Positions 1 to 64,000 of a stretch of DNA of 64,000 nt are shown here, piece by piece; the stretch's first letter is position 1; every line of letters starts with the position of its first letter. The notes below the pieces were generated by a model that made no database searches, was not told the origin of the DNA, and saw nothing but the letters and a program-made list of their open reading frames with translations. Source of the DNA: Candidatus Zhuqueibacterota bacterium (GTDB lineage: Bacteria > Zhuqueibacterota > Zhuqueibacteria > Thermofontimicrobiales > Thermofontimicrobiaceae); NCBI GenBank assembly GCA_049322915.1, contig JBMOPW010000036.1, positions 64,001 to 128,000 of the forward strand, given 5' to 3'. A program made the position numbers and the translations under genes.

Positions 1-28
1 GACGCGAAATGCGATTCGCCGGAGAGCC

Positions 29-3000
29 GTGGCCAACACCCAATACTTATCATTTGACAAGGTTGGATGCGTGCATCAATATTTTAATAGATTAAAAGAA
101 CGCGTTGGTTTGCTGGGCAATCACCACCAGAAATATATTCACACCATTGAACTCCACATGGACGGGATGGTGGAGAGCCTGGAAAGGGCAGGCAAAATTG
201 AAGAAATTCACTTGTGGCGAGGCTCAATACAACCTCGCCAGGAGATGGAAATTATACTCAACGTCGCTCGTTCATTCGAAGAACGACTGACATATCTCGC
301 CTGTTATTATTCCCTCCAAATTTTACATCTGAACCTTCGGTCCATTGATGTGTTGATGTTGAATCTCACGGCTGCAGAAGATCGCATTTCCATTTACAAA
401 CAGTTCATGTTGAATACCGGCGCTGAGTTCAGGAAATTAACCGCAGCCTACATGCAGACGCTACTGGAGCTATTTTCCAATTCCACGCCGCTGCCAGCTT
501 TCACCATGTTGGGTGTGGGCAGTCTCGCCCATCAGGACGATATCGACGTGGGCGTCATCGACGATGGCTCCCAGAACCGGGAAGCGCTCAATCTGGTCAT
601 TGGCCGTGTTCGAAAAGAGATGTTCAAATGGGCCACGGAATTGCATTTCTATCTCTCAGAACATGTCGGCAGTCAGTTTTATACAGCGTCCATCGATGAG
701 TACAAGAATTTGCTGGACGAGAAATTACAGGATTTTGTCATCATCAGCGAAATGCTCAGCGCTGTCCCCATTCTGGGCAGCACCGCGCTGTTCGAGACGT
801 TCGAGCAGGAGATCACCCATCGCTATCATTTTCACAGCAACCGGGATAACAAGTATCATGAGGGATATTTACGGGGGATCCTCGGTGAAATTCGATCGTT
901 CCTGTTTCGGCAGATCAACGAGGACAAATTAAATCCCAAAGATGACGCTCTTCGGATGATTTCCGGCATCATCTTTTCCGGCAAGACCATTTTCCGAATT
1001 TACCGCGGCAATCGTTGGGATGTATTGGCGCAGCTCGCCAGAAAAGATACCAGTCGCCGGCACCTGTATCAGAATCTGGAGAATTCGCTGACATTCATGG
1101 AGATATTCCGGCACCTGTTTCAACTGTATGTCGGGCTTGAAGAAGAGGTCAATCTGGACGACGAGAATGTGCCGGAGTATATGTCACTTGTCGCCAGGAC
1201 TCTCGGCTATCGCGATGTTGGGGCAATCAGCGCCTGGGACCATCTGTTGATTCACTACCACGAATATGTGGAATTGGCGCGTCATACGTGCAGCCGGCTT
1301 CTGGGCGATGTGACGGAGCATATTAAATCGGTCAGCATTTTTGCCGATAAAATCAAATCAGCGTGGTACCCGGAACCGTACCGCAGTTATCCCGGCAATC
1401 TTGCCATTGACTTTCTGAAAATCTCCGGCTTTTTCCGCGGCACTAAATTTTGGGACGATATTCTGGAAGCCCTGGAGGCTGAAGACAGTCATGTGCTGGA
1501 AAATTTCGTCAATGATTTCAAGTTGTTGAAACCGCGCTATCAGCAGATTTTGTTCGAGAAATATGGTCGGACGGTTCAGTACGCCATTCTGCCGATGATC
1601 TCCTTCCTGATCATTCTTTCGAAAAACAAGCGAAAACTGGATATCGAAAATTTATTCGACTGCTTCAATCAGGAGTTTTTGAAAAATCTATGGCGCTGTG
1701 ACAACAGAATTGTTCGCCTGACCAATGTGTTTTATCAGGATCCGCAACTGGTCAATACCTATTTATCCATGCTGGAAGTACCGCAGCAACGGCAATTTGC
1801 AGATGTACTGCACGGCGATTTGTGGGAGGCGGAACAGGAACGGCCGCGAGAATTGCTGCTGAATTTGTGCGAGTTGCACTCAAATACCAGTCATTATTTC
1901 AAACGGTTTTTTACACGGGTCGTGTCCAGGTACCCGGAGTACATAAAATATCTGAAGGACACAGCGTCGTTAGCGCAATTCTCCCAGGGCTTCTTCGGAA
2001 GCATTCAGAGTCTCGACAGTTACGAAGATAAAAAAAATCAGTTGGGCGATTATCACGATCTGGAATTTTTCCGCGTGGGATTGGACGCGCTGCATGGAAA
2101 GCCCATCGAACAGATTGACGCCGAGTTCACCGAGTTTTCCGATTCATACATGCAGTTGCTGTTCGATATTTGCAAGCAGTCCGTGAATGAGCAAATTGGG
2201 GGACCCATTGCCACGCGCGACCTGATCGCCATTTACACGGCTGGCGGCTACGCGCGCGAGCAGGCATTCGATGATGATTATGATTTGATCATCATGCTGA
2301 ATGAAAAAGATGAGGAAGTCCGGCAGTACTGCAACAGAATTATCACGATGATGAACAGCGAAATTGTCAAACGCGGCATCATGCCGCATTACCGTTTCGC
2401 AGACCATTTTGGCCATTATGTAACGCTCATCGACGACCTGGACGAGTTCTTCACTCAGGAAGACGAAACCACGTTCATCGACAAATCGCAGATGCTCGGC
2501 GCGCGGATGATTGTCGGCAGCACGATATTTCAAAAGAAGTTCGAAGAGCGAATCATCCATCGGCATATCTACGAAAAATGCGATGAATACATCGGACAGA
2601 TGATCGCAGAAATGCAGTCGCGCCATACGGACAAAAGGAATACGGGCAAGAAAAATCTGAATGTGAAGGAGGGCATCGGCGGCCTGCGCGACATCGAAAT
2701 TTTGCTGTTGATTTTTAAAGCCAAATTCAGGCTGACCGATCCGCTCAATCGGAAACTGCTGCAAACGATCTGTGAGTTGGACAAATCGAATAAGCCGGAC
2801 CTGTGTCAGTTGATGCATCATTTCGATTTTTTGAAACGGCTGCGCGATCTTTACCGTCTCACCGTCTCTGCCGGCAATATTCTGAAGACAGAGTACCTGG
2901 GGCAGGCGGCAAAAATTTTCGGCTACTCGGACCAGGAAGGAAAAAGCGCCATCGATCAGTTGGTTCAGGAATACCTGACCTGCACCGAGCAGGTGCACGG

Positions 3001-3061
3001 GATCGTGCAGCGAATGATAGATAAAGTGTATCAGAGGAGTGACGTAACAACGCATGCGTGA
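29..3061 (+). CDS. Divergent GlnE/GlnD-like protein with two Pol-beta nucleotidyltransferase modules
   Basis: 1010-aa ORF. Two G[SG]..DxD motifs (GVGSLAHQDDIDVG; AGGYAREQAFDDDYDL), each followed by a GlnE/GlnD-type helical motif (LNPKDDALRMI; LNVKEGIGGLRDIE). Confidence 0.6.
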   Translation: MANTQYLSFDKVGCVHQYFNRLKERVGLLGNHHQKYIHTIELHMDGMVESLERAGKIEEIHLWRGSIQPRQEMEIILNVARSFEERLTYLACYYSLQILHLNLRSIDVLMLNLTAAEDRISIYKQFMLNTGAEFRKLTAAYMQTLLELFSNSTPLPAFTMLGVGSLAHQDDIDVGVIDDGSQNREALNLVIGRVRKEMFKWATELHFYLSEHVGSQFYTASIDEYKNLLDEKLQDFVIISEMLSAVPILGSTALFETFEQEITHRYHFHSNRDNKYHEGYLRGILGEIRSFLFRQINEDKLNPKDDALRMISGIIFSGKTIFRIYRGNRWDVLAQLARKDTSRRHLYQNLENSLTFMEIFRHLFQLYVGLEEEVNLDDENVPEYMSLVARTLGYRDVGAISAWDHLLIHYHEYVELARHTCSRLLGDVTEHIKSVSIFADKIKSAWYPEPYRSYPGNLAIDFLKISGFFRGTKFWDDILEALEAEDSHVLENFVNDFKLLKPRYQQILFEKYGRTVQYAILPMISFLIILSKNKRKLDIENLFDCFNQEFLKNLWRCDNRIVRLTNVFYQDPQLVNTYLSMLEVPQQRQFADVLHGDLWEAEQERPRELLLNLCELHSNTSHYFKRFFTRVVSRYPEYIKYLKDTASLAQFSQGFFGSIQSLDSYEDKKNQLGDYHDLEFFRVGLDALHGKPIEQIDAEFTEFSDSYMQLLFDICKQSVNEQIGGPIATRDLIAIYTAGGYAREQAFDDDYDLIIMLNEKDEEVRQYCNRIITMMNSEIVKRGIMPHYRFADHFGHYVTLIDDLDEFFTQEDETTFIDKSQMLGARMIVGSTIFQKKFEERIIHRHIYEKCDEYIGQMIAEMQSRHTDKRNTGKKNLNVKEGIGGLRDIEILLLIFKAKFRLTDPLNRKLLQTICELDKSNKPDLCQLMHHFDFLKRLRDLYRLTVSAGNILKTEYLGQAAKIFGYSDQEGKSAIDQLVQEYLTCTEQVHGIVQRMIDKVYQRSDVTTHA

Positions 3062-3818
3062 TGTACAGAACGAAACAGATTTGAGAAACATTGAAATCGA
3101 CAAGGTCGGGGTGAAGAATTTAAAGTACCCGATTGTGCTCAAAGATAAGACGAACGATAATCAGCATACCATTGCCACGATCAATATGTACGTCAATTTG
3201 CCCCATTTATTTCGGGGAACCCACATGAGCCGGTTCATCGAGATACTGAATCGATACCGGCGGGAAATTGACATTCACAAAATGGGGCCGATTTTGAAAG
3301 ACATGAAAGAGAAGCTCAACGCAGCATCCGCCCATCTCGAAATTGCATTTCCGTATTTCGTGGAAAAGAAAGCGCCGGTGTCCGGAGCGAAATCATTGAT
3401 GGGCTACCAGTGCACGCTCATCGGTGATTTGAACCACAACATGAAAATGTGGCTCGGCGTGTCCGTGCCCATTCTGACAGTGTGCCCCTGTTCCAAAGAG
3501 ATCTCGAAATACGGCGCGCACAACCAGCGCGGTGAAATTAAGGCGATGATCGAATTCAGAGGCTTCCTGTGGATCGAGGACGTGATTGAGCTTCTGGAAC
3601 AATGCGCGTCCGGAACCGTGTATTCACTACTGAAGAGAGAAGATGAAAAATTCGTGACGGAGAAATCCTACGAAAACCCAACCTTCGTCGAGGATGTGGT
3701 TCGCAATGCGGCCGTGCGGTTGAACGAGATCAGCAATATTATCAAATACAAAGTCGAAGTGGAGAGTTTCGAGAGCATTCACAATCACGACGCCTATGCG
3801 TGCGTGGAAAAAGAATGA
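3054..3818 (+). CDS. folE2: GTP cyclohydrolase I type FolE2
   Basis: Motifs DVQ..D.R.I.IDKVGV, GTHMSRF, CPCSKEIS.YGAHNQR, LLKREDEK, ENP.FVED, ESIHNHDAYA. Confidence 0.95.
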   Translation: MRDVQNETDLRNIEIDKVGVKNLKYPIVLKDKTNDNQHTIATINMYVNLPHLFRGTHMSRFIEILNRYRREIDIHKMGPILKDMKEKLNAASAHLEIAFPYFVEKKAPVSGAKSLMGYQCTLIGDLNHNMKMWLGVSVPILTVCPCSKEISKYGAHNQRGEIKAMIEFRGFLWIEDVIELLEQCASGTVYSLLKREDEKFVTEKSYENPTFVEDVVRNAAVRLNEISNIIKYKVEVESFESIHNHDAYACVEKE

Positions 3819-3910
3819 CGATTCCGAAGTGTGGTATATTGGGAAATCAATTCTGATGAAGTTAATTTCCAGGCAATTCGTAGAAAAAATAAAAAGTTAT
3901 ATAACTTGAA

Positions 3911-3969
3911 TAGCCCCGACTTTTAAGTCCGGGAACAGAAATTCCCCTTTGATTTTTGGGCTTTAGCCC
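3911..3969. repeat. REP-like palindromic element
   Basis: tagccccgacttttaagtccggg hairpin followed by gggctttagccc palindrome in an AT-rich intergenic gap. Confidence 0.5.
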
Positions 3970-4153
3970 TTTTTTAGCGTGGACTCATTCTTATACTGTG
4001 AAATTTAATTTTATTTTTAAAACCAAATTCAGCTTTTCAGAATCGATTATTTTAAATATTTCTTTTTCTTTGTGTCTTTGAGATTTTGTGGCTGGATAGT
4101 TACCAAATCTAAATAGAAAGTATGATAGAAAACTGAAAATTAAGGAGAATGAC

Positions 4154-4585
4154 ATGGTGCAAAGAACATTAGCGATTTTGAAGCCGGATTGTGTGAGAAA
4201 AGGATTGATTGGCAAAGTCATTAAACGCATTGAAAGCGAAGGATTCAAAATTGTCGCGATGAAAATGGTGAAACTGAATTCGAAGACTGCCGGTGAATTT
4301 TATGCTGTGCACAAAGAGCGGCCATTTTTTTACGATCTGGTGGCGTTCATGTCGTCGGGCAAATGCGTGCCAATGGTGCTGGAGAAAGAAAACGCGATCA
4401 ATGATTTTCGCAAGGTGATCGGCGCAACCGACCCTGCCAAAGCGGACGAGGGAACAGTGCGAAAAATGTACGCCGATAGCAAAGAACAAAATATCGTCCA
4501 CGGATCCGATGCCCCGGAAACGGCTGCCTTTGAAATCAGCTATTTCTTTTCGGGCAGAGAATTGGTTGAAAACCAGGAAAACTAA
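4154..4585 (+). CDS. ndk: Nucleoside diphosphate kinase
   Basis: [22 protein letters not shown] with catalytic His; AAGGAG RBS. Confidence 0.97.
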
Positions 4586-4599
4586 AAGCGTAAAACATC

Positions 4600-5832
4600 A
4601 TGAAGAAAAAAATACAAGCGTCACGGATGAAAATATTGGTATTGAACTGCGGCAGTTCGTCGGTGAAATACCAGTTGATCAATGGCAGTAATAAACAGTG
4701 GCTGGTGCGCGGCAATATCTCCCGCATTGGTGCCAGCGACGCCGATGTCAGCGAAACGCGCAGCAACGGCAGCCAGGTGAAATACACCAAAAATATTCAG
4801 GATCATGACCAGGCAATTCAGCAGATTCTGGATAACTTATTGAGCAAGCATCTGGGGATCATCAAAGATGTGGCTGAAATTTTTGCAGTAGGACATCGCG
4901 TCGTCCACGGAGGCGAGACGTTCTCTCAGCCCACTCTGATTACAGATGCGGTGATCCGCCAGATTGAAGCGTGCAGTTCATTTGCGCCGCTGCACAATCC
5001 CTCGCAGTTGAAAGGGATTTTAGCCTGCAAAAAACTGTTGCCCGGCGTGCCTGAAGTCGCGGTGTTCGATACGGCATTTCATCAGACAATGCCCGGTTAT
5101 TCATATTTGTACGGACTTCCGTATGAGTTCTATAAAAAATATGGCATTCGCCGGTATGGTTTCCATGGAACGTCACATTATTATGTGGCCCACCGCGTCG
5201 CCGAACTGGCCGGCATCCCCATTGAAAAATTGAAAATCATCACCTGCCATCTGGGGAATGGTAGCAGCATCGCTGCGGTGAATCACGGAAAAGTGCTGGA
5301 TACGTCCATGGGTTTCACTCCGCTGGAAGGTCTGCTCATGGGAACGCGCACCGGTGATATCGACTGTTCTGCTGTCCTCTATCTGATGAAGCAGGAGCAA
5401 TTGACAATCGATCAGGTTGATTCGCTGTTGAATACGCAGAGCGGCGTCAAAGGAATTTCCGGCAATTCCAATGACATGCGCAAAATTATCGAAGCTGCGT
5501 CTCACGGCGATGAACGAAGCCAGCTTGCCTTTGATGTGTTTTGTTATCGCATCAAGAAATATATCGGCGCCTACGCTGCGGCCATGGGCGGCGTGGATAT
5601 GATTGTCTTCACTGCCGGAATTGGGGAGAACGCCTCACTGGTTCGGGCAAAAGCCTGCAGTGGATTGGATTTCCTGGGCGTGGAGTTAGACCAGTTGGAA
5701 AATTCGCAAACCGCTGGCGTTGAAAAACGAATCAGCAAAGAGCATTCACGCGTTCAGGTCTGGGTTGTGCCCACTAATGAAGAACTGGTAATTGCAGAAC
5801 ATACGCTGACTGTGGTGTATGCCGGGCATTGA
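4600..5832 (+). CDS. ackA: Acetate kinase (start may be ATG 4627)
   Basis: ILVLNCGSSS, GHRVVHGGE, APLHNP, RRYGFHGTSH, HLGNGSS, TSMGFTPLEG, FTAGIGEN, PTNEEL. Confidence 0.97.
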   Translation: MKKKIQASRMKILVLNCGSSSVKYQLINGSNKQWLVRGNISRIGASDADVSETRSNGSQVKYTKNIQDHDQAIQQILDNLLSKHLGIIKDVAEIFAVGHRVVHGGETFSQPTLITDAVIRQIEACSSFAPLHNPSQLKGILACKKLLPGVPEVAVFDTAFHQTMPGYSYLYGLPYEFYKKYGIRRYGFHGTSHYYVAHRVAELAGIPIEKLKIITCHLGNGSSIAAVNHGKVLDTSMGFTPLEGLLMGTRTGDIDCSAVLYLMKQEQLTIDQVDSLLNTQSGVKGISGNSNDMRKIIEAASHGDERSQLAFDVFCYRIKKYIGAYAAAMGGVDMIVFTAGIGENASLVRAKACSGLDFLGVELDQLENSQTAGVEKRISKEHSRVQVWVVPTNEELVIAEHTLTVVYAGH

Positions 5833-6174
5833 TCTCGTTTCCTGACACAGGGCCATCTGAATCGGATTCGGTCACAGGAGCCGAGTGAGAGGTATTGGCC
5901 GTGAGGCAGAGCGCAACGCTGTTTCATCATGACTGCTTTTTGATGAACCTGACCTGGACAAGCCGGAACCAAAAAAGAAATAGAACGCTGATTACGCTGA
6001 AGTATGTTAAGGATTGAATGAAAATCCGGCCCGCTCTGCCAGTTTCGTGCCGGCGGAGACATTGCCGGCGGAGTTCCCAACAGCAATGTCGTTGTTCCAT
6101 CGAAGGACTATTTAAATTGTACCCATGACAGGTAATCCCTGTCGATCGCACAACTCAAATAGGGCGATGAAACT

Positions 6175-8238
6175 ATGAGCCAGGTCAATGTCTTAAACCA
6201 AAAGTGCCGCCGATGTTACACATGCATTCAACTATGTCCGGCAAAGGCGATTAAGCGGGAGAAGGGCAACATCCAGATCATGCACGAGCGTTGCATTCTG
6301 TGTGGCAACTGCATCAAATGGTGCCCGCAGCGCGCTCTGGTGTACACCAGCGGGATCTATCAGGTGAAGGAATTCATCAATAATAATGAAAAGATCATCG
6401 CCTGCCTGGACCCGACGTTCCCTGCGGTTTTGGACGTGGCAACACCGCGGAAACTGGTGACGTCGCTGAAGAAGTTGGGATTCACCGAAGTCTGGGAGGG
6501 AGCCATTGGCGCGGAACTGATTGCCGGCAAATATCGCCAGCTTCTTCATAGCGAAACAGGTCAAACGATCATCTCCTCGTTCTGTCCGGCGATCGTATTT
6601 TACATTCAAAAATACATGCCGCAGTTGATACCGAACCTGGCGCCCATTGTGTCCGCGATGATTGCCACCGGCAGGCTCGCTCGGGAGATCAAGGGGCCGG
6701 ACTGGAAATTCGTCTACATCACCACCTGCCTGGCTCAGATGGGTGAAATGAATAGTCCTGAAGTTGCCGGCGTTGTCGACCAGGTGATCACGCTGCCGGA
6801 AGTGAGGCAATTGTTGGACGAGGCCGGCATCGATCGCACGCAGCAAGTGGAATCAAATTTTGATGGCCCGAAGCCGTACCTCGGCCGGATAATCCCGGTC
6901 ATCGGCGGACTGTATCGCACCATGGGCGAAGGCTTCGACGTGTTGATGGATGAAATCAGCGTCACCGGCGGGCGCATTCGTTCGCTGCGCGCTCTCAGCC
7001 AGTTGGTGGAGGGCCACATCGAAGCGAAGTTTTTCGATCTGGTATTCTGCGAAGGCTGCGTCGATGGCCCGTTTGTCGATCAGGAAATTGCAGTGCTGGG
7101 CCGTCGGCAAATCATTTCGCGCTACACGAAAGAAGAAATGAGCCATCAAAGCGAGACTGATTTTGAAGTCGATATGTTGAAATATAAACATGTCCCCATG
7201 TCGCGCGAATTTCGGGTGATGGAACAAAATTTACCGATCCCGACGGAGGAGCAGATCGCCGAGATTTTGAAAGCGATGGACAAAATGCCGCCGCACCGGA
7301 ACCTGGATTGTCACGCCTGCGGCTATCCATCCTGTCGAGAAAAGGCCATTGCCGTTGCTCAGGGTCTGGCTGAACTGGATATGTGTCTGCCGTACCTGCT
7401 GGAGCGCACGCGGAAGATTTATCAGCAATTGAGAAAATCGCATCACGAGTTGCAGATTTCCCATCAGGAATTGGAAAAAGCCCAGACCCATTTGATCCGA
7501 TCCGAAAAGATGGCATCGTTGGGCCAGTTAGCCGCAGGGGTGGCGCACGAAATCAATAATCCGCTGGGCACGATCACCATCTTCGCGCATTTGCTGATGA
7601 AAAATATCCCGGAGGACAACCCGGCACGGAGTGACATTCAGCTTATTATTGATGAGGCCAGCCGAACCAAAGAGATCGTTCAGGGACTGCTCAGTTTTGC
7701 GCGGGAGACCAAGCTGCGGCCCGGTTCCACCAATATCAATGATGTGCTGGAAGATGTCCTGGGATTAGTCGTCAATCAGGCCCTGTTTCAGAATATTAAA
7801 ATCAAAAAGCAGTTGGATGAAAATTTACCGACGATTTTCGCCGATTCCACCCAGCTTAAACAGGTGTTTTTGAATATGTTCCTGAATGCGGCCCAGGCGA
7901 TGTCCGGCAATGGAAAGCTGAGCTTGACCACCGGGGTGGATGCAACCGCAGGGATGATTCAGGTGAGAATACAGGACAATGGCCCGGGCATTCCGGACAG
8001 CGTGATGGCAAAAATTTTCGACCCGTTTTTTACGACAAAAGAAAAAGGCACCGGCCTGGGTCTGGCGATTTCGTACGGCATCATTCAACGCCACCACGGC
8101 AAGATAGAGGTGGAAACAGAGTTGGGAAAAGGTAGCACGTTCATCATTTTCCTGCCTGTGATCAAGACAGAAGACGAATTCAAACATCAATCAAGTATGG
8201 AGATGAACGCACCGCAGCACGAACCGGCGCAGACGTAG
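6175..8238 (+). CDS. [FeFe]-hydrogenase-like (sensory, HydS-type) domain fused to an NtrB-type histidine kinase
   Basis: N-terminal 2x[4Fe-4S] (CxxCxxCxxxCP twice). H-cluster-like motifs SSFCPA / TTCLAQMGE / [12 protein letters not shown], FeS motif [11 protein letters not shown], coiled coil, AHEINNPL H-box, N/G1/F/G2 boxes. Confidence 0.85.
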
Positions 8239-8360
8239 CCGACGACTGCCGGCCGGGGCAAGACGCTCGCCCGGGTGGAATCGAGAGGACAGTCACTGAA
8301 TTTTACATACAATCTTCGGTTTATTAACAACGGTTTTGGTATGAAATACAAGGAGTCGCT

Positions 8361-8768
8361 GTGAGCAAAAAAATCAAAATTCTGTTAGTGGACAATGATG
8401 TCGATATCATCGATCTGAACAAAGCCATTCTTGAAAACAATAATTATGAAGTGGTGACGGCGTTTTCGGGCCGCGAGGGATTGGATAAAATCCGGGTGGA
8501 TAATCCTGACCTGATCGTTCTCGATCTCATGATGGAAAAACACGACTCGGGATTCTCGTTCGCCAAACAGATTAAAGCCGATCCGGTTTATAAATCAATC
8601 CCGATTCTGATGGTGTCATCGGTGGCTGATCAGACCGGCTTCGAGTTCAGCCAGGAAAAAGATGGCTACTGGATGAAGACCAATGATTTTTTGAAAAAGC
8701 CGGTCAGTGCAAGTCAACTCCTGGCCAAGGTGCAGGAGCTATTGAAGAACGCCGGAAAATTGGACTGA
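8361..8768 (+). CDS. Single-domain response regulator
   Basis: ILLVDND..., LIVLDLMM phosphoacceptor, KP motif; GTG start after AAGGAG. Confidence 0.9.
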   Translation: MSKKIKILLVDNDVDIIDLNKAILENNNYEVVTAFSGREGLDKIRVDNPDLIVLDLMMEKHDSGFSFAKQIKADPVYKSIPILMVSSVADQTGFEFSQEKDGYWMKTNDFLKKPVSASQLLAKVQELLKNAGKLD

Positions 8769-8873
8769 TGCAATGGGCGTGTTCGGAATAAAATCAATCG
8801 GCATTGCCCGGGGCGGATTCGCCCTTTCAAAAGAGTATCGATCTGGTCAGCGCAAAATCGAGTGGGGTAGGGC

Positions 8874-10361
8874 ATGACAGGTGTGACAAAAATATTGGTG
8901 GTGGATGACGAACGCGGCATTCGCGAGGGTTGCCGGCGTATCCTTTCCGATGATGGATACACCGTAGAGACTGCCAGCGACGGCAAAGAGGCGTTGGAAT
9001 TGATCAAGCAGGGGAAATACGATTTGCTGCTGGTCGATTTGATGATGCCGGTCATGGGCGGGCTGGAGTTGATGGACGAAGTGGCCCGGATGAAGATGGA
9101 AATCAATATTATCGTGATCACCGGCTTTGCGACCGTTGAAACCGCAGTGGACGCCATGAAACACGGCGCTTACGATTATCTGCCCAAACCATTTTCGCCG
9201 GATCAATTGTTAGCTGTGGTCAAACGCGCCATGGATAATTTCCGCCTGCGCATTCAGGCTCGGGAATTGATGGAGGAACGGGATCGACGCCTGCTGGAAG
9301 TGGCCAATGAAAAATCGAAAATTCGCGCCATCGTCAACTCCATGGCCGACGCGGTGATTGTGATGAACCGCGACCATCAACTGGTGCTGTGGAATCCGGC
9401 TGCCATTCGGTTTTTGAGCCTGAGCCAAAGTCTCGAGGCCGGCAAAGATATCAATCTCGTGCTGCCCGAGGGACTGGTCAAAATCATTTATCGGGCGCTG
9501 GAACCGGAAGCGGTTCGCTACACCTCCATTTCCGAAGAAATCGAATTGGGATCGCCGGAACCGAAAATGTTTTTAGCCAATATCTCTGTCGTGCGGGACG
9601 AGAGCGCCGAAATGCTGGGGGTGGTGACCATCCTCAACGATATTACCAAGCTCAAAGAAATTGACAAAATCAAATCTCAGTTCGTATCCATGGTCGCCCA
9701 CGAACTGCGCGCGCCATTGTCCGCCATCGAGAGCTATCTGGACGCCTATCTGACCAACGCCGCCGGCGAGGATCCGAAGTTCAAGGAGCACATGCTCAAT
9801 CGAGCCAAAGACCGCGCCCATTCGCTGCTCGATTTGGTGAACGATCTGCTTCAAATTTCGCGGCTGGAATCAATGCGCGTGGCGCGTAAGAAAGAGCCGC
9901 TGGACATTTCAATCATTCTCGACAATACGATTGACCTGCTGAGCCCGCAGGCGAATCAGCGGAATATCAAAATCGAAAAAAAATTTTCAGCGCCCTGTCA
10001 ATTCATTGAGGCCGACCGCGCAGAGATGGAACAATTGTTCACGAATCTCATTTCAAATGCAATTAAATACAATGTCGAAAACGGACAGGTGGTTGTCCGC
10101 TGCTCCGTCGTACAAAATTTTCTGGAAGTCGTGATCGAAGATACAGGGATTGGCATCGACGCGGAACACATGGAGGATATTTTCGATGATTTCTTCCGCG
10201 TCATTCGACCGGAGACCCGCTATATTCCCGGCACAGGGTTGGGACTTTCCATCGTGAAAAAGATTCTGGAATCTCACTACGGTCGCATCAACGTGAAAAG
10301 CAAATTGAATGAAGGAACCCGATTTACCCTGACGTTCCCGCTCAAGGGCACGATTGATTGA
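8874..10361 (+). CDS. Hybrid REC-PAS-histidine kinase
   Basis: N-terminal REC (VVDDE..DLMMP..KPF), PAS-like region, AHELRAPL H-box, NLISNAIKYN, DTGIGI, GTGLGL. Confidence 0.9.
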   Translation: MTGVTKILVVDDERGIREGCRRILSDDGYTVETASDGKEALELIKQGKYDLLLVDLMMPVMGGLELMDEVARMKMEINIIVITGFATVETAVDAMKHGAYDYLPKPFSPDQLLAVVKRAMDNFRLRIQARELMEERDRRLLEVANEKSKIRAIVNSMADAVIVMNRDHQLVLWNPAAIRFLSLSQSLEAGKDINLVLPEGLVKIIYRALEPEAVRYTSISEEIELGSPEPKMFLANISVVRDESAEMLGVVTILNDITKLKEIDKIKSQFVSMVAHELRAPLSAIESYLDAYLTNAAGEDPKFKEHMLNRAKDRAHSLLDLVNDLLQISRLESMRVARKKEPLDISIILDNTIDLLSPQANQRNIKIEKKFSAPCQFIEADRAEMEQLFTNLISNAIKYNVENGQVVVRCSVVQNFLEVVIEDTGIGIDAEHMEDIFDDFFRVIRPETRYIPGTGLGLSIVKKILESHYGRINVKSKLNEGTRFTLTFPLKGTID

Positions 10362-10441
10362 GCTTTCGCTGCCGGAATGGATCTCAGTTCGACCTGAGAC
10401 AACAGAGACCGGGATGGACCCACTGTGACGACTGATTCAAA

Positions 10442-10562
10442 GTAACCGGTAACAGGTTCAGGGATCAGCGTTCCCTGATGGGTTTTGGATATGGTTGCGC
10501 GAAACATTTTTTTACGTTATCATGAGTCTTTAACCCTGAACAATGAACCTGTGAACGGTTAC
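10442..10562. repeat. ~120-bp MITE/REP-like element with imperfect 19-bp terminal inverted repeats
   Basis: Left end gtaaccggtaacaggttca. Right end tgaacctgtgaacggttac (reverse complement gtaaccgttcacaggttca). Confidence 0.55.
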
Positions 10563-10609
10563 GATTTAAAAAACATAAAGCTAACATCCATTATTCCGAG
10601 GAAAATATT

Positions 10610-12868
10610 GTGACCACTCAGAGAAAACATAATGAAATTGTCGAAAGAAAACAGTTAGCACCCTCGCTTGTGCTATACAAACTCTACACGCCGGAAGTGG
10701 CAACCCGGGTGAAACCGGGGCAGTTTGTAGTATTACGAGCTGATGATTATGCCGAACGAATTCCATTGACCGTGGCCGATTTCGATCGGGATGAAGGACT
10801 GATCACGGTCATTTTTCAGGAAGTTGGTTCCTCCACGCGGAAGCTGGGCAAGTACCAGCAGGGCGATGCTATCCTGGATGTTGTTGGACCTCTGGGCAGA
10901 GCGAGCCATATTGAAAAATTCGGGACGGTTGTCTGCATCGGCGGCGGCGTCGGCGTAGCTCCTGTTTATCCCATTGCCAAGGCGCTGCACCAGGCCGGGA
11001 ATAACGTCATTTCCATCATTGGCGCGCGCAATCGCGATATGCTGATTCTGGAGGAAGAGATGAAGGCCATCAGCAGTCAACTGCTGGTGACCACGGACGA
11101 CGGTTCTTACGGCCATCATGGATTTGTAACCGATGAATTGAAGCGCTTGATTCAGGAGAAACAGACAATCGATCAGGTTGTGGCTATTGGCCCGATTGTG
11201 ATGATGCGCGCTGTTTCCGAAGTGACGCGGCCGCATGGCATCAAAACGATCGTCAGTTTGAATTCGATCATGGTGGATGGAACCGGCATGTGCGGCGGTT
11301 GTCGCGCAACCATTGGCAGCGAGACAAAATTTGTCTGCGTCGATGGGCCGGAATTTGATGGCCATCAGGTCAAATTCGATGAACTCCTGTCTCGCGCCAA
11401 TATGTACGAGCGCGAGGAGCATCGGGCGTTGTGGCATTTTCAGTGCAAATTGCAGGCTGAAGAAGAAGCGCTGATGAAGGCGAAAACGCGAGTTCCCATG
11501 CCCTTGCAGGACCCGAAAATCAGAGTACAAAATTTCAGTGAAGTGGCGCTGGGCTATTCCCGTGAAGATGCCCGTCGCGAGGCCGCTCGGTGTTTGCAGT
11601 GCAAAAAACAGCCCTGTGTGGATGGTTGCCCGGTCGGCATTGATATTCCCAAATTCATCGCCAAAATAAAAGAAGGCGATTACATGGGCGCCATTCATAA
11701 GATAAAAGAGACGAATAGCCTGCCGGCAGTGTGCGGCCGGGTATGCCCCCAGGAAGAGCAATGTGAGAAGGTCTGCGTGCTGGCGAAAAAAGGTCAGCCT
11801 ATCGCCATCGGCCGATTGGAACGGTTTGCTGCGGACTATGAATTTTCCCAGGGTGAGATAACAGTTCCGGCAAAACCAGAACCTACCGGCAGACGGGTGG
11901 CCGTTGTTGGCGCCGGCCCGGCAGGATTGACAGTCGCCGGCGAATTGGCTAAAAAAGGCCATGCGGTGACGGTGTTCGAAGCGTTGCACAAAGCCGGCGG
12001 CGTGCTCGTGTACGGCATTCCGGAATTCCGCTTGCCGAAGAGCATCGTTCAGACCGAGGTTGACTACGTTCGAAAGTTGGGCGTCGAAATAGAGACCAAT
12101 ATGATCGTGGGACAGGCGTTCAGCGTGGATGAATTGTTCCGGCAGGGGTATGATGCAGTGTTTGTTGGCACCGGCGCCGGATTGCCGTATTTTCTCGGCG
12201 TGCCGGGTGAGAATCTGAACGGGGTCTATTCTGCCAATGAATTTTTGACGCGCGCCAATTTGATGAAAGCCTACCAATTCCCGGAATACGATACCCCGGT
12301 GAAAGTAGCGGAGCGGGTTGCTGTCGTCGGCGGCGGCAATGTGGCCATGGATGCGGCCCGCGTCGCGAAACGTCTTGGCGGAGAGCATGTGTACCTGGTG
12401 TATCGGCGGTCGCGGACAGAACTGCCGGCCAGGGAAGAAGAAGTTGTAAATGCCGAGGAAGAGGGCATTGAATTCACCCTGCTCACCAATCCCGTGCGCA
12501 TAATCGGCGATGAAAAGGGCTGGGTGAAGGGCATCGAATGTTTGCGCATGGAGCTTGGCGAACCGGATGCCTCCGGCCGCAGACGCCCGGTGCCGGTCGC
12601 TGGTTCCGAGTTCATCATCGATGTCGAAGTGATTGTCGTGGCCATTGGCCAGGGTCCGAATCCTCTGCTGACGCGCAACACGCAAGGCCTGGACCTGAAT
12701 AAATGGGGCAACATCGTCGCGGACGAAGCGACAGGCAAAACCACGAAGAAAGGCGTCTTCGCCGGCGGGGACATTGTCACCGGCGCGGCAACGGTCATTT
12801 TGGCCATGGGCGCCGGCAAGAAAGCCGCGGCAGCGATGGATCAGTATTTGCGGGATGGGGTGTGGTAG
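10610..12868 (+). CDS. Fused NfnA-NfnB (SudB-SudA/GltD-like) electron-bifurcating NADH-dependent ferredoxin:NADP+ oxidoreductase
   Basis: N-half ERIPLT, GGGVG.AP, MVDGTGMCGGCR, CVDGPEFDG. C-half RCLQC..PC..GCP, CGRVCPQE.QCE, GAGPAGL, GGGNVAMD, FAGGDIVTGAATVILAMGAG. Confidence 0.9.
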   Translation: MTTQRKHNEIVERKQLAPSLVLYKLYTPEVATRVKPGQFVVLRADDYAERIPLTVADFDRDEGLITVIFQEVGSSTRKLGKYQQGDAILDVVGPLGRASHIEKFGTVVCIGGGVGVAPVYPIAKALHQAGNNVISIIGARNRDMLILEEEMKAISSQLLVTTDDGSYGHHGFVTDELKRLIQEKQTIDQVVAIGPIVMMRAVSEVTRPHGIKTIVSLNSIMVDGTGMCGGCRATIGSETKFVCVDGPEFDGHQVKFDELLSRANMYEREEHRALWHFQCKLQAEEEALMKAKTRVPMPLQDPKIRVQNFSEVALGYSREDARREAARCLQCKKQPCVDGCPVGIDIPKFIAKIKEGDYMGAIHKIKETNSLPAVCGRVCPQEEQCEKVCVLAKKGQPIAIGRLERFAADYEFSQGEITVPAKPEPTGRRVAVVGAGPAGLTVAGELAKKGHAVTVFEALHKAGGVLVYGIPEFRLPKSIVQTEVDYVRKLGVEIETNMIVGQAFSVDELFRQGYDAVFVGTGAGLPYFLGVPGENLNGVYSANEFLTRANLMKAYQFPEYDTPVKVAERVAVVGGGNVAMDAARVAKRLGGEHVYLVYRRSRTELPAREEEVVNAEEEGIEFTLLTNPVRIIGDEKGWVKGIECLRMELGEPDASGRRRPVPVAGSEFIIDVEVIVVAIGQGPNPLLTRNTQGLDLNKWGNIVADEATGKTTKKGVFAGGDIVTGAATVILAMGAGKKAAAAMDQYLRDGVW

Positions 12869-12901
12869 GATTTAATTCGATTATTAAAATGTTGAAATGA
12901 G

Positions 12902-12943
12902 AAACGGAAACAATAGACATACTATTTGTTGTTTCCGTTTTTT
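12902..12943 (+). terminator. Intrinsic terminator after nfnAB (possibly bidirectional)
   Basis: aaacggaaacaa...ttgtttccgttt stem followed by a T-run. Confidence 0.7.
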
Positions 12944-12999
12944 GTTACGAGGATTCAAATGATTGGAGGCAGTGAAAAACACCCACAAATTAAATTTTG

Positions 13000-13641
13000 C
13001 TACATCTGCGGGACAAAAGATTGGTTCAATTGAAGTCTATAATATCCATCCTCTTGGTAGTATTTAACATCACCTGTAATACTCAACTGAAATATGTGAT
13101 TCCCTGGGGAAAAAATGTAACAAATGCTATTGTCGGGTAAAATAGTCATGGGTTCAAAAGGACCACCATCAATGGATATTTGCCATTGCAATCCAATATT
13201 GAGCCATCCGTTCCCATAATCATCACCGAAGATATCATTTACTAAATATAAGTTGGGCAAGGAACCAGGAATGGGTTCAATAGCAGATAGCGTCCATATT
13301 TCCGCGCAATTTGAGTTAATTGTCCCATTGAGGATGATGTCTATGGGCGAGGAATCGGCGACTCTGTGAATTTGACAACTTGTCCAGTCGAGACTCAGTT
13401 CGAGAGAAATATCAGATTCTGTTGAGTTGTAATCATTCATTCTTACATTTTTTGGCAGATTTTTTTTATTATTACTATTTGGGATAAGTCGATGTAACTT
13501 ATTAGGCTGAATAGCATCTTTCTCAATCAGATTTTTGGGTGGTTTTGTAGGTCGTGTTAATTTTTGTTGTGCAGGGGAAGAATTTATCAATGATATTAAC
13601 GCAATACAGACTATTGAACTGATTTTAATAATTTTTTTCAT
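13000..13641 (-). CDS. Secreted hypothetical protein, paralog of 15449-16171 (putative minor pilin-like subunit)
   Basis: Signal peptide. Shares blocks with the 240-aa protein, including the C-terminal DGYYxL strand. Confidence 0.65.
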   Translation of the reverse strand: MKKIIKISSIVCIALISLINSSPAQQKLTRPTKPPKNLIEKDAIQPNKLHRLIPNSNNKKNLPKNVRMNDYNSTESDISLELSLDWTSCQIHRVADSSPIDIILNGTINSNCAEIWTLSAIEPIPGSLPNLYLVNDIFGDDYGNGWLNIGLQWQISIDGGPFEPMTILPDNSICYIFSPGNHIFQLSITGDVKYYQEDGYYRLQLNQSFVPQM

Positions 13642-13691
13642 AATTGAATTTCTACAGTTTATTTATCTTTGATTTAAATAATCTTCAGATT

Positions 13692-15383
13692 TTATTTGAT
13701 AGAAACCAACTGGTATGTCATATTTGGCTTTAGGTTTTCATGATAATAAATACTCAAAATTATTCGATACTTTCCTGGTTTAAGATTAGGAAAGGCAACC
13801 TGAAATTTTCTATCATTATTGGGCAGAAGATAACTGAATTTATCTCCGAACTCTTTTGCCTGATCAACGCGATCAAATACGCCAGGCGCCAGTTCCTTTT
13901 CCAAAATTATATTTCCACTCGCATAAGAATGAATGTTGCCCATATTCCTGGCGGTAAATTCGAAGATGTGCAAAGCAGCCGACTGATTGCTTTCTTTTCT
14001 GACTAATATTGTATCTACTTCTATATCATATTTCAAGTCCTGCTTGGTAGATAGCGCTAACAATTGCGTTCGAGATGCTAAAAATTCAGTCGGCAGATTT
14101 TTGGGTATATTCTCCTGATCAAAAATAATTGCCCCGTAAAATGCGCCATCAATTTTTTCAGGTGAAATAATATTCAATTTGAGGGCTTGAGATTTTCCAG
14201 GATAGATCTCTACATTTTGATCAGACAATGTAATCCAATCTACGCATGATCTTTTTTGTATCTTCTTATCTGAAGATAAGATCGGTTGACTATAACTATC
14301 CAGGTTCCACTCCATTTTTCGTGGATGGAGATATAATGTATCTTTTGATGTGTTTTGTATTTGAATGGCGATATAAGTTTTTCCCCCTGGTGTAATTGAT
14401 TTTTGTAGAAATGGATGTCGTATGAGAAATCCTGGTGATGAGGCGCGAATCAACTTTTCCAAATCATCGGATAATGCACCAGGATATGCCTTGCCCTGAT
14501 AAACCGCGAACGGGAAGTTTTTTGACATTCCTGGGCATTCAGGTATTTGAAGCGATATTCGCATCAAATAGTATCCGTCTGAAAGAGCATTTTGTCCTTC
14601 TGCATAAAAGTTACGTACTTTTCCGGGAAGGAGATAACCTTTTCCTGCCAGCATAGGGCTTGACTCTATATGAGTCCCAATTTCACTCCAAAAACTTACT
14701 CTGCCTGTTACTTTTGTGTGTATATTCCCTTTATTGCTTACAGGCATGATAACCTCCCAACCGTTTTTCGCGTTTGGATTAAATATCGGGACAGATGTAT
14801 CAGCATTTTTTTGACCTTTTGGAAAAACGAACAACGTGTCGGGCGTAATAATCGGTTTATTTCTACTTGAAGGGACCGTTAACAATAATACTACTCTAGC
14901 TTTGCTTTTCAGAGCAATAGCAGATCCTTTTAAATCGACTTTTTCAGATTGAAATGGAATATCAATTCCCTCAAAACTCCCCTCGATCAAAGCGTAATAA
15001 CCACCCTCAGCGTCCCTGGGGACATCAATGGTACCGCACAACTCGATCGTTTCATGCGCATTAATTATTGTGTCCCTCGGCGAAATTTTTATCCAGGAAC
15101 CACATCCGCGAGTGTAGCTGCTATCGGCAATGAATGGTTTGCCGTCAGGGGTTAGATCCATATTGTACACTGCAAATTTAGCAGGTGCGATATTATCGCC
15201 GACATTTACAACCGTAAAAGTGAATTTTCCTTGTTGACCACGAAATGTTTTTGTTTCTTGAATTGGGGGAATTATTTGTACAACAGACTGAGCCTGTAGT
15301 TCTAAAGTATAAAGTACGATTGAAATCAATATAAATAGTATCGATTTACATCTGATTTGTTTGATGGATTGAAAGTTATACAT
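13692..15383 (-). CDS. Secreted protein with two tandem PapD-like/DUF916-like chaperone modules
   Basis: Signal peptide. Internal duplication: CGSWIKISP...VPRDAEGGYYALI / CVDWITLSD...SPEKIDGAFYGAII, and NKGNIH...YLLPG / NMGNIH...YLLPN. Confidence 0.6.
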   Translation of the reverse strand: MYNFQSIKQIRCKSILFILISIVLYTLELQAQSVVQIIPPIQETKTFRGQQGKFTFTVVNVGDNIAPAKFAVYNMDLTPDGKPFIADSSYTRGCGSWIKISPRDTIINAHETIELCGTIDVPRDAEGGYYALIEGSFEGIDIPFQSEKVDLKGSAIALKSKARVVLLLTVPSSRNKPIITPDTLFVFPKGQKNADTSVPIFNPNAKNGWEVIMPVSNKGNIHTKVTGRVSFWSEIGTHIESSPMLAGKGYLLPGKVRNFYAEGQNALSDGYYLMRISLQIPECPGMSKNFPFAVYQGKAYPGALSDDLEKLIRASSPGFLIRHPFLQKSITPGGKTYIAIQIQNTSKDTLYLHPRKMEWNLDSYSQPILSSDKKIQKRSCVDWITLSDQNVEIYPGKSQALKLNIISPEKIDGAFYGAIIFDQENIPKNLPTEFLASRTQLLALSTKQDLKYDIEVDTILVRKESNQSAALHIFEFTARNMGNIHSYASGNIILEKELAPGVFDRVDQAKEFGDKFSYLLPNNDRKFQVAFPNLKPGKYRIILSIYYHENLKPNMTYQLVSIK

Positions 15384-15404
15384 TTTTTTCTCTTATTTGT
15401 AATG

Positions 15405-15439
15405 AAAAAATTCAGCCAGCTGGGCTCTGGCTGATTTTT
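15405..15439 (-). terminator. Intrinsic terminator/attenuator directly after the 240-aa gene
   Basis: tcagccag...ctggctga stem flanked by A-run and T-run. Confidence 0.65.
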
Positions 15440-15448
15440 ATCAATGAT

Positions 15449-16171
15449 TTATAAGCTCGGAGATGGGCACCCTGCCATAGTTAATGAATAATATCCATCG
15501 GCCTCATGATAGATTAAATTAAAAGTGCCACGGAATTGATACCAATGGTCACAAGGTTGATCTATTAAAAAAGTAATTTCCTGATTAGTTGTTGCAGGAG
15601 TCCATGCTGTAGCAGTTCCACCACCGATAGCTAATCCTGTTCCCCATCGATAATCCCAAGTGATGGGTATATCTCTTGCAGTGTTATTGTTGATCCAGCC
15701 CCTATCTGCGGTTCCAAGAACGTCACGACGAAAATAGAGTTTATCAAGTGGTTGATCGCCAGCTACGAGAGATACAAATAATGGATTATTGCTTTTAAGA
15801 GTACCATCAATTGTGAACGTAATCTCCTCTGCCAGGTTGCCAAGTCGGTGCCATTGATAATGTGTGTATTGATAGGTTTGCACCATATTCATTTCAATCC
15901 ATAATTCCAGCGTGATTTCAGCATAGTCGATATATTGTAAACCACCATCCCAGGAGACAACCCAATCGTTGCCAGTTATAGGATTGCTATGATGGGGGTC
16001 AAATAAAGCAAGACCAGAGCTATAACTACCGGTATAGCTATTCCAATTCGTCGGATTCATACCCCAGCCTTCTTGATAGGTCCCATGAGCAGGTGGTTCC
16101 TGAGCGAATGCAGTGCCGACAAATGCAAAGGCAGCAATCAGCATCATGATGAATGAAAATTTCTTAATCAT
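15449..16171 (-). CDS. Secreted hypothetical protein (putative major pilin-like subunit)
   Basis: Sec signal peptide (AFA-Q), strong AAGGGAG RBS, beta-rich sequence, C-terminal ADGYYSLTM. Confidence 0.7.
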   Translation of the reverse strand: MIKKFSFIMMLIAAFAFVGTAFAQEPPAHGTYQEGWGMNPTNWNSYTGSYSSGLALFDPHHSNPITGNDWVVSWDGGLQYIDYAEITLELWIEMNMVQTYQYTHYQWHRLGNLAEEITFTIDGTLKSNNPLFVSLVAGDQPLDKLYFRRDVLGTADRGWINNNTARDIPITWDYRWGTGLAIGGGTATAWTPATTNQEITFLIDQPCDHWYQFRGTFNLIYHEADGYYSLTMAGCPSPSL

Positions 16172-16350
16172 TGCATTTCTCCCTTAATTAGTTTATATTA
16201 TTATCGTGGATAAAGCCTTCAGCTTTACCACAACCCTCGGGCTGCCGCCTGTATAAGGAGGCAGCCCCTTCCTTTTTTATCCGAAACCTCGGATGATTTA
16301 TCTTTAATACCTCATGTACCCAGCCCGCGAGTTCATTCATCAGAACGAAA

Positions 16351-17976
16351 TCACAGGACATGAGGCGTAATAAAGATCACTAATTCTGACTCGACCTCTT
16401 CTGTTTCTGTTTTTCCGAACAGGTAGCCCAATACTGGAATTTTTCCCAGGACCGGCACTCTGCTTTTATAGGTTTGAGTCTTATTCATTCGGAGCCCGCC
16501 GATCGTGATGGTTTCACCATCTCCGACTCTTACAGTTGTGTTCGCGGATCGTCGACTGATTTCCGGTAATCCATTTGCTCCCTCACCTATGACATCATCT
16601 ATCTGGGGTTTCACACTCACCGTGATGAACCCTGTAGAATCTGCATACGGCGTGATCATCAATTGAATCCCGGATTGTATGGTTTCTAATCGATTCATAT
16701 AACCAAAATAATTTCCTGTTTCACCTGCGGTTATCATAAAATACTGTTCTTTGAGAGACTGAAAAATAGCGGTTCGGCCATTCATAGTTCTTACGCGTGG
16801 CGTCGCCTGAATTTTCACGACACCAGCATCTGACAGCGCCCTCAAGGAGGTCGCGAGATCATAGGCTTTGTCTCCGATTTTTAGAGCTGTCCGCAGATAA
16901 TTCAGTGCGAATAATGGATCTTCTTTCATAGTAGGAATGATGACAAGGGAGGCTTCTTTGTCATTCCAACCGAGGCTGCTTAAACTCCAATCAATCCCGA
17001 GTTTTTGGATATCGGAGGTGTAAAACTGAACAACCACAACTTCTATCTCGATCTGTTTTACCGGGGTATCAATGGATTTTAAATCCTGTTTAATTCTTTT
17101 TGCATAGGAAGGGGGAGCTGTAATGCAAACAGTGTTCGAGCTATTGGTAGCGCGCACAAAAATTCGAAAACTTTCAGGTAGTAATTGAATTGCATCCTGT
17201 GCCATAATATTTGAAAGTTGCAAAATTGATGTTTCACTTAGCGTATTAAAAGATGGGCTATCAAGATCAATGGAACCAACATAATACGTTCCTTTTTTTA
17301 AAATATGTACAAATCCATTTGAGAAAAGGATATCTTCCAATACTTTTAAAAATGGAACTTCATTCACTTCATGGGTTACGATTCCTTGAACTGTATTGTC
17401 CCAAACGATTGGAATGCCAGTTGCTTGTGAAATATCCAGTAAAACCTGGCGAATATCGGTTTCAAACCAGGTGTTCGTGATGAAAATATCTGAATGGTCG
17501 GGAGACACATCTTTTGTTATTTTTTCAGTATTAGTCGAGTCCTGAAAAGTCGGTTTTTGAATTTGTAGAGATGGTTGATTCAAAAAATCTTCAACTCGCT
17601 TTTGAAATGATGAAGCCTCACTATCAGTTAAAGAACTGGATGCTTCAGCCAATTCTAAAGCGACTCGTGCATCTTCATTTTTTCCCATTCCAATTAGTGA
17701 TTTAGCAGCGAGAATATATAATGTTGGGTTATATCTAAAATTTGGATTTATACTTAATAGGTGCTGTATCTGTGAAAGACTCTGAGAAAATAATCCATCT
17801 TCTGTTAAATTCTCGATGTTTCTTATAGAATTTTGGAACAACAAATTTCGTTTAACTTCATTGGGATAGCTGTCCGTTTGCTTTTTCAAGTTATTTATAT
17901 TTGGACTGCAACTAAAAAAAGTAACAATTGAAAAGAATGAGGAGGTAATTAATAAATAACGAAAAGGAATTTTCAT
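16351..17976 (-). CDS. Lipoprotein secretin (GspD/PilQ family) with N-terminal TPR-like region
   Basis: Lipobox FFSC; STN-like ETDIRQVLLDISQATGIPIV; NTVCITAP..DTPVKQIEIEV; ATPRVRTMNG; GETITIGGL; VPVLGKIPVLGYLF; ELVIFITPHVL. Confidence 0.92.
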   Translation of the reverse strand: MKIPFRYLLITSSFFSIVTFFSCSPNINNLKKQTDSYPNEVKRNLLFQNSIRNIENLTEDGLFSQSLSQIQHLLSINPNFRYNPTLYILAAKSLIGMGKNEDARVALELAEASSSLTDSEASSFQKRVEDFLNQPSLQIQKPTFQDSTNTEKITKDVSPDHSDIFITNTWFETDIRQVLLDISQATGIPIVWDNTVQGIVTHEVNEVPFLKVLEDILFSNGFVHILKKGTYYVGSIDLDSPSFNTLSETSILQLSNIMAQDAIQLLPESFRIFVRATNSSNTVCITAPPSYAKRIKQDLKSIDTPVKQIEIEVVVVQFYTSDIQKLGIDWSLSSLGWNDKEASLVIIPTMKEDPLFALNYLRTALKIGDKAYDLATSLRALSDAGVVKIQATPRVRTMNGRTAIFQSLKEQYFMITAGETGNYFGYMNRLETIQSGIQLMITPYADSTGFITVSVKPQIDDVIGEGANGLPEISRRSANTTVRVGDGETITIGGLRMNKTQTYKSRVPVLGKIPVLGYLFGKTETEEVESELVIFITPHVL

Positions 17977-18302
17977 AATAACCTGTCATTTGAGAGTTTA
18001 AAATAATTGATATAGTAAACGGAATCTTCAGGGAATTATTAGCTAATGAATTATTATATCGAATCTTAAATGGACCCTGAATCAAAATTTACAATCTTGG
18101 ATACTCTTTTTGATCTATAAATATCAATAGAATAACTATTCTATTGAAACAACATTGTGTAAATATTATAGCTAAAAATAAAGTCGCATCTCAGATCGAG
18201 ACTGTAATAAGATGTCATGATTTCGAAAGTAGTCTGTCAAAGGTAATTTACAAGGAGTGTGGAGTCAGAAAAAATGAGATTTCCCCCTTTGTAGAATAAC
18301 AG

Positions 18303-18659
18303 CTATATTTTTACAATCATATTATGAAAATTTTTCATATCGAAAACAATGGCAGCAATTCCGAGATGGGTATACTCATGAATTTGAAAATTGGCATTTT
18401 CTGGTGCAAGAAGAATTTTTTTTATATCGACATATTTTTTACTATTCAATTTTTTCAGCATTTTTATTAATTTTTCATGATCAGGTAGATTTGAGGACTG
18501 TGGAATCCTGGCTACTAATAGATCAAAATTTTTTTTTTCCATCAACTTAAATGCTGTTTTGAGATTATCTGTCGCTAAAATTTCATGACTCAGGGCAAAT
18601 TTTGTCTGTAGATCGCCGATGAATTTTTGATCACGGTCTATGAGCAAAATTTTTTTCAT
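18303..18659 (-). CDS. Atypical (pseudo-)receiver domain protein
   Basis: KKILLIDRD...FDLLVARIP: REC-like pattern lacking the phosphoacceptor Asp. Confidence 0.55.
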   Translation of the reverse strand: MKKILLIDRDQKFIGDLQTKFALSHEILATDNLKTAFKLMEKKNFDLLVARIPQSSNLPDHEKLIKMLKKLNSKKYVDIKKILLAPENANFQIHEYTHLGIAAIVFDMKNFHNMIVKI

Positions 18660-18737
18660 AATGGATTTTTGAATGGATATGTTTCATTCTAAGTTCAATT
18701 TGATTTAAGAAAATAAAAGTTGAATTAATTGACATAT

Positions 18738-18753
18738 TTCAAAGATTGTGCCA
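18738..18753 (-). promoter_or_regulatory. Sigma54 -24/-12 promoter
   Basis: Minus strand TGGCAC-AATCT-TTGAA (TTGA variant of TTGC), ~80 bp upstream of 18659 and next to a sigma54 activator gene. Confidence 0.7.
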
Positions 18754-18779
18754 ACAATTATGAAAAATAATTCATATGT

Positions 18780-18792
18780 TAACCAATTGATT
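18780..18792 (-). promoter_or_regulatory. IHF-binding site
   Basis: Minus strand AATCAA-TTGG-TTA matches WATCAANNNNTTR, lying between the UAS and the -24 element. Confidence 0.55.
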
Positions 18793-18836
18793 TATATAAA
18801 ATGGGAAAAATGCGGCATGCAGAATATCGTAAAAAG

Positions 18837-18875
18837 TGTCGTATTTTAGTGACATGAAAGTTGTATTAATGCAAC
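18837..18875. promoter_or_regulatory. Putative tandem upstream activator sequences for the NtrC-family regulator
   Basis: Two adjacent imperfect palindromes, tgtcgtattttagtgaca and gttgtattaatgcaac, ~85-120 bp upstream of the -24 element. Confidence 0.5.
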
Positions 18876-19029
18876 ACATATGTTAAAATAGTAAAATCGC
18901 TTTTGAAAAAATTAAGAGTCAAATGCAACTACCATTCTATCAAATTAGACTAACATTTCTAATAGTACAAAAGCGAAAAAGGCTCGGATGGTCAGTTTGG
19001 TAGCTTATTATTGGGTACTTTTTTTCCCT

Positions 19030-20388
19030 TTATTTCAATTCCAATTCTTTCAACATCCGATGAAAACTGGAGCGATTGATCCCCAGCGCATTGGCGGTTT
19101 CGCTGATGTTGTTGCTGTACTTCTCCAGCGCGCGCTGAAAATATACCTTGCGGAAATCATTCAATAGCTCGTGCTTGGCGTCTTCGTACGGACGGTCGAA
19201 AAGCCATGCCGGATACGCAGCGTTATGGGAAGCATTGGGTAAGAATATCTCATCACCGCCGATGATCTCATTGTTCTGATGCATGACCGTCAATCGCTCG
19301 ATGAAATTTCTCAGCTCCCGAATATTGCCGGGCCAATGGAAGGAATGGATTTTCTTTAATGCAGCTTCGTCGAATTGCAGGGCCGGCCGCTTTGCAGCAT
19401 TGGCAAAATGTTTCAGGTAAATATCGGTCAAAATGGGGATGTCCTCGATGCGCTCGCGCAGCGGAGGAATAGTAATTGTAACCACATTGAGTCGGTAATA
19501 CAGATCCTCGCGAAATCGCTTTTGCGCGACCAGATCGATGAGCTTCTTATTGGTCGCGGCGATGATGCGCACCTGCACGCTGAGCGTTTCAGTCCCACCG
19601 AGCCGCAGGAAGGTTCGGTCTTCGATGGCGCGTAAAATTTTAGCCTGAGATTCAATCGGCAGTTCGCCAATTTCATCGAGAAAAATGGCGCCATTGTTCG
19701 CCAGTTCCAGCTTGCCTTTGGTCTGTTCGTGGGCGCCAGTGAAGGAGCCTTTTTCATGACCGAAGAATTCGCTTTCGAACAGTTGCGGCGATAATGAACT
19801 GCAATTCACCGCGACGAACGGATTGTCCTTTGATTTGCTGCGCCGATGAATTTCCCGAGCCGCGATCTCCTTGCCGACTCCGGATTCGCCTTCGATTAAA
19901 ACGGTCGCATTGGTTTGAGCCACTTTTTCAATGTCCCGGAGAACTTTTTTCATGGACGGCGCCTCAGCCACCATGGTATGGAATTCTCGTTCACATTGTT
20001 CTTTGTACAACATCTTCCAGGTCGTCTGCTCCATCTGCCGCTCGATGATCAGTTTGAGCGTTTCAATATTGGGCGATTTGGAGGTGTAATGCAATGCGCC
20101 CAGTTTCATGGCCTCGACGGCCGTGGCCACATCAGCAAAATCCGTAATCATAATGACCGGCAGATCCGGGTGCATTCCTTTGATCTGCTGAAGAATTTGC
20201 AGCCCATTCAAGCTGCGACCCAATTTTAAATCCAGCAAAACCACGTCCGGCAATCGGTTTTTCAGCGCGCGCAGGCCGTCCCGGCTATTGTGCGTGATGG
20301 TCAGGTTGAAATAATTATCAGAGAGAATTTTAAACGTCTCACAAAATTTGTAATCATCGTCGATGAGCAGGGCATTGAGTTTGGGCAT
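19030..20388 (-). CDS. Sigma54-dependent NtrC-family response regulator (REC-AAA+-Fis HTH)
   Basis: REC with LLDLKL, GESGVGKE Walker A, GHEKGSFTGA, FLDEIGE, FREDLYYRL, WPGNIREL, C-terminal HTH. Confidence 0.95.
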   Translation of the reverse strand: MPKLNALLIDDDYKFCETFKILSDNYFNLTITHNSRDGLRALKNRLPDVVLLDLKLGRSLNGLQILQQIKGMHPDLPVIMITDFADVATAVEAMKLGALHYTSKSPNIETLKLIIERQMEQTTWKMLYKEQCEREFHTMVAEAPSMKKVLRDIEKVAQTNATVLIEGESGVGKEIAAREIHRRSKSKDNPFVAVNCSSLSPQLFESEFFGHEKGSFTGAHEQTKGKLELANNGAIFLDEIGELPIESQAKILRAIEDRTFLRLGGTETLSVQVRIIAATNKKLIDLVAQKRFREDLYYRLNVVTITIPPLRERIEDIPILTDIYLKHFANAAKRPALQFDEAALKKIHSFHWPGNIRELRNFIERLTVMHQNNEIIGGDEIFLPNASHNAAYPAWLFDRPYEDAKHELLNDFRKVYFQRALEKYSNNISETANALGINRSSFHRMLKELELK

Positions 20389-20516
20389 TTTACCCCCCTT
20401 AAAATTAAATTGATAATCCGAGGCACAGAGGTCGTTGTTAGCCTTTCATTATTTATATTACTCAAATTTCTAAAATGGATTTTTATAATCAAATTTAGCT
20501 GTTAAATTTCTAAAGA

Positions 20517-20572
20517 CATGGAGTGAATTGACTGTGTCAATTCAAGCATCGACACAGTCGATGCACTCCATG
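20517..20572. repeat. Long inverted repeat / REP-like hairpin
   Basis: catggagtgaattgactgtgtc ... gacacagtcgatgcactccatg; 22-bp arms with 2 mismatches. Confidence 0.6.
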
Positions 20573-21145
20573 CTAAAATAATATGTTATACGCTCATTTG
20601 ACATTTCATTTTAGAAATTCAGGAATTCTGTAAGTGAATATTCGTATCTGTTCAGCTACCCTGAATTATTCATGAACTTGCTCATAATTTGAGTCAACAT
20701 TCAGATTTTCAATTAGCTAAAGGCTAAGCTATTTTGAAACTCAGTTTTTATACGTTTATTCCAAAAAGAGCACCATTCAGGTTAGCCAGCCTCCTCTAAA
20801 AATACTATGAATAATGCAGGCTACCAAGTCACAAATGCGCAAGAAAAAATGTATCCAAAATATTCGATTCTGAAAAGCTGGACCAGGTTTAAAATTGAAT
20901 ATCGCATTAAAGAATTGAATTAAAAAAAAAGGACATCTTCCTGTAAATTCGTGACTTCGTGATTTCGCGGCGAGACTACTTGCCTGAATAGCAACGAAAA
21001 TTCTTTTTAACCCGGAACCGGGAACCTTTAACCTGGAATCTGAGCAGTTTCGTACAGTGGATAAATCGGGTCGAACTGTTTGGGAACAAAACAGTAGCAG
21101 CACAATTTCATTCCACCATGGGCGCTGCAGGAGATCGTCGATATG

Positions 21146-24100
21146 CTACAACCGCCTCAGCCTGATTAAAAACGTGGCGCCCCTGTTTTTGCCGCTCCGG
21201 GCGATTTGTATTTTTCCACCATATTTTTCAACCGTCTTCTTCGAATAGAAAAGACCAAATCCACTGGATCGTTCGGCTTTGGTTGTAAAACCTTCCTCGA
21301 AAATAGTCTCATGCATTTTCGAGGGTATGCCGACGCCATTATCTGTGATTTCAACGAAGAAGTACTGATCGGTTTGGTAATGGCCAATCTGAATGTGAGG
21401 TTCCGGCACATCGAGTGTCGCGCGAATGGCATTGTGGACCAGGTTTTCGAATATTGGAGCCAGTTCGCCGGGCTTGATACAGACATTCATTTCTGCGCCC
21501 GGCGGTATGGGTGGATTCAATTCGATGAACTGTTTTTCCTGATCGTGTAAGTCGACCACTAAATCGCGCAGCAGCTCGTAGGCGTTACACGAAAAAAAGC
21601 TGACAACGCTGCTGTTGATGTCCCTGATGTTGACGCGAATCTGGTCAGTGAGGCGATAGACATTGTTCCAGATTTCTCCGGTCATACCTTTTTTCATCGC
21701 CAGTGCGATTTTTATTTTATTCAAATTTTCAGACAGGAATAGTAACTGTCGGTTGAGCTCCTCGCCCTGATGCTGCTTGATTTGTGTTTCACTCGCTATA
21801 TGAGCAATGTGCTCGATTTCTTTGTATACCAGGTGGTAAAATCCATTGATGGTTTCAGTGAGTTTCTGACTGGCATTATCGCCGATCGTTTCATTCGGTG
21901 GAATGTTCACGCTGAACAACTGGAGTTGATTTAAGAAAGCAGCAGCCCAACTGCCATGGTCAAATATGCGACAACTCAGCAGGAGTTCCTCTGCCAGACG
22001 TTCCTGATTTGTTTTCAATGTCATCTTTTTTTCGATAAAAATAAATCCCATAAAAACAATAAGCGACAGAGCCGTCGGCAGGATATGGGCTTCGAAGGGA
22101 TTCTTCTCGCGCATGAGCAACGAAATGAGCAGGTAAATAAACAGTGGGAATAAGACAGCATATTTATTGAGCCGGCGTTCGGACATGCGCTGGTGAACCA
22201 GGTATTTTAGCGTCAGGATGAAAACAGCGATTAATATAATAAGGATCAGGCCTATGTTCTGGTACGTCCTGGCTTTGGCGTAACGCAGTGCTGCCCGTTT
22301 ATGAAGCGTCAGCCACTTGCTGAATCCGTTTTGTTCCTCAAGGATCAAGTTCTGTCCGGGGGACAGGTTGGTTCGCGTGATAACGATACCGCTGGGAAAC
22401 CGGATTTTCAGGTCGAACAGACCGGCGGCGTCAGCGCCGAAATGAATCGTGGTCGAATTCATGCAGCCGTAGCCGTAGCCTCCATTCACTTCCCGCATGC
22501 CCAGCAAATGTTCGTGTTCATCGAGGTGACCGGCGCGATATATGTACGCCCTGGCGCCGATGGCGTCCCGATTGCTTTTTGTGCCGATGAGTTTTATCCT
22601 GATAAAACATGCATTGTTCAACTGATTGACGTAATAAGTACTTGGAACATCGTTCCGGGCCACGTACAGATCAATATCGCCATCATTGTCCGGATCTCCA
22701 CAGGCCACTCCGTTTGAATAGCAGTATTGCTTTATTTTGAATGTCTCGCTATCGCGAACAAATGTTTTATTGCCGCGATTTTTAAAGAAGAGATTCATTC
22801 CGCGATTGGTAAGAAACAGGTCGAGATGACCATCATTATCCGCATCGAAGAAACAGGCGCTGCTGGTGCGGCTGGAGTCCAGCAGTCCGGCGGATTCGGT
22901 GATGTCGGTGAATCGGCCGGCGCCATCATTTTCATAGAGGCGATTGGTCAACCCCATGTTGCACACGTAAAGATCCAGATCGCCGTCGTTGTCGAAATCG
23001 GCGAATGCAGCGGAACTGCTCTTAGCCAGAGAATCCGGCTCCGGGGGAAGCCATTCCGCGGTCATCTCTCTGAAAAAGGGTATATGGTGATTGGAGCGAG
23101 TACCTTCATTGCGATAAATCCGATTCCGAACGCCGTAGCAGGGAACCATCAAATCCAGATCGCCATCATTATCCACATCGCCAAACGTAGCGCCTTTGCC
23201 GCTTCGCTGTGTGGTCAAGCCGGCCTCATGGGTGACTTCTCTGAATTTTCCAAAGCCATTATTGAGGTACAACATGTTGGTTGTATCTTCATTGGTCACA
23301 AATAAATCGACATCGCCATCATTGTCCACGTCGCCCCAGACGCCGACTTGCGAGCGGGTATGCTCGCTGAGGACGCCTGCTTCAGCGGCAATATCTCTGA
23401 AAGTCCTGTTGGAGAGATTTTCATACAGGAAATTTGGCGCGTACATACTGGCGATGTACAAATCCCGATCACCGTCATTGTCCATATCAACAATTGTAAC
23501 TCCCATGTCGAAAACTACATCGCCCTCTTTTGAGCGGGTTGTCCCAAGCAGATTCAGATGCTCAGCGCCATCAATAAAATCAAACCAGTGCTTGAATTTT
23601 ATGTGGCGATTCCCATTGAACAGGAGGAGATGATTTTTGCCAGCAGTGTTGATGGCATAGACATCATCATCGTTGTCGCCATCGATATCGCCCATAGCGA
23701 CGCCATATTCATCTGTACCTCCGACGAAGGGACTCACTTGATATTGTGATCTGGACCGGGCTGGTTCTTTAACCTTCCGATGCACGTATGTTACGGCGCC
23801 ATCCGATGTGAACAGCAACACGTTCGACTGAAATTTATTATCTTTGTTCATTGGCCAGAGGATCTCGCGCCGATTATCCGGGAGTGCGACTAATGCAGCA
23901 TTCCGATCTACTAAAGTTATGCCCCCACGATGGACAGGTAATGACGTTTCCAAATCTGGAAAAATAACTTCAAGGGTATCCTTGACAAACGCTGTAATTG
24001 GCATTCTCTCACATGTATCGCATCTTATTCTGATGATGAGTGAGTCATCGGTAGTCAGTCCCCAGGCTAAAGTGTCGTTTATCATGAAGAGATGAGGAAG

Positions 24101-24724
24101 AGACCCTGTGTGCTGCATGTTAACCTGCCATCGTTCACCATCCCAATGGAGTAAAGTGGCATTGTCTCGATATTTGCAAATAGCCCAGCCGCAATTTGGA
24201 TTCAACATGCAGAGGCTGACCACATGTCCGAAGGTGGGACAGGGAACCAAATGCCACTGCGATCCGTCGAAGTGAATAATTTCGCCCCACTGGCAACCGG
24301 CCCAGATATTCTCGGGCGATACAAAAGCAATTTGTGAAATCGGATCTGTGTTGGGAGTAGGATAATCGGTGATGATGCCGTTTCGTTCATGCCGGATGAA
24401 ATAGGAGTACTTTTTTTCATCATAACAGGTGAACCAGGTTTCATCCGCGGAGAGAGGCAGCGCCGAAAAGATGGCCAAGCCATTCTGGGCAGTGACAACT
24501 TCCCACAAACCATTTACAAACTGATAGGGGCGAGGGTTGCGACCCGTCTCCTGGAACAGCCAGCCATTTGCCGAATCGATAAAAGCGGCATAAGGTGAAT
24601 AGCTCTGAAAGGGAATCCGGACGAATGTCCAATCTTCTAATCCCTGCTGATGACCGCTGCCGGCTAATGCGAAATTCACCAGTAATAGCAGGAAACCAAA
24701 TGTCAGAACGATTTTTCCCCGCAA
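21146..24724 (-). CDS. Membrane sensor histidine kinase with extracellular FG-GAP/VCBS propeller and ASPIC/UnbV (CRTAC1-like) domain
   Basis: Signal peptide; many DxDNDGDxDL repeats; SNRDAIGAR...IHFG ASPIC/UnbV motif; three TM helices; atypical H-box (FDHGSW); ENLVHNA, DNGVGI, GFTTK, GFGLF ATPase boxes. Confidence 0.85.
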   Translation of the reverse strand: MRGKIVLTFGFLLLLVNFALAGSGHQQGLEDWTFVRIPFQSYSPYAAFIDSANGWLFQETGRNPRPYQFVNGLWEVVTAQNGLAIFSALPLSADETWFTCYDEKKYSYFIRHERNGIITDYPTPNTDPISQIAFVSPENIWAGCQWGEIIHFDGSQWHLVPCPTFGHVVSLCMLNPNCGWAICKYRDNATLLHWDGERWQVNMQHTGSLPHLFMINDTLAWGLTTDDSLIIRIRCDTCERMPITAFVKDTLEVIFPDLETSLPVHRGGITLVDRNAALVALPDNRREILWPMNKDNKFQSNVLLFTSDGAVTYVHRKVKEPARSRSQYQVSPFVGGTDEYGVAMGDIDGDNDDDVYAINTAGKNHLLLFNGNRHIKFKHWFDFIDGAEHLNLLGTTRSKEGDVVFDMGVTIVDMDNDGDRDLYIASMYAPNFLYENLSNRTFRDIAAEAGVLSEHTRSQVGVWGDVDNDGDVDLFVTNEDTTNMLYLNNGFGKFREVTHEAGLTTQRSGKGATFGDVDNDGDLDLMVPCYGVRNRIYRNEGTRSNHHIPFFREMTAEWLPPEPDSLAKSSSAAFADFDNDGDLDLYVCNMGLTNRLYENDGAGRFTDITESAGLLDSSRTSSACFFDADNDGHLDLFLTNRGMNLFFKNRGNKTFVRDSETFKIKQYCYSNGVACGDPDNDGDIDLYVARNDVPSTYYVNQLNNACFIRIKLIGTKSNRDAIGARAYIYRAGHLDEHEHLLGMREVNGGYGYGCMNSTTIHFGADAAGLFDLKIRFPSGIVITRTNLSPGQNLILEEQNGFSKWLTLHKRAALRYAKARTYQNIGLILIILIAVFILTLKYLVHQRMSERRLNKYAVLFPLFIYLLISLLMREKNPFEAHILPTALSLIVFMGFIFIEKKMTLKTNQERLAEELLLSCRIFDHGSWAAAFLNQLQLFSVNIPPNETIGDNASQKLTETINGFYHLVYKEIEHIAHIASETQIKQHQGEELNRQLLFLSENLNKIKIALAMKKGMTGEIWNNVYRLTDQIRVNIRDINSSVVSFFSCNAYELLRDLVVDLHDQEKQFIELNPPIPPGAEMNVCIKPGELAPIFENLVHNAIRATLDVPEPHIQIGHYQTDQYFFVEITDNGVGIPSKMHETIFEEGFTTKAERSSGFGLFYSKKTVEKYGGKIQIARSGKNRGATFLIRLRRL

Positions 24725-25166
24725 GAAAAAAACCTGAATTTTAGTTGAATGACATGTTTTATCTTTGGAAGAAAATGAGGCGAGTATCGATAATTTTTAC
24801 GATACTGAATTTAGAATTCTCTATAATGAAAAGCAAGGAAAATTTTAATATTTTGCAACTTATATTTAAAGAATGAATTTCGTAAAAAGACCAAAATGAA
24901 ATGACACGAGATGAGCTGCTCATGGTTAATCCGGTCGGGAATTCGTTGTGTATTCTGAGAACATCGGTGGCGATTCATGATGACGCATTGCATTCGGATT
25001 GATCGGATGAAATGGGGTCATCTGATTGACTGATGATGCAGAAGGTGGCGCATAGTGATTGCGCACGTTACACAAAAGGTTGTGTGACGATGTGCGGCGC
25101 GCAGATAGCAGCAGGGCGGCAGCCGTGTTCAGCGCGTGTTTCCCCTGATGATGGTCAAAATAGTTC

Positions 25167-25195
25167 TTGACAAATATTAAAAAAATGTTTATAAT
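25167..25195 (+). promoter_or_regulatory. Consensus sigma70 promoter for the DRTGG/hydrogenase regulatory operon
   Basis: TTGACA-17 bp-TATAAT perfect match, ~90 bp upstream of 25288. Confidence 0.85.
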
Positions 25196-25287
25196 AAACC
25201 TTCCTATTTTCCACGTAGAGCGCTGAGTTTGTCGGCTTAAGCTTGTCTAAATGAAATGACCATTCATTTAACGAAAAGATAGCACTT

Positions 25288-25665
25288 ATGACTCTTGGCG
25301 AGATCAAAGAGATTCTGCACGCTGAGTTATTAACCGACAATGTCGACCTTTCACGTACTGTTCAATCTGCCTGCGCCTCGGACATGATGAGTGATGTGCT
25401 TGCCTTCACCGAATCGAACGCTCTTCTTCTCACAGGATTGATGAATCCACAAACCATTCGTACCTGCGAAATTGCTGAAGCCAGCGCCATTGTTTTTGTA
25501 CGCGGCAAACGACCGACCCCGACGCTGATCGCTCTCGCCAATGAAAAAGGGATCCCGCTTCTCAGAACTGATTTTTGCATGTACGATGCGTGCGGACGGT
25601 TGCACGAGCAAGGGTTATGTGGTGTCACCGAAAAAGTGAAGAAACTCCTGGTTGAACATGGCTGA
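25288..25665 (+). CDS. DRTGG-domain protein
   Basis: ASDMMSDVLA, LLLTGL.NPQ.IRT, IVFVRGKRP. Confidence 0.85.
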   Translation: MTLGEIKEILHAELLTDNVDLSRTVQSACASDMMSDVLAFTESNALLLTGLMNPQTIRTCEIAEASAIVFVRGKRPTPTLIALANEKGIPLLRTDFCMYDACGRLHEQGLCGVTEKVKKLLVEHG

Positions 25666-26086
25666 AAATGAAACGTTTGTTCAGTCCTATCAGATTGTGG
25701 GATGGGATTTTACACGGGCTGGAGAAGCTTCCTGCGAAATCAAAACGCTGCTGAAAGAAATTGGCACACCCCAGGAGATCATTCGACGCATTGCTATTGC
25801 AACGTATGAAGCAGAGATGAATGTGGTGATGTATGCCAAACGCGGGACGATTCGATGTGAAATCAGTCCGAACATGATACGCATTGTGTTGGAAGATGAG
25901 GGGCCTGGTATCGCGGATATCAATCAGGCGATGCAGGATGGCTTTTCCACAGCATCCCCGGAGATACGCGAAATGGGTTTTGGCGCCGGAATGGGACTTC
26001 CGAATATCAAGCGAAATTCGGATGACTTTCAAATTGCCTCTGAGGTTGGAATCGGTACGAAGTTAGAAATGAAGTTTTTTCTATAA
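25658..26086 (+). CDS. RsbW/RsbT-like anti-sigma Ser/Thr kinase (HATPase)
   Basis: DF..AGEAS, YEAEMNVV, DEGPGIADI..AMQDGFST, GFGAGMGLPNIKR. Confidence 0.88.
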   Translation: MAENETFVQSYQIVGWDFTRAGEASCEIKTLLKEIGTPQEIIRRIAIATYEAEMNVVMYAKRGTIRCEISPNMIRIVLEDEGPGIADINQAMQDGFSTASPEIREMGFGAGMGLPNIKRNSDDFQIASEVGIGTKLEMKFFL

Positions 26087-26117
26087 ATTCAGTCGGTGCA
26101 GGAGATAAAAATCTACC

Positions 26118-27371
26118 ATGCAAACAAGGCTCCATTCCATACGCTTCATTGAAGAGAAATGCATTGGCTGTGTAACCTGCATTCGGGCATGCCCCACCAA
26201 AGCCATTCGGGTCATTCACAATAAAGCCAGAGTCAACAGCGATCGTTGCATCGATTGCGGCGAATGCTACCGCGTTTGCCCCCATGAGGCCATTGTCTCG
26301 GTCACCACGCCGCCCGCCGATTTGAAAGATTTTGAATGCACCATTGCTTTGCCTTCGCCCGTCATTTACAGTCAGTTTGACCACGATATCATGCCCAACC
26401 AGATTCTATTAGCCCTGAAACAATTCGGTTTTGACTATGTATTCGACGAGGCCTGGGATTGCGATCTGATGGCTGAAGCGCTGCAGGAATACCTCGATAC
26501 CACGAGTGGGCCATTCCCGAAAATTTCCATCACCTGCCCGGTTGTGGTGCGCCTGATTGCCAGGCTCTATCCCAATCTCATCAGCCACCTTGTCAAAATG
26601 GAGATCCCGCGCGAGTCCGCCGCAAAAAAAGTCAGAGAGAAAGCGGCGCAAACCCGGGGGATCCCGCCGGACAGGGTCGGCGTTTTCCACATCACACCCT
26701 GCCCGGCGAAGATGATTTCAATCAATTCGCCTGTGGGGACGGACAAATCCAATCTCAATGGCGCCATTGCCATCCGCGATATCTACGGCCCGCTGCTCAA
26801 TATTCTCAAGCATATCGAAGAGAACGAAATTCTACAACTCTCCAGTGGCGTCGGCATTGCCTGGGCTATAAGCGGCGGCGAAATCATGGGGATACGTCAG
26901 GATAACTGTCTGGCCGTGTCCGGTGTGCAGGATGTCATTCAGGCGCTCAACGACGTCGAAGCCGGTAAATTCAAGGACACGCTTTTATTAGAATGCCTGA
27001 TCTGCCCGGATGGCTGCATTGGCGGCCCGCAGACCGTCCAGAACAGGCATATTGCACGGCGTCGCGTTCGAATGCTCATTAAGATGTTTGGCGATCGCAC
27101 CCGCGTCAGTCGGGATATGATGCTGCGGCTTTACCACCTGGGCTATTTCGCGCTCAAAAAGGAAATCACTGCCATGCCGTTCCCGCCGTTGGACCCGGAC
27201 AGGAAAAAAGCAATTCAAAAGGCGAAGCAGCGGGAGGAAATTTTAAAAACATTGCCCGGGAAAAATTGTTCGGCGTGCGGCGCGCCGGACTGCCGCGCGT
27301 TCGCTCAGGATGTGGTCATAGGCGAACGAACCATCGATGAATGCGTCTTTTTACAAAAAGACCAATCGTAA
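26118..27371 (+). CDS. [FeFe]-hydrogenase-like protein (regulatory, group C/D type) with 2x[4Fe-4S] and C-terminal FeS domain
   Basis: Two ferredoxin motifs; ITCPVV / TPCPAK / ECLICPDGCIGGP; LPGKNCSACGAPDC. Confidence 0.85.
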   Translation: MQTRLHSIRFIEEKCIGCVTCIRACPTKAIRVIHNKARVNSDRCIDCGECYRVCPHEAIVSVTTPPADLKDFECTIALPSPVIYSQFDHDIMPNQILLALKQFGFDYVFDEAWDCDLMAEALQEYLDTTSGPFPKISITCPVVVRLIARLYPNLISHLVKMEIPRESAAKKVREKAAQTRGIPPDRVGVFHITPCPAKMISINSPVGTDKSNLNGAIAIRDIYGPLLNILKHIEENEILQLSSGVGIAWAISGGEIMGIRQDNCLAVSGVQDVIQALNDVEAGKFKDTLLLECLICPDGCIGGPQTVQNRHIARRRVRMLIKMFGDRTRVSRDMMLRLYHLGYFALKKEITAMPFPPLDPDRKKAIQKAKQREEILKTLPGKNCSACGAPDCRAFAQDVVIGERTIDECVFLQKDQS

Positions 27372-27519
27372 ATTCGAGTGATCAGGTTCCTATTTCAGTG
27401 CATTGATTTTTGTTTGATTCTGATTCCAGTCCCTGTCAACGATCCGAAGATAAAAATTCCATCGCCTGGTTTTGACCCGGCGGATCGGTCGGAGAAAATT
27501 AATGTGAATCGAGACCATC

Positions 27520-27864
27520 ATGAAACTAAACCAGATTGTTGAAAAACTTAAGTTAACCGTCGCGACGAAAACGTCCGATTTGAACGTGGACGTCACCGGG
27601 GGATATGTCAGCGATTTGCTCAGCGACGTCATGGCTCACGCCCGGAAAGGGAATATCTGGATCACGCTGCAAATCCATCAGAACACGGTGGCCGTGGCAA
27701 CACTCAAAGATTTGGCCGGCATTGTGCTCATTCACGGCAAAATCCCGGCTCAGGAGACGATTCAGAAAGCCGAGCAGGAGAATGTCCCCATTCTCATCAG
27801 CGATCAGCCGGCATTTGAGGTGATCTGCGGACTGTGCAAAATGGGAATCACGGGCGGAAAATAA
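27520..27864 (+). CDS. DRTGG-domain protein
   Basis: VTGGYVSDLLSDVM, WITLQ.HQN.VAVA. Confidence 0.85.
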   Translation: MKLNQIVEKLKLTVATKTSDLNVDVTGGYVSDLLSDVMAHARKGNIWITLQIHQNTVAVATLKDLAGIVLIHGKIPAQETIQKAEQENVPILISDQPAFEVICGLCKMGITGGK

Positions 27865-28625
27865 TGCTGCGCCATTTCTTAGCTGATTGTCACATTCATA
27901 CGTGCCTGTCGCCCTGCGGTGATCTGGATATGTCGCCGCAGCACATTGTGAAAAGGAGTCTCGAATTAGGGCTGCACATCATCGCCATTACCGATCACAA
28001 TGCTTCTGAAAATATTGCCGCGGTTCAGGAAGCAGCCGATTCCACCCATCTGATTGTGCTGGCCGGGATGGAAGTGACTTCCGAGGAAGAAGCGCATCTG
28101 CTCGCTCTGTTCGATGATCCCGAATCCATGCGGCAATTTCAAAGCCGGGTGTACCAGGCATTGCCCTGTTTCGGTCTCGACGCTGGCACATTGGAAAATC
28201 AGGTCATTGCCAATGCCCGGGATGAGGTGGAGGGATTCAATGACCATCTTTTACTGGCTGCGACGTCTTTGACTTTTCAGCAACTGGTGCGCGACGTTCA
28301 CGAATTGAACGGGCTGGCTATTGCGTCGCATGTGGATAAAGAGAGCTTCAGCATCATCGCGCAGTTGGGCTTCATCCCGCCGGACGTCGAACTGGATGGA
28401 CTGGAAATATCGCCGTTCACATCGCTGGAGCAGGCGCGCGACCAATTCCCGGACGCCAATCGTTACCCGTTGGTGAAGTTTTCTGATGCGCATTATCTCG
28501 AAAATCTCGGGATGCAAACGACAGAATTTTTCATTGAACACCCCACCGTCGCTGAAATCCGCATGGCGTTACGCCGGGAACAGGGACGGGATTATCGTGT
28601 CCGGGAATCACCGCTGACTGCCTGA
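27864..28625 (+). CDS. PHP-domain phosphoesterase
   Basis: ADCHIHTCLSPC, AITDHN, GMEVTSEEE.H, SDAH; TAATG coupling to the upstream gene. Confidence 0.88.
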   Translation: MLRHFLADCHIHTCLSPCGDLDMSPQHIVKRSLELGLHIIAITDHNASENIAAVQEAADSTHLIVLAGMEVTSEEEAHLLALFDDPESMRQFQSRVYQALPCFGLDAGTLENQVIANARDEVEGFNDHLLLAATSLTFQQLVRDVHELNGLAIASHVDKESFSIIAQLGFIPPDVELDGLEISPFTSLEQARDQFPDANRYPLVKFSDAHYLENLGMQTTEFFIEHPTVAEIRMALRREQGRDYRVRESPLTA

Positions 28626-28750
28626 ACCTGAATTTGACGCTGGCAAAAAACGTCGGATTGAGATCTGTGATTGTCCCCGGGGAGCGGGTCAACCCGATCG
28701 ACGCGAAGGAAACCCGGCCGAGAACAGTTGACCCATTACCGGAAGCATGC

Positions 28751-29302
28751 GTGGAAGACCTGTCATTACATATTCTCGATATCGCCGAAAATGCGCTGAA
28801 GGCCGGCGCAACGAAAATCGAGATTCGGATCAGCGAAGACGTGCAGCGGGATTGGCTGCGGATACGGATCATTGATAATGGGTCCGGCATGGATGAAGCC
28901 ATGGCGCGGAAAGTGATCGATCCGTTTGTGACGACGCGGACAGAGCGGCGCGTCGGATTGGGCTTGCCCTTGCTTGCCGAAGCGAGTCGGAGTTGCGGCG
29001 GTGAAGTGAAGATTCGCTCGCGGCCGGGGATCAAAACGCGGGTCGACGCATCGTTCGTGCACAGCCATATCGACCGAAAACCGCTGGGTGATCTGGCCAA
29101 CACGTTGATCATGCTGATCGTGGGAAATCCTGAAATTAATTTTTTCTACTATCATCGGAGGGATGCAAAAAGCTATTGTCTGGACACCAGCGAACTGCGC
29201 CGCACTCTGGATGAAATACCACTCAGTCACCCGGACGTCGTAACGCTCATTCGAAAAAATATCCAGGAGGGGCTGGAAGAAATGGGAGTGGTTCTCTGGT
29301 AG
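28751..29302 (+). CDS. HATPase_c ATP-binding protein (hydrogenase-cluster associated)
   Basis: EDLSLHILDIAEN, DNGSGM, DPFVTTR.ERRVGLGLPL, HIDRKPLGD; GTG start inferred from the family pattern. Confidence 0.85.
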   Translation: MEDLSLHILDIAENALKAGATKIEIRISEDVQRDWLRIRIIDNGSGMDEAMARKVIDPFVTTRTERRVGLGLPLLAEASRSCGGEVKIRSRPGIKTRVDASFVHSHIDRKPLGDLANTLIMLIVGNPEINFFYYHRRDAKSYCLDTSELRRTLDEIPLSHPDVVTLIRKNIQEGLEEMGVVLW

Positions 29303-29479
29303 TTTCAACGCATTGGTGCGGGGCAACTGAGGGAGCGGATCCAGGCAACAGCCTTCGCTTTGAAAAAATGAGACAGATGGCTATAGAAGAAAAGTTAGCA
29401 GGAAGTTTATATAATTACGACATCAATGCAACGAGATTGCAGTGATGGTAAGATTCAGCCACATCACGAGGGAGAAAAT

Positions 29480-29770
29480 ATGGAAAATTTGTTGCCGTTA
29501 CTCATTCAGTTAGTCAGCGGCGCAGTCGGCGGAAATGCGGCTGGCGCTGCCATGAAAAAAGCGTCTCTGGGCACAATCGGGAACTCGATTGCCGGTATTC
29601 TGGGAGGCGGCATCGGCGGACAGTTGCTCGGCATGCTGGGCGCCGCTCCGGCCGCCACAGGAATGGACATGAATAGCATTCTGGAAAGCGTCGCCGGCGG
29701 AGGCGTGGGCGGCGGTGTCCTTATCGCCCTGGTTGGCATCATTAAAAACATGCTTGCCAAAAAGCAATAA
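29480..29770 (+). CDS. Small Gly-rich membrane protein
   Basis: GGAG RBS; LVSGAVGGNAAG...GGGVGGGVL glycine-zipper pattern. Confidence 0.75.
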   Translation: MENLLPLLIQLVSGAVGGNAAGAAMKKASLGTIGNSIAGILGGGIGGQLLGMLGAAPAATGMDMNSILESVAGGGVGGGVLIALVGIIKNMLAKKQ

Positions 29771-29915
29771 CTGGTTTGAACAACAAAGACCTGACTCAGC
29801 GGAAGGCGCACGGCGTCTCCGCTGTGTGGGTCAATGACAGTCATGACGCTTGATTGCGACGTGTGCAGAACTGTTCCATGCGTTCGCTACCGCGACATGG
29901 CAGGGAGGAATCACA

Positions 29916-30296
29916 ATGCAAAAACATATCACATTTCTTGGCGCGCTGCACATCGGATTGAGCATCCTGGGATTGCTCATTGCAGCGTTCATTTTTTCCC
30001 TTTTGACGACCATCGGTTTCATCTCGCAGGATGAAACCGCACTGCTCGTTCTGTCCATCATCGGTTTGGTGATCGCTTCTTTCTTAGTGCTCACCGCTAT
30101 TCCCGGCATCATTGGCGGCATTGGATTGCTGAAGCGAAAGAGCTGGGCGCGCATTCTCATCCTCATCGTTGCAGCGATCGATTTATTGGATTTTCCCCTG
30201 GGGACAGCGCTGAGCGTATATTCATTCTGGGTGTTGTTGCAGGATGAATCGGCAAAAATATTTTCAGCCGAAAATCAAAAAACAGTGATTGTGTAG
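29916..30296 (+). CDS. Hypothetical membrane protein (3-4 TM)
   Basis: GGAGG RBS; hydrophobic helices; GIGLLKRKSWAR..FPLGTAL motif. Confidence 0.75.
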   Translation: MQKHITFLGALHIGLSILGLLIAAFIFSLLTTIGFISQDETALLVLSIIGLVIASFLVLTAIPGIIGGIGLLKRKSWARILILIVAAIDLLDFPLGTALSVYSFWVLLQDESAKIFSAENQKTVIV

Positions 30297-30507
30297 CAGA
30301 CTCATTTTAACACGTCGAGGTAGGTTTTGGAATCATTAAAAATTCTTGTGATTGATGACGAACCGGGCCTGCGCGAAGGCTGCCGGCGCATCTGCGAAGC
30401 AGAGGGATTTCAGGTCATGGTTGCGCAAAATGGTCGCGCCGGTTTGGATATTGCAGAGACGAATAAAATCGATTGTGCGCTGATCGACCTGAAATTGCCG
30501 GACATGG
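30068..30507 (+). repeat. 440-bp direct repeat, copy 1 (copy 2 at 32408-32847)
   Basis: Identical at offset 2340 except two synonymous substitutions (30098/32438 and 30218/32558). Confidence 0.95.
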
Positions 30508-30530
30508 TGACGACCATCGGTTATGCCTGA
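30327..30530 (+). pseudogene. Truncated duplicate of the REC-NuoE gene 5' end
   Basis: First 60 codons identical to 32667, then diverges at the repeat junction (30507). Confidence 0.85.
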
Positions 30531-30646
30531 AGAAATAACATAGTCTTCCCTTTGTTGGCGTCCGATACATGCGATTACTTGATTTTGTAAAGTAGCCTGC
30601 GGTAACCGTGCAGAAACCAGAGGTATAAGATAAGCGTGAACTGTAT

Positions 30647-30961
30647 ATGCGCATCATTGAAGAAATACAGAAAAAGATTGGAAGAGATCAGTTCGAGTTT
30701 TCCAAACACGCAGTGGATCAAAGTATCATTCGTAGCATCAGTGTACAAGAAGTTCGAGAAGCCATTCTCAATGGTGAGATAATTGAAAATTACCCGAAGG
30801 ACAAATACGGACCAAGCTGTTTGATTCTTGGTAAGACGACAAAAAGTAGGCCATTGCACATACAATGCAGCTCTCCATCACGGAAGCGTATCAAAATCAT
30901 AACGATGTATGAACCCGACCCGGCTCGATGGGTTGAATTCAAAAAACGGAGATCATCATGA
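30647..30961 (+). CDS. DUF4258-family putative toxin
   Basis: FSKHA..Q...R.I...EV.EAI.NGEIIENYP.DKYGPSCLILG...RPLH, IITMYEPD. Confidence 0.85.
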   Translation: MRIIEEIQKKIGRDQFEFSKHAVDQSIIRSISVQEVREAILNGEIIENYPKDKYGPSCLILGKTTKSRPLHIQCSSPSRKRIKIITMYEPDPARWVEFKKRRSS

Positions 30962-31179
30962 GCTACAAAAAAGAAAAGTTGGTTGAACGTCGGGTCACAT
31001 ATACGCTGGAGCATCAAGGCCGCTTCTATATTGTAGAAAACGTGCCAGCCCGAGTGAATGAAGAAACTGGAGAACAATTTTTTTCCCCTGCTACTGTAGA
31101 AAAGCTTCAAGAAACTATCATGGGACAGACAAAGCCCAGCAAAGTAATTGAAACATCAGTATACGAATATTCTGAGTAA
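30958..31179 (+). CDS. YgiT/MqsA-type antitoxin-like protein (Cys-less variant)
   Basis: IVENVPARV..ETGEQFFSP; ATGA overlap with the DUF4258 gene. Confidence 0.8.
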   Translation: MSYKKEKLVERRVTYTLEHQGRFYIVENVPARVNEETGEQFFSPATVEKLQETIMGQTKPSKVIETSVYEYSE

Positions 31180-31211
31180 TACGAAAACATGAAAATATCA
31201 GTTAAGGGAGG

Positions 31212-31341
31212 GCACAACCATTCATTCCCCCGACAAAAGGGCGGCAGTTCTCCGGGTTGGTTTGGCGCTCTCTCGAAAGTCATTTTGGAATTCAAGGTTC
31301 AATGCGCTCAAACCCTTTTGCGGGTGAGGATCGTGTTTTAC
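31212..31341 (+). other. attC-like recombination site 1
   Basis: GCACAAC (R''), 5-nt spacer, attcccccgacaaaaggg ... cccttttgcgggtgag, 6-nt spacer, GTTTTAC (R'). R'' nearly complements the upstream GTTATGC. Confidence 0.65.
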
Positions 31342-31659
31342 ACAAAAAATATAAAAAAACATAGTCGCATAGCCTTAATTTGCACGAGATGATCATCGTG
31401 GAATGAACTAATCCCCAAGGAGTCAAATCAATATAATTTAAATGTTATAGATTTTTTTCTCTTGATGATCGATTTGTACAGTGCAAAAAATTTTGAGCAG
31501 GTATATTAAAATTCATTGATATTTCTAATTATATTAATTAACCTTAATTAGTCTCTTTATCGGGATACCGTGCTATTAAAATGCCTTAGCATGAGTGAGA
31601 GCAATTCAACCTCTCTAAACAATAGCTATGTGAAAAAGTTTGAACCCCAGGAGTTAAAA

Positions 31660-31872
31660 ATGAAAGTTCATGAAATTGAGAATAAAATTAAAAAGTTGCC
31701 AGACTATATCATTCCAGAGGTTAATGATTTTGTCGACTTTTTATTAGCTAAATATGGTGCTAAAAAAACAGATAAAAATAATTTTAAATTTGATTGGGAA
31801 GGTGGATTAGCAAAATTAAAAAATAAATATACATCTGTGGAATTGCAGCATAAAGCTTTGGAGTGGCGATAA
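31660..31872 (+). CDS. DUF2281-family antitoxin
   Basis: LP....EV.DFVDFLL.KY...FDWEGGL......TSVELQH; AGGAG RBS. Confidence 0.82.
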   Translation: MKVHEIENKIKKLPDYIIPEVNDFVDFLLAKYGAKKTDKNNFKFDWEGGLAKLKNKYTSVELQHKALEWR

Positions 31873-32249
31873 TGTATTTAGTCGACACTAACATATTTCT
31901 AGAGATACTGCTAACACAAGAAAAAAGCGAAGATTGTAAGTCTTTTCTTTCAAAGAATATTGCTGTGATTGGTATTTCCGACTTTACGCTTCACTCTATT
32001 GGTGTCATTCTTTTTAAACAAAACGAAGAAGATGCATTTTTAAAATTTATTTGCGATACTTTGCCTAAAATCAATCTCCTTACCCTTCCAAAAGATAAAT
32101 ACGATAAATTAATTGACATAAAGATAAGATGCGGCCTGGACTTTGATGACTCTTACCAGTATTATATCTGCAAGCATTATGATTTGAAACTAATTACAAT
32201 GGATCAGGATTTCAGGCATATAAACGACATAGAAATTGAATTTTTATAG
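31872..32249 (+). CDS. PIN-domain (VapC-like) toxin
   Basis: YLVDTNIFLE, LDFDDSYQY, ITMDQDF; TAATG coupling. Confidence 0.9.
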   Translation: MYLVDTNIFLEILLTQEKSEDCKSFLSKNIAVIGISDFTLHSIGVILFKQNEEDAFLKFICDTLPKINLLTLPKDKYDKLIDIKIRCGLDFDDSYQYYICKHYDLKLITMDQDFRHINDIEIEFL

Positions 32250-32287
32250 TTAAGCGGAATATTCAAGTATTTGTATAAGATATCTTT

Positions 32288-32410
32288 ATGTAACCATACA
32301 TTGAACTGACCGAACCACTGCGGTTTTCTCATATTTTGCCTGGAAATTTCAAAGAATTTGGTTTCTTAATTTTAAATTATTCGGTTCGGCAGTTCATGCT
32401 GTCGTTCGGT
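32288..32410 (+). other. attC-like recombination site 2
   Basis: ATGTAAC, spacer catac, attgaactgaccgaacc ... ggttcggcagttcat, spacer gctgtc, GTTCGGT; one extrahelical base in the stem. Confidence 0.7.
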
Positions 32411-32847
32411 GATCGCTTCTTTCTTAGTGCTCACCGCCATTCCCGGCATCATTGGCGGCATTGGATTGCTGAAGCGAAAGAGCTGGGCGCGCATTCTCAT
32501 CCTCATCGTTGCAGCGATCGATTTATTGGATTTTCCCCTGGGGACAGCGCTGAGCGTGTATTCATTCTGGGTGTTGTTGCAGGATGAATCGGCAAAAATA
32601 TTTTCAGCCGAAAATCAAAAAACAGTGATTGTGTAGCAGACTCATTTTAACACGTCGAGGTAGGTTTTGGAATCATTAAAAATTCTTGTGATTGATGACG
32701 AACCGGGCCTGCGCGAAGGCTGCCGGCGCATCTGCGAAGCAGAGGGATTTCAGGTCATGGTTGCGCAAAATGGTCGCGCCGGTTTGGATATTGCAGAGAC
32801 GAATAAAATCGATTGTGCGCTGATCGACCTGAAATTGCCGGACATGG
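32408..32847 (+). repeat. 440-bp direct repeat, copy 2
   Basis: Matches 30068-30507. Confidence 0.95.
32409..32636 (+). pseudogene. 5'-truncated duplicate of membrane protein gene 29916-30296
   Basis: Translation identical to the C-terminal 75 aa of that protein. Confidence 0.85.
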
Positions 32848-33566
32848 ATGGCCTGGACGTGCTGCGCACCATTCGGAGCGTTCATCCCGAAATACTCGCC
32901 ATTATTATCACCGGCCACGGCTCCATCGAAATCGCCGTGGAGGCCATCAAATTGGGCGCATACGATTTTCTGTCCAAGCCATTCACGCCGGATCAACTGA
33001 TGAAAATTGTCAACAAAGGCCTGAGCGAAAAAAAGGAGCGTCAGGAAGGGCTGGCATTGAAACAGGACCGTCGCGAACGCGCCGTGGACGATTTGAACAG
33101 CATGACCCTTGTCGATGAAATTATGGCGCGTTACAACTACCGCAATTCCGCGCTCATTGCCATGCTTCAGGATATTCAGAAACAGTTCAATTACCTGCCC
33201 CAAAACTTGCTTCGATATGTTGCGCTGAGGTTAAATGTCCCACTGCCTCGCGTTTACAGTATTTCCACGTTTTACAAAGCGTTCAGTCTCAAGCCCCGGG
33301 GACGCCATCTCATCGACGTCTGTCTGGGAACAGCGTGCCACGTGCGCGGCGGCATGAATATCATGGAACGATTGGAGCGGGAACTGGGCATTAAAAATGG
33401 CGAGACCACCTACGATGAAAAATTCTCGGTGAAATCGGTGCGCTGCGTGGGCTGCTGCGGACTGGCCCCGGTCATTGTCATTGACGAAGAATTTCATGGC
33501 AAACTGAACCAGGAGCAGATTCCCAAGATACTTGCCAGGTATCAGACGGATTCCTCCACCCCATAA
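32667..33566 (+). CDS. Response-regulator receiver fused to a NuoE/HydC-like [2Fe-2S] subunit
   Basis: REC (VIDDE, LIDLKLP, KPF) followed by LIAMLQDIQ..YLP, TFYKAF, VCLGTACHVRGG, RCVGCCGLAP. Confidence 0.9.
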   Translation: MESLKILVIDDEPGLREGCRRICEAEGFQVMVAQNGRAGLDIAETNKIDCALIDLKLPDMDGLDVLRTIRSVHPEILAIIITGHGSIEIAVEAIKLGAYDFLSKPFTPDQLMKIVNKGLSEKKERQEGLALKQDRRERAVDDLNSMTLVDEIMARYNYRNSALIAMLQDIQKQFNYLPQNLLRYVALRLNVPLPRVYSISTFYKAFSLKPRGRHLIDVCLGTACHVRGGMNIMERLERELGIKNGETTYDEKFSVKSVRCVGCCGLAPVIVIDEEFHGKLNQEQIPKILARYQTDSSTP

Positions 33567-33854
33567 TCTGTGGATTTCCATGGCCTTGTTCACTTCGACA
33601 GGATGTTTCGAATGGACCAGGACAGTCCGTGAGACGGCGCGTCACCACTGGAATCCACCTGAGGCGCTTTTTCCGAGAATTCATTTTTATATCTTATCCC
33701 GAAAACAGGCGTATCGCCCGAGTCTGAACAGGTGGGCCAGGATTCAAGGCCGATAGTGGGGCGAATTCTCCGGTGGCGAATTCATAACGAAGCATAAATG
33801 ACGTTGTCAATTTAGAATACAGGTGTTACAACAGAATAAAGAAGGGATGTCACC

Positions 33855-35663
33855 TTGAAGCAATACAGAACTCATTGCCTGGTCTGCGCAGGTACCGGGT
33901 GCGTATCGAATCACGCCTTTGATATCAAAGAAGCCCTGGAAAAGGAATTGGTTCGTCAGGGATTGGAGAATGAAGTTGCTGTAATAACCACCGGCTGCAA
34001 TGGATTCTGCGAGCGGGGTCCGGTGATGGTGGTTCAGCCTGACAATATTTTTTATCAGGAATTGAAAGTAAAAGATATTCCTTTCCTTGTGGAAGAGCAT
34101 TTTGTGAAAGGTCGGCCGGTGCAGAAATTGATGTACACCCCGCCGGCTGAGAAGACGCCCATTCCCATCATGAGCGATATCGATTTTTTCAAGCACCAGT
34201 TGCTTGTGGTGCTCCGCAATCGCGGCCGAATCGACCCGGAAGTTATTGAAGAATACATTGCCTACGACGGCTATCAGGCATTAGCCAAAGCGCTCACCGA
34301 AATGACGCCCCAGCAGATCATCGATGACGTCAAATTATCCGGACTGCGCGGTCGCGGCGGCGCCGGTTTTCCCACCGGCGTGAAATGGGAATTCTGCAAG
34401 AAAGCGCAGGGCGAGCCCAAGTACATCATCTGCAACGCCGACGAAGGCGATCCCGGCGCGTTCATGGATCGCAGCGTGCTCGAGGCGGATCCCCATGCCG
34501 TGCTGGAAGGAATGGTGATCGGCGCCAGGGCCATCGGCGCGTCCGAAGGATTCATTTATGTGCGCGACGAATATCCACTGGCGCTGCGCCGAATTCATAT
34601 TGCCATTGAAAAGGCCACGGAGATGGGGCTTTTGGGCGATGATATTCTGGGAAGCGGATTCAATTTTAAGTTGAACGTGGTGCGCGGCGGCGGCGCGTTC
34701 GTCTGTGGCGAGGAGACCGCGCTCATCGCGTCCATCGAAGGCGATGTGGGACGTCCCCGGCCGAGGCCGCCGTACCCGGCAGAGAAAGGCCTCTGGGGCA
34801 AACCCACCAACAACAATAACGTTGAAACCTGGGCCAATGTGCCGCAAATTATACTTCGTGGCGGACAGTGGTTCGCCAGCATGGGCACCGAAAAGAGCAA
34901 GGGCACCAAAGTGTTCTCATTGGTGGGGAAGGTCAACAACACCGGCCTGGTCGAAGTGCCCATGGGCACCTCGCTCAAGACGATTGTTTTTGATATTGGC
35001 GGCGGTATTCCCAAAGGAAAGAAATTCAAAGCCGTTCAAAGCGGCGGTCCGTCCGGGGGATGCGTGCCGGAATCGCTCATCAATCTGCCCGTGGATTATG
35101 AAAAACTCACCGAAGCCGGCGCTATCATGGGTTCCGGCGGATTGATTGTGATGGACGAGGATACGTGCATGGTGGACGTGGCCAAATATTTTGTGGAGTT
35201 TCTGGAAGAGGAATCGTGCGGAAAATGCACGCCGTGCCGCGAGGGACTGAAGCGGTTGAAAGAGGTGTTATTGGCAATTACGCAAGGCAAGGGCGAGCCG
35301 TATCACCTGGACATTCTGGAAGACCTGGCCAATACGATGAAGGAGACTTCGCTGTGCCAGTTAGGCGCTACAGCGCCGAACCCGGTATTGACGACGCTCA
35401 GGTATTTTCGCGAAGAATACGAGGAGCATATTTACAAGAAAAAATGCCGCGCGCGGGTGTGTAAAGACCTGATCATTTACCGCATCGTTGCGGAGAAATG
35501 CACCGGTTGCCAGCGTTGCGTCAAAGCCTGTCCGACCGGGGCGATCTCCGGGCCGCGCGCTCAGCCGCACAATTTGAATGTGGAGAAATGCATCAAATGC
35601 GGCGCCTGTTACGAAGTGTGTAAATTCGACGCCATCGCCGGCGACGCCATTTATATTGAATAA
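33855..35663 (+). CDS. nuoF: NuoF/HydB-like NADH-binding flavoprotein subunit
   Basis: N-terminal 2Fe-2S thioredoxin-like domain; SGLRGRGGAGFPTG; NADEGDPGAFMDRS; FVCGEETAL; ESCGKCTPCREG; C-terminal 2x[4Fe-4S]. Confidence 0.9.
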   Translation: MKQYRTHCLVCAGTGCVSNHAFDIKEALEKELVRQGLENEVAVITTGCNGFCERGPVMVVQPDNIFYQELKVKDIPFLVEEHFVKGRPVQKLMYTPPAEKTPIPIMSDIDFFKHQLLVVLRNRGRIDPEVIEEYIAYDGYQALAKALTEMTPQQIIDDVKLSGLRGRGGAGFPTGVKWEFCKKAQGEPKYIICNADEGDPGAFMDRSVLEADPHAVLEGMVIGARAIGASEGFIYVRDEYPLALRRIHIAIEKATEMGLLGDDILGSGFNFKLNVVRGGGAFVCGEETALIASIEGDVGRPRPRPPYPAEKGLWGKPTNNNNVETWANVPQIILRGGQWFASMGTEKSKGTKVFSLVGKVNNTGLVEVPMGTSLKTIVFDIGGGIPKGKKFKAVQSGGPSGGCVPESLINLPVDYEKLTEAGAIMGSGGLIVMDEDTCMVDVAKYFVEFLEEESCGKCTPCREGLKRLKEVLLAITQGKGEPYHLDILEDLANTMKETSLCQLGATAPNPVLTTLRYFREEYEEHIYKKKCRARVCKDLIIYRIVAEKCTGCQRCVKACPTGAISGPRAQPHNLNVEKCIKCGACYEVCKFDAIAGDAIYIE

Positions 35664-35673
35664 AGGAATGACC

Positions 35674-36306
35674 ATGATTTCGATCATCATAAACGACCAG
35701 AAATTCGAAGTGCCGGAGAATCTCACGGTGTTGGAAGCAGCGCGCGAACATAACATTCATGTGCCCACCCTGTGTTACCACGAAGCGATTCTGCCGGTGG
35801 GGGCGTGCCGATTGTGCATTGTTGAAGTCGAGCAAAATGGCCGAACGCGTACCGCAGCCTCATGCGTGACGCCGGTGGCGGACAATATGATTGTGCGAAC
35901 CAATACGGAAAAAATTATCCGCATGCGCCGCGTGCTGGTGGAACTGCTGCTGGCGCGATGCCCGAACCTGCCGGTGCTGCAGAATCTGGCCAAGGAAGTG
36001 GGGCTGAAAACGGTGCGCTTCAAAAAGGAAGCCGAAGACTGTTTTCTGTGCGGCCTCTGCGTGCGGGCGTGCAGCGAAATTGTCGGAGTCAATGCCATTG
36101 GTTTCGGCGATCGCGGCGTGAACAACAAGATCGAGCCGCCGTTTTTGAAAGCATCCAGCGCCTGCATCAGTTGCGGAACCTGCACCACCATCTGTCCGGC
36201 CGGCACGTTCCATCTGGAGCGCGTGGATCGGCTGACCAGCCTGCACCACTTCGCCGAAGACTATCGCGCCGAGAAGTGCCGCATCTGCGGAGAACATTTC
36301 ATGTAA
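35674..36306 (+). CDS. NuoG/HydA N-terminal-like FeS subunit (no H-cluster or Mo domain)
   Basis: VPTLCYH...GACRLC.VE, ASC, CFLCGLCVRAC, CISCGTCTTICP; start ATG at 35668 or 35674. Confidence 0.85.
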   Translation: MISIIINDQKFEVPENLTVLEAAREHNIHVPTLCYHEAILPVGACRLCIVEVEQNGRTRTAASCVTPVADNMIVRTNTEKIIRMRRVLVELLLARCPNLPVLQNLAKEVGLKTVRFKKEAEDCFLCGLCVRACSEIVGVNAIGFGDRGVNNKIEPPFLKASSACISCGTCTTICPAGTFHLERVDRLTSLHHFAEDYRAEKCRICGEHFM

Positions 36307-36480
36307 GAGATTTGGGCTCATGGAGTACGAGGAAGGGCACGAAAAAAAATGGGTAGGATTCTAAGGCAATTTGTAAAGCGCGATCCGTGTCATCCGCGTT
36401 CTCTGACACTTTTGAATCATTGATCATAATAATCTTTATCCCGCATATTCCGCGGGCCAAATAATATAAGGAGAATCTCA

Positions 36481-38136
36481 GTGCAAGGCGACAATCGAAT
36501 CGGAATATTTTTGTGCCAATGTGGTGGACTCGTAGCCGATGTTCTTTCACTGCCCCGAATTGAAAAAGCGGTGAAAAAACTGCCCGGAGTGTCGCACACA
36601 GCGATTCACAATTATCCCTGCTCCAAAACCGGATTGAGCGCCATTCGCTCGGAAATTCAGACGAGAAACCTGAACCGCGTCGTCATTGCCGGCTGCTCGC
36701 CGCGAATGATGGCATCGTTTTTTGAGAATGCCCTTTCTGAGGTCGGGATAAATTCCCAGTTGATTGACATTGTCAATATTCGCGATTTCAGCGCTGCGGT
36801 GCACCGGAAAGAGAAAAGCCTGGCAACGACGAAGGCCATTGGAATGGTCCGGGCGGCAGCAGCCAGACTCGCGGTGAAGCAGCCATTGCCCCGGCTGTCC
36901 CAGAAAGTGAATCCTGTCGTGGCCGTGATTGGCGGCGGAATTGCTGGCATCAGCGCAGCGCTGAGCCTGGCCCATCAGGGCGTCACGGTGAAACTGCTGG
37001 AAAAATCCGACGCGCTGGGTGGGTTTCTCAATTACATCAATATCCTTTACCCGCGTGAAATTCTGGCCCGGGAATTTTTGCAAGAGAAATTGGAGCAGAT
37101 AAAACAGAACCCGAATATCGAAGTGATCACTGGCGCGGAGATTCAGGAGGTCGCCGGTTCGGTGGGTAACTATCGTATCGGAGTGTCGAAGCAGGGCGAG
37201 CGGACTGCCATCGACGCCGGGGCGATTGTCCTCGCTACAGGATCGCACTATTTTTATCCCAACGGACTTTATGAATATGGGGCTGACGAGCGCGTCATCA
37301 CGCAGTTGGAATTTGAACAGCAGATGAGCCGGGACGCCGTGACTGCCAGGGACCTGGTGTTCATCCAATGCGTGGGTTCCCGCAATGAGCAGCGGCCGTA
37401 TTGCTCCCGATTTTGCTGCCCGGAGACTTTCAAGAATGTGTTGCATTTGAAGCGAAAAACTCCGGGACTCAACGTGACGGTGATTTTCCGCGGTCTCACC
37501 GAATATATTCGGGAATACGACGAGGCAGTGGAGCGCGGTGTGCAATTCATTCGCTACGCTCCGGCCAATCCGCCTCAGGTGCGAAATGGCCACGTGACTG
37601 TGAAAGACGAGAAGACCGAACGTGAGTTCGAAGTCCCATTTGATTTGCTGATTCTGGCCACGCCGCAAATTCCGCACGAGAATGCAACATCATGGGCGAA
37701 GAAATTCCACCTGCCGGTGGACGCGTACGGCTTTATCGTGGAGCCGCACACGAAATTGCGTCCGCGGAAATTCGCTCCGGAAGGCGTGTTCGTTGCCGGT
37801 AACGTGCACTGGCCGGGCATGGTCGGCGATGCTATTGCCCAGGGCTACAGCGCCGCGGCGCGCGCATTCACGCTTGTCCGGCAGCAGGTTGTGGAACGCG
37901 AGCCGGTGATCGCCCGCATCGATGAAAAGACCTGCCGTGGTTGCGAGCGCTGCGTTCAGGAGTGCCCGTTTCAGGCCATCACCCTGGTGAGCGACGGGGA
38001 CGGCTTCCAGCACGCTGTGATCGATGAATTCATCTGTAAAGGCTGCGGCATGTGCGCCGTGGTCTGCATCTGCGGCGCCGCCACGGTGCTGCATCTTTCG
38101 GATGCGCAGTTGCAGGGAGCGGCGGTGTTGGGATGA
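36481..38136 (+). CDS. hdrA: HdrA-like flavoprotein (copy 1)
   Basis: [33 protein letters not shown]...YCSRFCC, C-terminal 2x[4Fe-4S]. Confidence 0.88.
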   Translation: MQGDNRIGIFLCQCGGLVADVLSLPRIEKAVKKLPGVSHTAIHNYPCSKTGLSAIRSEIQTRNLNRVVIAGCSPRMMASFFENALSEVGINSQLIDIVNIRDFSAAVHRKEKSLATTKAIGMVRAAAARLAVKQPLPRLSQKVNPVVAVIGGGIAGISAALSLAHQGVTVKLLEKSDALGGFLNYINILYPREILAREFLQEKLEQIKQNPNIEVITGAEIQEVAGSVGNYRIGVSKQGERTAIDAGAIVLATGSHYFYPNGLYEYGADERVITQLEFEQQMSRDAVTARDLVFIQCVGSRNEQRPYCSRFCCPETFKNVLHLKRKTPGLNVTVIFRGLTEYIREYDEAVERGVQFIRYAPANPPQVRNGHVTVKDEKTEREFEVPFDLLILATPQIPHENATSWAKKFHLPVDAYGFIVEPHTKLRPRKFAPEGVFVAGNVHWPGMVGDAIAQGYSAAARAFTLVRQQVVEREPVIARIDEKTCRGCERCVQECPFQAITLVSDGDGFQHAVIDEFICKGCGMCAVVCICGAATVLHLSDAQLQGAAVLG

Positions 38137-38140
38137 GGGT

Positions 38141-38208
38141 AATTCTCAATTGACAATTCACCGTTACCAATTGTCAATTGTGAACGATGAATTGTGAATG
38201 GTGAATTG
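38141..38208. repeat. Degenerate heptamer tandem/inverted repeat
   Basis: aattctcaattgacaatt...aattgtcaattgtgaacgatgaattgtgaatggtgaattg. Confidence 0.5.
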
Positions 38209-38291
38209 CATGGGATTTGCGTTTGTAGCAATGACAAAATAAACGTATCGATGAATAGAAAATAGGAAGTCGCCAATCACGGAACCCTATC

Positions 38292-38441
38292 ATGCCACAA
38301 TTGAAACCGAATATTATTTTCTGGTGTCGCGATTGGAATTTTTCCATCAGGGCGGAATATTTTGGGTTACATGGCCTCCTGTCCATCGTTGACTTAAAGG
38401 GGATACACTTCATCTCATCAACTCCTATTGAAGGAAGCTGA
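38292..38441 (+). pseudogene. Decayed duplicate of the mvhD 5' end
   Basis: MPQLKPNIIFWCRDWNFSIRAE vs MPQFKPTIIFYCCEWNPYIGAD; upstream ggaacc(c/a)atc also duplicated. Confidence 0.75.
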
Positions 38442-38443
38442 GT

Positions 38444-38725
38444 ATGAACCGGGAGAAACTTTTACTTATAATTTCGATTTGTCTTTGTCTGATCGTGATG
38501 CTGTTTACATTTCTCGACTTTCTCTGTTTGCATGATATCTACAAAGATTACGTGAGTAAATTTGTGATCAAAGATGTAAAAGCCGACTTGCTCAATGAAT
38601 TACCTGCCTGGACGAACACAGCCGGAGAATGGATGCTGGTAAAAATGAGTTATCTGATTCGCGTCATTTTCCTTGTTTTCAATATTGTTACGTTGTCATA
38701 CTGCATTCGATTAATAAAAAAATAG
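38444..38725 (+). CDS. Small 2-TM hypothetical protein
   Basis: AAGGAAG RBS; two hydrophobic segments; LHDIYKDYVS...LPAWT.T.GEW; AT-rich. Confidence 0.65.
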   Translation: MNREKLLLIISICLCLIVMLFTFLDFLCLHDIYKDYVSKFVIKDVKADLLNELPAWTNTAGEWMLVKMSYLIRVIFLVFNIVTLSYCIRLIKK

Positions 38726-38794
38726 TCTGTTCATGAGACTGAAATTGGCTGCATGAATTGAACAAAAAGTCATTATTTATTATGGAACCCAATC

Positions 38795-39211
38795 ATGCCA
38801 CAATTTAAACCCACAATTATTTTCTACTGTTGCGAATGGAATCCCTACATTGGCGCGGACAATGCCGGTGCCCAGGGTATTCAGTACCCGGCCACTATCC
38901 GCATCATCCCGGTGAACTGCACCGGCCGCATTACGCCGAAATTGATTTTGAACGCATTCGAGCGAGGCGCAGATGGCGTGCTCATCGGCGCGTGCGGCAA
39001 GGGCGAATGCCATTACATTTCCGGCAATGAAACCTGTCTGGCCGTGGTGAAGGAGACAGCGGAACTGCTCATGCTTTCCGGCATCGATTCCCGCCGGCTG
39101 GAAATGGAACTGTTCACCAATCTCAGCGGCGAATACTTCGTCTCGGTCGTCACCGGGTTCTCGGACAGGATCGCCCGGCTTGGACCTCTGGCAGAAAAGG
39201 AGGCCGCATGA
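38795..39211 (+). CDS. mvhD: MvhD/FlpD-like subunit (CCEWN variant)
   Basis: CCEWNPY.GAD.AG, NCTGR, GADGV..GAC..GECHY..GN. Confidence 0.88.
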   Translation: MPQFKPTIIFYCCEWNPYIGADNAGAQGIQYPATIRIIPVNCTGRITPKLILNAFERGADGVLIGACGKGECHYISGNETCLAVVKETAELLMLSGIDSRRLEMELFTNLSGEYFVSVVTGFSDRIARLGPLAEKEAA

Positions 39212-40341
39212 AATTAGACGCGATCATCCAGGAGACCAATGCCCATTTCTGTCTCGAGTGCGGGATTTGTACCGGCAGTTGCCCTGTTTCGCGGATCAAT
39301 CCCGGCTACTCGCCGCGGCTGTTCGTGGAGAAATCTCTGCTCATTTCCGAGGATGAGTTAATTGAGGACAGCGATTTGTGGACCTGCCTCACCTGCGGCG
39401 CGTGCAGCGCGCGGTGCCCCTCGCGAGTCGATTACAACGAGTTCATGCGGCGCACCCGAAGTCTGGCCATCGACGTCGACAATCGCGGAATTTGCACCCA
39501 CGCCGGCACGATTCAGGCCATCGCATCGCTGCAGAAACAGGATTTCGTGACAAAGGATCTGAGTTGGATTCCTTCTGAAATGAAAACTCAAGAGAGCGGC
39601 GAAACGCTGCTTTTTGTCGGATGCACGCCTTACTACGAGGTGATTTTCAGGGATATAAATGCCGGCAGCCTGACGCCGGTCGTCTCGGCCATTAAAATTC
39701 TGAACGCGGTGGGCGTCGCGCCGGTCATCCGCTCCGACGAGCGCTGTTGCGGCCATGACGCCTACTGGACCGGAGAAATTGAAAAATTCAAAATCCTGGC
39801 GCAGAAGAACATCGACATGGTTAAAAAGGCCGGGGCGAAACGGGTTATTTTCACGTGCGCTGAAGGTTTCAGCACGTTCAAAACCCTCTATCCCAGATTT
39901 TTCAGCGAACTGAATTTCGAGGTGCTCCATATCTCGCAGTTCATCGCCGAGAAAATCGCCTCCGGCGAATTGAAACTCAGGGAGAATGGCCACAAGGTCA
40001 CCTATCACGACCCTTGCCGGCTGGGTCGATTCGAAAGCGAATTCGACGCGCCGAGAAACGCGCTGCTGGCCATCCCCAAATTGGAATTGGTGGAGATGTC
40101 GAGAAACCGTGAAAATGCCCTGTGCTGCGGTTCCAGCACGTGGATCAACTGCACCCGGATTAATAAAAGAATACAGGTGGAAAAATTGAAAGAGGCGCAG
40201 GCCACCGGTGCGACAACCCTGGTCACGGCCTGCCCCAAATGCAAAATTCATTTGAGCTGCACGAAACATGATAATGGATTTGATGTCAATATAGAAATCA
40301 AGGACCTGGCTACGCTGGTGGCTGAAAATTTACAGGCCTAA
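39208..40341 (+). CDS. HdrD-like FeS protein (2x[4Fe-4S] + two CCG domains)
   Basis: CLECGICTGSCP, CLTCGACSARCP, RCCGH, TYHDPCRLGR, LCCGS, TACPKC. Confidence 0.88.
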   Translation: MKLDAIIQETNAHFCLECGICTGSCPVSRINPGYSPRLFVEKSLLISEDELIEDSDLWTCLTCGACSARCPSRVDYNEFMRRTRSLAIDVDNRGICTHAGTIQAIASLQKQDFVTKDLSWIPSEMKTQESGETLLFVGCTPYYEVIFRDINAGSLTPVVSAIKILNAVGVAPVIRSDERCCGHDAYWTGEIEKFKILAQKNIDMVKKAGAKRVIFTCAEGFSTFKTLYPRFFSELNFEVLHISQFIAEKIASGELKLRENGHKVTYHDPCRLGRFESEFDAPRNALLAIPKLELVEMSRNRENALCCGSSTWINCTRINKRIQVEKLKEAQATGATTLVTACPKCKIHLSCTKHDNGFDVNIEIKDLATLVAENLQA

Positions 40342-40399
40342 GTACAGCGTTTCACAAATCGATGTAGGGTTTCAATGATGAAAATGAGTTTTCATTGAT

Positions 40400-40471
40400 C
40401 GTCATTCCCGCATTTTTTTTGGCGGGAATCCAGTGGATGCCCGATATCCTCCAAATGCTGGACGGGCATGA
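40400..40471. repeat. REP/dRS3-like palindromic element
   Basis: cgtcattcccgc...gcgggaatccag followed by a second imperfect hairpin tgcccg...cgggca. Confidence 0.55.
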
Positions 40472-40553
40472 TGGATGAACCCACCAAAAATTTATGAAAT
40501 GGTATACTAAGTGGACTATTTTACTCGATAGTATATAATTTTGAATATGGAAA

Positions 40554-42527
40554 ATGTCCATGGGGATCGCCTCTGACATCGTCATCATTGTTGTTGCTGC
40601 ATTGATTGGTGGATTAGTTGCTAGATTATTTAAGCAACCTCTGATCTTAGGCTATATCCTTGCTGGAATTTTAATTGGTCCCAATACAGGTGGCGTAACA
40701 GTTTCTAATATTCATGAGATTGAGACATTAGCGGAGATCGGTGTCGCACTTCTTCTCTTTGCAATTGGTCTTGAATTCTCGTTTAATGAACTGAAGCCTG
40801 TTCGTAAAATCGCCTTGATTGGCACACCAATTCAAATAATATTAACAATCGTCTATGGTTATGCCATCGGTCATTTTTGGGGCTGGAGTTGGAACCAATC
40901 GCTTTGGCTTGGGGCAATGATCTCGATATCCAGCACAATGGTTACACTTAAAACCTTAATGAGTCAGGGCTGGATGGGGACTCTTTCCAGTCGAGTAATG
41001 ATTGGCATGTTAATTATTCAGGATTTAGCGATTGTGCCAATGATAATTATCTTGCCCCAGTTGAATAATCCTACGGTTGGTTTGCCATTATTAGGAATAG
41101 CAGTAATCAAGGCTATCATTTTTCTATTAGTGATGATTTTGCTTGGTACAAAATTAATTCCTTATTTATTAAAAAAGATTGCCAGTTGGAATTCCCGTGA
41201 ATTTTTTTTACTCTCAATCGTAACAATGGGATTAGGAATTGGTTATGGCACATATCTTTTTGGTCTTTCATTCGCATTCGGCGCGTTTATTGCTGGGATG
41301 GTTATCAGTGAGTCAGATTATGGCTATCAGGCTTTAAGCGATATTATCCCGCTTCGCGATATTTTCAGTCTGCTTTTTTTTGCATCCGTTGGGATGTTAT
41401 TAGAGCCTGGTTTTATGCTCTTCCATTGGAAAATGATTTTAATTTTAGTTCTGCTCGTGTTGCTCGGAAAAGGTATTATATTTGGTGGGTTAAGCAGATT
41501 TTTTGGTTATCGAAATGTAATACCACTTGCAGTGGGTTTGGGATTATTCCAGATTGGCGAGTTTTCTTTTGTGCTGGCACGATTGGGATTAAATACAAAT
41601 TCCATCGACGCTGAACTTTATTCTTTGCTTCTGTCGACAACAATTGTCACTATGCTAATAACGCCATTTATGTCAAGCTTAACTACACCGCTGTATTCAA
41701 TATATAAAAAGAAATTCAATCATGAGCCTTACCAGATGACAAATCTGCCAAAATCCGGACTGAAGGATCATATTATCATTGCAGGTGGTGGTCGTATCGG
41801 CTGCAATATCGCCAAGGTTTTACATCAACTGAAATTATCATTTATTATTATTGAATTGGACTCGAGAAATTTTGAACAATTGAAAAACATTGGTTTTTCA
41901 GTAGTTTATGGTGATGCGAGTCGTGATGAAGTGCTTGAAGCTGCAAAGGTCAAGCATGCAAAATTACTTCTTATTACGATACCATCGATTATCATTTCAA
42001 GAGTGATCACCGAAAATATCCATAAAATCAATCCATCATTAAGAATTGTTGCCAGAGCTATAAATATAGAGCACATTAAAGATTTGTATGAGCGTGACGT
42101 CTATGAAGTTGTTCAACCGGAATTTGAAGCAAGTCTCGAATTTACTCGTCAGGCATTGCTTCACTTTGATGTTTCAAATAATGATATATTTAAATTTACA
42201 GATTCAATCCGTCGGGAAATGTATACTCCACTTTATGAAGATGAAATACCAGATCGTCCACTTGCCAAACTTAAAAGTGCATCCCATTTATTAGATTTAA
42301 ACTGGATGAATATCATAAAAAATAGTCCTTTAGTTGGGCGATCAATAAAAGAATTACAAATCAGAAGCCAGACAGGCGTTTCTATTGTAGCAGTATTGCG
42401 TGATGATACGCTATATCCGAATCCTGCACCTGATTTTCAATTTTCAGAGAAAGATTTAATCGGTGTTCTTTGTGAACCCAAACAGTTGAATAAATTTCTC
42501 GAATTTGCAAAGTTGCAGTTATTTTAA
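40554..42527 (+). CDS. Kef-type (CPA2) cation:proton antiporter with TrkA_N and TrkA_C domains
   Basis: [48 protein letters not shown]-rich relative to its flanks. Confidence 0.92.
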
Positions 42528-42569
42528 TTGGAGATAAATTAAAAGTAGAATTGAAAATTGAAAATTGCA

Positions 42570-42700
42570 AACTAACCTCTGGATCAACTTGAGCTGAAGG
42601 GCGTTGTTTGAAATCGAATTTTAAGAACATCGCATTACTTATTTAAAAACTGAACGTTCTGTGTAACCTTCGGCAAGTTAGCCAGGCAATAACCGTTGTT
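42570..42700 (+). other. Degenerate attC-like site after the Kef gene
   Basis: AACTAAC-ctctg-gatcaacttgagctgaagg ... ccttcggcaagttagc; the GTT expected after the spacer is displaced. Confidence 0.4.
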
Positions 42701-42729
42701 ACGCTTGGGAAATTATTAGGAGAAAAAAT

Positions 42730-44034
42730 TTGAAAGACGTTCTGGTCATTGGCGGCGGCATCGCCGGCATTCAGGCTGCCCTGGATTTGGGAGACATGGG
42801 CATCAAAGTCCATTTGGTGGAAAAGAAACCGAGCATTGGCGGCATCATGGCGCAGCTCGATAAGACATTTCCCACAAACGACTGTTCTATATGAATTCTG
42901 GCGCCGAAAATGCTGGATGTCGGTCGGCATCCAAATGTGAACATCCTGGCCTACAGCGAAGTGCTGGACATTCAGGGTACCATCGGAAATTTCGATGTCA
43001 CAGTGAAGAAAAAAGCGCGCTACGTTAAAGAAGATATCTGCAATGCATGCGGGGATTGCGTGGCCAAGTGTCCGACGCGAAAGATCCCCGATGCGTTCGA
43101 TATGGGATTGCGCATGCGCCGGGCGGTCTATCTTTATTTTTCCCAGGGTATACCGGCGGTAATGACCATCGACGCGGAGCATTGTCTCTATCTCCAAAAA
43201 GGCAAGTGCGGCGTCTGCCAGAAGGCCTGCGTCAAGGGCGCTATCGATTACGAGCAGAAAGATCAGTTGCTGAATCTGGACGTGGGAGCGATTGTCATGG
43301 CCACAGGCCTGGATGTATTCGATCCGACGCATTTGACCCACTACGGCTATCGCCGGTTGAAAAATGTCATCACCGGCCTGGAATACGAACGGCTCATCAA
43401 TGCCACCGGCCCCACCGGCGGCCATTTGAACCGGCCGTCGGATGGCCAGTTGGCGCACAAGGTCGCCTATGTTCAGTGCGTGGGTTCGCGGGATTTCAAC
43501 AATTGCAATTATTGCTCGAGCGTCTGCTGCATGTACGCCATTAAAGATGCCATGCTGGGTCGCGAGCATGACCCGGATTCGGATTCCTATATTTTCCACA
43601 CGGACTTCCGAAATGTTGGGAAATGGTTTCAGAAGTACGAAATCCGCGGGAAAGAGGAATATGGGATCAACTACATTCGCGGGCGAGTGGCAGAAATTAC
43701 CGTCGGCGAGAATGACAATCCGATTCTGTGGTACGAAGACACGGAAACACGCGAGGTGAATCAGCTACAAGTGGACATGGTGGTGCTGTCCACTGCGGCC
43801 AAGCCGGCTGTTGGCTCGGATATTCTGGCCGCAAAAATGGGCGTGAAATTGAACGAGCACGGATTTGTGGATACGCATCTGCCATTTCCCAACGACACCA
43901 ATGTGCCCGGCATTTTCGGCTGCGGATTTTGCCTGGGCCCGGCTGATATTCCTGAATCGGTGGCCCAGGCCAGCGCAGCCGCCAATCGCGCTGCGGAGGT
44001 GGTGTTTCTGGAACAGGCCAGGTCCCAGGCATGA
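42730..44034 (+). CDS. hdrA: Selenocysteine-containing HdrA-like protein (Sec at codon 55, TGA 42892-42894)
   Basis: AGGAG RBS + [16 protein letters not shown]...[22 protein letters not shown] is in frame with ORF 42910; TGA sits at the conserved Cys of CSxCILxPK. Confidence 0.9.
42915..42932 (+). promoter_or_regulatory. Putative bacterial SECIS hairpin (hdrA)
   Basis: GGATGTC-GGTC-GGCATCC stem-loop; G-containing loop 27 nt after the UGA. Confidence 0.65.
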
Positions 44035-44223
44035 TTGAACAGACGCGATTCCGTAGCGCAGCGGCTTACCATAAAAAAGTGCGTTCCGAAAAATATTAAA
44101 GGGCGTGAACAGGGTGGAAGGCATTCACGTGCTCAGCTTGAATGGCGGAGTTCGTCGCTAATTTTATGATTAGAGATTCTCAATAAGACAAATCCCAAAG
44201 GGTGATAATTTGAGGGAGTCCTC

Positions 44224-45897
44224 ATGCAAGAAATTCGTATCGGAGTTTTCGTTTGTAACTGCGGCAGTAACATCGCTGGCTTCTTGAACTGTACAGACAT
44301 CGCGGAGTATTCGAAATCGCTGCCTCACGTGGTTTTCACCCGTGAAAATCTGTTCTCCTGTTCCGAAGCCGGCGTGAGCGACATCAAGAAAGCGATCATC
44401 GAAAACAAGCTGAACCGCGTGGTAGTGGCAGCCTGCACACCGCGGACGCACGAGCCCACATTCCGCGCTGCGTGCCAGGAGGCCGGGATGAATCCGTTCC
44501 AGTTCGAGTTTGTCAACATTCGCGAGCACTGTTCCTGGGCGCACAAGAACGAGCGGGACCTGGCAACGACCAAAGCCAAAGATCTGATTCGCATGGGCGT
44601 GGCGCGCGCTGCGCTGCTTGAACCCCAGGTGAGTATTGTCGCCAATGTGGAGCCATCGGCTCTGGTCATCGGCGGAGGCATCGCCGGAATGACCGCGGCG
44701 AAATCATTGGCGGACCGCGGCTTTCACGTGACGTTGGTGGAACGCGCGCCGGAATTGGGCGGAATGATCAGACGGCTCAATAAAATCCTCCCGGGCGAAA
44801 TCGACGCGGAGACAATGATTCAGGAAAAAATGAACGCTGTTCGCGGCAATAAAAACATCTCGGTACTCACCCGCCACACGGTCTCTGATATTGCCGGCTA
44901 CGTTGGAAATTACATGGCGACCATTCGCGATTCCGGCGGTGGTGAACAGAAGAAAAAAGTTGGCATCATCATTCTGGCGACCGGGGCTCAGGTGCTCACG
45001 CCGGATGGATTGTACAATTACAACGGCAGCACAATCATCAGCCAGTTGGAACTGGAGTCGAAGCTGAAATCCGGGAAAATCAAGGCCGACACCGTGGTGA
45101 TGATTCAGTGCGTCGGGTCGCGGAACCGCGATCGGGTGTACTGCTCCAGAATTTGCTGCATGACCTCGATTAAGAATGCCATTCTGCTGAAACAGCAGAG
45201 GCCGTCGCGTCGCGTGTTCATCCTGTATCGGGATCTCATGTGTTACGGCGTCGAGAATGAGGATCTGCTTCGCCGGGCAAAGGCGCTGGGCGTGCGATTC
45301 ATTAAATTTTCCGAGCATCAGCCGCCGAAAATCGACGGACTGACCGTGACGGTATTCAATGATGTGCTGGGCCGCGAAATGGAAGTGCCAGCGGATTTGA
45401 TCGCGCTGGCAACGCCGTTCATCCCCAGCGATGGGGTAGAGGATATTTCCAAAATGCTCAAGGTGCCGTTGGATGAATATAAATTTTTCCTCGAGGCCCA
45501 TATCAAATTGAGGCCGCTGGATTTTGCCACGGACGGCATTTACGTCTGCGGAACCGCCCATTGGCCGGCGTCGACGGCGGAGTCAATTTTTCAGGCGCTG
45601 GGCGCTGCGGCGCGCGCGTCCATCCATTTGACGCGGAGAGAGGTGGAGGTGGAGCCCATTGTGTCCATGCTGGTGGATGAGGATATTTGCCGCGGCTGCG
45701 GACTCTGCGCCTCAGTCTGTCCCTACGGCGCCATCGAGATGATACAGACAGCCAAAGGCATAAAAGCTAATATCGTGGCTGTCGCCTGTAAAGGCTGCGG
45801 CACCTGCGGGGCAACGTGTTACACCCACGCCATCCGCATGAACCATTTCACGGACGAACAATTATTGGCGCAGATCGAGACTGCGTTTCGAGAGTAG
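44224..45897 (+). CDS. hdrA: HdrA-like flavoprotein (paralog of 36481)
   Basis: [52 protein letters not shown]-terminal 2x[4Fe-4S]. Confidence 0.9.
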   Translation: MQEIRIGVFVCNCGSNIAGFLNCTDIAEYSKSLPHVVFTRENLFSCSEAGVSDIKKAIIENKLNRVVVAACTPRTHEPTFRAACQEAGMNPFQFEFVNIREHCSWAHKNERDLATTKAKDLIRMGVARAALLEPQVSIVANVEPSALVIGGGIAGMTAAKSLADRGFHVTLVERAPELGGMIRRLNKILPGEIDAETMIQEKMNAVRGNKNISVLTRHTVSDIAGYVGNYMATIRDSGGGEQKKKVGIIILATGAQVLTPDGLYNYNGSTIISQLELESKLKSGKIKADTVVMIQCVGSRNRDRVYCSRICCMTSIKNAILLKQQRPSRRVFILYRDLMCYGVENEDLLRRAKALGVRFIKFSEHQPPKIDGLTVTVFNDVLGREMEVPADLIALATPFIPSDGVEDISKMLKVPLDEYKFFLEAHIKLRPLDFATDGIYVCGTAHWPASTAESIFQALGAAARASIHLTRREVEVEPIVSMLVDEDICRGCGLCASVCPYGAIEMIQTAKGIKANIVAVACKGCGTCGATCYTHAIRMNHFTDEQLLAQIETAFRE

Positions 45898-46050
45898 GTT
45901 AAAAAATGAATCGCGCAGAGACGCTAAGAAAAAAGTAAATGGTTTTTGTGATCTCTTCGGCTTCGCGTTAAATAAAATTAGAAAAGATAAATACCCGCAT
46001 CCGCGGAATAGACAGGTCTCATCAATTAATCAACTTAAGAAGGAACAAAA

Positions 46051-46821
46051 ATGTCGGAAAATTTCCATCCCAATATCCTCGCATTTTGCTGCAACTGGTG
46101 AGCGTACGGCGCAGCAGACCTCGCCGGGGTTGCGAGGCTTCAGTATAGTCCTGACATTCGAATCATCCGCGTGATGTGCTCCGGGCGAGTCGACCCGGTC
46201 CTGATCATCGAGGGCTTTATCAGCGGCGCGGACGGTGTGTTTGTCGGGGCGTGTCTCCCCGGGGAATGTCATTATTCCTCAGGGAATTTCCATGCCAAAA
46301 GTAAAATTCTGATGACGCAGAAAATTTTGCACCACGCCGGCATTCATCCGGAGCGTCTTTCTTTCAAAATGATGTCCAGCGCCGAAGGCGGCAAGTTTGT
46401 CTCGTTCGTCACCGAGTTCCAGAACCAGATTCGTGCGCTCGGTCCCATGGGTTCCAGTGAGAACATGTCCCGCGATGAAATGAACATCAAATTCTCAGCG
46501 GCCCGACAAGCGGTGGAGGGCAAAAAACTTCGCTGGGTGGTCGGCAAGCGACAGGAATTTCTCGAAAAGGGAAATCTCTACGGCGAAAAATTTACCGAAC
46601 ACGAGATTCATCGCCTGTTTGAAGAGGTGGTCATGGACGAATTGGCGATTCAGGAGATACTCATTCGGGCCAAAGACAAACCGCTCAGCGCGCGGAATCT
46701 GGCGGAGCAATTGCGCCTGCCGCCAAAACGGGTATTGCGCCAATTGGTGGATATGCGCCGGATGGGCATTATCAAAATTGTCGCTGTGGAGGAGAAATCG
46801 CCGCTGTGGCTGGCCTGTTGA
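46051..46821 (+). CDS. mvhD: Selenocysteine-containing MvhD/BamF-like protein with C-terminal wHTH-like extension (Sec at codon 17, TGA 46099-46101)
   Basis: AAGGA RBS. MSENFHPNILAFCCNW*AYGAADLAG...VMCSGRVDP is in frame with ORF 46171. Confidence 0.9.
46119..46137 (+). promoter_or_regulatory. Putative bacterial SECIS hairpin (mvhD)
   Basis: CCTCGC-CGGGGTT-GCGAGG stem-loop beginning 17 nt after the UGA. Confidence 0.65.
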
Positions 46822-47036
46822 TTCCGCCTGTTCAGAATGGCGACTGCTTCCGCTTCGATAGAATTCGTCGTTGGGGCAGGAGTCTGCTTTTGAATCACAG
46901 GTGTGGCGCGACGCAATCGGTCTTGTCCCAACGTCAGCCTGGCCGTTCTGTTGATAGAAATGAAAAGTGAAGCATTTTTACAAATGGAGGGGAGGTAGCT
47001 CCCTTGAGGTTGTCATCTTTTGAGGAGGAAGGTACC

Positions 47037-48113
47037 ATGCACAAAACAATAATTCGCATTCTCATCTGGGGAATTCTTATGCTGATCACAGCCGGGCATC
47101 CGGCGAACGCTCAAATCACCGTCACTGCCAGCGATGCACCGAGCTCCCCGGATATTTATTTTGAAATGAAGTATGCAAAGGATGTCGCGGTAAGTCCCGG
47201 CCTGGCCGGTGCAAATCAATACTGGGACTTCAGCAATCTGAATGTCTCGGGCATAACGATGTGGCGGCCGGTCCCTCCGGAAACCACGCCGTTCATCCAT
47301 CGGTTTCCCTCGTCAAATCTCGTCTACAAAGTGACGGAAACCGGCAACGACACGATCACCTATAATTATGCCCAGAAGACGGAGACCGCGCTGACCGAAC
47401 TGGGGCAGGGTAAAAAAGTGGGCGACGAGACGACCCTGCTTTTGGTCGCCAAACGCGCGACTCCGAAGCTCAACCTGCCGGCGACCTACGGCGATATGCA
47501 GTGGGCGTCGGTGCTGGAAGTGGATTCATCGCTGGGCGTGTTGGATGTGACCATCATCGATTCCAGCTACAACACGATTGACGCCTGGGGGACAATTAAA
47601 ACAGCGTTCGGCGAATTCTCCTGTCTGCGAATCCGGCAGGATCATAGCCAGATCGCCTATACCATGCTGGGCGCTATTCCCATTGAAGTGAATATCAATT
47701 ATTTCTGGGTGACCAATGAAAAAGGGATTTTGATGACGATGACGGGCAAGCACAATGAATTGAATCCCAATTATTCCGTGGCAAAAAGTGTGAACATCAT
47801 GTCGACTTACCTGACCGCCGTCGATGAGCAACCGCAGCCGACCCTCCCTGCGGAGTTTTCGCTGCTGCAGAATTATCCCAATCCATTCAATCCGAGCACG
47901 ACCATCCGCTATCGGCTGGATCAACCGGCAGATGTCAGATTGAAAATATTCAATATTGCCGGCCAGGAAGTTGGTTTGCTGGTGCAGGAGCAACAGGTGC
48001 CGGGCGACTATTCGCTGGAATGGAATGCAGCGCACTTGCCCTCCGGCGTGTATTACTATCACATTCAGGCCGGGGATAAAAACCTGTCCCGGGCATGCGT
48101 CTTGTTGAAATAG
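47037..48113 (+). CDS. Secreted protein with C-terminal T9SS type A/FlgD-Ig sorting domain
   Basis: GAGGAGG RBS; signal peptide; AGANQYWDFS; DAWGTIKT..G; LLQNYPNPFNPSTTI...LPSGVYYY. Confidence 0.85.
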   Translation: MHKTIIRILIWGILMLITAGHPANAQITVTASDAPSSPDIYFEMKYAKDVAVSPGLAGANQYWDFSNLNVSGITMWRPVPPETTPFIHRFPSSNLVYKVTETGNDTITYNYAQKTETALTELGQGKKVGDETTLLLVAKRATPKLNLPATYGDMQWASVLEVDSSLGVLDVTIIDSSYNTIDAWGTIKTAFGEFSCLRIRQDHSQIAYTMLGAIPIEVNINYFWVTNEKGILMTMTGKHNELNPNYSVAKSVNIMSTYLTAVDEQPQPTLPAEFSLLQNYPNPFNPSTTIRYRLDQPADVRLKIFNIAGQEVGLLVQEQQVPGDYSLEWNAAHLPSGVYYYHIQAGDKNLSRACVLLK

Positions 48114-48220
48114 CATTAGCACCAGTTTTGCCCCGAAATCATTCGAAGTGCAGGAATGAATTCAGCCATTAAATAATCGACCCCGAATTCAACTGTAAAA
48201 AAGGGAAATCAGGAATTTCT

Positions 48221-49933
48221 ATGGGTGAAGATAACACGAAACGAACGGGCACTGTTTTGGTCTGTGGCGCAGGCGTCACTGGCATGCAAACCGCACTGGA
48301 ACTGGCTAATTCCGGCGCTAAAGTCTATCTGCTGGAAACGCGGCCCACTATTGGCGGGGCCATGTCGCAACTGGACCGCACCTATGAAAACGGCATCCCG
48401 GCCATTTGTCAGATGGCGCCCGGCTTTGACGCGATTGAACAGCATCCCAATATTGAGGTGATCACGCATGCTGATTTGTTGAAAGTGACCAAGCGCGACG
48501 GGTCATTCGAAGTGAGTTTTCGGAAAAATCCCACCCGCGTGGATGAGCGCTGCATCGATTGCGGCGCGTGCGTGCAGGTGTGTCCGATTAAACCGCTCAA
48601 CGCGTTCGAAGAGGGATTGTCCCTGCGAACCGCAATCGACATTAACAGCAAAAGTTTTAATTCTTTCATCTATAATATTGAAAAGGAAACGCCCATCTGC
48701 CAGGAAACCTGTCCTGTGCATATCGATATTCGAAAATATATTGGTCTGATTGCCGATGGCCGTTACCTGGACGCGCTGGCCGTGATACGCGAGAAGAATC
48801 CCTTGCCGGCAATCTGTGGCCGTGTCTGCAACCATCCCTGCGAAGGCGCGTGCAATCGCGGTCGCCAGGATGAGCCGGTGGCCATTGATGCGCTGAAACG
48901 TTTCGTCTCTGATTATGAATTGCAGCTCCGAAAGCAGGGCAAACTTCCCAAACCGTCGACGCCGGCCATCAACAAAAAGCTGGGCAAGGTGGCTGTCGTG
49001 GGTTCAGGGCCGGCTGGATTGACTGTGGCCCACGATCTGGCGCTGCAGGGAATCGCTTCGACTATTTTCGAAGAAGCGCCGGTGCCGGGCGGCATGTTGT
49101 GGCTGGCAATTCCGGAGTATCGTCTGCCGCGGGACATCATTCAAACAGAGGTCGATTATATCTGCGATATGGGCGTTGAACTGAAATTGAACACGCCCAT
49201 CAATAAAGAATACACCGTTGACCACCTGCTCAAAGAGGGCTACAAAGCCGTGTTCATGGGAATTGGCGCTCATCAGGGATTGAAGCTGGGCGTTCCGGGA
49301 GAAGATGATTTCCAAGGTTTTCTCGACTGCATCGTCTTCCTGCGGCGCGTGAATCTGGGCGACACAACCAAGCCTGGCCGAAAAGTGGTGGTGATCGGCG
49401 GAGGCAATTCCGCCATCGACGCAGCCCGGACTGCCCTGCGATTGGGCTCGGAAGAGGTGCACATTGTGTACCGGCGCACCATCGCCGAAATGCCGGCCAA
49501 TCCCTGGGAAATTGAGGAAGCTCAAAAAGAGGGCGTGAAGATCTCATTGCTCGCTGCCCCGGTGGAAATTATCGGCGAAAATGGCAAAGTCGTGGCCATG
49601 AAGTGCATCCGCATGACGTTGGGCAAGCTGGACGCCAGCGGGCGCCGGCGGCCCGTCCCGCTGGAAGGCTCGGAGTTCACTATTGAAACAGATATCATTG
49701 TGCCGTCCATCAGTCAGCAACCCAACCTGGATTTCCTGCACGAAGGGCATGGATTGTCCATCAATAAATGGAACTCGTTCGACATTAACTCGCGAACCAT
49801 GCAGACCAATCGTCCGGAAATATTCGCCGGCGGCGATTCCGTCACGGGGCCGGCGACAGTCATTCAGGCCATTGCAGCCGGCCATCAGGCGGCTGCCTCC
49901 ATGGCCAGGTTTGTCAGGGGTGAAAAAATTTGA
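48221..49933 (+). CDS. HdrL-like N-terminal part: HdrA N-terminus + GltD-like NAD(P)H oxidoreductase
   Basis: VCGAGVTG..ALELA, CIDCGACVQVCP, CQETCP, CGRVCNHPCE, GSGPAGL, GGGNSAID, FAGGDSVTGP. Confidence 0.85.
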   Translation: MGEDNTKRTGTVLVCGAGVTGMQTALELANSGAKVYLLETRPTIGGAMSQLDRTYENGIPAICQMAPGFDAIEQHPNIEVITHADLLKVTKRDGSFEVSFRKNPTRVDERCIDCGACVQVCPIKPLNAFEEGLSLRTAIDINSKSFNSFIYNIEKETPICQETCPVHIDIRKYIGLIADGRYLDALAVIREKNPLPAICGRVCNHPCEGACNRGRQDEPVAIDALKRFVSDYELQLRKQGKLPKPSTPAINKKLGKVAVVGSGPAGLTVAHDLALQGIASTIFEEAPVPGGMLWLAIPEYRLPRDIIQTEVDYICDMGVELKLNTPINKEYTVDHLLKEGYKAVFMGIGAHQGLKLGVPGEDDFQGFLDCIVFLRRVNLGDTTKPGRKVVVIGGGNSAIDAARTALRLGSEEVHIVYRRTIAEMPANPWEIEEAQKEGVKISLLAAPVEIIGENGKVVAMKCIRMTLGKLDASGRRRPVPLEGSEFTIETDIIVPSISQQPNLDFLHEGHGLSINKWNSFDINSRTMQTNRPEIFAGGDSVTGPATVIQAIAAGHQAAASMARFVRGEKI

Positions 49934-49966
49934 AGCTAAATCAGGATCATAAAACCGGGATCGTCC

Positions 49967-52390
49967 ATGAAAAAAGATAAATTCATTACCGATTTTCAAG
50001 ACATACCAACTCCTCGTCAGAAAATGCCGCATCTGTCACTGGAAGACAGGAAACTCAATTTCAAAGAAGTGGAACTGGGATTCCCCGAAGAGATTGCATT
50101 GAAGGAAACGAGCCGCTGTTTGAGCTGCCGGCGTTGCATTGGTTGCGGGTTATGCCTGGCCGAATGCGACCAGCAGGCGATTGTCTACGACCAGAAATCA
50201 GAGTCGCGCACTCTGGAGGTCGATTCGATAGTGGTTGCCACCGGCGCTGAAAATTTCGATGCGCGACGCAAGCCGGAGTTCGGCTATTCGTATTTCCCGA
50301 ACGTCATCACCAGCGTGGAAATGGAGCGAATCCTCAGCGCCAATGGACCTTACGGTGGAATCGTCATGCGCCCATCCGACGGGGACATTCCGCAGCGAAT
50401 CGCCTTCATCCAATGCGTCGGATCCCGGGACGAAAATTTGGGACAAAATTATTGCTCCAATATCTGCTGCGTCACCGCGCTGAAACAGTCCATGGCAGTG
50501 GTCGACCGGATTGAAGGAGCCGAAGTCACCATTTTTTATAGCGACTTCCGGCCATTTGCCAACGACGGTGAACATTATTTTCTCAAAGCCAAGCAGGAAA
50601 AAGCCATCGCATTTGTGCAGGCGGCTGTGGCGCAGGTGGAGCAGACATCCGAAGGGAATAATCTCGTCATTAAATCCATGCGGAACGGCGCCGAAGAATT
50701 GTCGCAATTCGATCTGGTTGTCCTGTCCACCGGATTGAAGGCGTCGACAGGTATTCAGCGAATGAGTCGGCAATTTGGCATTAAGCTCAATAAATACGGA
50801 TTTTTCCCGGGGGATGAAACATCACCAGCAGCCACCTCCGGGGACGGTATCTGGTTCGCCGGCACGCTGACATCTCCAAGCGATATTCAAACAAGTTTGA
50901 ATCAGGCCAGCGCCGTGGCGACCCGGGTGCTGTTGTCATTGAAACAGCGGGATAAACTGTTGCAGCCAGCGCAAACGGACGGCGATGTTTTTGCAGAGAA
51001 AGAGAACGGCAATTCCGTGGGGATTTTCCTCTGTCGTTATGGGTTGACCACGCAATTCAACCTGGACGTGGATGATATCATTCGGTCCCTTAAAAATAAT
51101 CCCGCCGGATTTTATGTGACGGATCTGGAGTACTGCTGTAATTCCACCGGCAAAAAGATGATCCGCGAGACGATCGGGCGAGAAAAACTGGGACGCGCTG
51201 TCATCGCGCCCTGCTTTGATGAAACGCACCGGCCATTTTTCGAAAAAGTAGCGATGTCTGCCGGCATGTCCGGCGCCCACGTATCCATTTACGGGAATGC
51301 TGCAGGAGAACGCCAGCCCGATGCTGAGGAAGTAAAGCAAGCCATTCTCGATGTGGCGTCCGCGCCGATGGAACAACCGATTCGCGCTGCATCGCTGAAG
51401 CCATCGGTCAAAGAAGCGTGCGTCATTGGCGGCTCAGTCGAGGCGGTGCAGGCCGCACTTGACATTGCGGAACTGGGTTATCCGGTGCATCTTGTCTATC
51501 CGGATGACAATGTCCTTCCGGACGACTCGGCCGCGTTCTGGCATGTGGGTGAATTGGACAAACTTGGGGAACGGTTGCGGGAGCGACTGGCCGCGCAGAC
51601 TCGCATCGGAAAATATGGGCGGAGCTCAGTGCGGGCGTGCGCCGGGGAGCCTGGAAATTATGTCATTACCATCGGGCAGGATGGGGAAGAAAAAACGATA
51701 AAAGCCGGCGTCGTGGTTCTCGCGCCCGGGGCAAAGCCGGCAGAACCTTTGGAGCATTTCACTCAGGGCAGAGGCAATGTGTTCACGCAACGGCAACTCA
51801 GCCGGATGTTGTCTGAAAACACCCTGTCGGCGAAAAATATTGTGATGATTCAATGCGTGGGCAGTCGCGACGAGAAGCGAAGCTACTGCAGCCAGGTGTG
51901 CTGCGAGCAGGCGATTTTGAATGCATTGAAAATTCGAGAAAAACATGCCGACGCCCGCGTGACGATTCTGCACCGGGATATTCGCCTTCACGATTTCGCC
52001 GAGGATAAATACGCGGAAGCGCTGGAAAATGGCGTTGCATTCATTCGAATGGACGCGTACCCTGAAATTGCATCCACCGGCGAAAATCATTACATTCGGG
52101 TTCTCGACAGGAAGTCCGGCAAGCCAGTCGAGCTTGCGGCCGATGCGTTGGTGTTGAGCGTCGGTATGGAGCCGAGACCGGACGTTGTCCAGCTTGCTTC
52201 GATATTCAACCAGCCATTGAATCCGGATGGGCTGCTCCTGAATTCGACTCCGCTATCGATGCTGTCCCAATGGAATCAACCAGCGATCTTTAAAATTGGT
52301 CAGGCGGTATATCCGGCGCGTCTCCGGGATGTATTGGCGGAAGCAGCGGCAGTCGCCGGAAAAATAGGCCAATTGTTCGGCGTCGAATAA
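49967..52390 (+). CDS. HdrL-like C-terminal part: HdrA core plus a degenerate second HdrA module
   Basis: EVELG..RCLSCRRCIGCGLC, ERILSANGP, IQCVGSR..YCSNICC, second IQCVGSR..YCSQVCC. Confidence 0.82.
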   Translation: MKKDKFITDFQDIPTPRQKMPHLSLEDRKLNFKEVELGFPEEIALKETSRCLSCRRCIGCGLCLAECDQQAIVYDQKSESRTLEVDSIVVATGAENFDARRKPEFGYSYFPNVITSVEMERILSANGPYGGIVMRPSDGDIPQRIAFIQCVGSRDENLGQNYCSNICCVTALKQSMAVVDRIEGAEVTIFYSDFRPFANDGEHYFLKAKQEKAIAFVQAAVAQVEQTSEGNNLVIKSMRNGAEELSQFDLVVLSTGLKASTGIQRMSRQFGIKLNKYGFFPGDETSPAATSGDGIWFAGTLTSPSDIQTSLNQASAVATRVLLSLKQRDKLLQPAQTDGDVFAEKENGNSVGIFLCRYGLTTQFNLDVDDIIRSLKNNPAGFYVTDLEYCCNSTGKKMIRETIGREKLGRAVIAPCFDETHRPFFEKVAMSAGMSGAHVSIYGNAAGERQPDAEEVKQAILDVASAPMEQPIRAASLKPSVKEACVIGGSVEAVQAALDIAELGYPVHLVYPDDNVLPDDSAAFWHVGELDKLGERLRERLAAQTRIGKYGRSSVRACAGEPGNYVITIGQDGEEKTIKAGVVVLAPGAKPAEPLEHFTQGRGNVFTQRQLSRMLSENTLSAKNIVMIQCVGSRDEKRSYCSQVCCEQAILNALKIREKHADARVTILHRDIRLHDFAEDKYAEALENGVAFIRMDAYPEIASTGENHYIRVLDRKSGKPVELAADALVLSVGMEPRPDVVQLASIFNQPLNPDGLLLNSTPLSMLSQWNQPAIFKIGQAVYPARLRDVLAEAAAVAGKIGQLFGVE

Positions 52391-52712
52391 GTTAACCGCG
52401 CCGGATTGAGCCAATTTTAATAGTGTACTCATCAGATTGGAGAAACGCCGCACTATTCACGCGGACAGAAGCGAATTACAGAGGCTATTTCTAATGACCA
52501 ACCGCGAGTGAATCCGGGTAACTGACCGGTCTCGCGGTTTCCATGGCGCGATTACGATATTCAACCAGACACGTCATAGTATTCCATTCAGCCATTTTCT
52601 GTATCTATCTTCACATCCCCGAATTTTAAGTGCATCCTTTTCACCACTCACCGATCTAATATTCAAAATTGCAATAGGTTGAAAAATATGAATGGCATTC
52701 AGAATTTTTAGC

Positions 52713-52741
52713 TTGACAATGTACAAAAATATTATTAAATT
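52713..52741 (+). promoter_or_regulatory. Sigma70 promoter of the yceD-rpmF-fab operon
   Basis: TTGACA-17 bp-TAAATT. Confidence 0.65.
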
Positions 52742-52775
52742 CGAGCCATTTTAAACTTAAGGCTGTTCCGGTTCA

Positions 52776-53243
52776 ATGAAAATAAAACTGACAAATTTAC
52801 ACGAAGGGCTCAACAGCCTCGATTTTGTGGCAGATGCAGCGGCATTAGGTTTTGATGAGGAAGAAGAAAAGCAACACATGTTCCCAGAGAAGATCGATGT
52901 TCATGTTGAAGTCCATGTGTTAAGTGATAAATTTTTTATTAAGGCCGAATCGACCACCCTGGCACACTACGAATGCGATCGATGTCTGGCTGATTTTCAA
53001 CGAAAATTGAATAGCGAGTTTCAGTTAGTCTATTCCAGGGAGACGCGAAATAAATTCGAGGATGATGTCTATCGGTTTCTTGAAGAGAATGCTCATGAAA
53101 TCGATATATCGCAGGATGTTCGGGATAGTATGCTTCTGGCGCTGCCCATGAAACATGTGTGTTCTGAAACCTGCAAAGGTCTGTGTCCGACGTGTGGCGT
53201 CAATTTGAACCAGGAACAGTGCAATTGCGCCACTGAAAAATAA
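52776..53243 (+). CDS. yceD: DUF177/YceD protein; premature TAA before the conserved DPRW tail (homology extends to 53279)
   Basis: CDRCL, LALPMK.VCSE.CKGLCP.CG.NLN...CNC; after TAA the frame reads DPRWEKLKNLK*. Confidence 0.85.
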   Translation: MKIKLTNLHEGLNSLDFVADAAALGFDEEEEKQHMFPEKIDVHVEVHVLSDKFFIKAESTTLAHYECDRCLADFQRKLNSEFQLVYSRETRNKFEDDVYRFLEENAHEIDISQDVRDSMLLALPMKHVCSETCKGLCPTCGVNLNQEQCNCATEK

Positions 53244-53419
53244 GACCCCCGTTGGGAAAAGCTGAAGAATCTGAAGTAAAAAAATTAAGTACAATAGACT
53301 ATCCGCTCATATCGGGTTGCGATGTGTATATTCTGGATTTCTCCGATATGAGCGAATTTGGTTTTTAGAAATAGAACACGATGGATTTGGACAAACCAAG
53401 CACAGAATGAGAGGAAATT

Positions 53420-53602
53420 ATGGCACTGCCAAAACGTAGACATTCGAAGACACGACGCGACAAGAGAAGAACTCATTGGAAACTATCCGCTCCGACCGTA
53501 GTTGCATGTTCGAATTGTAATCAACCAAAACTACCGCACCGCGCTTGCCCGAATTGTGGCTTCTATAATGGGAGAATGATTTTTACGCCTCGGGAACACT
53601 AA
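53420..53602 (+). CDS. rpmF: 50S ribosomal protein L32
   Basis: MALPKRRHSKTRRDKRR, CxxC...PHRACPNCGFY. Confidence 0.97.
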   Translation: MALPKRRHSKTRRDKRRTHWKLSAPTVVACSNCNQPKLPHRACPNCGFYNGRMIFTPREH

Positions 53603-53637
53603 TTGTCAAGTAATAGCTCCATAAGCCGGAAGTCAGA

Positions 53638-54651
53638 ATGAAAATTGCAGTTGATGCAATGGGAGGTGATTTCGCCCCCAAAGCAATTGTGTCCGGAGCA
53701 ATCGGCGCTGCCCGTTTAGCAAAAGACCGTTTTGAAATAGTCCTTGTTGGTGATGCTGAAAAAATTCAGCAGGAACTGGAGAAGCATTTTCGAACCAATG
53801 AATTACCTATTTCCATTGTCCATGCGTCGCAGCAGGTGGAAATGGAGGATATTCCAGCCATTGCCCTGAAACGGAAGAAAGATTCTTCCATCGCTGTCGC
53901 CATGCAATTGCACAAAGAGGGCGTTGTTGATGCAGTGGTGAGCGCTGGAAATACCGGCGCTGTGTTGGCTTCGGCGCTCATTAAATTGGGAAAAATACAG
54001 AGTGTGCTGCGGCCTGCGATCGGTTCCATCCTTCCCAATGGTCGTGGCGCGACGTTTTTGATTGACGCCGGAACCAATGTGGATTGCAAGCCAAGGCAGC
54101 TCTATCAATTTGGTGTCATGGGCAGCATTTTCATGAACCGGATGTTCAGCATCGAAAATCCCCGCGTCGCGTTATTGAATATCGGCACAGAAACGAGCAA
54201 GGGGAATGAACAGGTCCAGGCGACGTATGAGTTATTCCAGAAGAGCGATTTGAATTTTGTTGGCAATATTGAGGGCGGCTCGATTTTGCAGGATATAAGC
54301 GATGTGGTTGTGTGCGATGGATTTGTTGGGAATATTATTCTTAAATTTGCAGAGTCTTTCAATTCTGTCTATTCAACGAACCTGAGAAAACGTATCGGCA
54401 AGAGGTTACAATATCTTGTTGGGGCATATCTCCTGAAACCTGCATTTCGACGACTGAAAAAGACATTCGATTATGCAGAATACGGCGGCGTTCCCTTACT
54501 CGGCGTCAAAGGCGTGGTCATCATTGGACACGGCAGCTCGTCTCCAAAAGCGATTCTCAATGCGATTCTGGAGGCCGAGAAGATTATCAAAGAAAAGGTG
54601 AACGATAAGATCGAGGATGAATTGAATATTAAATCGGCTGCGATTTTATAA
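53638..54651 (+). CDS. plsX: Phosphate acyltransferase PlsX
   Basis: IAVDAMGGDFAP, SAGNTGA, RPAI, DAGTN, VVVCDGFVGN, GGVPLLG, HGSS. Confidence 0.96.
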   Translation: MKIAVDAMGGDFAPKAIVSGAIGAARLAKDRFEIVLVGDAEKIQQELEKHFRTNELPISIVHASQQVEMEDIPAIALKRKKDSSIAVAMQLHKEGVVDAVVSAGNTGAVLASALIKLGKIQSVLRPAIGSILPNGRGATFLIDAGTNVDCKPRQLYQFGVMGSIFMNRMFSIENPRVALLNIGTETSKGNEQVQATYELFQKSDLNFVGNIEGGSILQDISDVVVCDGFVGNIILKFAESFNSVYSTNLRKRIGKRLQYLVGAYLLKPAFRRLKKTFDYAEYGGVPLLGVKGVVIIGHGSSSPKAILNAILEAEKIIKEKVNDKIEDELNIKSAAIL

Positions 54652-54718
54652 CTGCGTTGGAACATCGAGTGATATTTCAGCTTGAATTGAGAAATAGAAA
54701 CAGGAGAAACAGAAAACA

Positions 54719-55708
54719 TTGGAACATAATTATAAGGCGATGATTTCGGGATTGGGATATTCAGTCCCGGAACGGATCCTGACAAATGCGGATCTGGAAA
54801 AAATAGTCGATACAACGGAAGAATGGATCCGAACCCGTACTGGAATGGAAGAGCGACATATTGGCGATGCATCGATGGCGACGTCGGAGTTGTGCACCGA
54901 AGCAGCAAAAAAGGCGATGGCACAGGCCGGTGTGGACGCCAAAGATATTGATATTATCATTGTTGCGACAGTGACCGGTGATACGCCATTCCCATCCACT
55001 GCTTGTTACGTTCAGAAAAATTTGGGCGCTGTAAATGCGGCTGCCTTTGATATTAGCGCGGCCTGCTCGGGATTTTTGTACGGGCTCACCATGGCCAATA
55101 ATCTCATCACGAATCAGACCTATAAAAATATCCTTGTCGTTGGCGGCGAAATGCTGAGCAAGATTACCGATTGGACAGATCGCGCCACATGCGTTCTGTT
55201 CGGCGATGGAGCTGGCGCCGCTGTTGTGCAGCCTTCCGATGGCACACGGGGCATTTTCAATACATACATATCGAGCGATGGTCGATTGACGGATTTGCTT
55301 TACATGCCCGGCGGCGGCAGCCGAAATCCGGCGACCCACGAGAGCGTCGATCAGAAACTTCATTTCATTAAAATGCAGGGCCAGGAAGTTTTTAAAGCTG
55401 CCGTGAAAGCGATGGGCGATGCCGCTGTGAAATTATTGGAAGATTCAAACGTCACGTCGGATCAGATCGGATTGCTCATTCCGCATCAGGCCAATAACCG
55501 AATTATCGAAGCGACAGCCAGACGCATCAAATTGCCCATGGAAAAAGTATTTGTCAATGTGCATAAATATGGAAATACTTCCGCTGCGTCAATTCCTATC
55601 GCGTTGACCGAGGCTGTGGAACAGGGCAAGCTCAAACCGGGCGACTATTGCATGCTGGTCAGTTTTGGCGGTGGATTCACCACGGGCGGCGTTTTATTCA
55701 AGTATTAA
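54719..55708 (+). CDS. fabH: 3-oxoacyl-ACP synthase III
   Basis: DISAACSGF, LFGDGAGA, PHQAN.RI, YGNTSAASIP, FGGG. Confidence 0.96.
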   Translation: MEHNYKAMISGLGYSVPERILTNADLEKIVDTTEEWIRTRTGMEERHIGDASMATSELCTEAAKKAMAQAGVDAKDIDIIIVATVTGDTPFPSTACYVQKNLGAVNAAAFDISAACSGFLYGLTMANNLITNQTYKNILVVGGEMLSKITDWTDRATCVLFGDGAGAAVVQPSDGTRGIFNTYISSDGRLTDLLYMPGGGSRNPATHESVDQKLHFIKMQGQEVFKAAVKAMGDAAVKLLEDSNVTSDQIGLLIPHQANNRIIEATARRIKLPMEKVFVNVHKYGNTSAASIPIALTEAVEQGKLKPGDYCMLVSFGGGFTTGGVLFKY

Positions 55709-55830
55709 TGTCAGGGCTTTTCGCGCCATTCGTTTCGAAGGGTTTCATTGGGGGGAAAAAACATGCGGTATACGCTGTTGGGAGGCACTTCAAGCTGACA
55801 GACAATATCAACGATGAAGGGTGGTCTCGT

Positions 55831-56850
55831 ATGCAGAAAAGATATCGTTCAGTGGCGTTCATTATTTTAATGGCCACGTATTTTTTCGCATGTTCATCCG
55901 GATATAACTTGAAATTTTATCAGCCAGTAAAGCCGAATATGCTGGGCATCCGAAAAATGGTGGTGGCGCCGTGTCAGTCGGGTGAAGATGCAGCGTTGAT
56001 GTGCAGCGACCTTGAACTGGCGCTCAAAAACACGCATTATTTTCTGGTGTTTGATCAGACTAAATTTAGCTCGGTTTTATCGCAGTACAAACAGACATTT
56101 GAAACGCTTTCTCAGGCGGATTCGTCTTCAAAAATTGGAAAAGTGTTGAACGTCGATGGGTTGGTTTTTGCCAATTTGAAATCACTGGAACTCTTTCCCG
56201 TGGAAAAAGGAGCAGACCGCATCGAAAAAATGGTCTGGACCGGGGAATATGAGCGGGATGCAAACGGCGAGATCGTAGAAGAAGTCTCAGCCGACGGGAA
56301 AACAGTAAAAAAGAAAAAGTTCAAACTTCAGCCGGTCGACCAGGAATATCAGATTCGAAATGCAAAAGTCAGCGCGGATTTCCGGTTGATCGACCTGAAA
56401 CAGGGGGCGGTGATTTACTCTCAGGAATTGGCTGAAAATTACACCAGTGGCAAAATGGTTCGGGAGGAAGGGCAGACATTGCCCACTGACGAGGCTGTGA
56501 GGCGGCAAATTCTGATGCAAATTAACCGCCATTTCATCCGTGAAATTTCGCCGAGATCCGTTGATGTGAAGCGGGTTGTGGAAAGCGGTCCGACGTTGAT
56601 TGATAGCGGCGCAGTGTTCGCCAGAAAGGGTGATTGGGGCAAGGCCACGGAAATCTGGGACCAGGCAAAAACAATGTACCCGGCTAATTCCCGCGTGTAT
56701 TATAATCTCGGTCTGGCCAGTGAGGCTCAGGGCGATTACGAATCCGCAGAGATATACTATCGAAAAGCTGCCCTGCTGAACGCCAAGAGCAAACTTTACC
56801 AGAAGGCGATTGAACAGATTCGGGCCAGATGGATGGACCAGAAAAAATAA
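55831..56850 (+). CDS. Putative lipoprotein with C-terminal TPR repeats
   Basis: Lipobox FFAC after a hydrophobic stretch; YYNLGLASEAQGDYESA TPR pattern. Confidence 0.7.
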   Translation: MQKRYRSVAFIILMATYFFACSSGYNLKFYQPVKPNMLGIRKMVVAPCQSGEDAALMCSDLELALKNTHYFLVFDQTKFSSVLSQYKQTFETLSQADSSSKIGKVLNVDGLVFANLKSLELFPVEKGADRIEKMVWTGEYERDANGEIVEEVSADGKTVKKKKFKLQPVDQEYQIRNAKVSADFRLIDLKQGAVIYSQELAENYTSGKMVREEGQTLPTDEAVRRQILMQINRHFIREISPRSVDVKRVVESGPTLIDSGAVFARKGDWGKATEIWDQAKTMYPANSRVYYNLGLASEAQGDYESAEIYYRKAALLNAKSKLYQKAIEQIRARWMDQKK

Positions 56851-56877
56851 TAGTACTCCGAGAGGGAAGGAAAAAAT

Positions 56878-57792
56878 ATGTCCAAGCATGCGTTTTTATT
56901 TCCTGGACAGGCTTCGCAATATGTAGGAATGGGCAAGGATTTATACGATCAGTTTCCGGTAGCGCGAGAGATTTTTGAGCAGGCAAATGACTTATTAGGA
57001 TTTGACATAACGACCATTTGTTTCGAAGGTCCTGAAGATAAATTAAAACAGACTGATATTACGCAGCCAGCTATTTTCACTCACAGCGTCATTGTTGCCA
57101 CGTTATTAGCCGACAAAAACATACAGCCGGACATGGCCGCCGGTCACAGTTTGGGTGAATATTCGGCGTTGGTGGTTGCCGGCGCCATGACGTTTCAGGA
57201 TGCCCTGATGGTAGTAAAAAAGCGGGGCGAGCTGATGCAGCACGCCGGAGAAAAACAACCGGGGACCATGGCCGCCATCATTGGACTGGATCGTGAGGTT
57301 GTGGAAGACATTTGTACGATTGCGGCATCCGCCGGCATTGTTCAACCTGCAAACTTTAACTCCCCTCAACAAATCGCTATTTCCGGTTCCCTGGAAGGTA
57401 TTGAAAAAGCGTCGCAATTGGCCCGGGAGAGAGGCGCGGCAAAGGTTGTTTCGCTTGTCGTCGGTGGGGCGTTTCATTCGCCACTGATGAGCAGCGTTCA
57501 GGAACAATTACAATTGGCTCTGGATCAGGTTCAAATAAATCGTGCAAAGATTCCGGTATATGCCAATGTCACCGCTAAACCGACGCTGGAGGCTGCGGAC
57601 ATTCGGGAGCTTCTTTATAAACAATTGACATACCCTGTTCGCTGGGTCGAAACCATCCAGAACATGATTGCCGATGGCGCCACAGACTTTTACGAGGTCG
57701 GGCCGGGCAATGTATTATCCGGCTTGCTCAAACGCATCGACAGAAATTATCGTTCCAAAACATTTGGCAAAGTCGAAGAGATAATGTTTTGA
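56878..57792 (+). CDS. fabD: Malonyl-CoA:ACP transacylase
   Basis: FPGQASQ, AGHSLGEYSAL, AFHS, PVRW, EVGPG. Confidence 0.97.
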   Translation: MSKHAFLFPGQASQYVGMGKDLYDQFPVAREIFEQANDLLGFDITTICFEGPEDKLKQTDITQPAIFTHSVIVATLLADKNIQPDMAAGHSLGEYSALVVAGAMTFQDALMVVKKRGELMQHAGEKQPGTMAAIIGLDREVVEDICTIAASAGIVQPANFNSPQQIAISGSLEGIEKASQLARERGAAKVVSLVVGGAFHSPLMSSVQEQLQLALDQVQINRAKIPVYANVTAKPTLEAADIRELLYKQLTYPVRWVETIQNMIADGATDFYEVGPGNVLSGLLKRIDRNYRSKTFGKVEEIMF

Positions 57793-57811
57793 AACTAACA
57801 ATGAGGGATGA

Positions 57812-58546
57812 ATGGAAAGAAAAGTTGCAGTTGTTACAGGTTCTGCCAGAGGCATTGGAAAGGCGATCGCACAAAAATTAGCGCAGCTGAATTTTGATAT
57901 CGTGATTTGTGATGTGGATGAAAATGCAATCAGTGCAACAACGTCGGAAATTGAAGGCCTCGGTGTAAAAGCCATCGGACGGAGAGTGAATGTCACCAAT
58001 ACAGAGGAGGTCGAGCAGCTATTCGAAGAAGCGAAGACCGTCTTCGGCCATATTGATGTGCTGGTGAACAATGCCGGCATCACCCGGGATAACCTGCTCG
58101 TTCGCATGAAAGATGACGAGTGGGATTCTGTCATCTCCGTGAATTTGAAGGGCAGCTTCAACTGCCTCAGAGCGGCGGCAAAAATAATGATGCGGCAGCG
58201 CAGCGGTAAAATTGTCAATATCGCCTCAGTGGTCGGCGTGATGGGCAATGCCAGTCAGGCGAATTATTCGGCTTCGAAGGGCGGACTCATCAGCCTCACC
58301 AAAAGCGCAGCCAAAGAATTGGCGACTCGCGGCATTACCGTCAATGCTGTGGCTCCGGGCTACATTGAAACCGAAATGACAAAGAATTTACCCGACGCTG
58401 TGAAAGAGGCATTTATGAATGTAATCCCTCTGAAGCGGCCGGGTCAGGCAGAGGATGTGGCCAATGTTGTCGGATTTCTGGTTTCCCCGGATGCGGATTA
58501 CGTCACCGGCCAGGTGCTTCATGTCGACGGCGGCATGGTCATGTAG
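57812..58546 (+). CDS. fabG: 3-oxoacyl-ACP reductase
   Basis: TGSARGIG, NNAGITRD, NYSASK, VDGGM. Confidence 0.96.
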   Translation: MERKVAVVTGSARGIGKAIAQKLAQLNFDIVICDVDENAISATTSEIEGLGVKAIGRRVNVTNTEEVEQLFEEAKTVFGHIDVLVNNAGITRDNLLVRMKDDEWDSVISVNLKGSFNCLRAAAKIMMRQRSGKIVNIASVVGVMGNASQANYSASKGGLISLTKSAAKELATRGITVNAVAPGYIETEMTKNLPDAVKEAFMNVIPLKRPGQAEDVANVVGFLVSPDADYVTGQVLHVDGGMVM

Positions 58547-58630
58547 TTGTTCTAATTAGAATTCAAGGCGTGGTTTTTTTTATATATTAAAAAAATTCCA
58601 ACAGAAAAATTGTAAGGAGGTGAAAAGTTA

Positions 58631-58870
58631 ATGTCCATTGAACAAAAAGTAAAAGATATTATCGTCGATCAATTAGGTGTTGATCCAAGTGAGGTCACTG
58701 AACAGGCTCATTTCATCGAAGATTTAGGCGCTGATTCGCTGGACACCGTCGAATTGGTCATGGCGTTTGAGGATGAATTCAAAGTTGAAATTCCTGATGA
58801 AGACGCTGAAAAGATTACCACAGTTGGTTCGGCAATTGAATACTTGAAAACGAAAGCAAGTGATAAATAA
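58631..58870 (+). CDS. acpP: Acyl carrier protein
   Basis: [14 protein letters not shown]. Confidence 0.97.
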
Positions 58871-58872
58871 AC

Positions 58873-58916
58873 AAAAAAGTTAAGTCCTGTCAATCGGCAG
58901 GACTTAACCTGTTTTT
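58873..58916 (+). terminator. Intrinsic terminator after acpP
   Basis: gttaagtcctg...caggacttaac stem followed by a T-run. Confidence 0.7.
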
Positions 58917-59106
58917 GACAGAGGTATTCAGGGAATCGACAAGCATCCGTTCCGCTCGAAGAACGAATACTTCCCGGAAATTCTTAGCGGATGCTACGCA
59001 CGAGGCAGCCAGCATTTAGAATCTCGACCGATTCCGCCGAAGGAAACGAGGAGTTATCTGATTTAAATCTATCGTTACACTGGTCAAATTTCGAGGAAAC
59101 GTTTGT

Positions 59107-60348
59107 ATGAAAAAAAGAGTTCTGGTAACTGGAATGGGAATCATGAGTCCAGTGGGGCATACAATTGATGAATATTGGAATGCTCTCATCAGTGGGAAGA
59201 GCGGTGTGGATTATATTAAAAGCTTTGATGCCAGCAATTTCGACACGACATTTGCTGCAGAAATTAAAAATTTCGACGTTTCGATGTATCTCGATAAAAA
59301 AGAGGCGCGTCGAATGGATACCTTCACCCAATATGCAGTCGTCGCAGCTCAATTGGCCGTACAGAATACCGGACTCAATTTAGAAAAAGAAAATCTTGAG
59401 CGCATTGGTGTCATCCTGGGCTCGGGAATTGGGGGAATGGATACCTTTGAACGGGAATATGCCAATTATTTTGAACGCGGTCCCAGAAAAATCAGCCCGT
59501 TCTTCATTCCAATGATGATTCCGGATATCGCTCCCGGTTACATCAGCATTCGATATGGTTTCAAAGGACCAAATTATTCCACCATCTCTGCCTGCGCTTC
59601 CAGCTCGCACGCCATTGGAAGTGCGTTCCGCACCATTCAGTACGGGGAGGCGGATGTCATGGTGACCGGCGGTTCTGAAGCCACAGTGACGCCCATGGGC
59701 GTTGGCGGTTTCAATGCATTGAAAGCCCTGTCCACACGAAATGACAATCCGCAGAAAGCCAGTCGTCCTTTTGACGCCGAGCGGGATGGATTTGTCATCG
59801 GCGAAGGGGCTGGCATTTTAATCCTGGAGTCGGAAGAACATGCCCTCAACCGGGGAGCAACCATCTATGGAGAGATCATTGGCGTTGCATACACAGGAGA
59901 TGCTTATCACATCACAGCGCCACCGCCGGATGCAAACGGCGCTGAGCGCGTCATGCGAAATGCGCTGATAGATGCCGGCATCACCATCAACGACGTTGAT
60001 TATATCAATGCCCATGGCACATCGACGCTGCCCAATGATAAAATCGAAACGCTCGCGATCAAAAAAGTGTTTGGAGAACGCGCAAGAAAAATCCCCATCA
60101 GTTCCACCAAATCCATGATCGGTCATTTGCTGGGAGCATCGGGGAGCCTGGAACTCATTGCATCGATCCTGACAACGAAGTTTGATAAAATTCACCCGAC
60201 GATGAATTACGAAAACCCGGATCCAGAGTGCGACCTGGATTATACGCCGAATAAAGCGATCGATCGGACAGTACACATCGCAATATCCAATTCGTTTGGG
60301 TTTGGCGGGCACAATGTCTGTCTCGTCGTAAAAAAATACACATCCTAA
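59107..60348 (+). CDS. fabF: 3-oxoacyl-ACP synthase II
   Basis: SACASS, SRPFDAERDGFVIGEG, INAHGTST, KSMIGHLLGA, NSFGFGGHN. Confidence 0.97.
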   Translation: MKKRVLVTGMGIMSPVGHTIDEYWNALISGKSGVDYIKSFDASNFDTTFAAEIKNFDVSMYLDKKEARRMDTFTQYAVVAAQLAVQNTGLNLEKENLERIGVILGSGIGGMDTFEREYANYFERGPRKISPFFIPMMIPDIAPGYISIRYGFKGPNYSTISACASSSHAIGSAFRTIQYGEADVMVTGGSEATVTPMGVGGFNALKALSTRNDNPQKASRPFDAERDGFVIGEGAGILILESEEHALNRGATIYGEIIGVAYTGDAYHITAPPPDANGAERVMRNALIDAGITINDVDYINAHGTSTLPNDKIETLAIKKVFGERARKIPISSTKSMIGHLLGASGSLELIASILTTKFDKIHPTMNYENPDPECDLDYTPNKAIDRTVHIAISNSFGFGGHNVCLVVKKYTS

Positions 60349-60371
60349 AAGAACTTCAACATTGACCTGTT

Positions 60372-61133
60372 ATGTTAGAAAAAATTTCCACCCTTTTTTC
60401 ACGAATAATTCGGCGACACTCTAAAAACGGTTATTTATCTGAAAATGATATTTTGCAGATCGAGGCACGGCTCAATTACCAGTTCAAAAATAAGAGCTTA
60501 ATCATTCAGGCCTTGAAACATCGCTCATTTCTATCCGTTTCGAACGAATCCAGGCTATTGTCGAATGAACGGTTGGAGTTGTTGGGCGATTCTGTGATAG
60601 GCATGGTGGTCACCGAGTTCCTCTATAAAAAGTATCCCATCAAAGAAGAGGGGGAGCTAACTTCAATCAAATCCTTGTTGGTCAGCCGAAAGATTCTGGC
60701 CAGGATCGCCAAGAATATCGGTGTCGGCGATGCCATGTTGCTCAATGAGGCGGAAGAACGGGCCGGGGGACGAAATCGGGCTTCAATATTGGCCGATGCC
60801 ATCGAGGCGGTCATTGGCGCCATTTACCTGGATGGTGGACTGGATACGGTTGTTGCTTTCATAAATGATAAATTGTTGGTTCAATGCGATGAAATTATAA
60901 CTGCTGATCATAATAAAAATTTCAAGAGCATGTTGTTGGAATATTCACAGAGTAAAAATATGGGCCTCCCGCAGTACATTGTCAAAAACGAAGAAGGTCC
61001 GGATCACGATAAAGTATTCACCATCGAGGTGTTGATCAATAATCAGGTTTTAGGTTTAGGAAAAGGGAATAGCAAGAAGCGAGCAGAGCAAATGTCTGCC
61101 AAAAACGCGCTTAAAAAATTGAATCTAATTTGA
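60372..61133 (+). CDS. rnc: Ribonuclease III
   Basis: HRS, NERLELLGDS, ADAIEAVIGAIYLD, dsRBD GPDH..F...SKKRAEQ. Confidence 0.96.
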   Translation: MLEKISTLFSRIIRRHSKNGYLSENDILQIEARLNYQFKNKSLIIQALKHRSFLSVSNESRLLSNERLELLGDSVIGMVVTEFLYKKYPIKEEGELTSIKSLLVSRKILARIAKNIGVGDAMLLNEAEERAGGRNRASILADAIEAVIGAIYLDGGLDTVVAFINDKLLVQCDEIITADHNKNFKSMLLEYSQSKNMGLPQYIVKNEEGPDHDKVFTIEVLINNQVLGLGKGNSKKRAEQMSAKNALKKLNLI

Positions 61134-61150
61134 CCGCTTGGAGGAAAAAT

Positions 61151-62314
61151 ATGAACTATTTTTTCACTGAAGAACAGAGAGAGTTGCAGAAGTTAGCTCG
61201 GAAAGTAGCTGAAGAAAAAGTAAAACCGGTGGCAGCTTATTATGATCAGCACGAAGAATTCCCGTGGGAGTTAGTCAAATTGTTCGCTGAGTTGGACTTT
61301 TTCAGACTCTGCATTGAAGAAGAGTACGGCGGTATGGGAGGCGGCGTTACAGAATTGGCAATTATCACAGAGGAACTGTCTCGCGCATGCGGAGGAATTT
61401 CACTGTCCGTCGCTGCATCAGCACTGGGGATGTTCCCGATCATCATTAGCGGCACCCCGGAGCAGAAACAAAAATATCTCCCGGATCTGGCGGATGGCAA
61501 GCATTTAGCCGGATTTTGTCTCACAGAACCGGAAGCTGGCTCGGATGCCGGCGCGATTAAGACTCGTGCCGTGCTCGATGGTGACCATTATATATTAAAT
61601 GGGAAAAAACATTTCATCACCAATGGCAGCGTGGCCAAGGTGTATACCGTAATCGCTTCAACCGATCCCTCCAAGGGAAGTCGCGGAGCAACGGCCTTTA
61701 TCGTAGAAGAAGGATTCCAGGGCCTGTCCTATGGTAAAAAAGAGGACAAAATGGGAATCCGCGCGTCGGCGACCAGCGAAGTAATTTTTGAAGATTGTCG
61801 CGTGCCGGTTGCCAATAGAATTGGCGCAGAAGGTCAGGGTTTCATCGTCGCCATGAAAACTCTGGATAAATCAAGACCTGGCGTTGCAGCCCAGGCTCTG
61901 GGTATCGCTCAGGGCGCCTATGATCTGGCTGTAGAATACTCCCGACAGCGCGAGCAGTTTGGTCAGTCCATTGTTTCATTCCAGGCGATTCAATTCATGC
62001 TCGCCGATATGGCAATCCAAATCGAAGCGGCACGTTCGCTCATCTATGCCACAGCGAGAATGATTGACTCGGGTGAAAAAAATATCGCCAAAGAATCCGC
62101 GATGTGCAAAGTCATGGCATCCGATGTTGCTATGAAGGTAGCCACCGATGCAGTGCAGATTTTCGGTGGTTATGGTTACATGAAAGATTATCCCATCGAG
62201 AAGTTCATGCGCGATGCGAAAATTACCCAGATTTATGAAGGAACAAACCAGATTCAGCGCCTGGTGATCGCACGCAATATCATCAGAGAAGGAGCCAGTG
62301 TCGCGAAGAAGTAG
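61151..62314 (+). CDS. Acyl-CoA dehydrogenase (short-chain/butyryl-CoA type)
   Basis: CLTEPEAGSD, FITNG, KMGIRAS, REQFG, QIFGGYGY, IYEGTNQIQR; GGAGG RBS. Confidence 0.93.
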   Translation: MNYFFTEEQRELQKLARKVAEEKVKPVAAYYDQHEEFPWELVKLFAELDFFRLCIEEEYGGMGGGVTELAIITEELSRACGGISLSVAASALGMFPIIISGTPEQKQKYLPDLADGKHLAGFCLTEPEAGSDAGAIKTRAVLDGDHYILNGKKHFITNGSVAKVYTVIASTDPSKGSRGATAFIVEEGFQGLSYGKKEDKMGIRASATSEVIFEDCRVPVANRIGAEGQGFIVAMKTLDKSRPGVAAQALGIAQGAYDLAVEYSRQREQFGQSIVSFQAIQFMLADMAIQIEAARSLIYATARMIDSGEKNIAKESAMCKVMASDVAMKVATDAVQIFGGYGYMKDYPIEKFMRDAKITQIYEGTNQIQRLVIARNIIREGASVAKK

Positions 62315-62340
62315 GTAGCATCATCCCGAGAATTGCCAAC

Positions 62341-62378
62341 AAGCCCTGGAATAATTGTTCGATTATCCAGGGCTTTTT
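62341..62378 (+). terminator. Intrinsic terminator
   Basis: aagccctgga...tccagggctt stem followed by a T-run. Confidence 0.75.
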
Positions 62379-62681
62379 ATGCGGGATAGACGAACGCCGG
62401 TGCACCGTTGAGAGCGTTGAAAGAATCTTGAACTCACCTCTGTGATATAATATTCTTATCAAATATGTAATTTTTTGCTTGATTTAATGAAATAAATTTA
62501 TTAGTTTTATTCTGTCACCTGAGCACCGATTTGGACTAATGACGGCGCTCAGTTTGACAGGGATTTTTAAACAAATTTTGCTTGCATATCTCGAATCAAA
62601 TTCTTATATTTATCGATTTATTTTCCGAACGTTTTCGACTGATTGTCCTGAATACAGAACAACGGAAGTGGACAAAGTGCG

Positions 62682-63998
62682 ATGTTCCAAGATTTGACTG
62701 ATAAGTTGGAAGTTGTTTTAAAGAAGCTGAAGGGGCACGGAAAGCTCACTGAAAAAAATATCGCGGAATCATTGAAAGAAGTGAGACGCGTTCTTTTGGA
62801 AGCTGACGTGAATTTTAAAGTCGCCAAGTCGTTCATTTCAGCGGTTCAGGAAAAAGCGTTAGGTCAAGCGGTTTTAAAAAGTATTACCCCGGGGCAGCAG
62901 ATTGTGAAGATCATTCATGATGAATTGACTCACATCATGGGAGAGTCTGAAGCTGCGGTAAATTTATCCGGCGCATTTCCTGCTGTGATCATGTTGTGCG
63001 GATTGCAGGGGTCTGGCAAAACAACCCTAGCAGGAAAATTAGCAAGACATTTCTCGAACCAGGGAAAAAAACCGGTATTAGCAGCGGCTGATATTTACAG
63101 GCCGGCTGCCCAGAAACAGTTGGAAATTGTAGCGGAACAAATCGGAACGCCTGTCATTTCCGAGGCATCCAATTCTGCAGTGAACATCTGTAAAAGCGCG
63201 GTTGATTATGCCCGTTCGAATGGCTACGATCTGGTGATACTGGATACAGCAGGTCGCTTGCATATTGATCAGCAGATGATGCAGGAGTTGCTGGATATAA
63301 AACAGCAGACAAAGCCGCAGGAAATTCTGTTCGTGGCAGATGGCATGACAGGCCAGGATGCCGTGAATACTGCCAAGGAGTTTCTGAACTGGCTGGAGTT
63401 CGATGGAGTGGTGCTCACCAAAATGGATGGGGATGCGCGCGGCGGTGCTGCCTTGTCCATTCGAACGGTGACGCAGAAGCCAATCAAGTTTATCAGTATT
63501 GGTGAAAAGCTGGATGCACTGGAGTCGTTTCACCCTGAACGGATGGCATCCCGAATTTTAGGGATGGGCGATATTGTAACCCTGGTGGAAAAAGCCCAGC
63601 AAACGGTCGACCGTGAACAGGCTGAAAAATTAGAACGTAAGCTGCGACGACAGGAATTCACGTTGCAGGATTTTTACGACCAGTTGCAACAAATAAAAAA
63701 AATGGGACCGCTGGATCAGCTTATAGGAATGCTCCCGGGTGCAAGAAGCTCCATGCTCAAAGGCTTGAAAGTGGATGATCATTCGTTCGTTAAAATTGAA
63801 GCGATGATCAATTCCATGACGCCGGAAGAACGTCAGCGCCCTCAAATCATTAATGGGAGTCGCAGGAAAAGAATCTCCATGGGTAGTGGCACGCAAGTGC
63901 AGGATGTCAATCAGCTTCTGAAGCAATTTCAGATGATGCAAAAGATGATGAAGAATATTAACAAAGTTGGATTTAAAGGTCTTCCGTTTCGGTTCTAA
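62682..63998 (+). CDS. ffh: Signal recognition particle protein Ffh
   Basis: ADVN, GLQGSGKTT, DTAGR, TKMDGDARGGAALS, RILGMGD, SMT.EER, SRRKRI..GSG. Confidence 0.97.
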   Translation: MFQDLTDKLEVVLKKLKGHGKLTEKNIAESLKEVRRVLLEADVNFKVAKSFISAVQEKALGQAVLKSITPGQQIVKIIHDELTHIMGESEAAVNLSGAFPAVIMLCGLQGSGKTTLAGKLARHFSNQGKKPVLAAADIYRPAAQKQLEIVAEQIGTPVISEASNSAVNICKSAVDYARSNGYDLVILDTAGRLHIDQQMMQELLDIKQQTKPQEILFVADGMTGQDAVNTAKEFLNWLEFDGVVLTKMDGDARGGAALSIRTVTQKPIKFISIGEKLDALESFHPERMASRILGMGDIVTLVEKAQQTVDREQAEKLERKLRRQEFTLQDFYDQLQQIKKMGPLDQLIGMLPGARSSMLKGLKVDDHSFVKIEAMINSMTPEERQRPQIINGSRRKRISMGSGTQVQDVNQLLKQFQMMQKMMKNINKVGFKGLPFRF

Positions 63999-64000
63999 AG

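Follow-up and report, generated by a model that had tools for sequence, protein, structure and literature searches.

Organization of the locus

The window, by which we mean the whole 64,000-nucleotide stretch of DNA analysed, holds a cassette of four ORFs within an AT-rich island (Table 1). Read along the minus strand, they encode a secretin, a small secreted protein (class A), a secreted tandem chaperone-like protein and a second small protein (class B). The GC content is 0.34–0.45 over positions 13001–18000 and 0.29 over 18001–19000, vs. approximately 0.48–0.55 in the flanks, and 4/4 ORFs share the minus strand, in agreement with the original prediction of four co-oriented AT-rich genes. The same prediction held that the island lacks an usher, an ATPase, a platform protein and a prepilin peptidase, and a Pfam scan of 38 window ORFs (7 + 31 of at least 150 aa) indeed gave no match to usher, T2SSE, T2SSF or prepilin peptidase families. 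Neither a pseudopilin nor a phage gene was found at the cassette locus or at 10 homologous loci.

Table 1 Features of the cassette and of the region upstream of it (window positions; secretin domains in residues)
Feature	Position	Strand	Description
Class B subunit	13000–13641	minus	213 aa, class A paralog
Tandem chaperone-like protein	13692–15383	minus	563 aa, secreted
Terminator-like hairpin + T-run	15412–15434	minus	8-bp stem, 5 GC pairs, then ATTTTTTC
Class A subunit	15449–16171	minus	240 aa, secreted
Secretin	16351–17976	minus	541 aa
Secretin domains (Pfam)	N0 172–230; N1 249–308; secretin domain 380–541	minus	
AT-rich ORF	18303–18659	minus	118 aa; faint receiver-domain likeness (E 0.03–0.06 only); GC 0.29
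Sigma-54-like -24/-12 element	18738–18753	minus	TGGCAC N5 TTGA, one mismatch; ~80 bp upstream of the 118-aa ORF
NtrC-type sigma-54 activator	19030–20388	minus	receiver + AAA+ + HTH_8; Sigma54_activat 2.4e-68
Sensor kinase, FG-GAP/ASPIC ectodomain	21146–24724	minus	1192 aa; FG-GAP_3 3.5e-45, HATPase_c 1.5e-17

The hairpin lies between the class A and the chaperone gene, a position that is suggestive only, because the region holds 6 terminator-like hairpins vs. 4.3 expected by chance, which is not above chance. The sigma-54-like element is likewise a lead only, as the window-wide count (32 vs. 37.5) does not exceed chance. The 118-aa ORF upstream of the secretin is conserved in the same-genus genome L022 (82% identity), where an ortholog of the 1192-aa kinase (49% identical) also occupies the same position, and it is in the same-genus genome only that the NtrC-type activator is syntenic with the cassette. 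The activator possibly regulates the cassette, and the kinase could be the sensor of its regulatory unit.

Secretin

The 541-aa protein was assigned to the secretins by PF00263 with 132 bits vs. a cut-off of 27.5 (E 2.2e-38) and by Secretin_N with 29.3 vs. 28.2 (E 1e-06); the GspD-like N0 domain scored 22.3, under its cut-off of 27 (E 1.2e-4). Scores against the NCBIfam equivalogs were all far under their cut-offs (GspD 147 vs. 351.35, PilQ 141.8 vs. 284.35, SctC 128.3 vs. 238.45, MshL 128 vs. 250.2), and the tree groups the protein with other cassette-linked secretins in one clade (17 members, SH-aLRT 99). Its N-terminus consists of a signal peptide, in which a lipobox-like FFSC occurs as it does in the same-genus ortholog, and an extra region of ~150 aa. 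The protein had been called a lipoprotein secretin; the second word stands, but since a lipobox-like Cys was read by eye in only 4/17 secretin N-termini, the first does not describe a conserved feature of the clade. For the extra N-terminal region, one weak TPR match in another clade member (TPR_6, E 0.013) is a TPR-like lead only.

Tandem chaperone-like protein

The 563-aa protein is composed of a signal peptide and two WxLIP/PapD-like two-domain modules (about residues 30–290 and 316–563). The internal duplication proposed from its motifs was recovered, as the two halves align at E 3e-8 with CGSWIKIS/CVDWITLS, GGYYALI/GAFYGAII, NKGNIH/NMGNIH and GYLLP/SYLLP in register. In the AlphaFold2 model (pLDDT 82) each half adopts the anticipated PapD-like two-domain chaperone fold. 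The top structural match was the Enterococcus WxL-interacting protein 9i25_C (Z 16.6, 228 aligned, rmsd 5.6), WxLIP 9i1y_A reached Z 15.5, and chaperone-usher chaperones, including SafB, Caf1M, CfaA, CsuC, FimC, PapD, FaeE and EcpB, made up 40 of the best 50 rows (Z 11.2–12.5, covering either half). Each module carries a long hairpin, the first of which has a poorly ordered tip (residues 144–153, pLDDT <50); the strand-donating loop of WxLIP is likewise poorly ordered according to PMC10599100.

At the level of families, PF06030 (DUF916) was matched above its cut-off of 27.3 bits by orthologs (L023 28.5, L028 29.8), whereas the window protein itself scored 16 bits. No match to PF11797 (HBD/DUF3324) was obtained in any tandem or single-module protein, and none to PF00345 (PapD_N) or PF02753 (PapD_C) at E ≤ 0.1 for the 563-aa protein. 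Membership of the PapD family was rejected on the missing PF00345 match, the WxLIP/DUF916 lineage being adopted instead, so that the earlier label of a PapD-like/DUF916-type chaperone is kept for the fold and for DUF916 (through orthologs) but not for the PapD family. A chaperone-like nature is well supported by the modelled fold together with PF06030 in the orthologs. The protein ends in ..YQLVSIK and is devoid of a C-terminal membrane helix, the only modelled helix (5–29) being the signal peptide. With the tandem profile, representative clusters numbered 242 at a limit of E ≤ 1e-30 and rose to 10,812 at E ≤ 0.001. Source names mention Zixibacteria and KSB1.

Subunit classes A and B

BLASTP aligns the 240-aa and 213-aa proteins at E 3e-8 (27% identity across 153 columns), which makes them paralogs. 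Class A, with homologs in 105 clusters, has a Sec signal peptide (..TAFA|QE), an N-terminal segment conserved in the alignment (PPAxGxYxxGWGMNPxNW) and an Ig-like, pilin-like domain at ~91–240 that ends in HxxDGYYxLxxAGCPxPxL. The conserved N-terminus is Gly/Pro-rich and unlike a classic alternating donor strand. Class B is without this segment and has a variable low-complexity linker in its place; its N-termini vary, with conservation in the C-terminal DGYYRLQL..VPxL. The signal peptides of the subunits are of the ordinary Sec type, and none is a class III prepilin leader.

The AF2 model of class A (pLDDT 82) is an Ig-like beta-sandwich, which gives no sign of the complete non-Ig domains that would have spoken against pilin-like subunits. 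Its best structural matches, CsuA/B and the pilin domain of CfaE, reached Z 7.8–8.0, middling values of a kind that can reflect a common arrangement only. In an unbiased, Foldseek-independent search of 48,161 chains, 22 of the best 50 rows were chaperone-usher subunits and 4 further rows were other strand-donating fibres, with no Z ≥ 8; Foldseek gave one match only at E ≤ 0.001. Neither protein matched any Pfam family, Fimbrial (PF00419) included; PF13731 (WxL) was absent at E ≤ 0.1 from both and at E ≤ 1 from their orthologs, and the PDB sequence search returned nothing below E 0.39. Chaperone-usher pilins are thus what the small proteins resemble best, though weakly. From the prediction of two pilin-like paralogs, the paralogy and the nearest folds were retained, but the likeness to pilins is weak (Z ≤ 8.0).

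Conservation and genomic context of the cassette

The linkage between secretin and chaperone is strict: in 17 assessable loci, which correspond to the single clade described above, the tandem chaperone-like gene adjoins the secretin in 17/17 cases, which removes the doubt whether homologues co-occur with secretins at all. Elsewhere there are 1–3 class A copies per locus, and in 9 loci a class B ortholog lies downstream of the tandem gene. In a third variant, found in a single genome, five paralogous secreted proteins (150–171 aa) are encoded upstream of the tandem and secretin genes, 4/5 with the signal peptide MMKKL(I/M)LIALAMLVAVGAFAQ and 4/5 with an N-terminal (L/V)TIxPY strand. The flanking genes differ between homologous loci, so the cassette appears to travel alone as a unit. 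Among the 69 flanking ORFs of 10 homologous loci, none encodes an usher, a PilB/GspE ATPase, a platform protein or another T2SS/T4P component, and a usual machinery hidden at related loci was therefore not encountered.

The whole window genome (96% complete) has 0 matches to the usher family PF00577. Its other three secretins are each located ≤10 kb from a PilB/GspE ATPase, while the cassette secretin has none on its contig; the genome has 5 T2SSE-family matches, and its ATPases are placed on other contigs. PilB/GspE-type ATPases are also encoded elsewhere in 10/10 other cassette genomes (2–7 matches each), therefore help in trans is possible. One of the cassette genomes combines four secretins with two ATPase-family matches, ~1.4 Mb away from the cassette.

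Comparison with known systems

An October 2026 preprint (bioRxiv 10.64898/2026.10.17.759780) shows DUF916 proteins to be the donor-strand chaperones of Gram-positive WxL pili, with experimental evidence that ElrE (DUF916/DUF3324) acts as such a chaperone and nucleates a pilus. The same preprint reports the system in Bacillota only, without a secretion pore for threading, finds a C-terminal membrane helix in 96.7% of WxL chaperones and defines the latter by PF06030 (PGBD/DUF916) plus PF11797, a C-terminal TM anchor, a PF13731 pilin within 10 kb and a two-domain fold (bioRxiv 10.64898/2026.10.17.759780). With the WxL/Elr pilus of Enterococcus and other Bacillota (PMC10599100, PDB 9i25, 9i1y) the cassette has in common the chaperone lineage (Z 16.6/15.5, PF06030 in orthologs), a chaperone gene next to paralogous genes for small, secreted beta-sandwich subunits, and the lack of both usher and ATPase. 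It differs from it in that the host has two membranes and a dedicated secretin is present, the chaperone is tandem-duplicated, soluble and without a C-terminal membrane helix, PF11797 and WxL (PF13731) were undetected, and the cassette has no LPxTG or sortase anchor.

The chaperone-usher pathway (PapD/FimC/Caf1M/CsuC + PapC/FimD) resembles the cassette in the periplasmic, L-shaped two-domain Ig-like chaperone fold, the weakly pilin-like subunits and an operon that includes a gene for an outer-membrane pore, while no source of ATP is present at that membrane. Here, however, PF00345 is not matched, PF00577 has no match in the genome, the chaperone is a tandem duplicate, and the pore is a multimeric secretin vs. 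the usher's monomeric 24-strand barrel. The C-terminal secretin domain and the N0/N1-type periplasmic domains are shared with T2SS GspD, T4P PilQ, T3SS SctC, MshL and filamentous-phage pIV, from whose machines the cassette departs by its low equivalog scores; in addition, neither this locus nor 10 homologous ones yielded an ATPase, a platform protein, a prepilin peptidase, a pseudopilin or a phage gene. The subunit model also shows a weak fold likeness (Z 5.8–6.5) to TasA/TapA, archaeal bundling pili and cannulae (CanA), which lack a PapD-like chaperone or secretin and to which no sequence relation was detected.

Proposed mechanism and alternatives

A cassette with neither usher nor motor nearby suggests an undescribed surface-fibre route in double-membraned bacteria, and we give an even chance to a chaperone-assisted fibre that is exported through the dedicated secretin. 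The cassette would then encode a self-contained surface-fibre pathway, independent of usher and ATPase, in which both subunit classes would reach the periplasm via Sec. Each module of the soluble 563-aa protein would hold one unfinished Ig-like subunit and lend it a strand from its long F1–G1 hairpin (donor-strand complementation), after which the subunits would be joined strand-for-strand and the growing thin fibre would exit through the secretin. No motor would be needed, because in this proposal folding energy drives assembly. Class A may be the repeating (major) subunit, and class B, without the conserved N-terminal segment, may be a cap or an anchor.

The same linkage and chaperone fold could underlie secretion without a fibre, with the tandem protein acting as a periplasmic holdase or pilot that brings the two Ig-like proteins, singly or in small complexes, to the secretin for release or for surface display as adhesins or lectins. 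The weak pilin likeness and the class A N-terminus, with no obvious alternating donor strand, fit such a reading; against it, the characterised two-domain chaperone-fold matches (chaperone-usher chaperones, WxLIP) all serve polymerising subunits. Pilus operons usually comprise several subunit paralogs, the first subunit gene being followed by a terminator-like site, and the multiple paralogs per locus and the terminator-like site past the first subunit gene reproduce this layout, so we regard a fibre-free route as unlikely. That the 563-aa protein is instead a structural Ig-repeat surface protein or adhesin, chaperone-like at the fold level only, would agree with the Foldseek matches to many multi-Ig proteins (e.g., hydin-type ASH repeats, transglutaminase, complement) and with its sub-threshold PF06030 score. 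In the structure-distance ranking, however, two-domain chaperones were aligned nearly whole (176–198 of 189–212 residues) and placed over generic Ig repeats, orthologs pass PF06030, and neither an anchor nor a T9SS tail nor any repeat other than the two modules is present in the protein, which makes this the most improbable of the alternatives.

Only slightly less improbable is that one of the genome's T4P/T2SS machines uses the secretin in trans, as an additional outlet in the outer membrane, the three neighbouring proteins being its substrates or accessory parts. The dependence of known secretins on inner-membrane partners and the T2SSE-family matches of the window genome and the 10 other cassette genomes speak for it. 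The other secretins of the genome, however, have ATPases close by, the cassette secretins make up a separate clade in which every member is linked to the tandem gene, the unit travels alone between varying flanks, and the subunits have Sec signal peptides in place of class III leaders; in addition, the genome with four secretins has only two ATPase-family matches, at the distance given above.

If the fibre is exported through the secretin, the cassette may, as we more tentatively propose, represent a third way for donor-strand fibres across the outer membrane, a 'chaperone-secretin pathway' in which the secretin would stand in the usher's place and the usher's two-site catalytic role would pass to the tandem chaperone, with one subunit bound next to the other. 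It would be the double-membrane counterpart of the WxL/Elr pilus and the first case of a secretin without an inner-membrane motor.

Significance

To our knowledge, secretins occur only as the outer parts of inner-membrane-driven machines (T2SS, T4P, T3SS, filamentous phage), none is known to work without inner-membrane partners, and ushers are the only exit known to us for donor-strand fibres of double-membraned bacteria. The tandem chaperone-like family is large, and none of it is annotated. Uniting a secretin with a chaperone of DUF916 type and with pilin-like subunits, a conserved mobile unit of four genes would amount to a new route of assembly and export, and it would extend the newly described chaperone-pilin principle of WxL systems from Bacillota to uncultured phyla. 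If true, the chaperone-secretin pathway would link the WxL/Elr pilus and chaperone-usher pili in evolution.

Genomic setting of the cassette

The four co-oriented genes of the original prediction (a secretin, two small secreted subunits and a tandem chaperone-like protein) were all found as ORFs, and their AT-richness was borne out, with a GC content of 0.34–0.45 at 13001–18000 and 0.29 at 18001–19000 vs. approximately 0.48–0.55 on both sides. This AT-rich island (GC 0.29–0.45) consists of a 118-aa ORF and the four cassette genes, and the NtrC and sensor-kinase genes beside it have a GC content usual for the genome, so that the contrast at 13001–19000 fits a foreign unit inserted beside resident regulators. 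An FG-GAP sensor kinase, an NtrC-type sigma-54 activator, the AT-rich 118-aa ORF and then the cassette follow one another on the same strand, a synteny of regulators and cassette that is common only to the genome of the same genus. A sigma-54-like site with one mismatch lies upstream of the 118-aa ORF; pattern scans for sigma-54 and sigma-70 gave counts not above chance. A terminator-like hairpin with a T-run is located directly 3' of the class A gene (a single site, the regional count being not above chance), and a terminator after the major pilin gene is usual. As had been claimed for the island, no usher, ATPase, platform protein or prepilin peptidase was found among the Pfam matches of the 38 window ORFs. 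A look-up of sequencing runs returned no RNA data set, and one DNA run containing every query word may be the source sample; this outcome does not bear on the function of the cassette.

The remaining genes of the window belong to anaerobic redox metabolism, fatty-acid synthesis, and housekeeping. Among them are two proteins similar to the [FeFe]-hydrogenase large subunit (Fe_hyd_lg_C and 4Fe-4S domains), one of which is fused to HisKA and HATPase_c and is therefore a hydrogenase-like sensor histidine kinase. Another fusion joins a response-regulator receiver domain to a thioredoxin-like [2Fe-2S] ferredoxin (NuoE-type) domain, with genes for NuoF-like and 2Fe-2S/4Fe-4S subunits downstream of it. 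A 369-aa protein carrying a T9SS C-terminal sorting domain, encoded amid heterodisulfide-reductase-like and FlpD-type redox genes, indicates that the organism has T9SS cargo.

Features of the window and of homologous loci in other genomes (L-numbers)
Feature	Coordinates	Strand	Description
Secretin	16351–17976	minus	541 aa
Class A subunit	15449–16171	minus	240 aa
Tandem chaperone-like protein	13692–15383	minus	563 aa
Class B subunit	13000–13641	minus	213 aa
Hydrogenase-like sensor kinase	6175–8238		HisKA/HATPase_c fusion
Hydrogenase-like protein	26118–27371		
Receiver–ferredoxin fusion	32667–33566		
NuoF-like and 2Fe-2S/4Fe-4S subunits	33855–36306		
Protein with T9SS sorting domain	47004–48113		
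Six-gene variant	L023:6529–13897; L024:7147–14707; L025:6791–14173; L028:8680–16128		
Six-gene variant, gene 1			secreted protein, ~430 aa, no Pfam family
Six-gene variant, genes 2–4			single-module chaperone-like protein (~264 aa), subunit, tandem chaperone-like protein
Six-gene variant, gene 5			~400 aa, lamin-tail (LTD) and T9SS C-terminal sorting domains in L023–L025
Six-gene variant, gene 6			shorter secretin, 416–432 aa, without N-terminal extension
Third variant	L062:3358–9773		five secreted paralogs (150–171 aa), then 539-aa tandem chaperone-like gene, 568-aa secretin
Giant putative adhesin	L035:13242–21254	opposite to cassette	2,670 aa, Laminin_G_3/Big_13
Giant putative adhesin	L043:13616–21556	opposite to cassette	2,646 aa, He_PIG/cadherin/PKD

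The tandem chaperone-like protein

The 563-aa protein proved to be an internal duplication (E 3e-8), with the motifs from which this had been recognized in register across both halves. It was modeled with AlphaFold2 from a 27-row alignment (mean pLDDT 82); in the model, four beta-sandwich domains follow a signal helix at the N-terminus, and the C-terminus has no helix. With Foldseek alone, multi-Ig proteins dominated the matches. In a distance-based structure ranking, the first two rows were the WxL-interacting protein (WxLIP) of Enterococcus faecium (9i25_C, Z 16.6 over 228 residues; 9i1y_A, Z 15.5), each matching residues 316–563, and 40 of the other rows in the top 50 were periplasmic chaperones of chaperone-usher pili (Z 11.2–12.5; SafB, Caf1M, YadV, CfaA, SfaE, CsuC, FimC, DraB, FaeE, PapD, CupB2, and EcpB). 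These chaperones align over nearly their full length, either to residues ~30–290 or to ~318–560, so that both halves of the protein are chaperone-like modules, each complete with its two domains. A long beta-hairpin is modeled in each module, at residues 127–170 (tip at 144–153 poorly ordered) and 414–445, corresponding to the loop that WxLIP donates as a strand (PMC10599100).

At the sequence level, PF06030 (DUF916, WxLIP_PGBD) matched the window protein weakly (16 bits) and its orthologs in two related genomes with 28.5 and 29.8 bits vs. a gathering score of 27.3, and neither the protein nor its orthologs ever matched PF00345 (PapD_N) or PF11797 (DUF3324). A profile search of PDB sequences with the tandem protein returned no match. 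Complex prediction of its residues 31–563 with residues 24–240 of the class A subunit gave an ipSAE of 0.00 in two runs without controls, a value that weighs neither way.

The small subunit proteins

The 240-aa and 213-aa proteins are paralogous to each other (E 3e-8). In the window genome the subunit profile matches these two cassette genes only, and the tandem protein occurs once. None of the 105 homolog clusters of the 240-aa protein has a Pfam domain, and the few with a source organism name are from Zixibacteria. Common to the family are a Sec signal peptide, an N-terminal PPAxGxYxxGWGMNPxNW and a C-terminal HxxDGYYxLxxAGCPxPxL motif; in the 213-aa class, the sandwich and the C-terminal motif are retained, and a variable low-complexity linker takes the place of the conserved N-terminal segment.

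The AlphaFold2 model of the 240-aa protein (pLDDT 82 overall, lower at residues 21–50) contains an Ig-like sandwich at ~91–240. The single Foldseek match at E ≤ 0.001 was the CFA/I major pilin CfaB, with many chaperone-usher subunits ranked below it, and a second structure ranking gave the CfaE pilin domain (Z 8.0). When the model was aligned without bias to 48,161 chains, the CfaE pilin domain and CsuA/B came first (Z 7.8), and the top 50 rows held 22 chaperone-usher pilus subunits as well as four other strand-donating fibers (TLP-1b, Hyper2 tube, cannulae, and TasA). No chain reached Z ≥ 8 in this wide search and such values can mean a common arrangement only, for which reason the modeled pilin fold is graded as suggestive. 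The best match of the subunit in a profile search of PDB sequences (E 0.39) was at chance level. An Atlas model of the subunit (from a protein-cluster resource) was poor (pLDDT 0.34), and its top structural row, a 'fimbrial protein' cluster (TM 0.32), was left uncounted.

The secretin

The assignment of the 541-aa protein as a secretin was confirmed by PF00263 (132 bits vs. a cut-off of 27.5), with Secretin_N just over its cut-off, and the protein fell far under every cut-off of the NCBIfam equivalogs GspD, PilQ, SctC, and MshL. No match to an usher was found in the window genome (96% complete). Of the four secretins of this genome, the three others each have a gene for a PilB/GspE-family ATPase within 10 kb, and that of the cassette has none on its contig. 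A filamentous-phage origin of the secretin was ruled out, as phage genes are absent from the window and from 10 related loci. In a tree of 28 secretins, those of the cassettes all fall in one clade (SH-aLRT 99, 17 rows), and 17/17 of its members adjoin a tandem chaperone-like gene, including two first labeled 'other', of which one belongs to a second four-gene cassette and the other to a third variant.

Distribution and variants

A tandem-protein match was present in 10 of 61 relatives' genomes (full-length in seven) and the subunit family in 11 of 167 genomes of the phylum. Scanning one genome per species with a closer alignment gave 12 related loci. In ten of these (L035–L044) the secretin adjoins one to three class A genes and the tandem gene, and a class B gene follows the tandem gene in nine loci (8/10 of the former, plus L034); L034 is truncated by the start of its contig, L039 and L044 by the end of theirs, and L045 holds a distant relative with a single module. 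Among 69 flanking ORFs of 10 loci, no usher, T2SSE, T2SSF, PapD or prepilin peptidase was detected by Pfam. The flanks vary between loci, hence the cassette is the conserved unit, and chance adjacency was ruled out by a gene order kept down to 25–28% tandem-protein identity. Giant putative adhesins adjoin two of the cassettes, and FG-GAP repeat proteins are encoded near the cassette in L040, L041, and the window. The closest four-gene orthologs are absent from the matching genomes of the window's own phylum, which together with the low GC content suggests that the window's genus obtained the cassette by horizontal transfer.

More distant phylum-mates have a six-gene variant, seen in 4/4 loci with enough sequence to judge; the 360-aa ORF at the gene-5 position of L028 has no Pfam match. 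The genome with the third variant also has two four-gene cassettes. Four of the five small paralogs of this variant share the signal peptide MMKKL(I/M)LIALAMLVAVGAFAQ, an N-terminal (L/V)TIxPY strand is found in 4/5, and none of the five has a Pfam family; they resemble classical pilins more closely than the window subunits do.

The tandem profile matched 10,812 representative proteins at E ≤ 0.001, of which 3,673 remained at E ≤ 1e-10 and 242 at E ≤ 1e-30; evident fragments aside, most of the best 150 span both modules, and one match was named candidate division KSB1. As leads only, Atlas look-alikes comprise single- and tandem-module clusters, some of which partly carry PF06030, PF11797 or PF00345, and their commonest phyla are Planctomycetota (526–597 aa, tandem-sized), Bacteroidota, Deinococcota, Gemmatimonadota, and Candidatus Saccharimonadota (1,450 members). 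The superfamily may extend far beyond Bacillota.

Proposed mechanism and relation to known systems

A recent preprint (bioRxiv 10.64898/2026.10.17.759780, dated 17 October 2026) establishes ElrE of Enterococcus faecalis (DUF916/DUF3324) as a membrane-anchored donor-strand chaperone, based on genetics, pull-downs, and cryo-EM, that primes WxL-domain pilins, which then polymerize by donor-strand exchange. The Foldseek matches given there for ElrE (CsuC, CfaA, Caf1M, and EcpB) were also retrieved for the tandem protein here. The same source reports a screen of 4,698 genera in which the WxL chaperone-pilin system occurred in Bacillota only, the criteria being PF06030 and PF11797 in one protein with a WxL pilin within 10 kb; a screen with such strict Pfam criteria would miss the window cassette. 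Full-text searches of one literature collection turned up no account of such a chaperone paired with a secretin. We file the cassette with the chaperone-assisted donor-strand fibers, here with a secretin, the donor-strand mechanism being predicted.

Our best reading, to which we give an even chance, is a chaperone-assisted fiber that leaves through a dedicated secretin. Subunits would reach the periplasm via Sec, where hairpin strands of the soluble tandem chaperone would cap their incomplete Ig folds, and the subunits would be joined through strand exchange into a thin fiber exiting via the dedicated secretin, with folding energy as the driver as in chaperone-usher pili. Through its tandem arrangement, the chaperone could keep two subunits side by side, replacing the two chaperone-subunit sites of the usher, and class B, which has no conserved N-terminal segment, might serve as a cap or anchor.

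The same genes might instead export non-polymerizing proteins with the help of the chaperone, which we consider unlikely. As for the secretin, it might serve T4P or T2SS machines elsewhere in the genome in trans: PilB/GspE-type ATPases are present in 10/10 other cassette genomes examined, and we therefore retain this use in trans as a quite unlikely alternative. That the 563-aa protein is a structural Ig-repeat protein, resembling chaperones at the level of the fold only, appears improbable.

The original prediction that Ig-like subunits are folded by a periplasmic chaperone and exported or polymerized through a secretin, without an usher, withstood every refutation test that had been named for it and gains unexpected support from the new Gram-positive work, its central mechanism being a proposal. 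If true, the chaperone-assisted fiber with its dedicated secretin would be a new assembly and export pathway.
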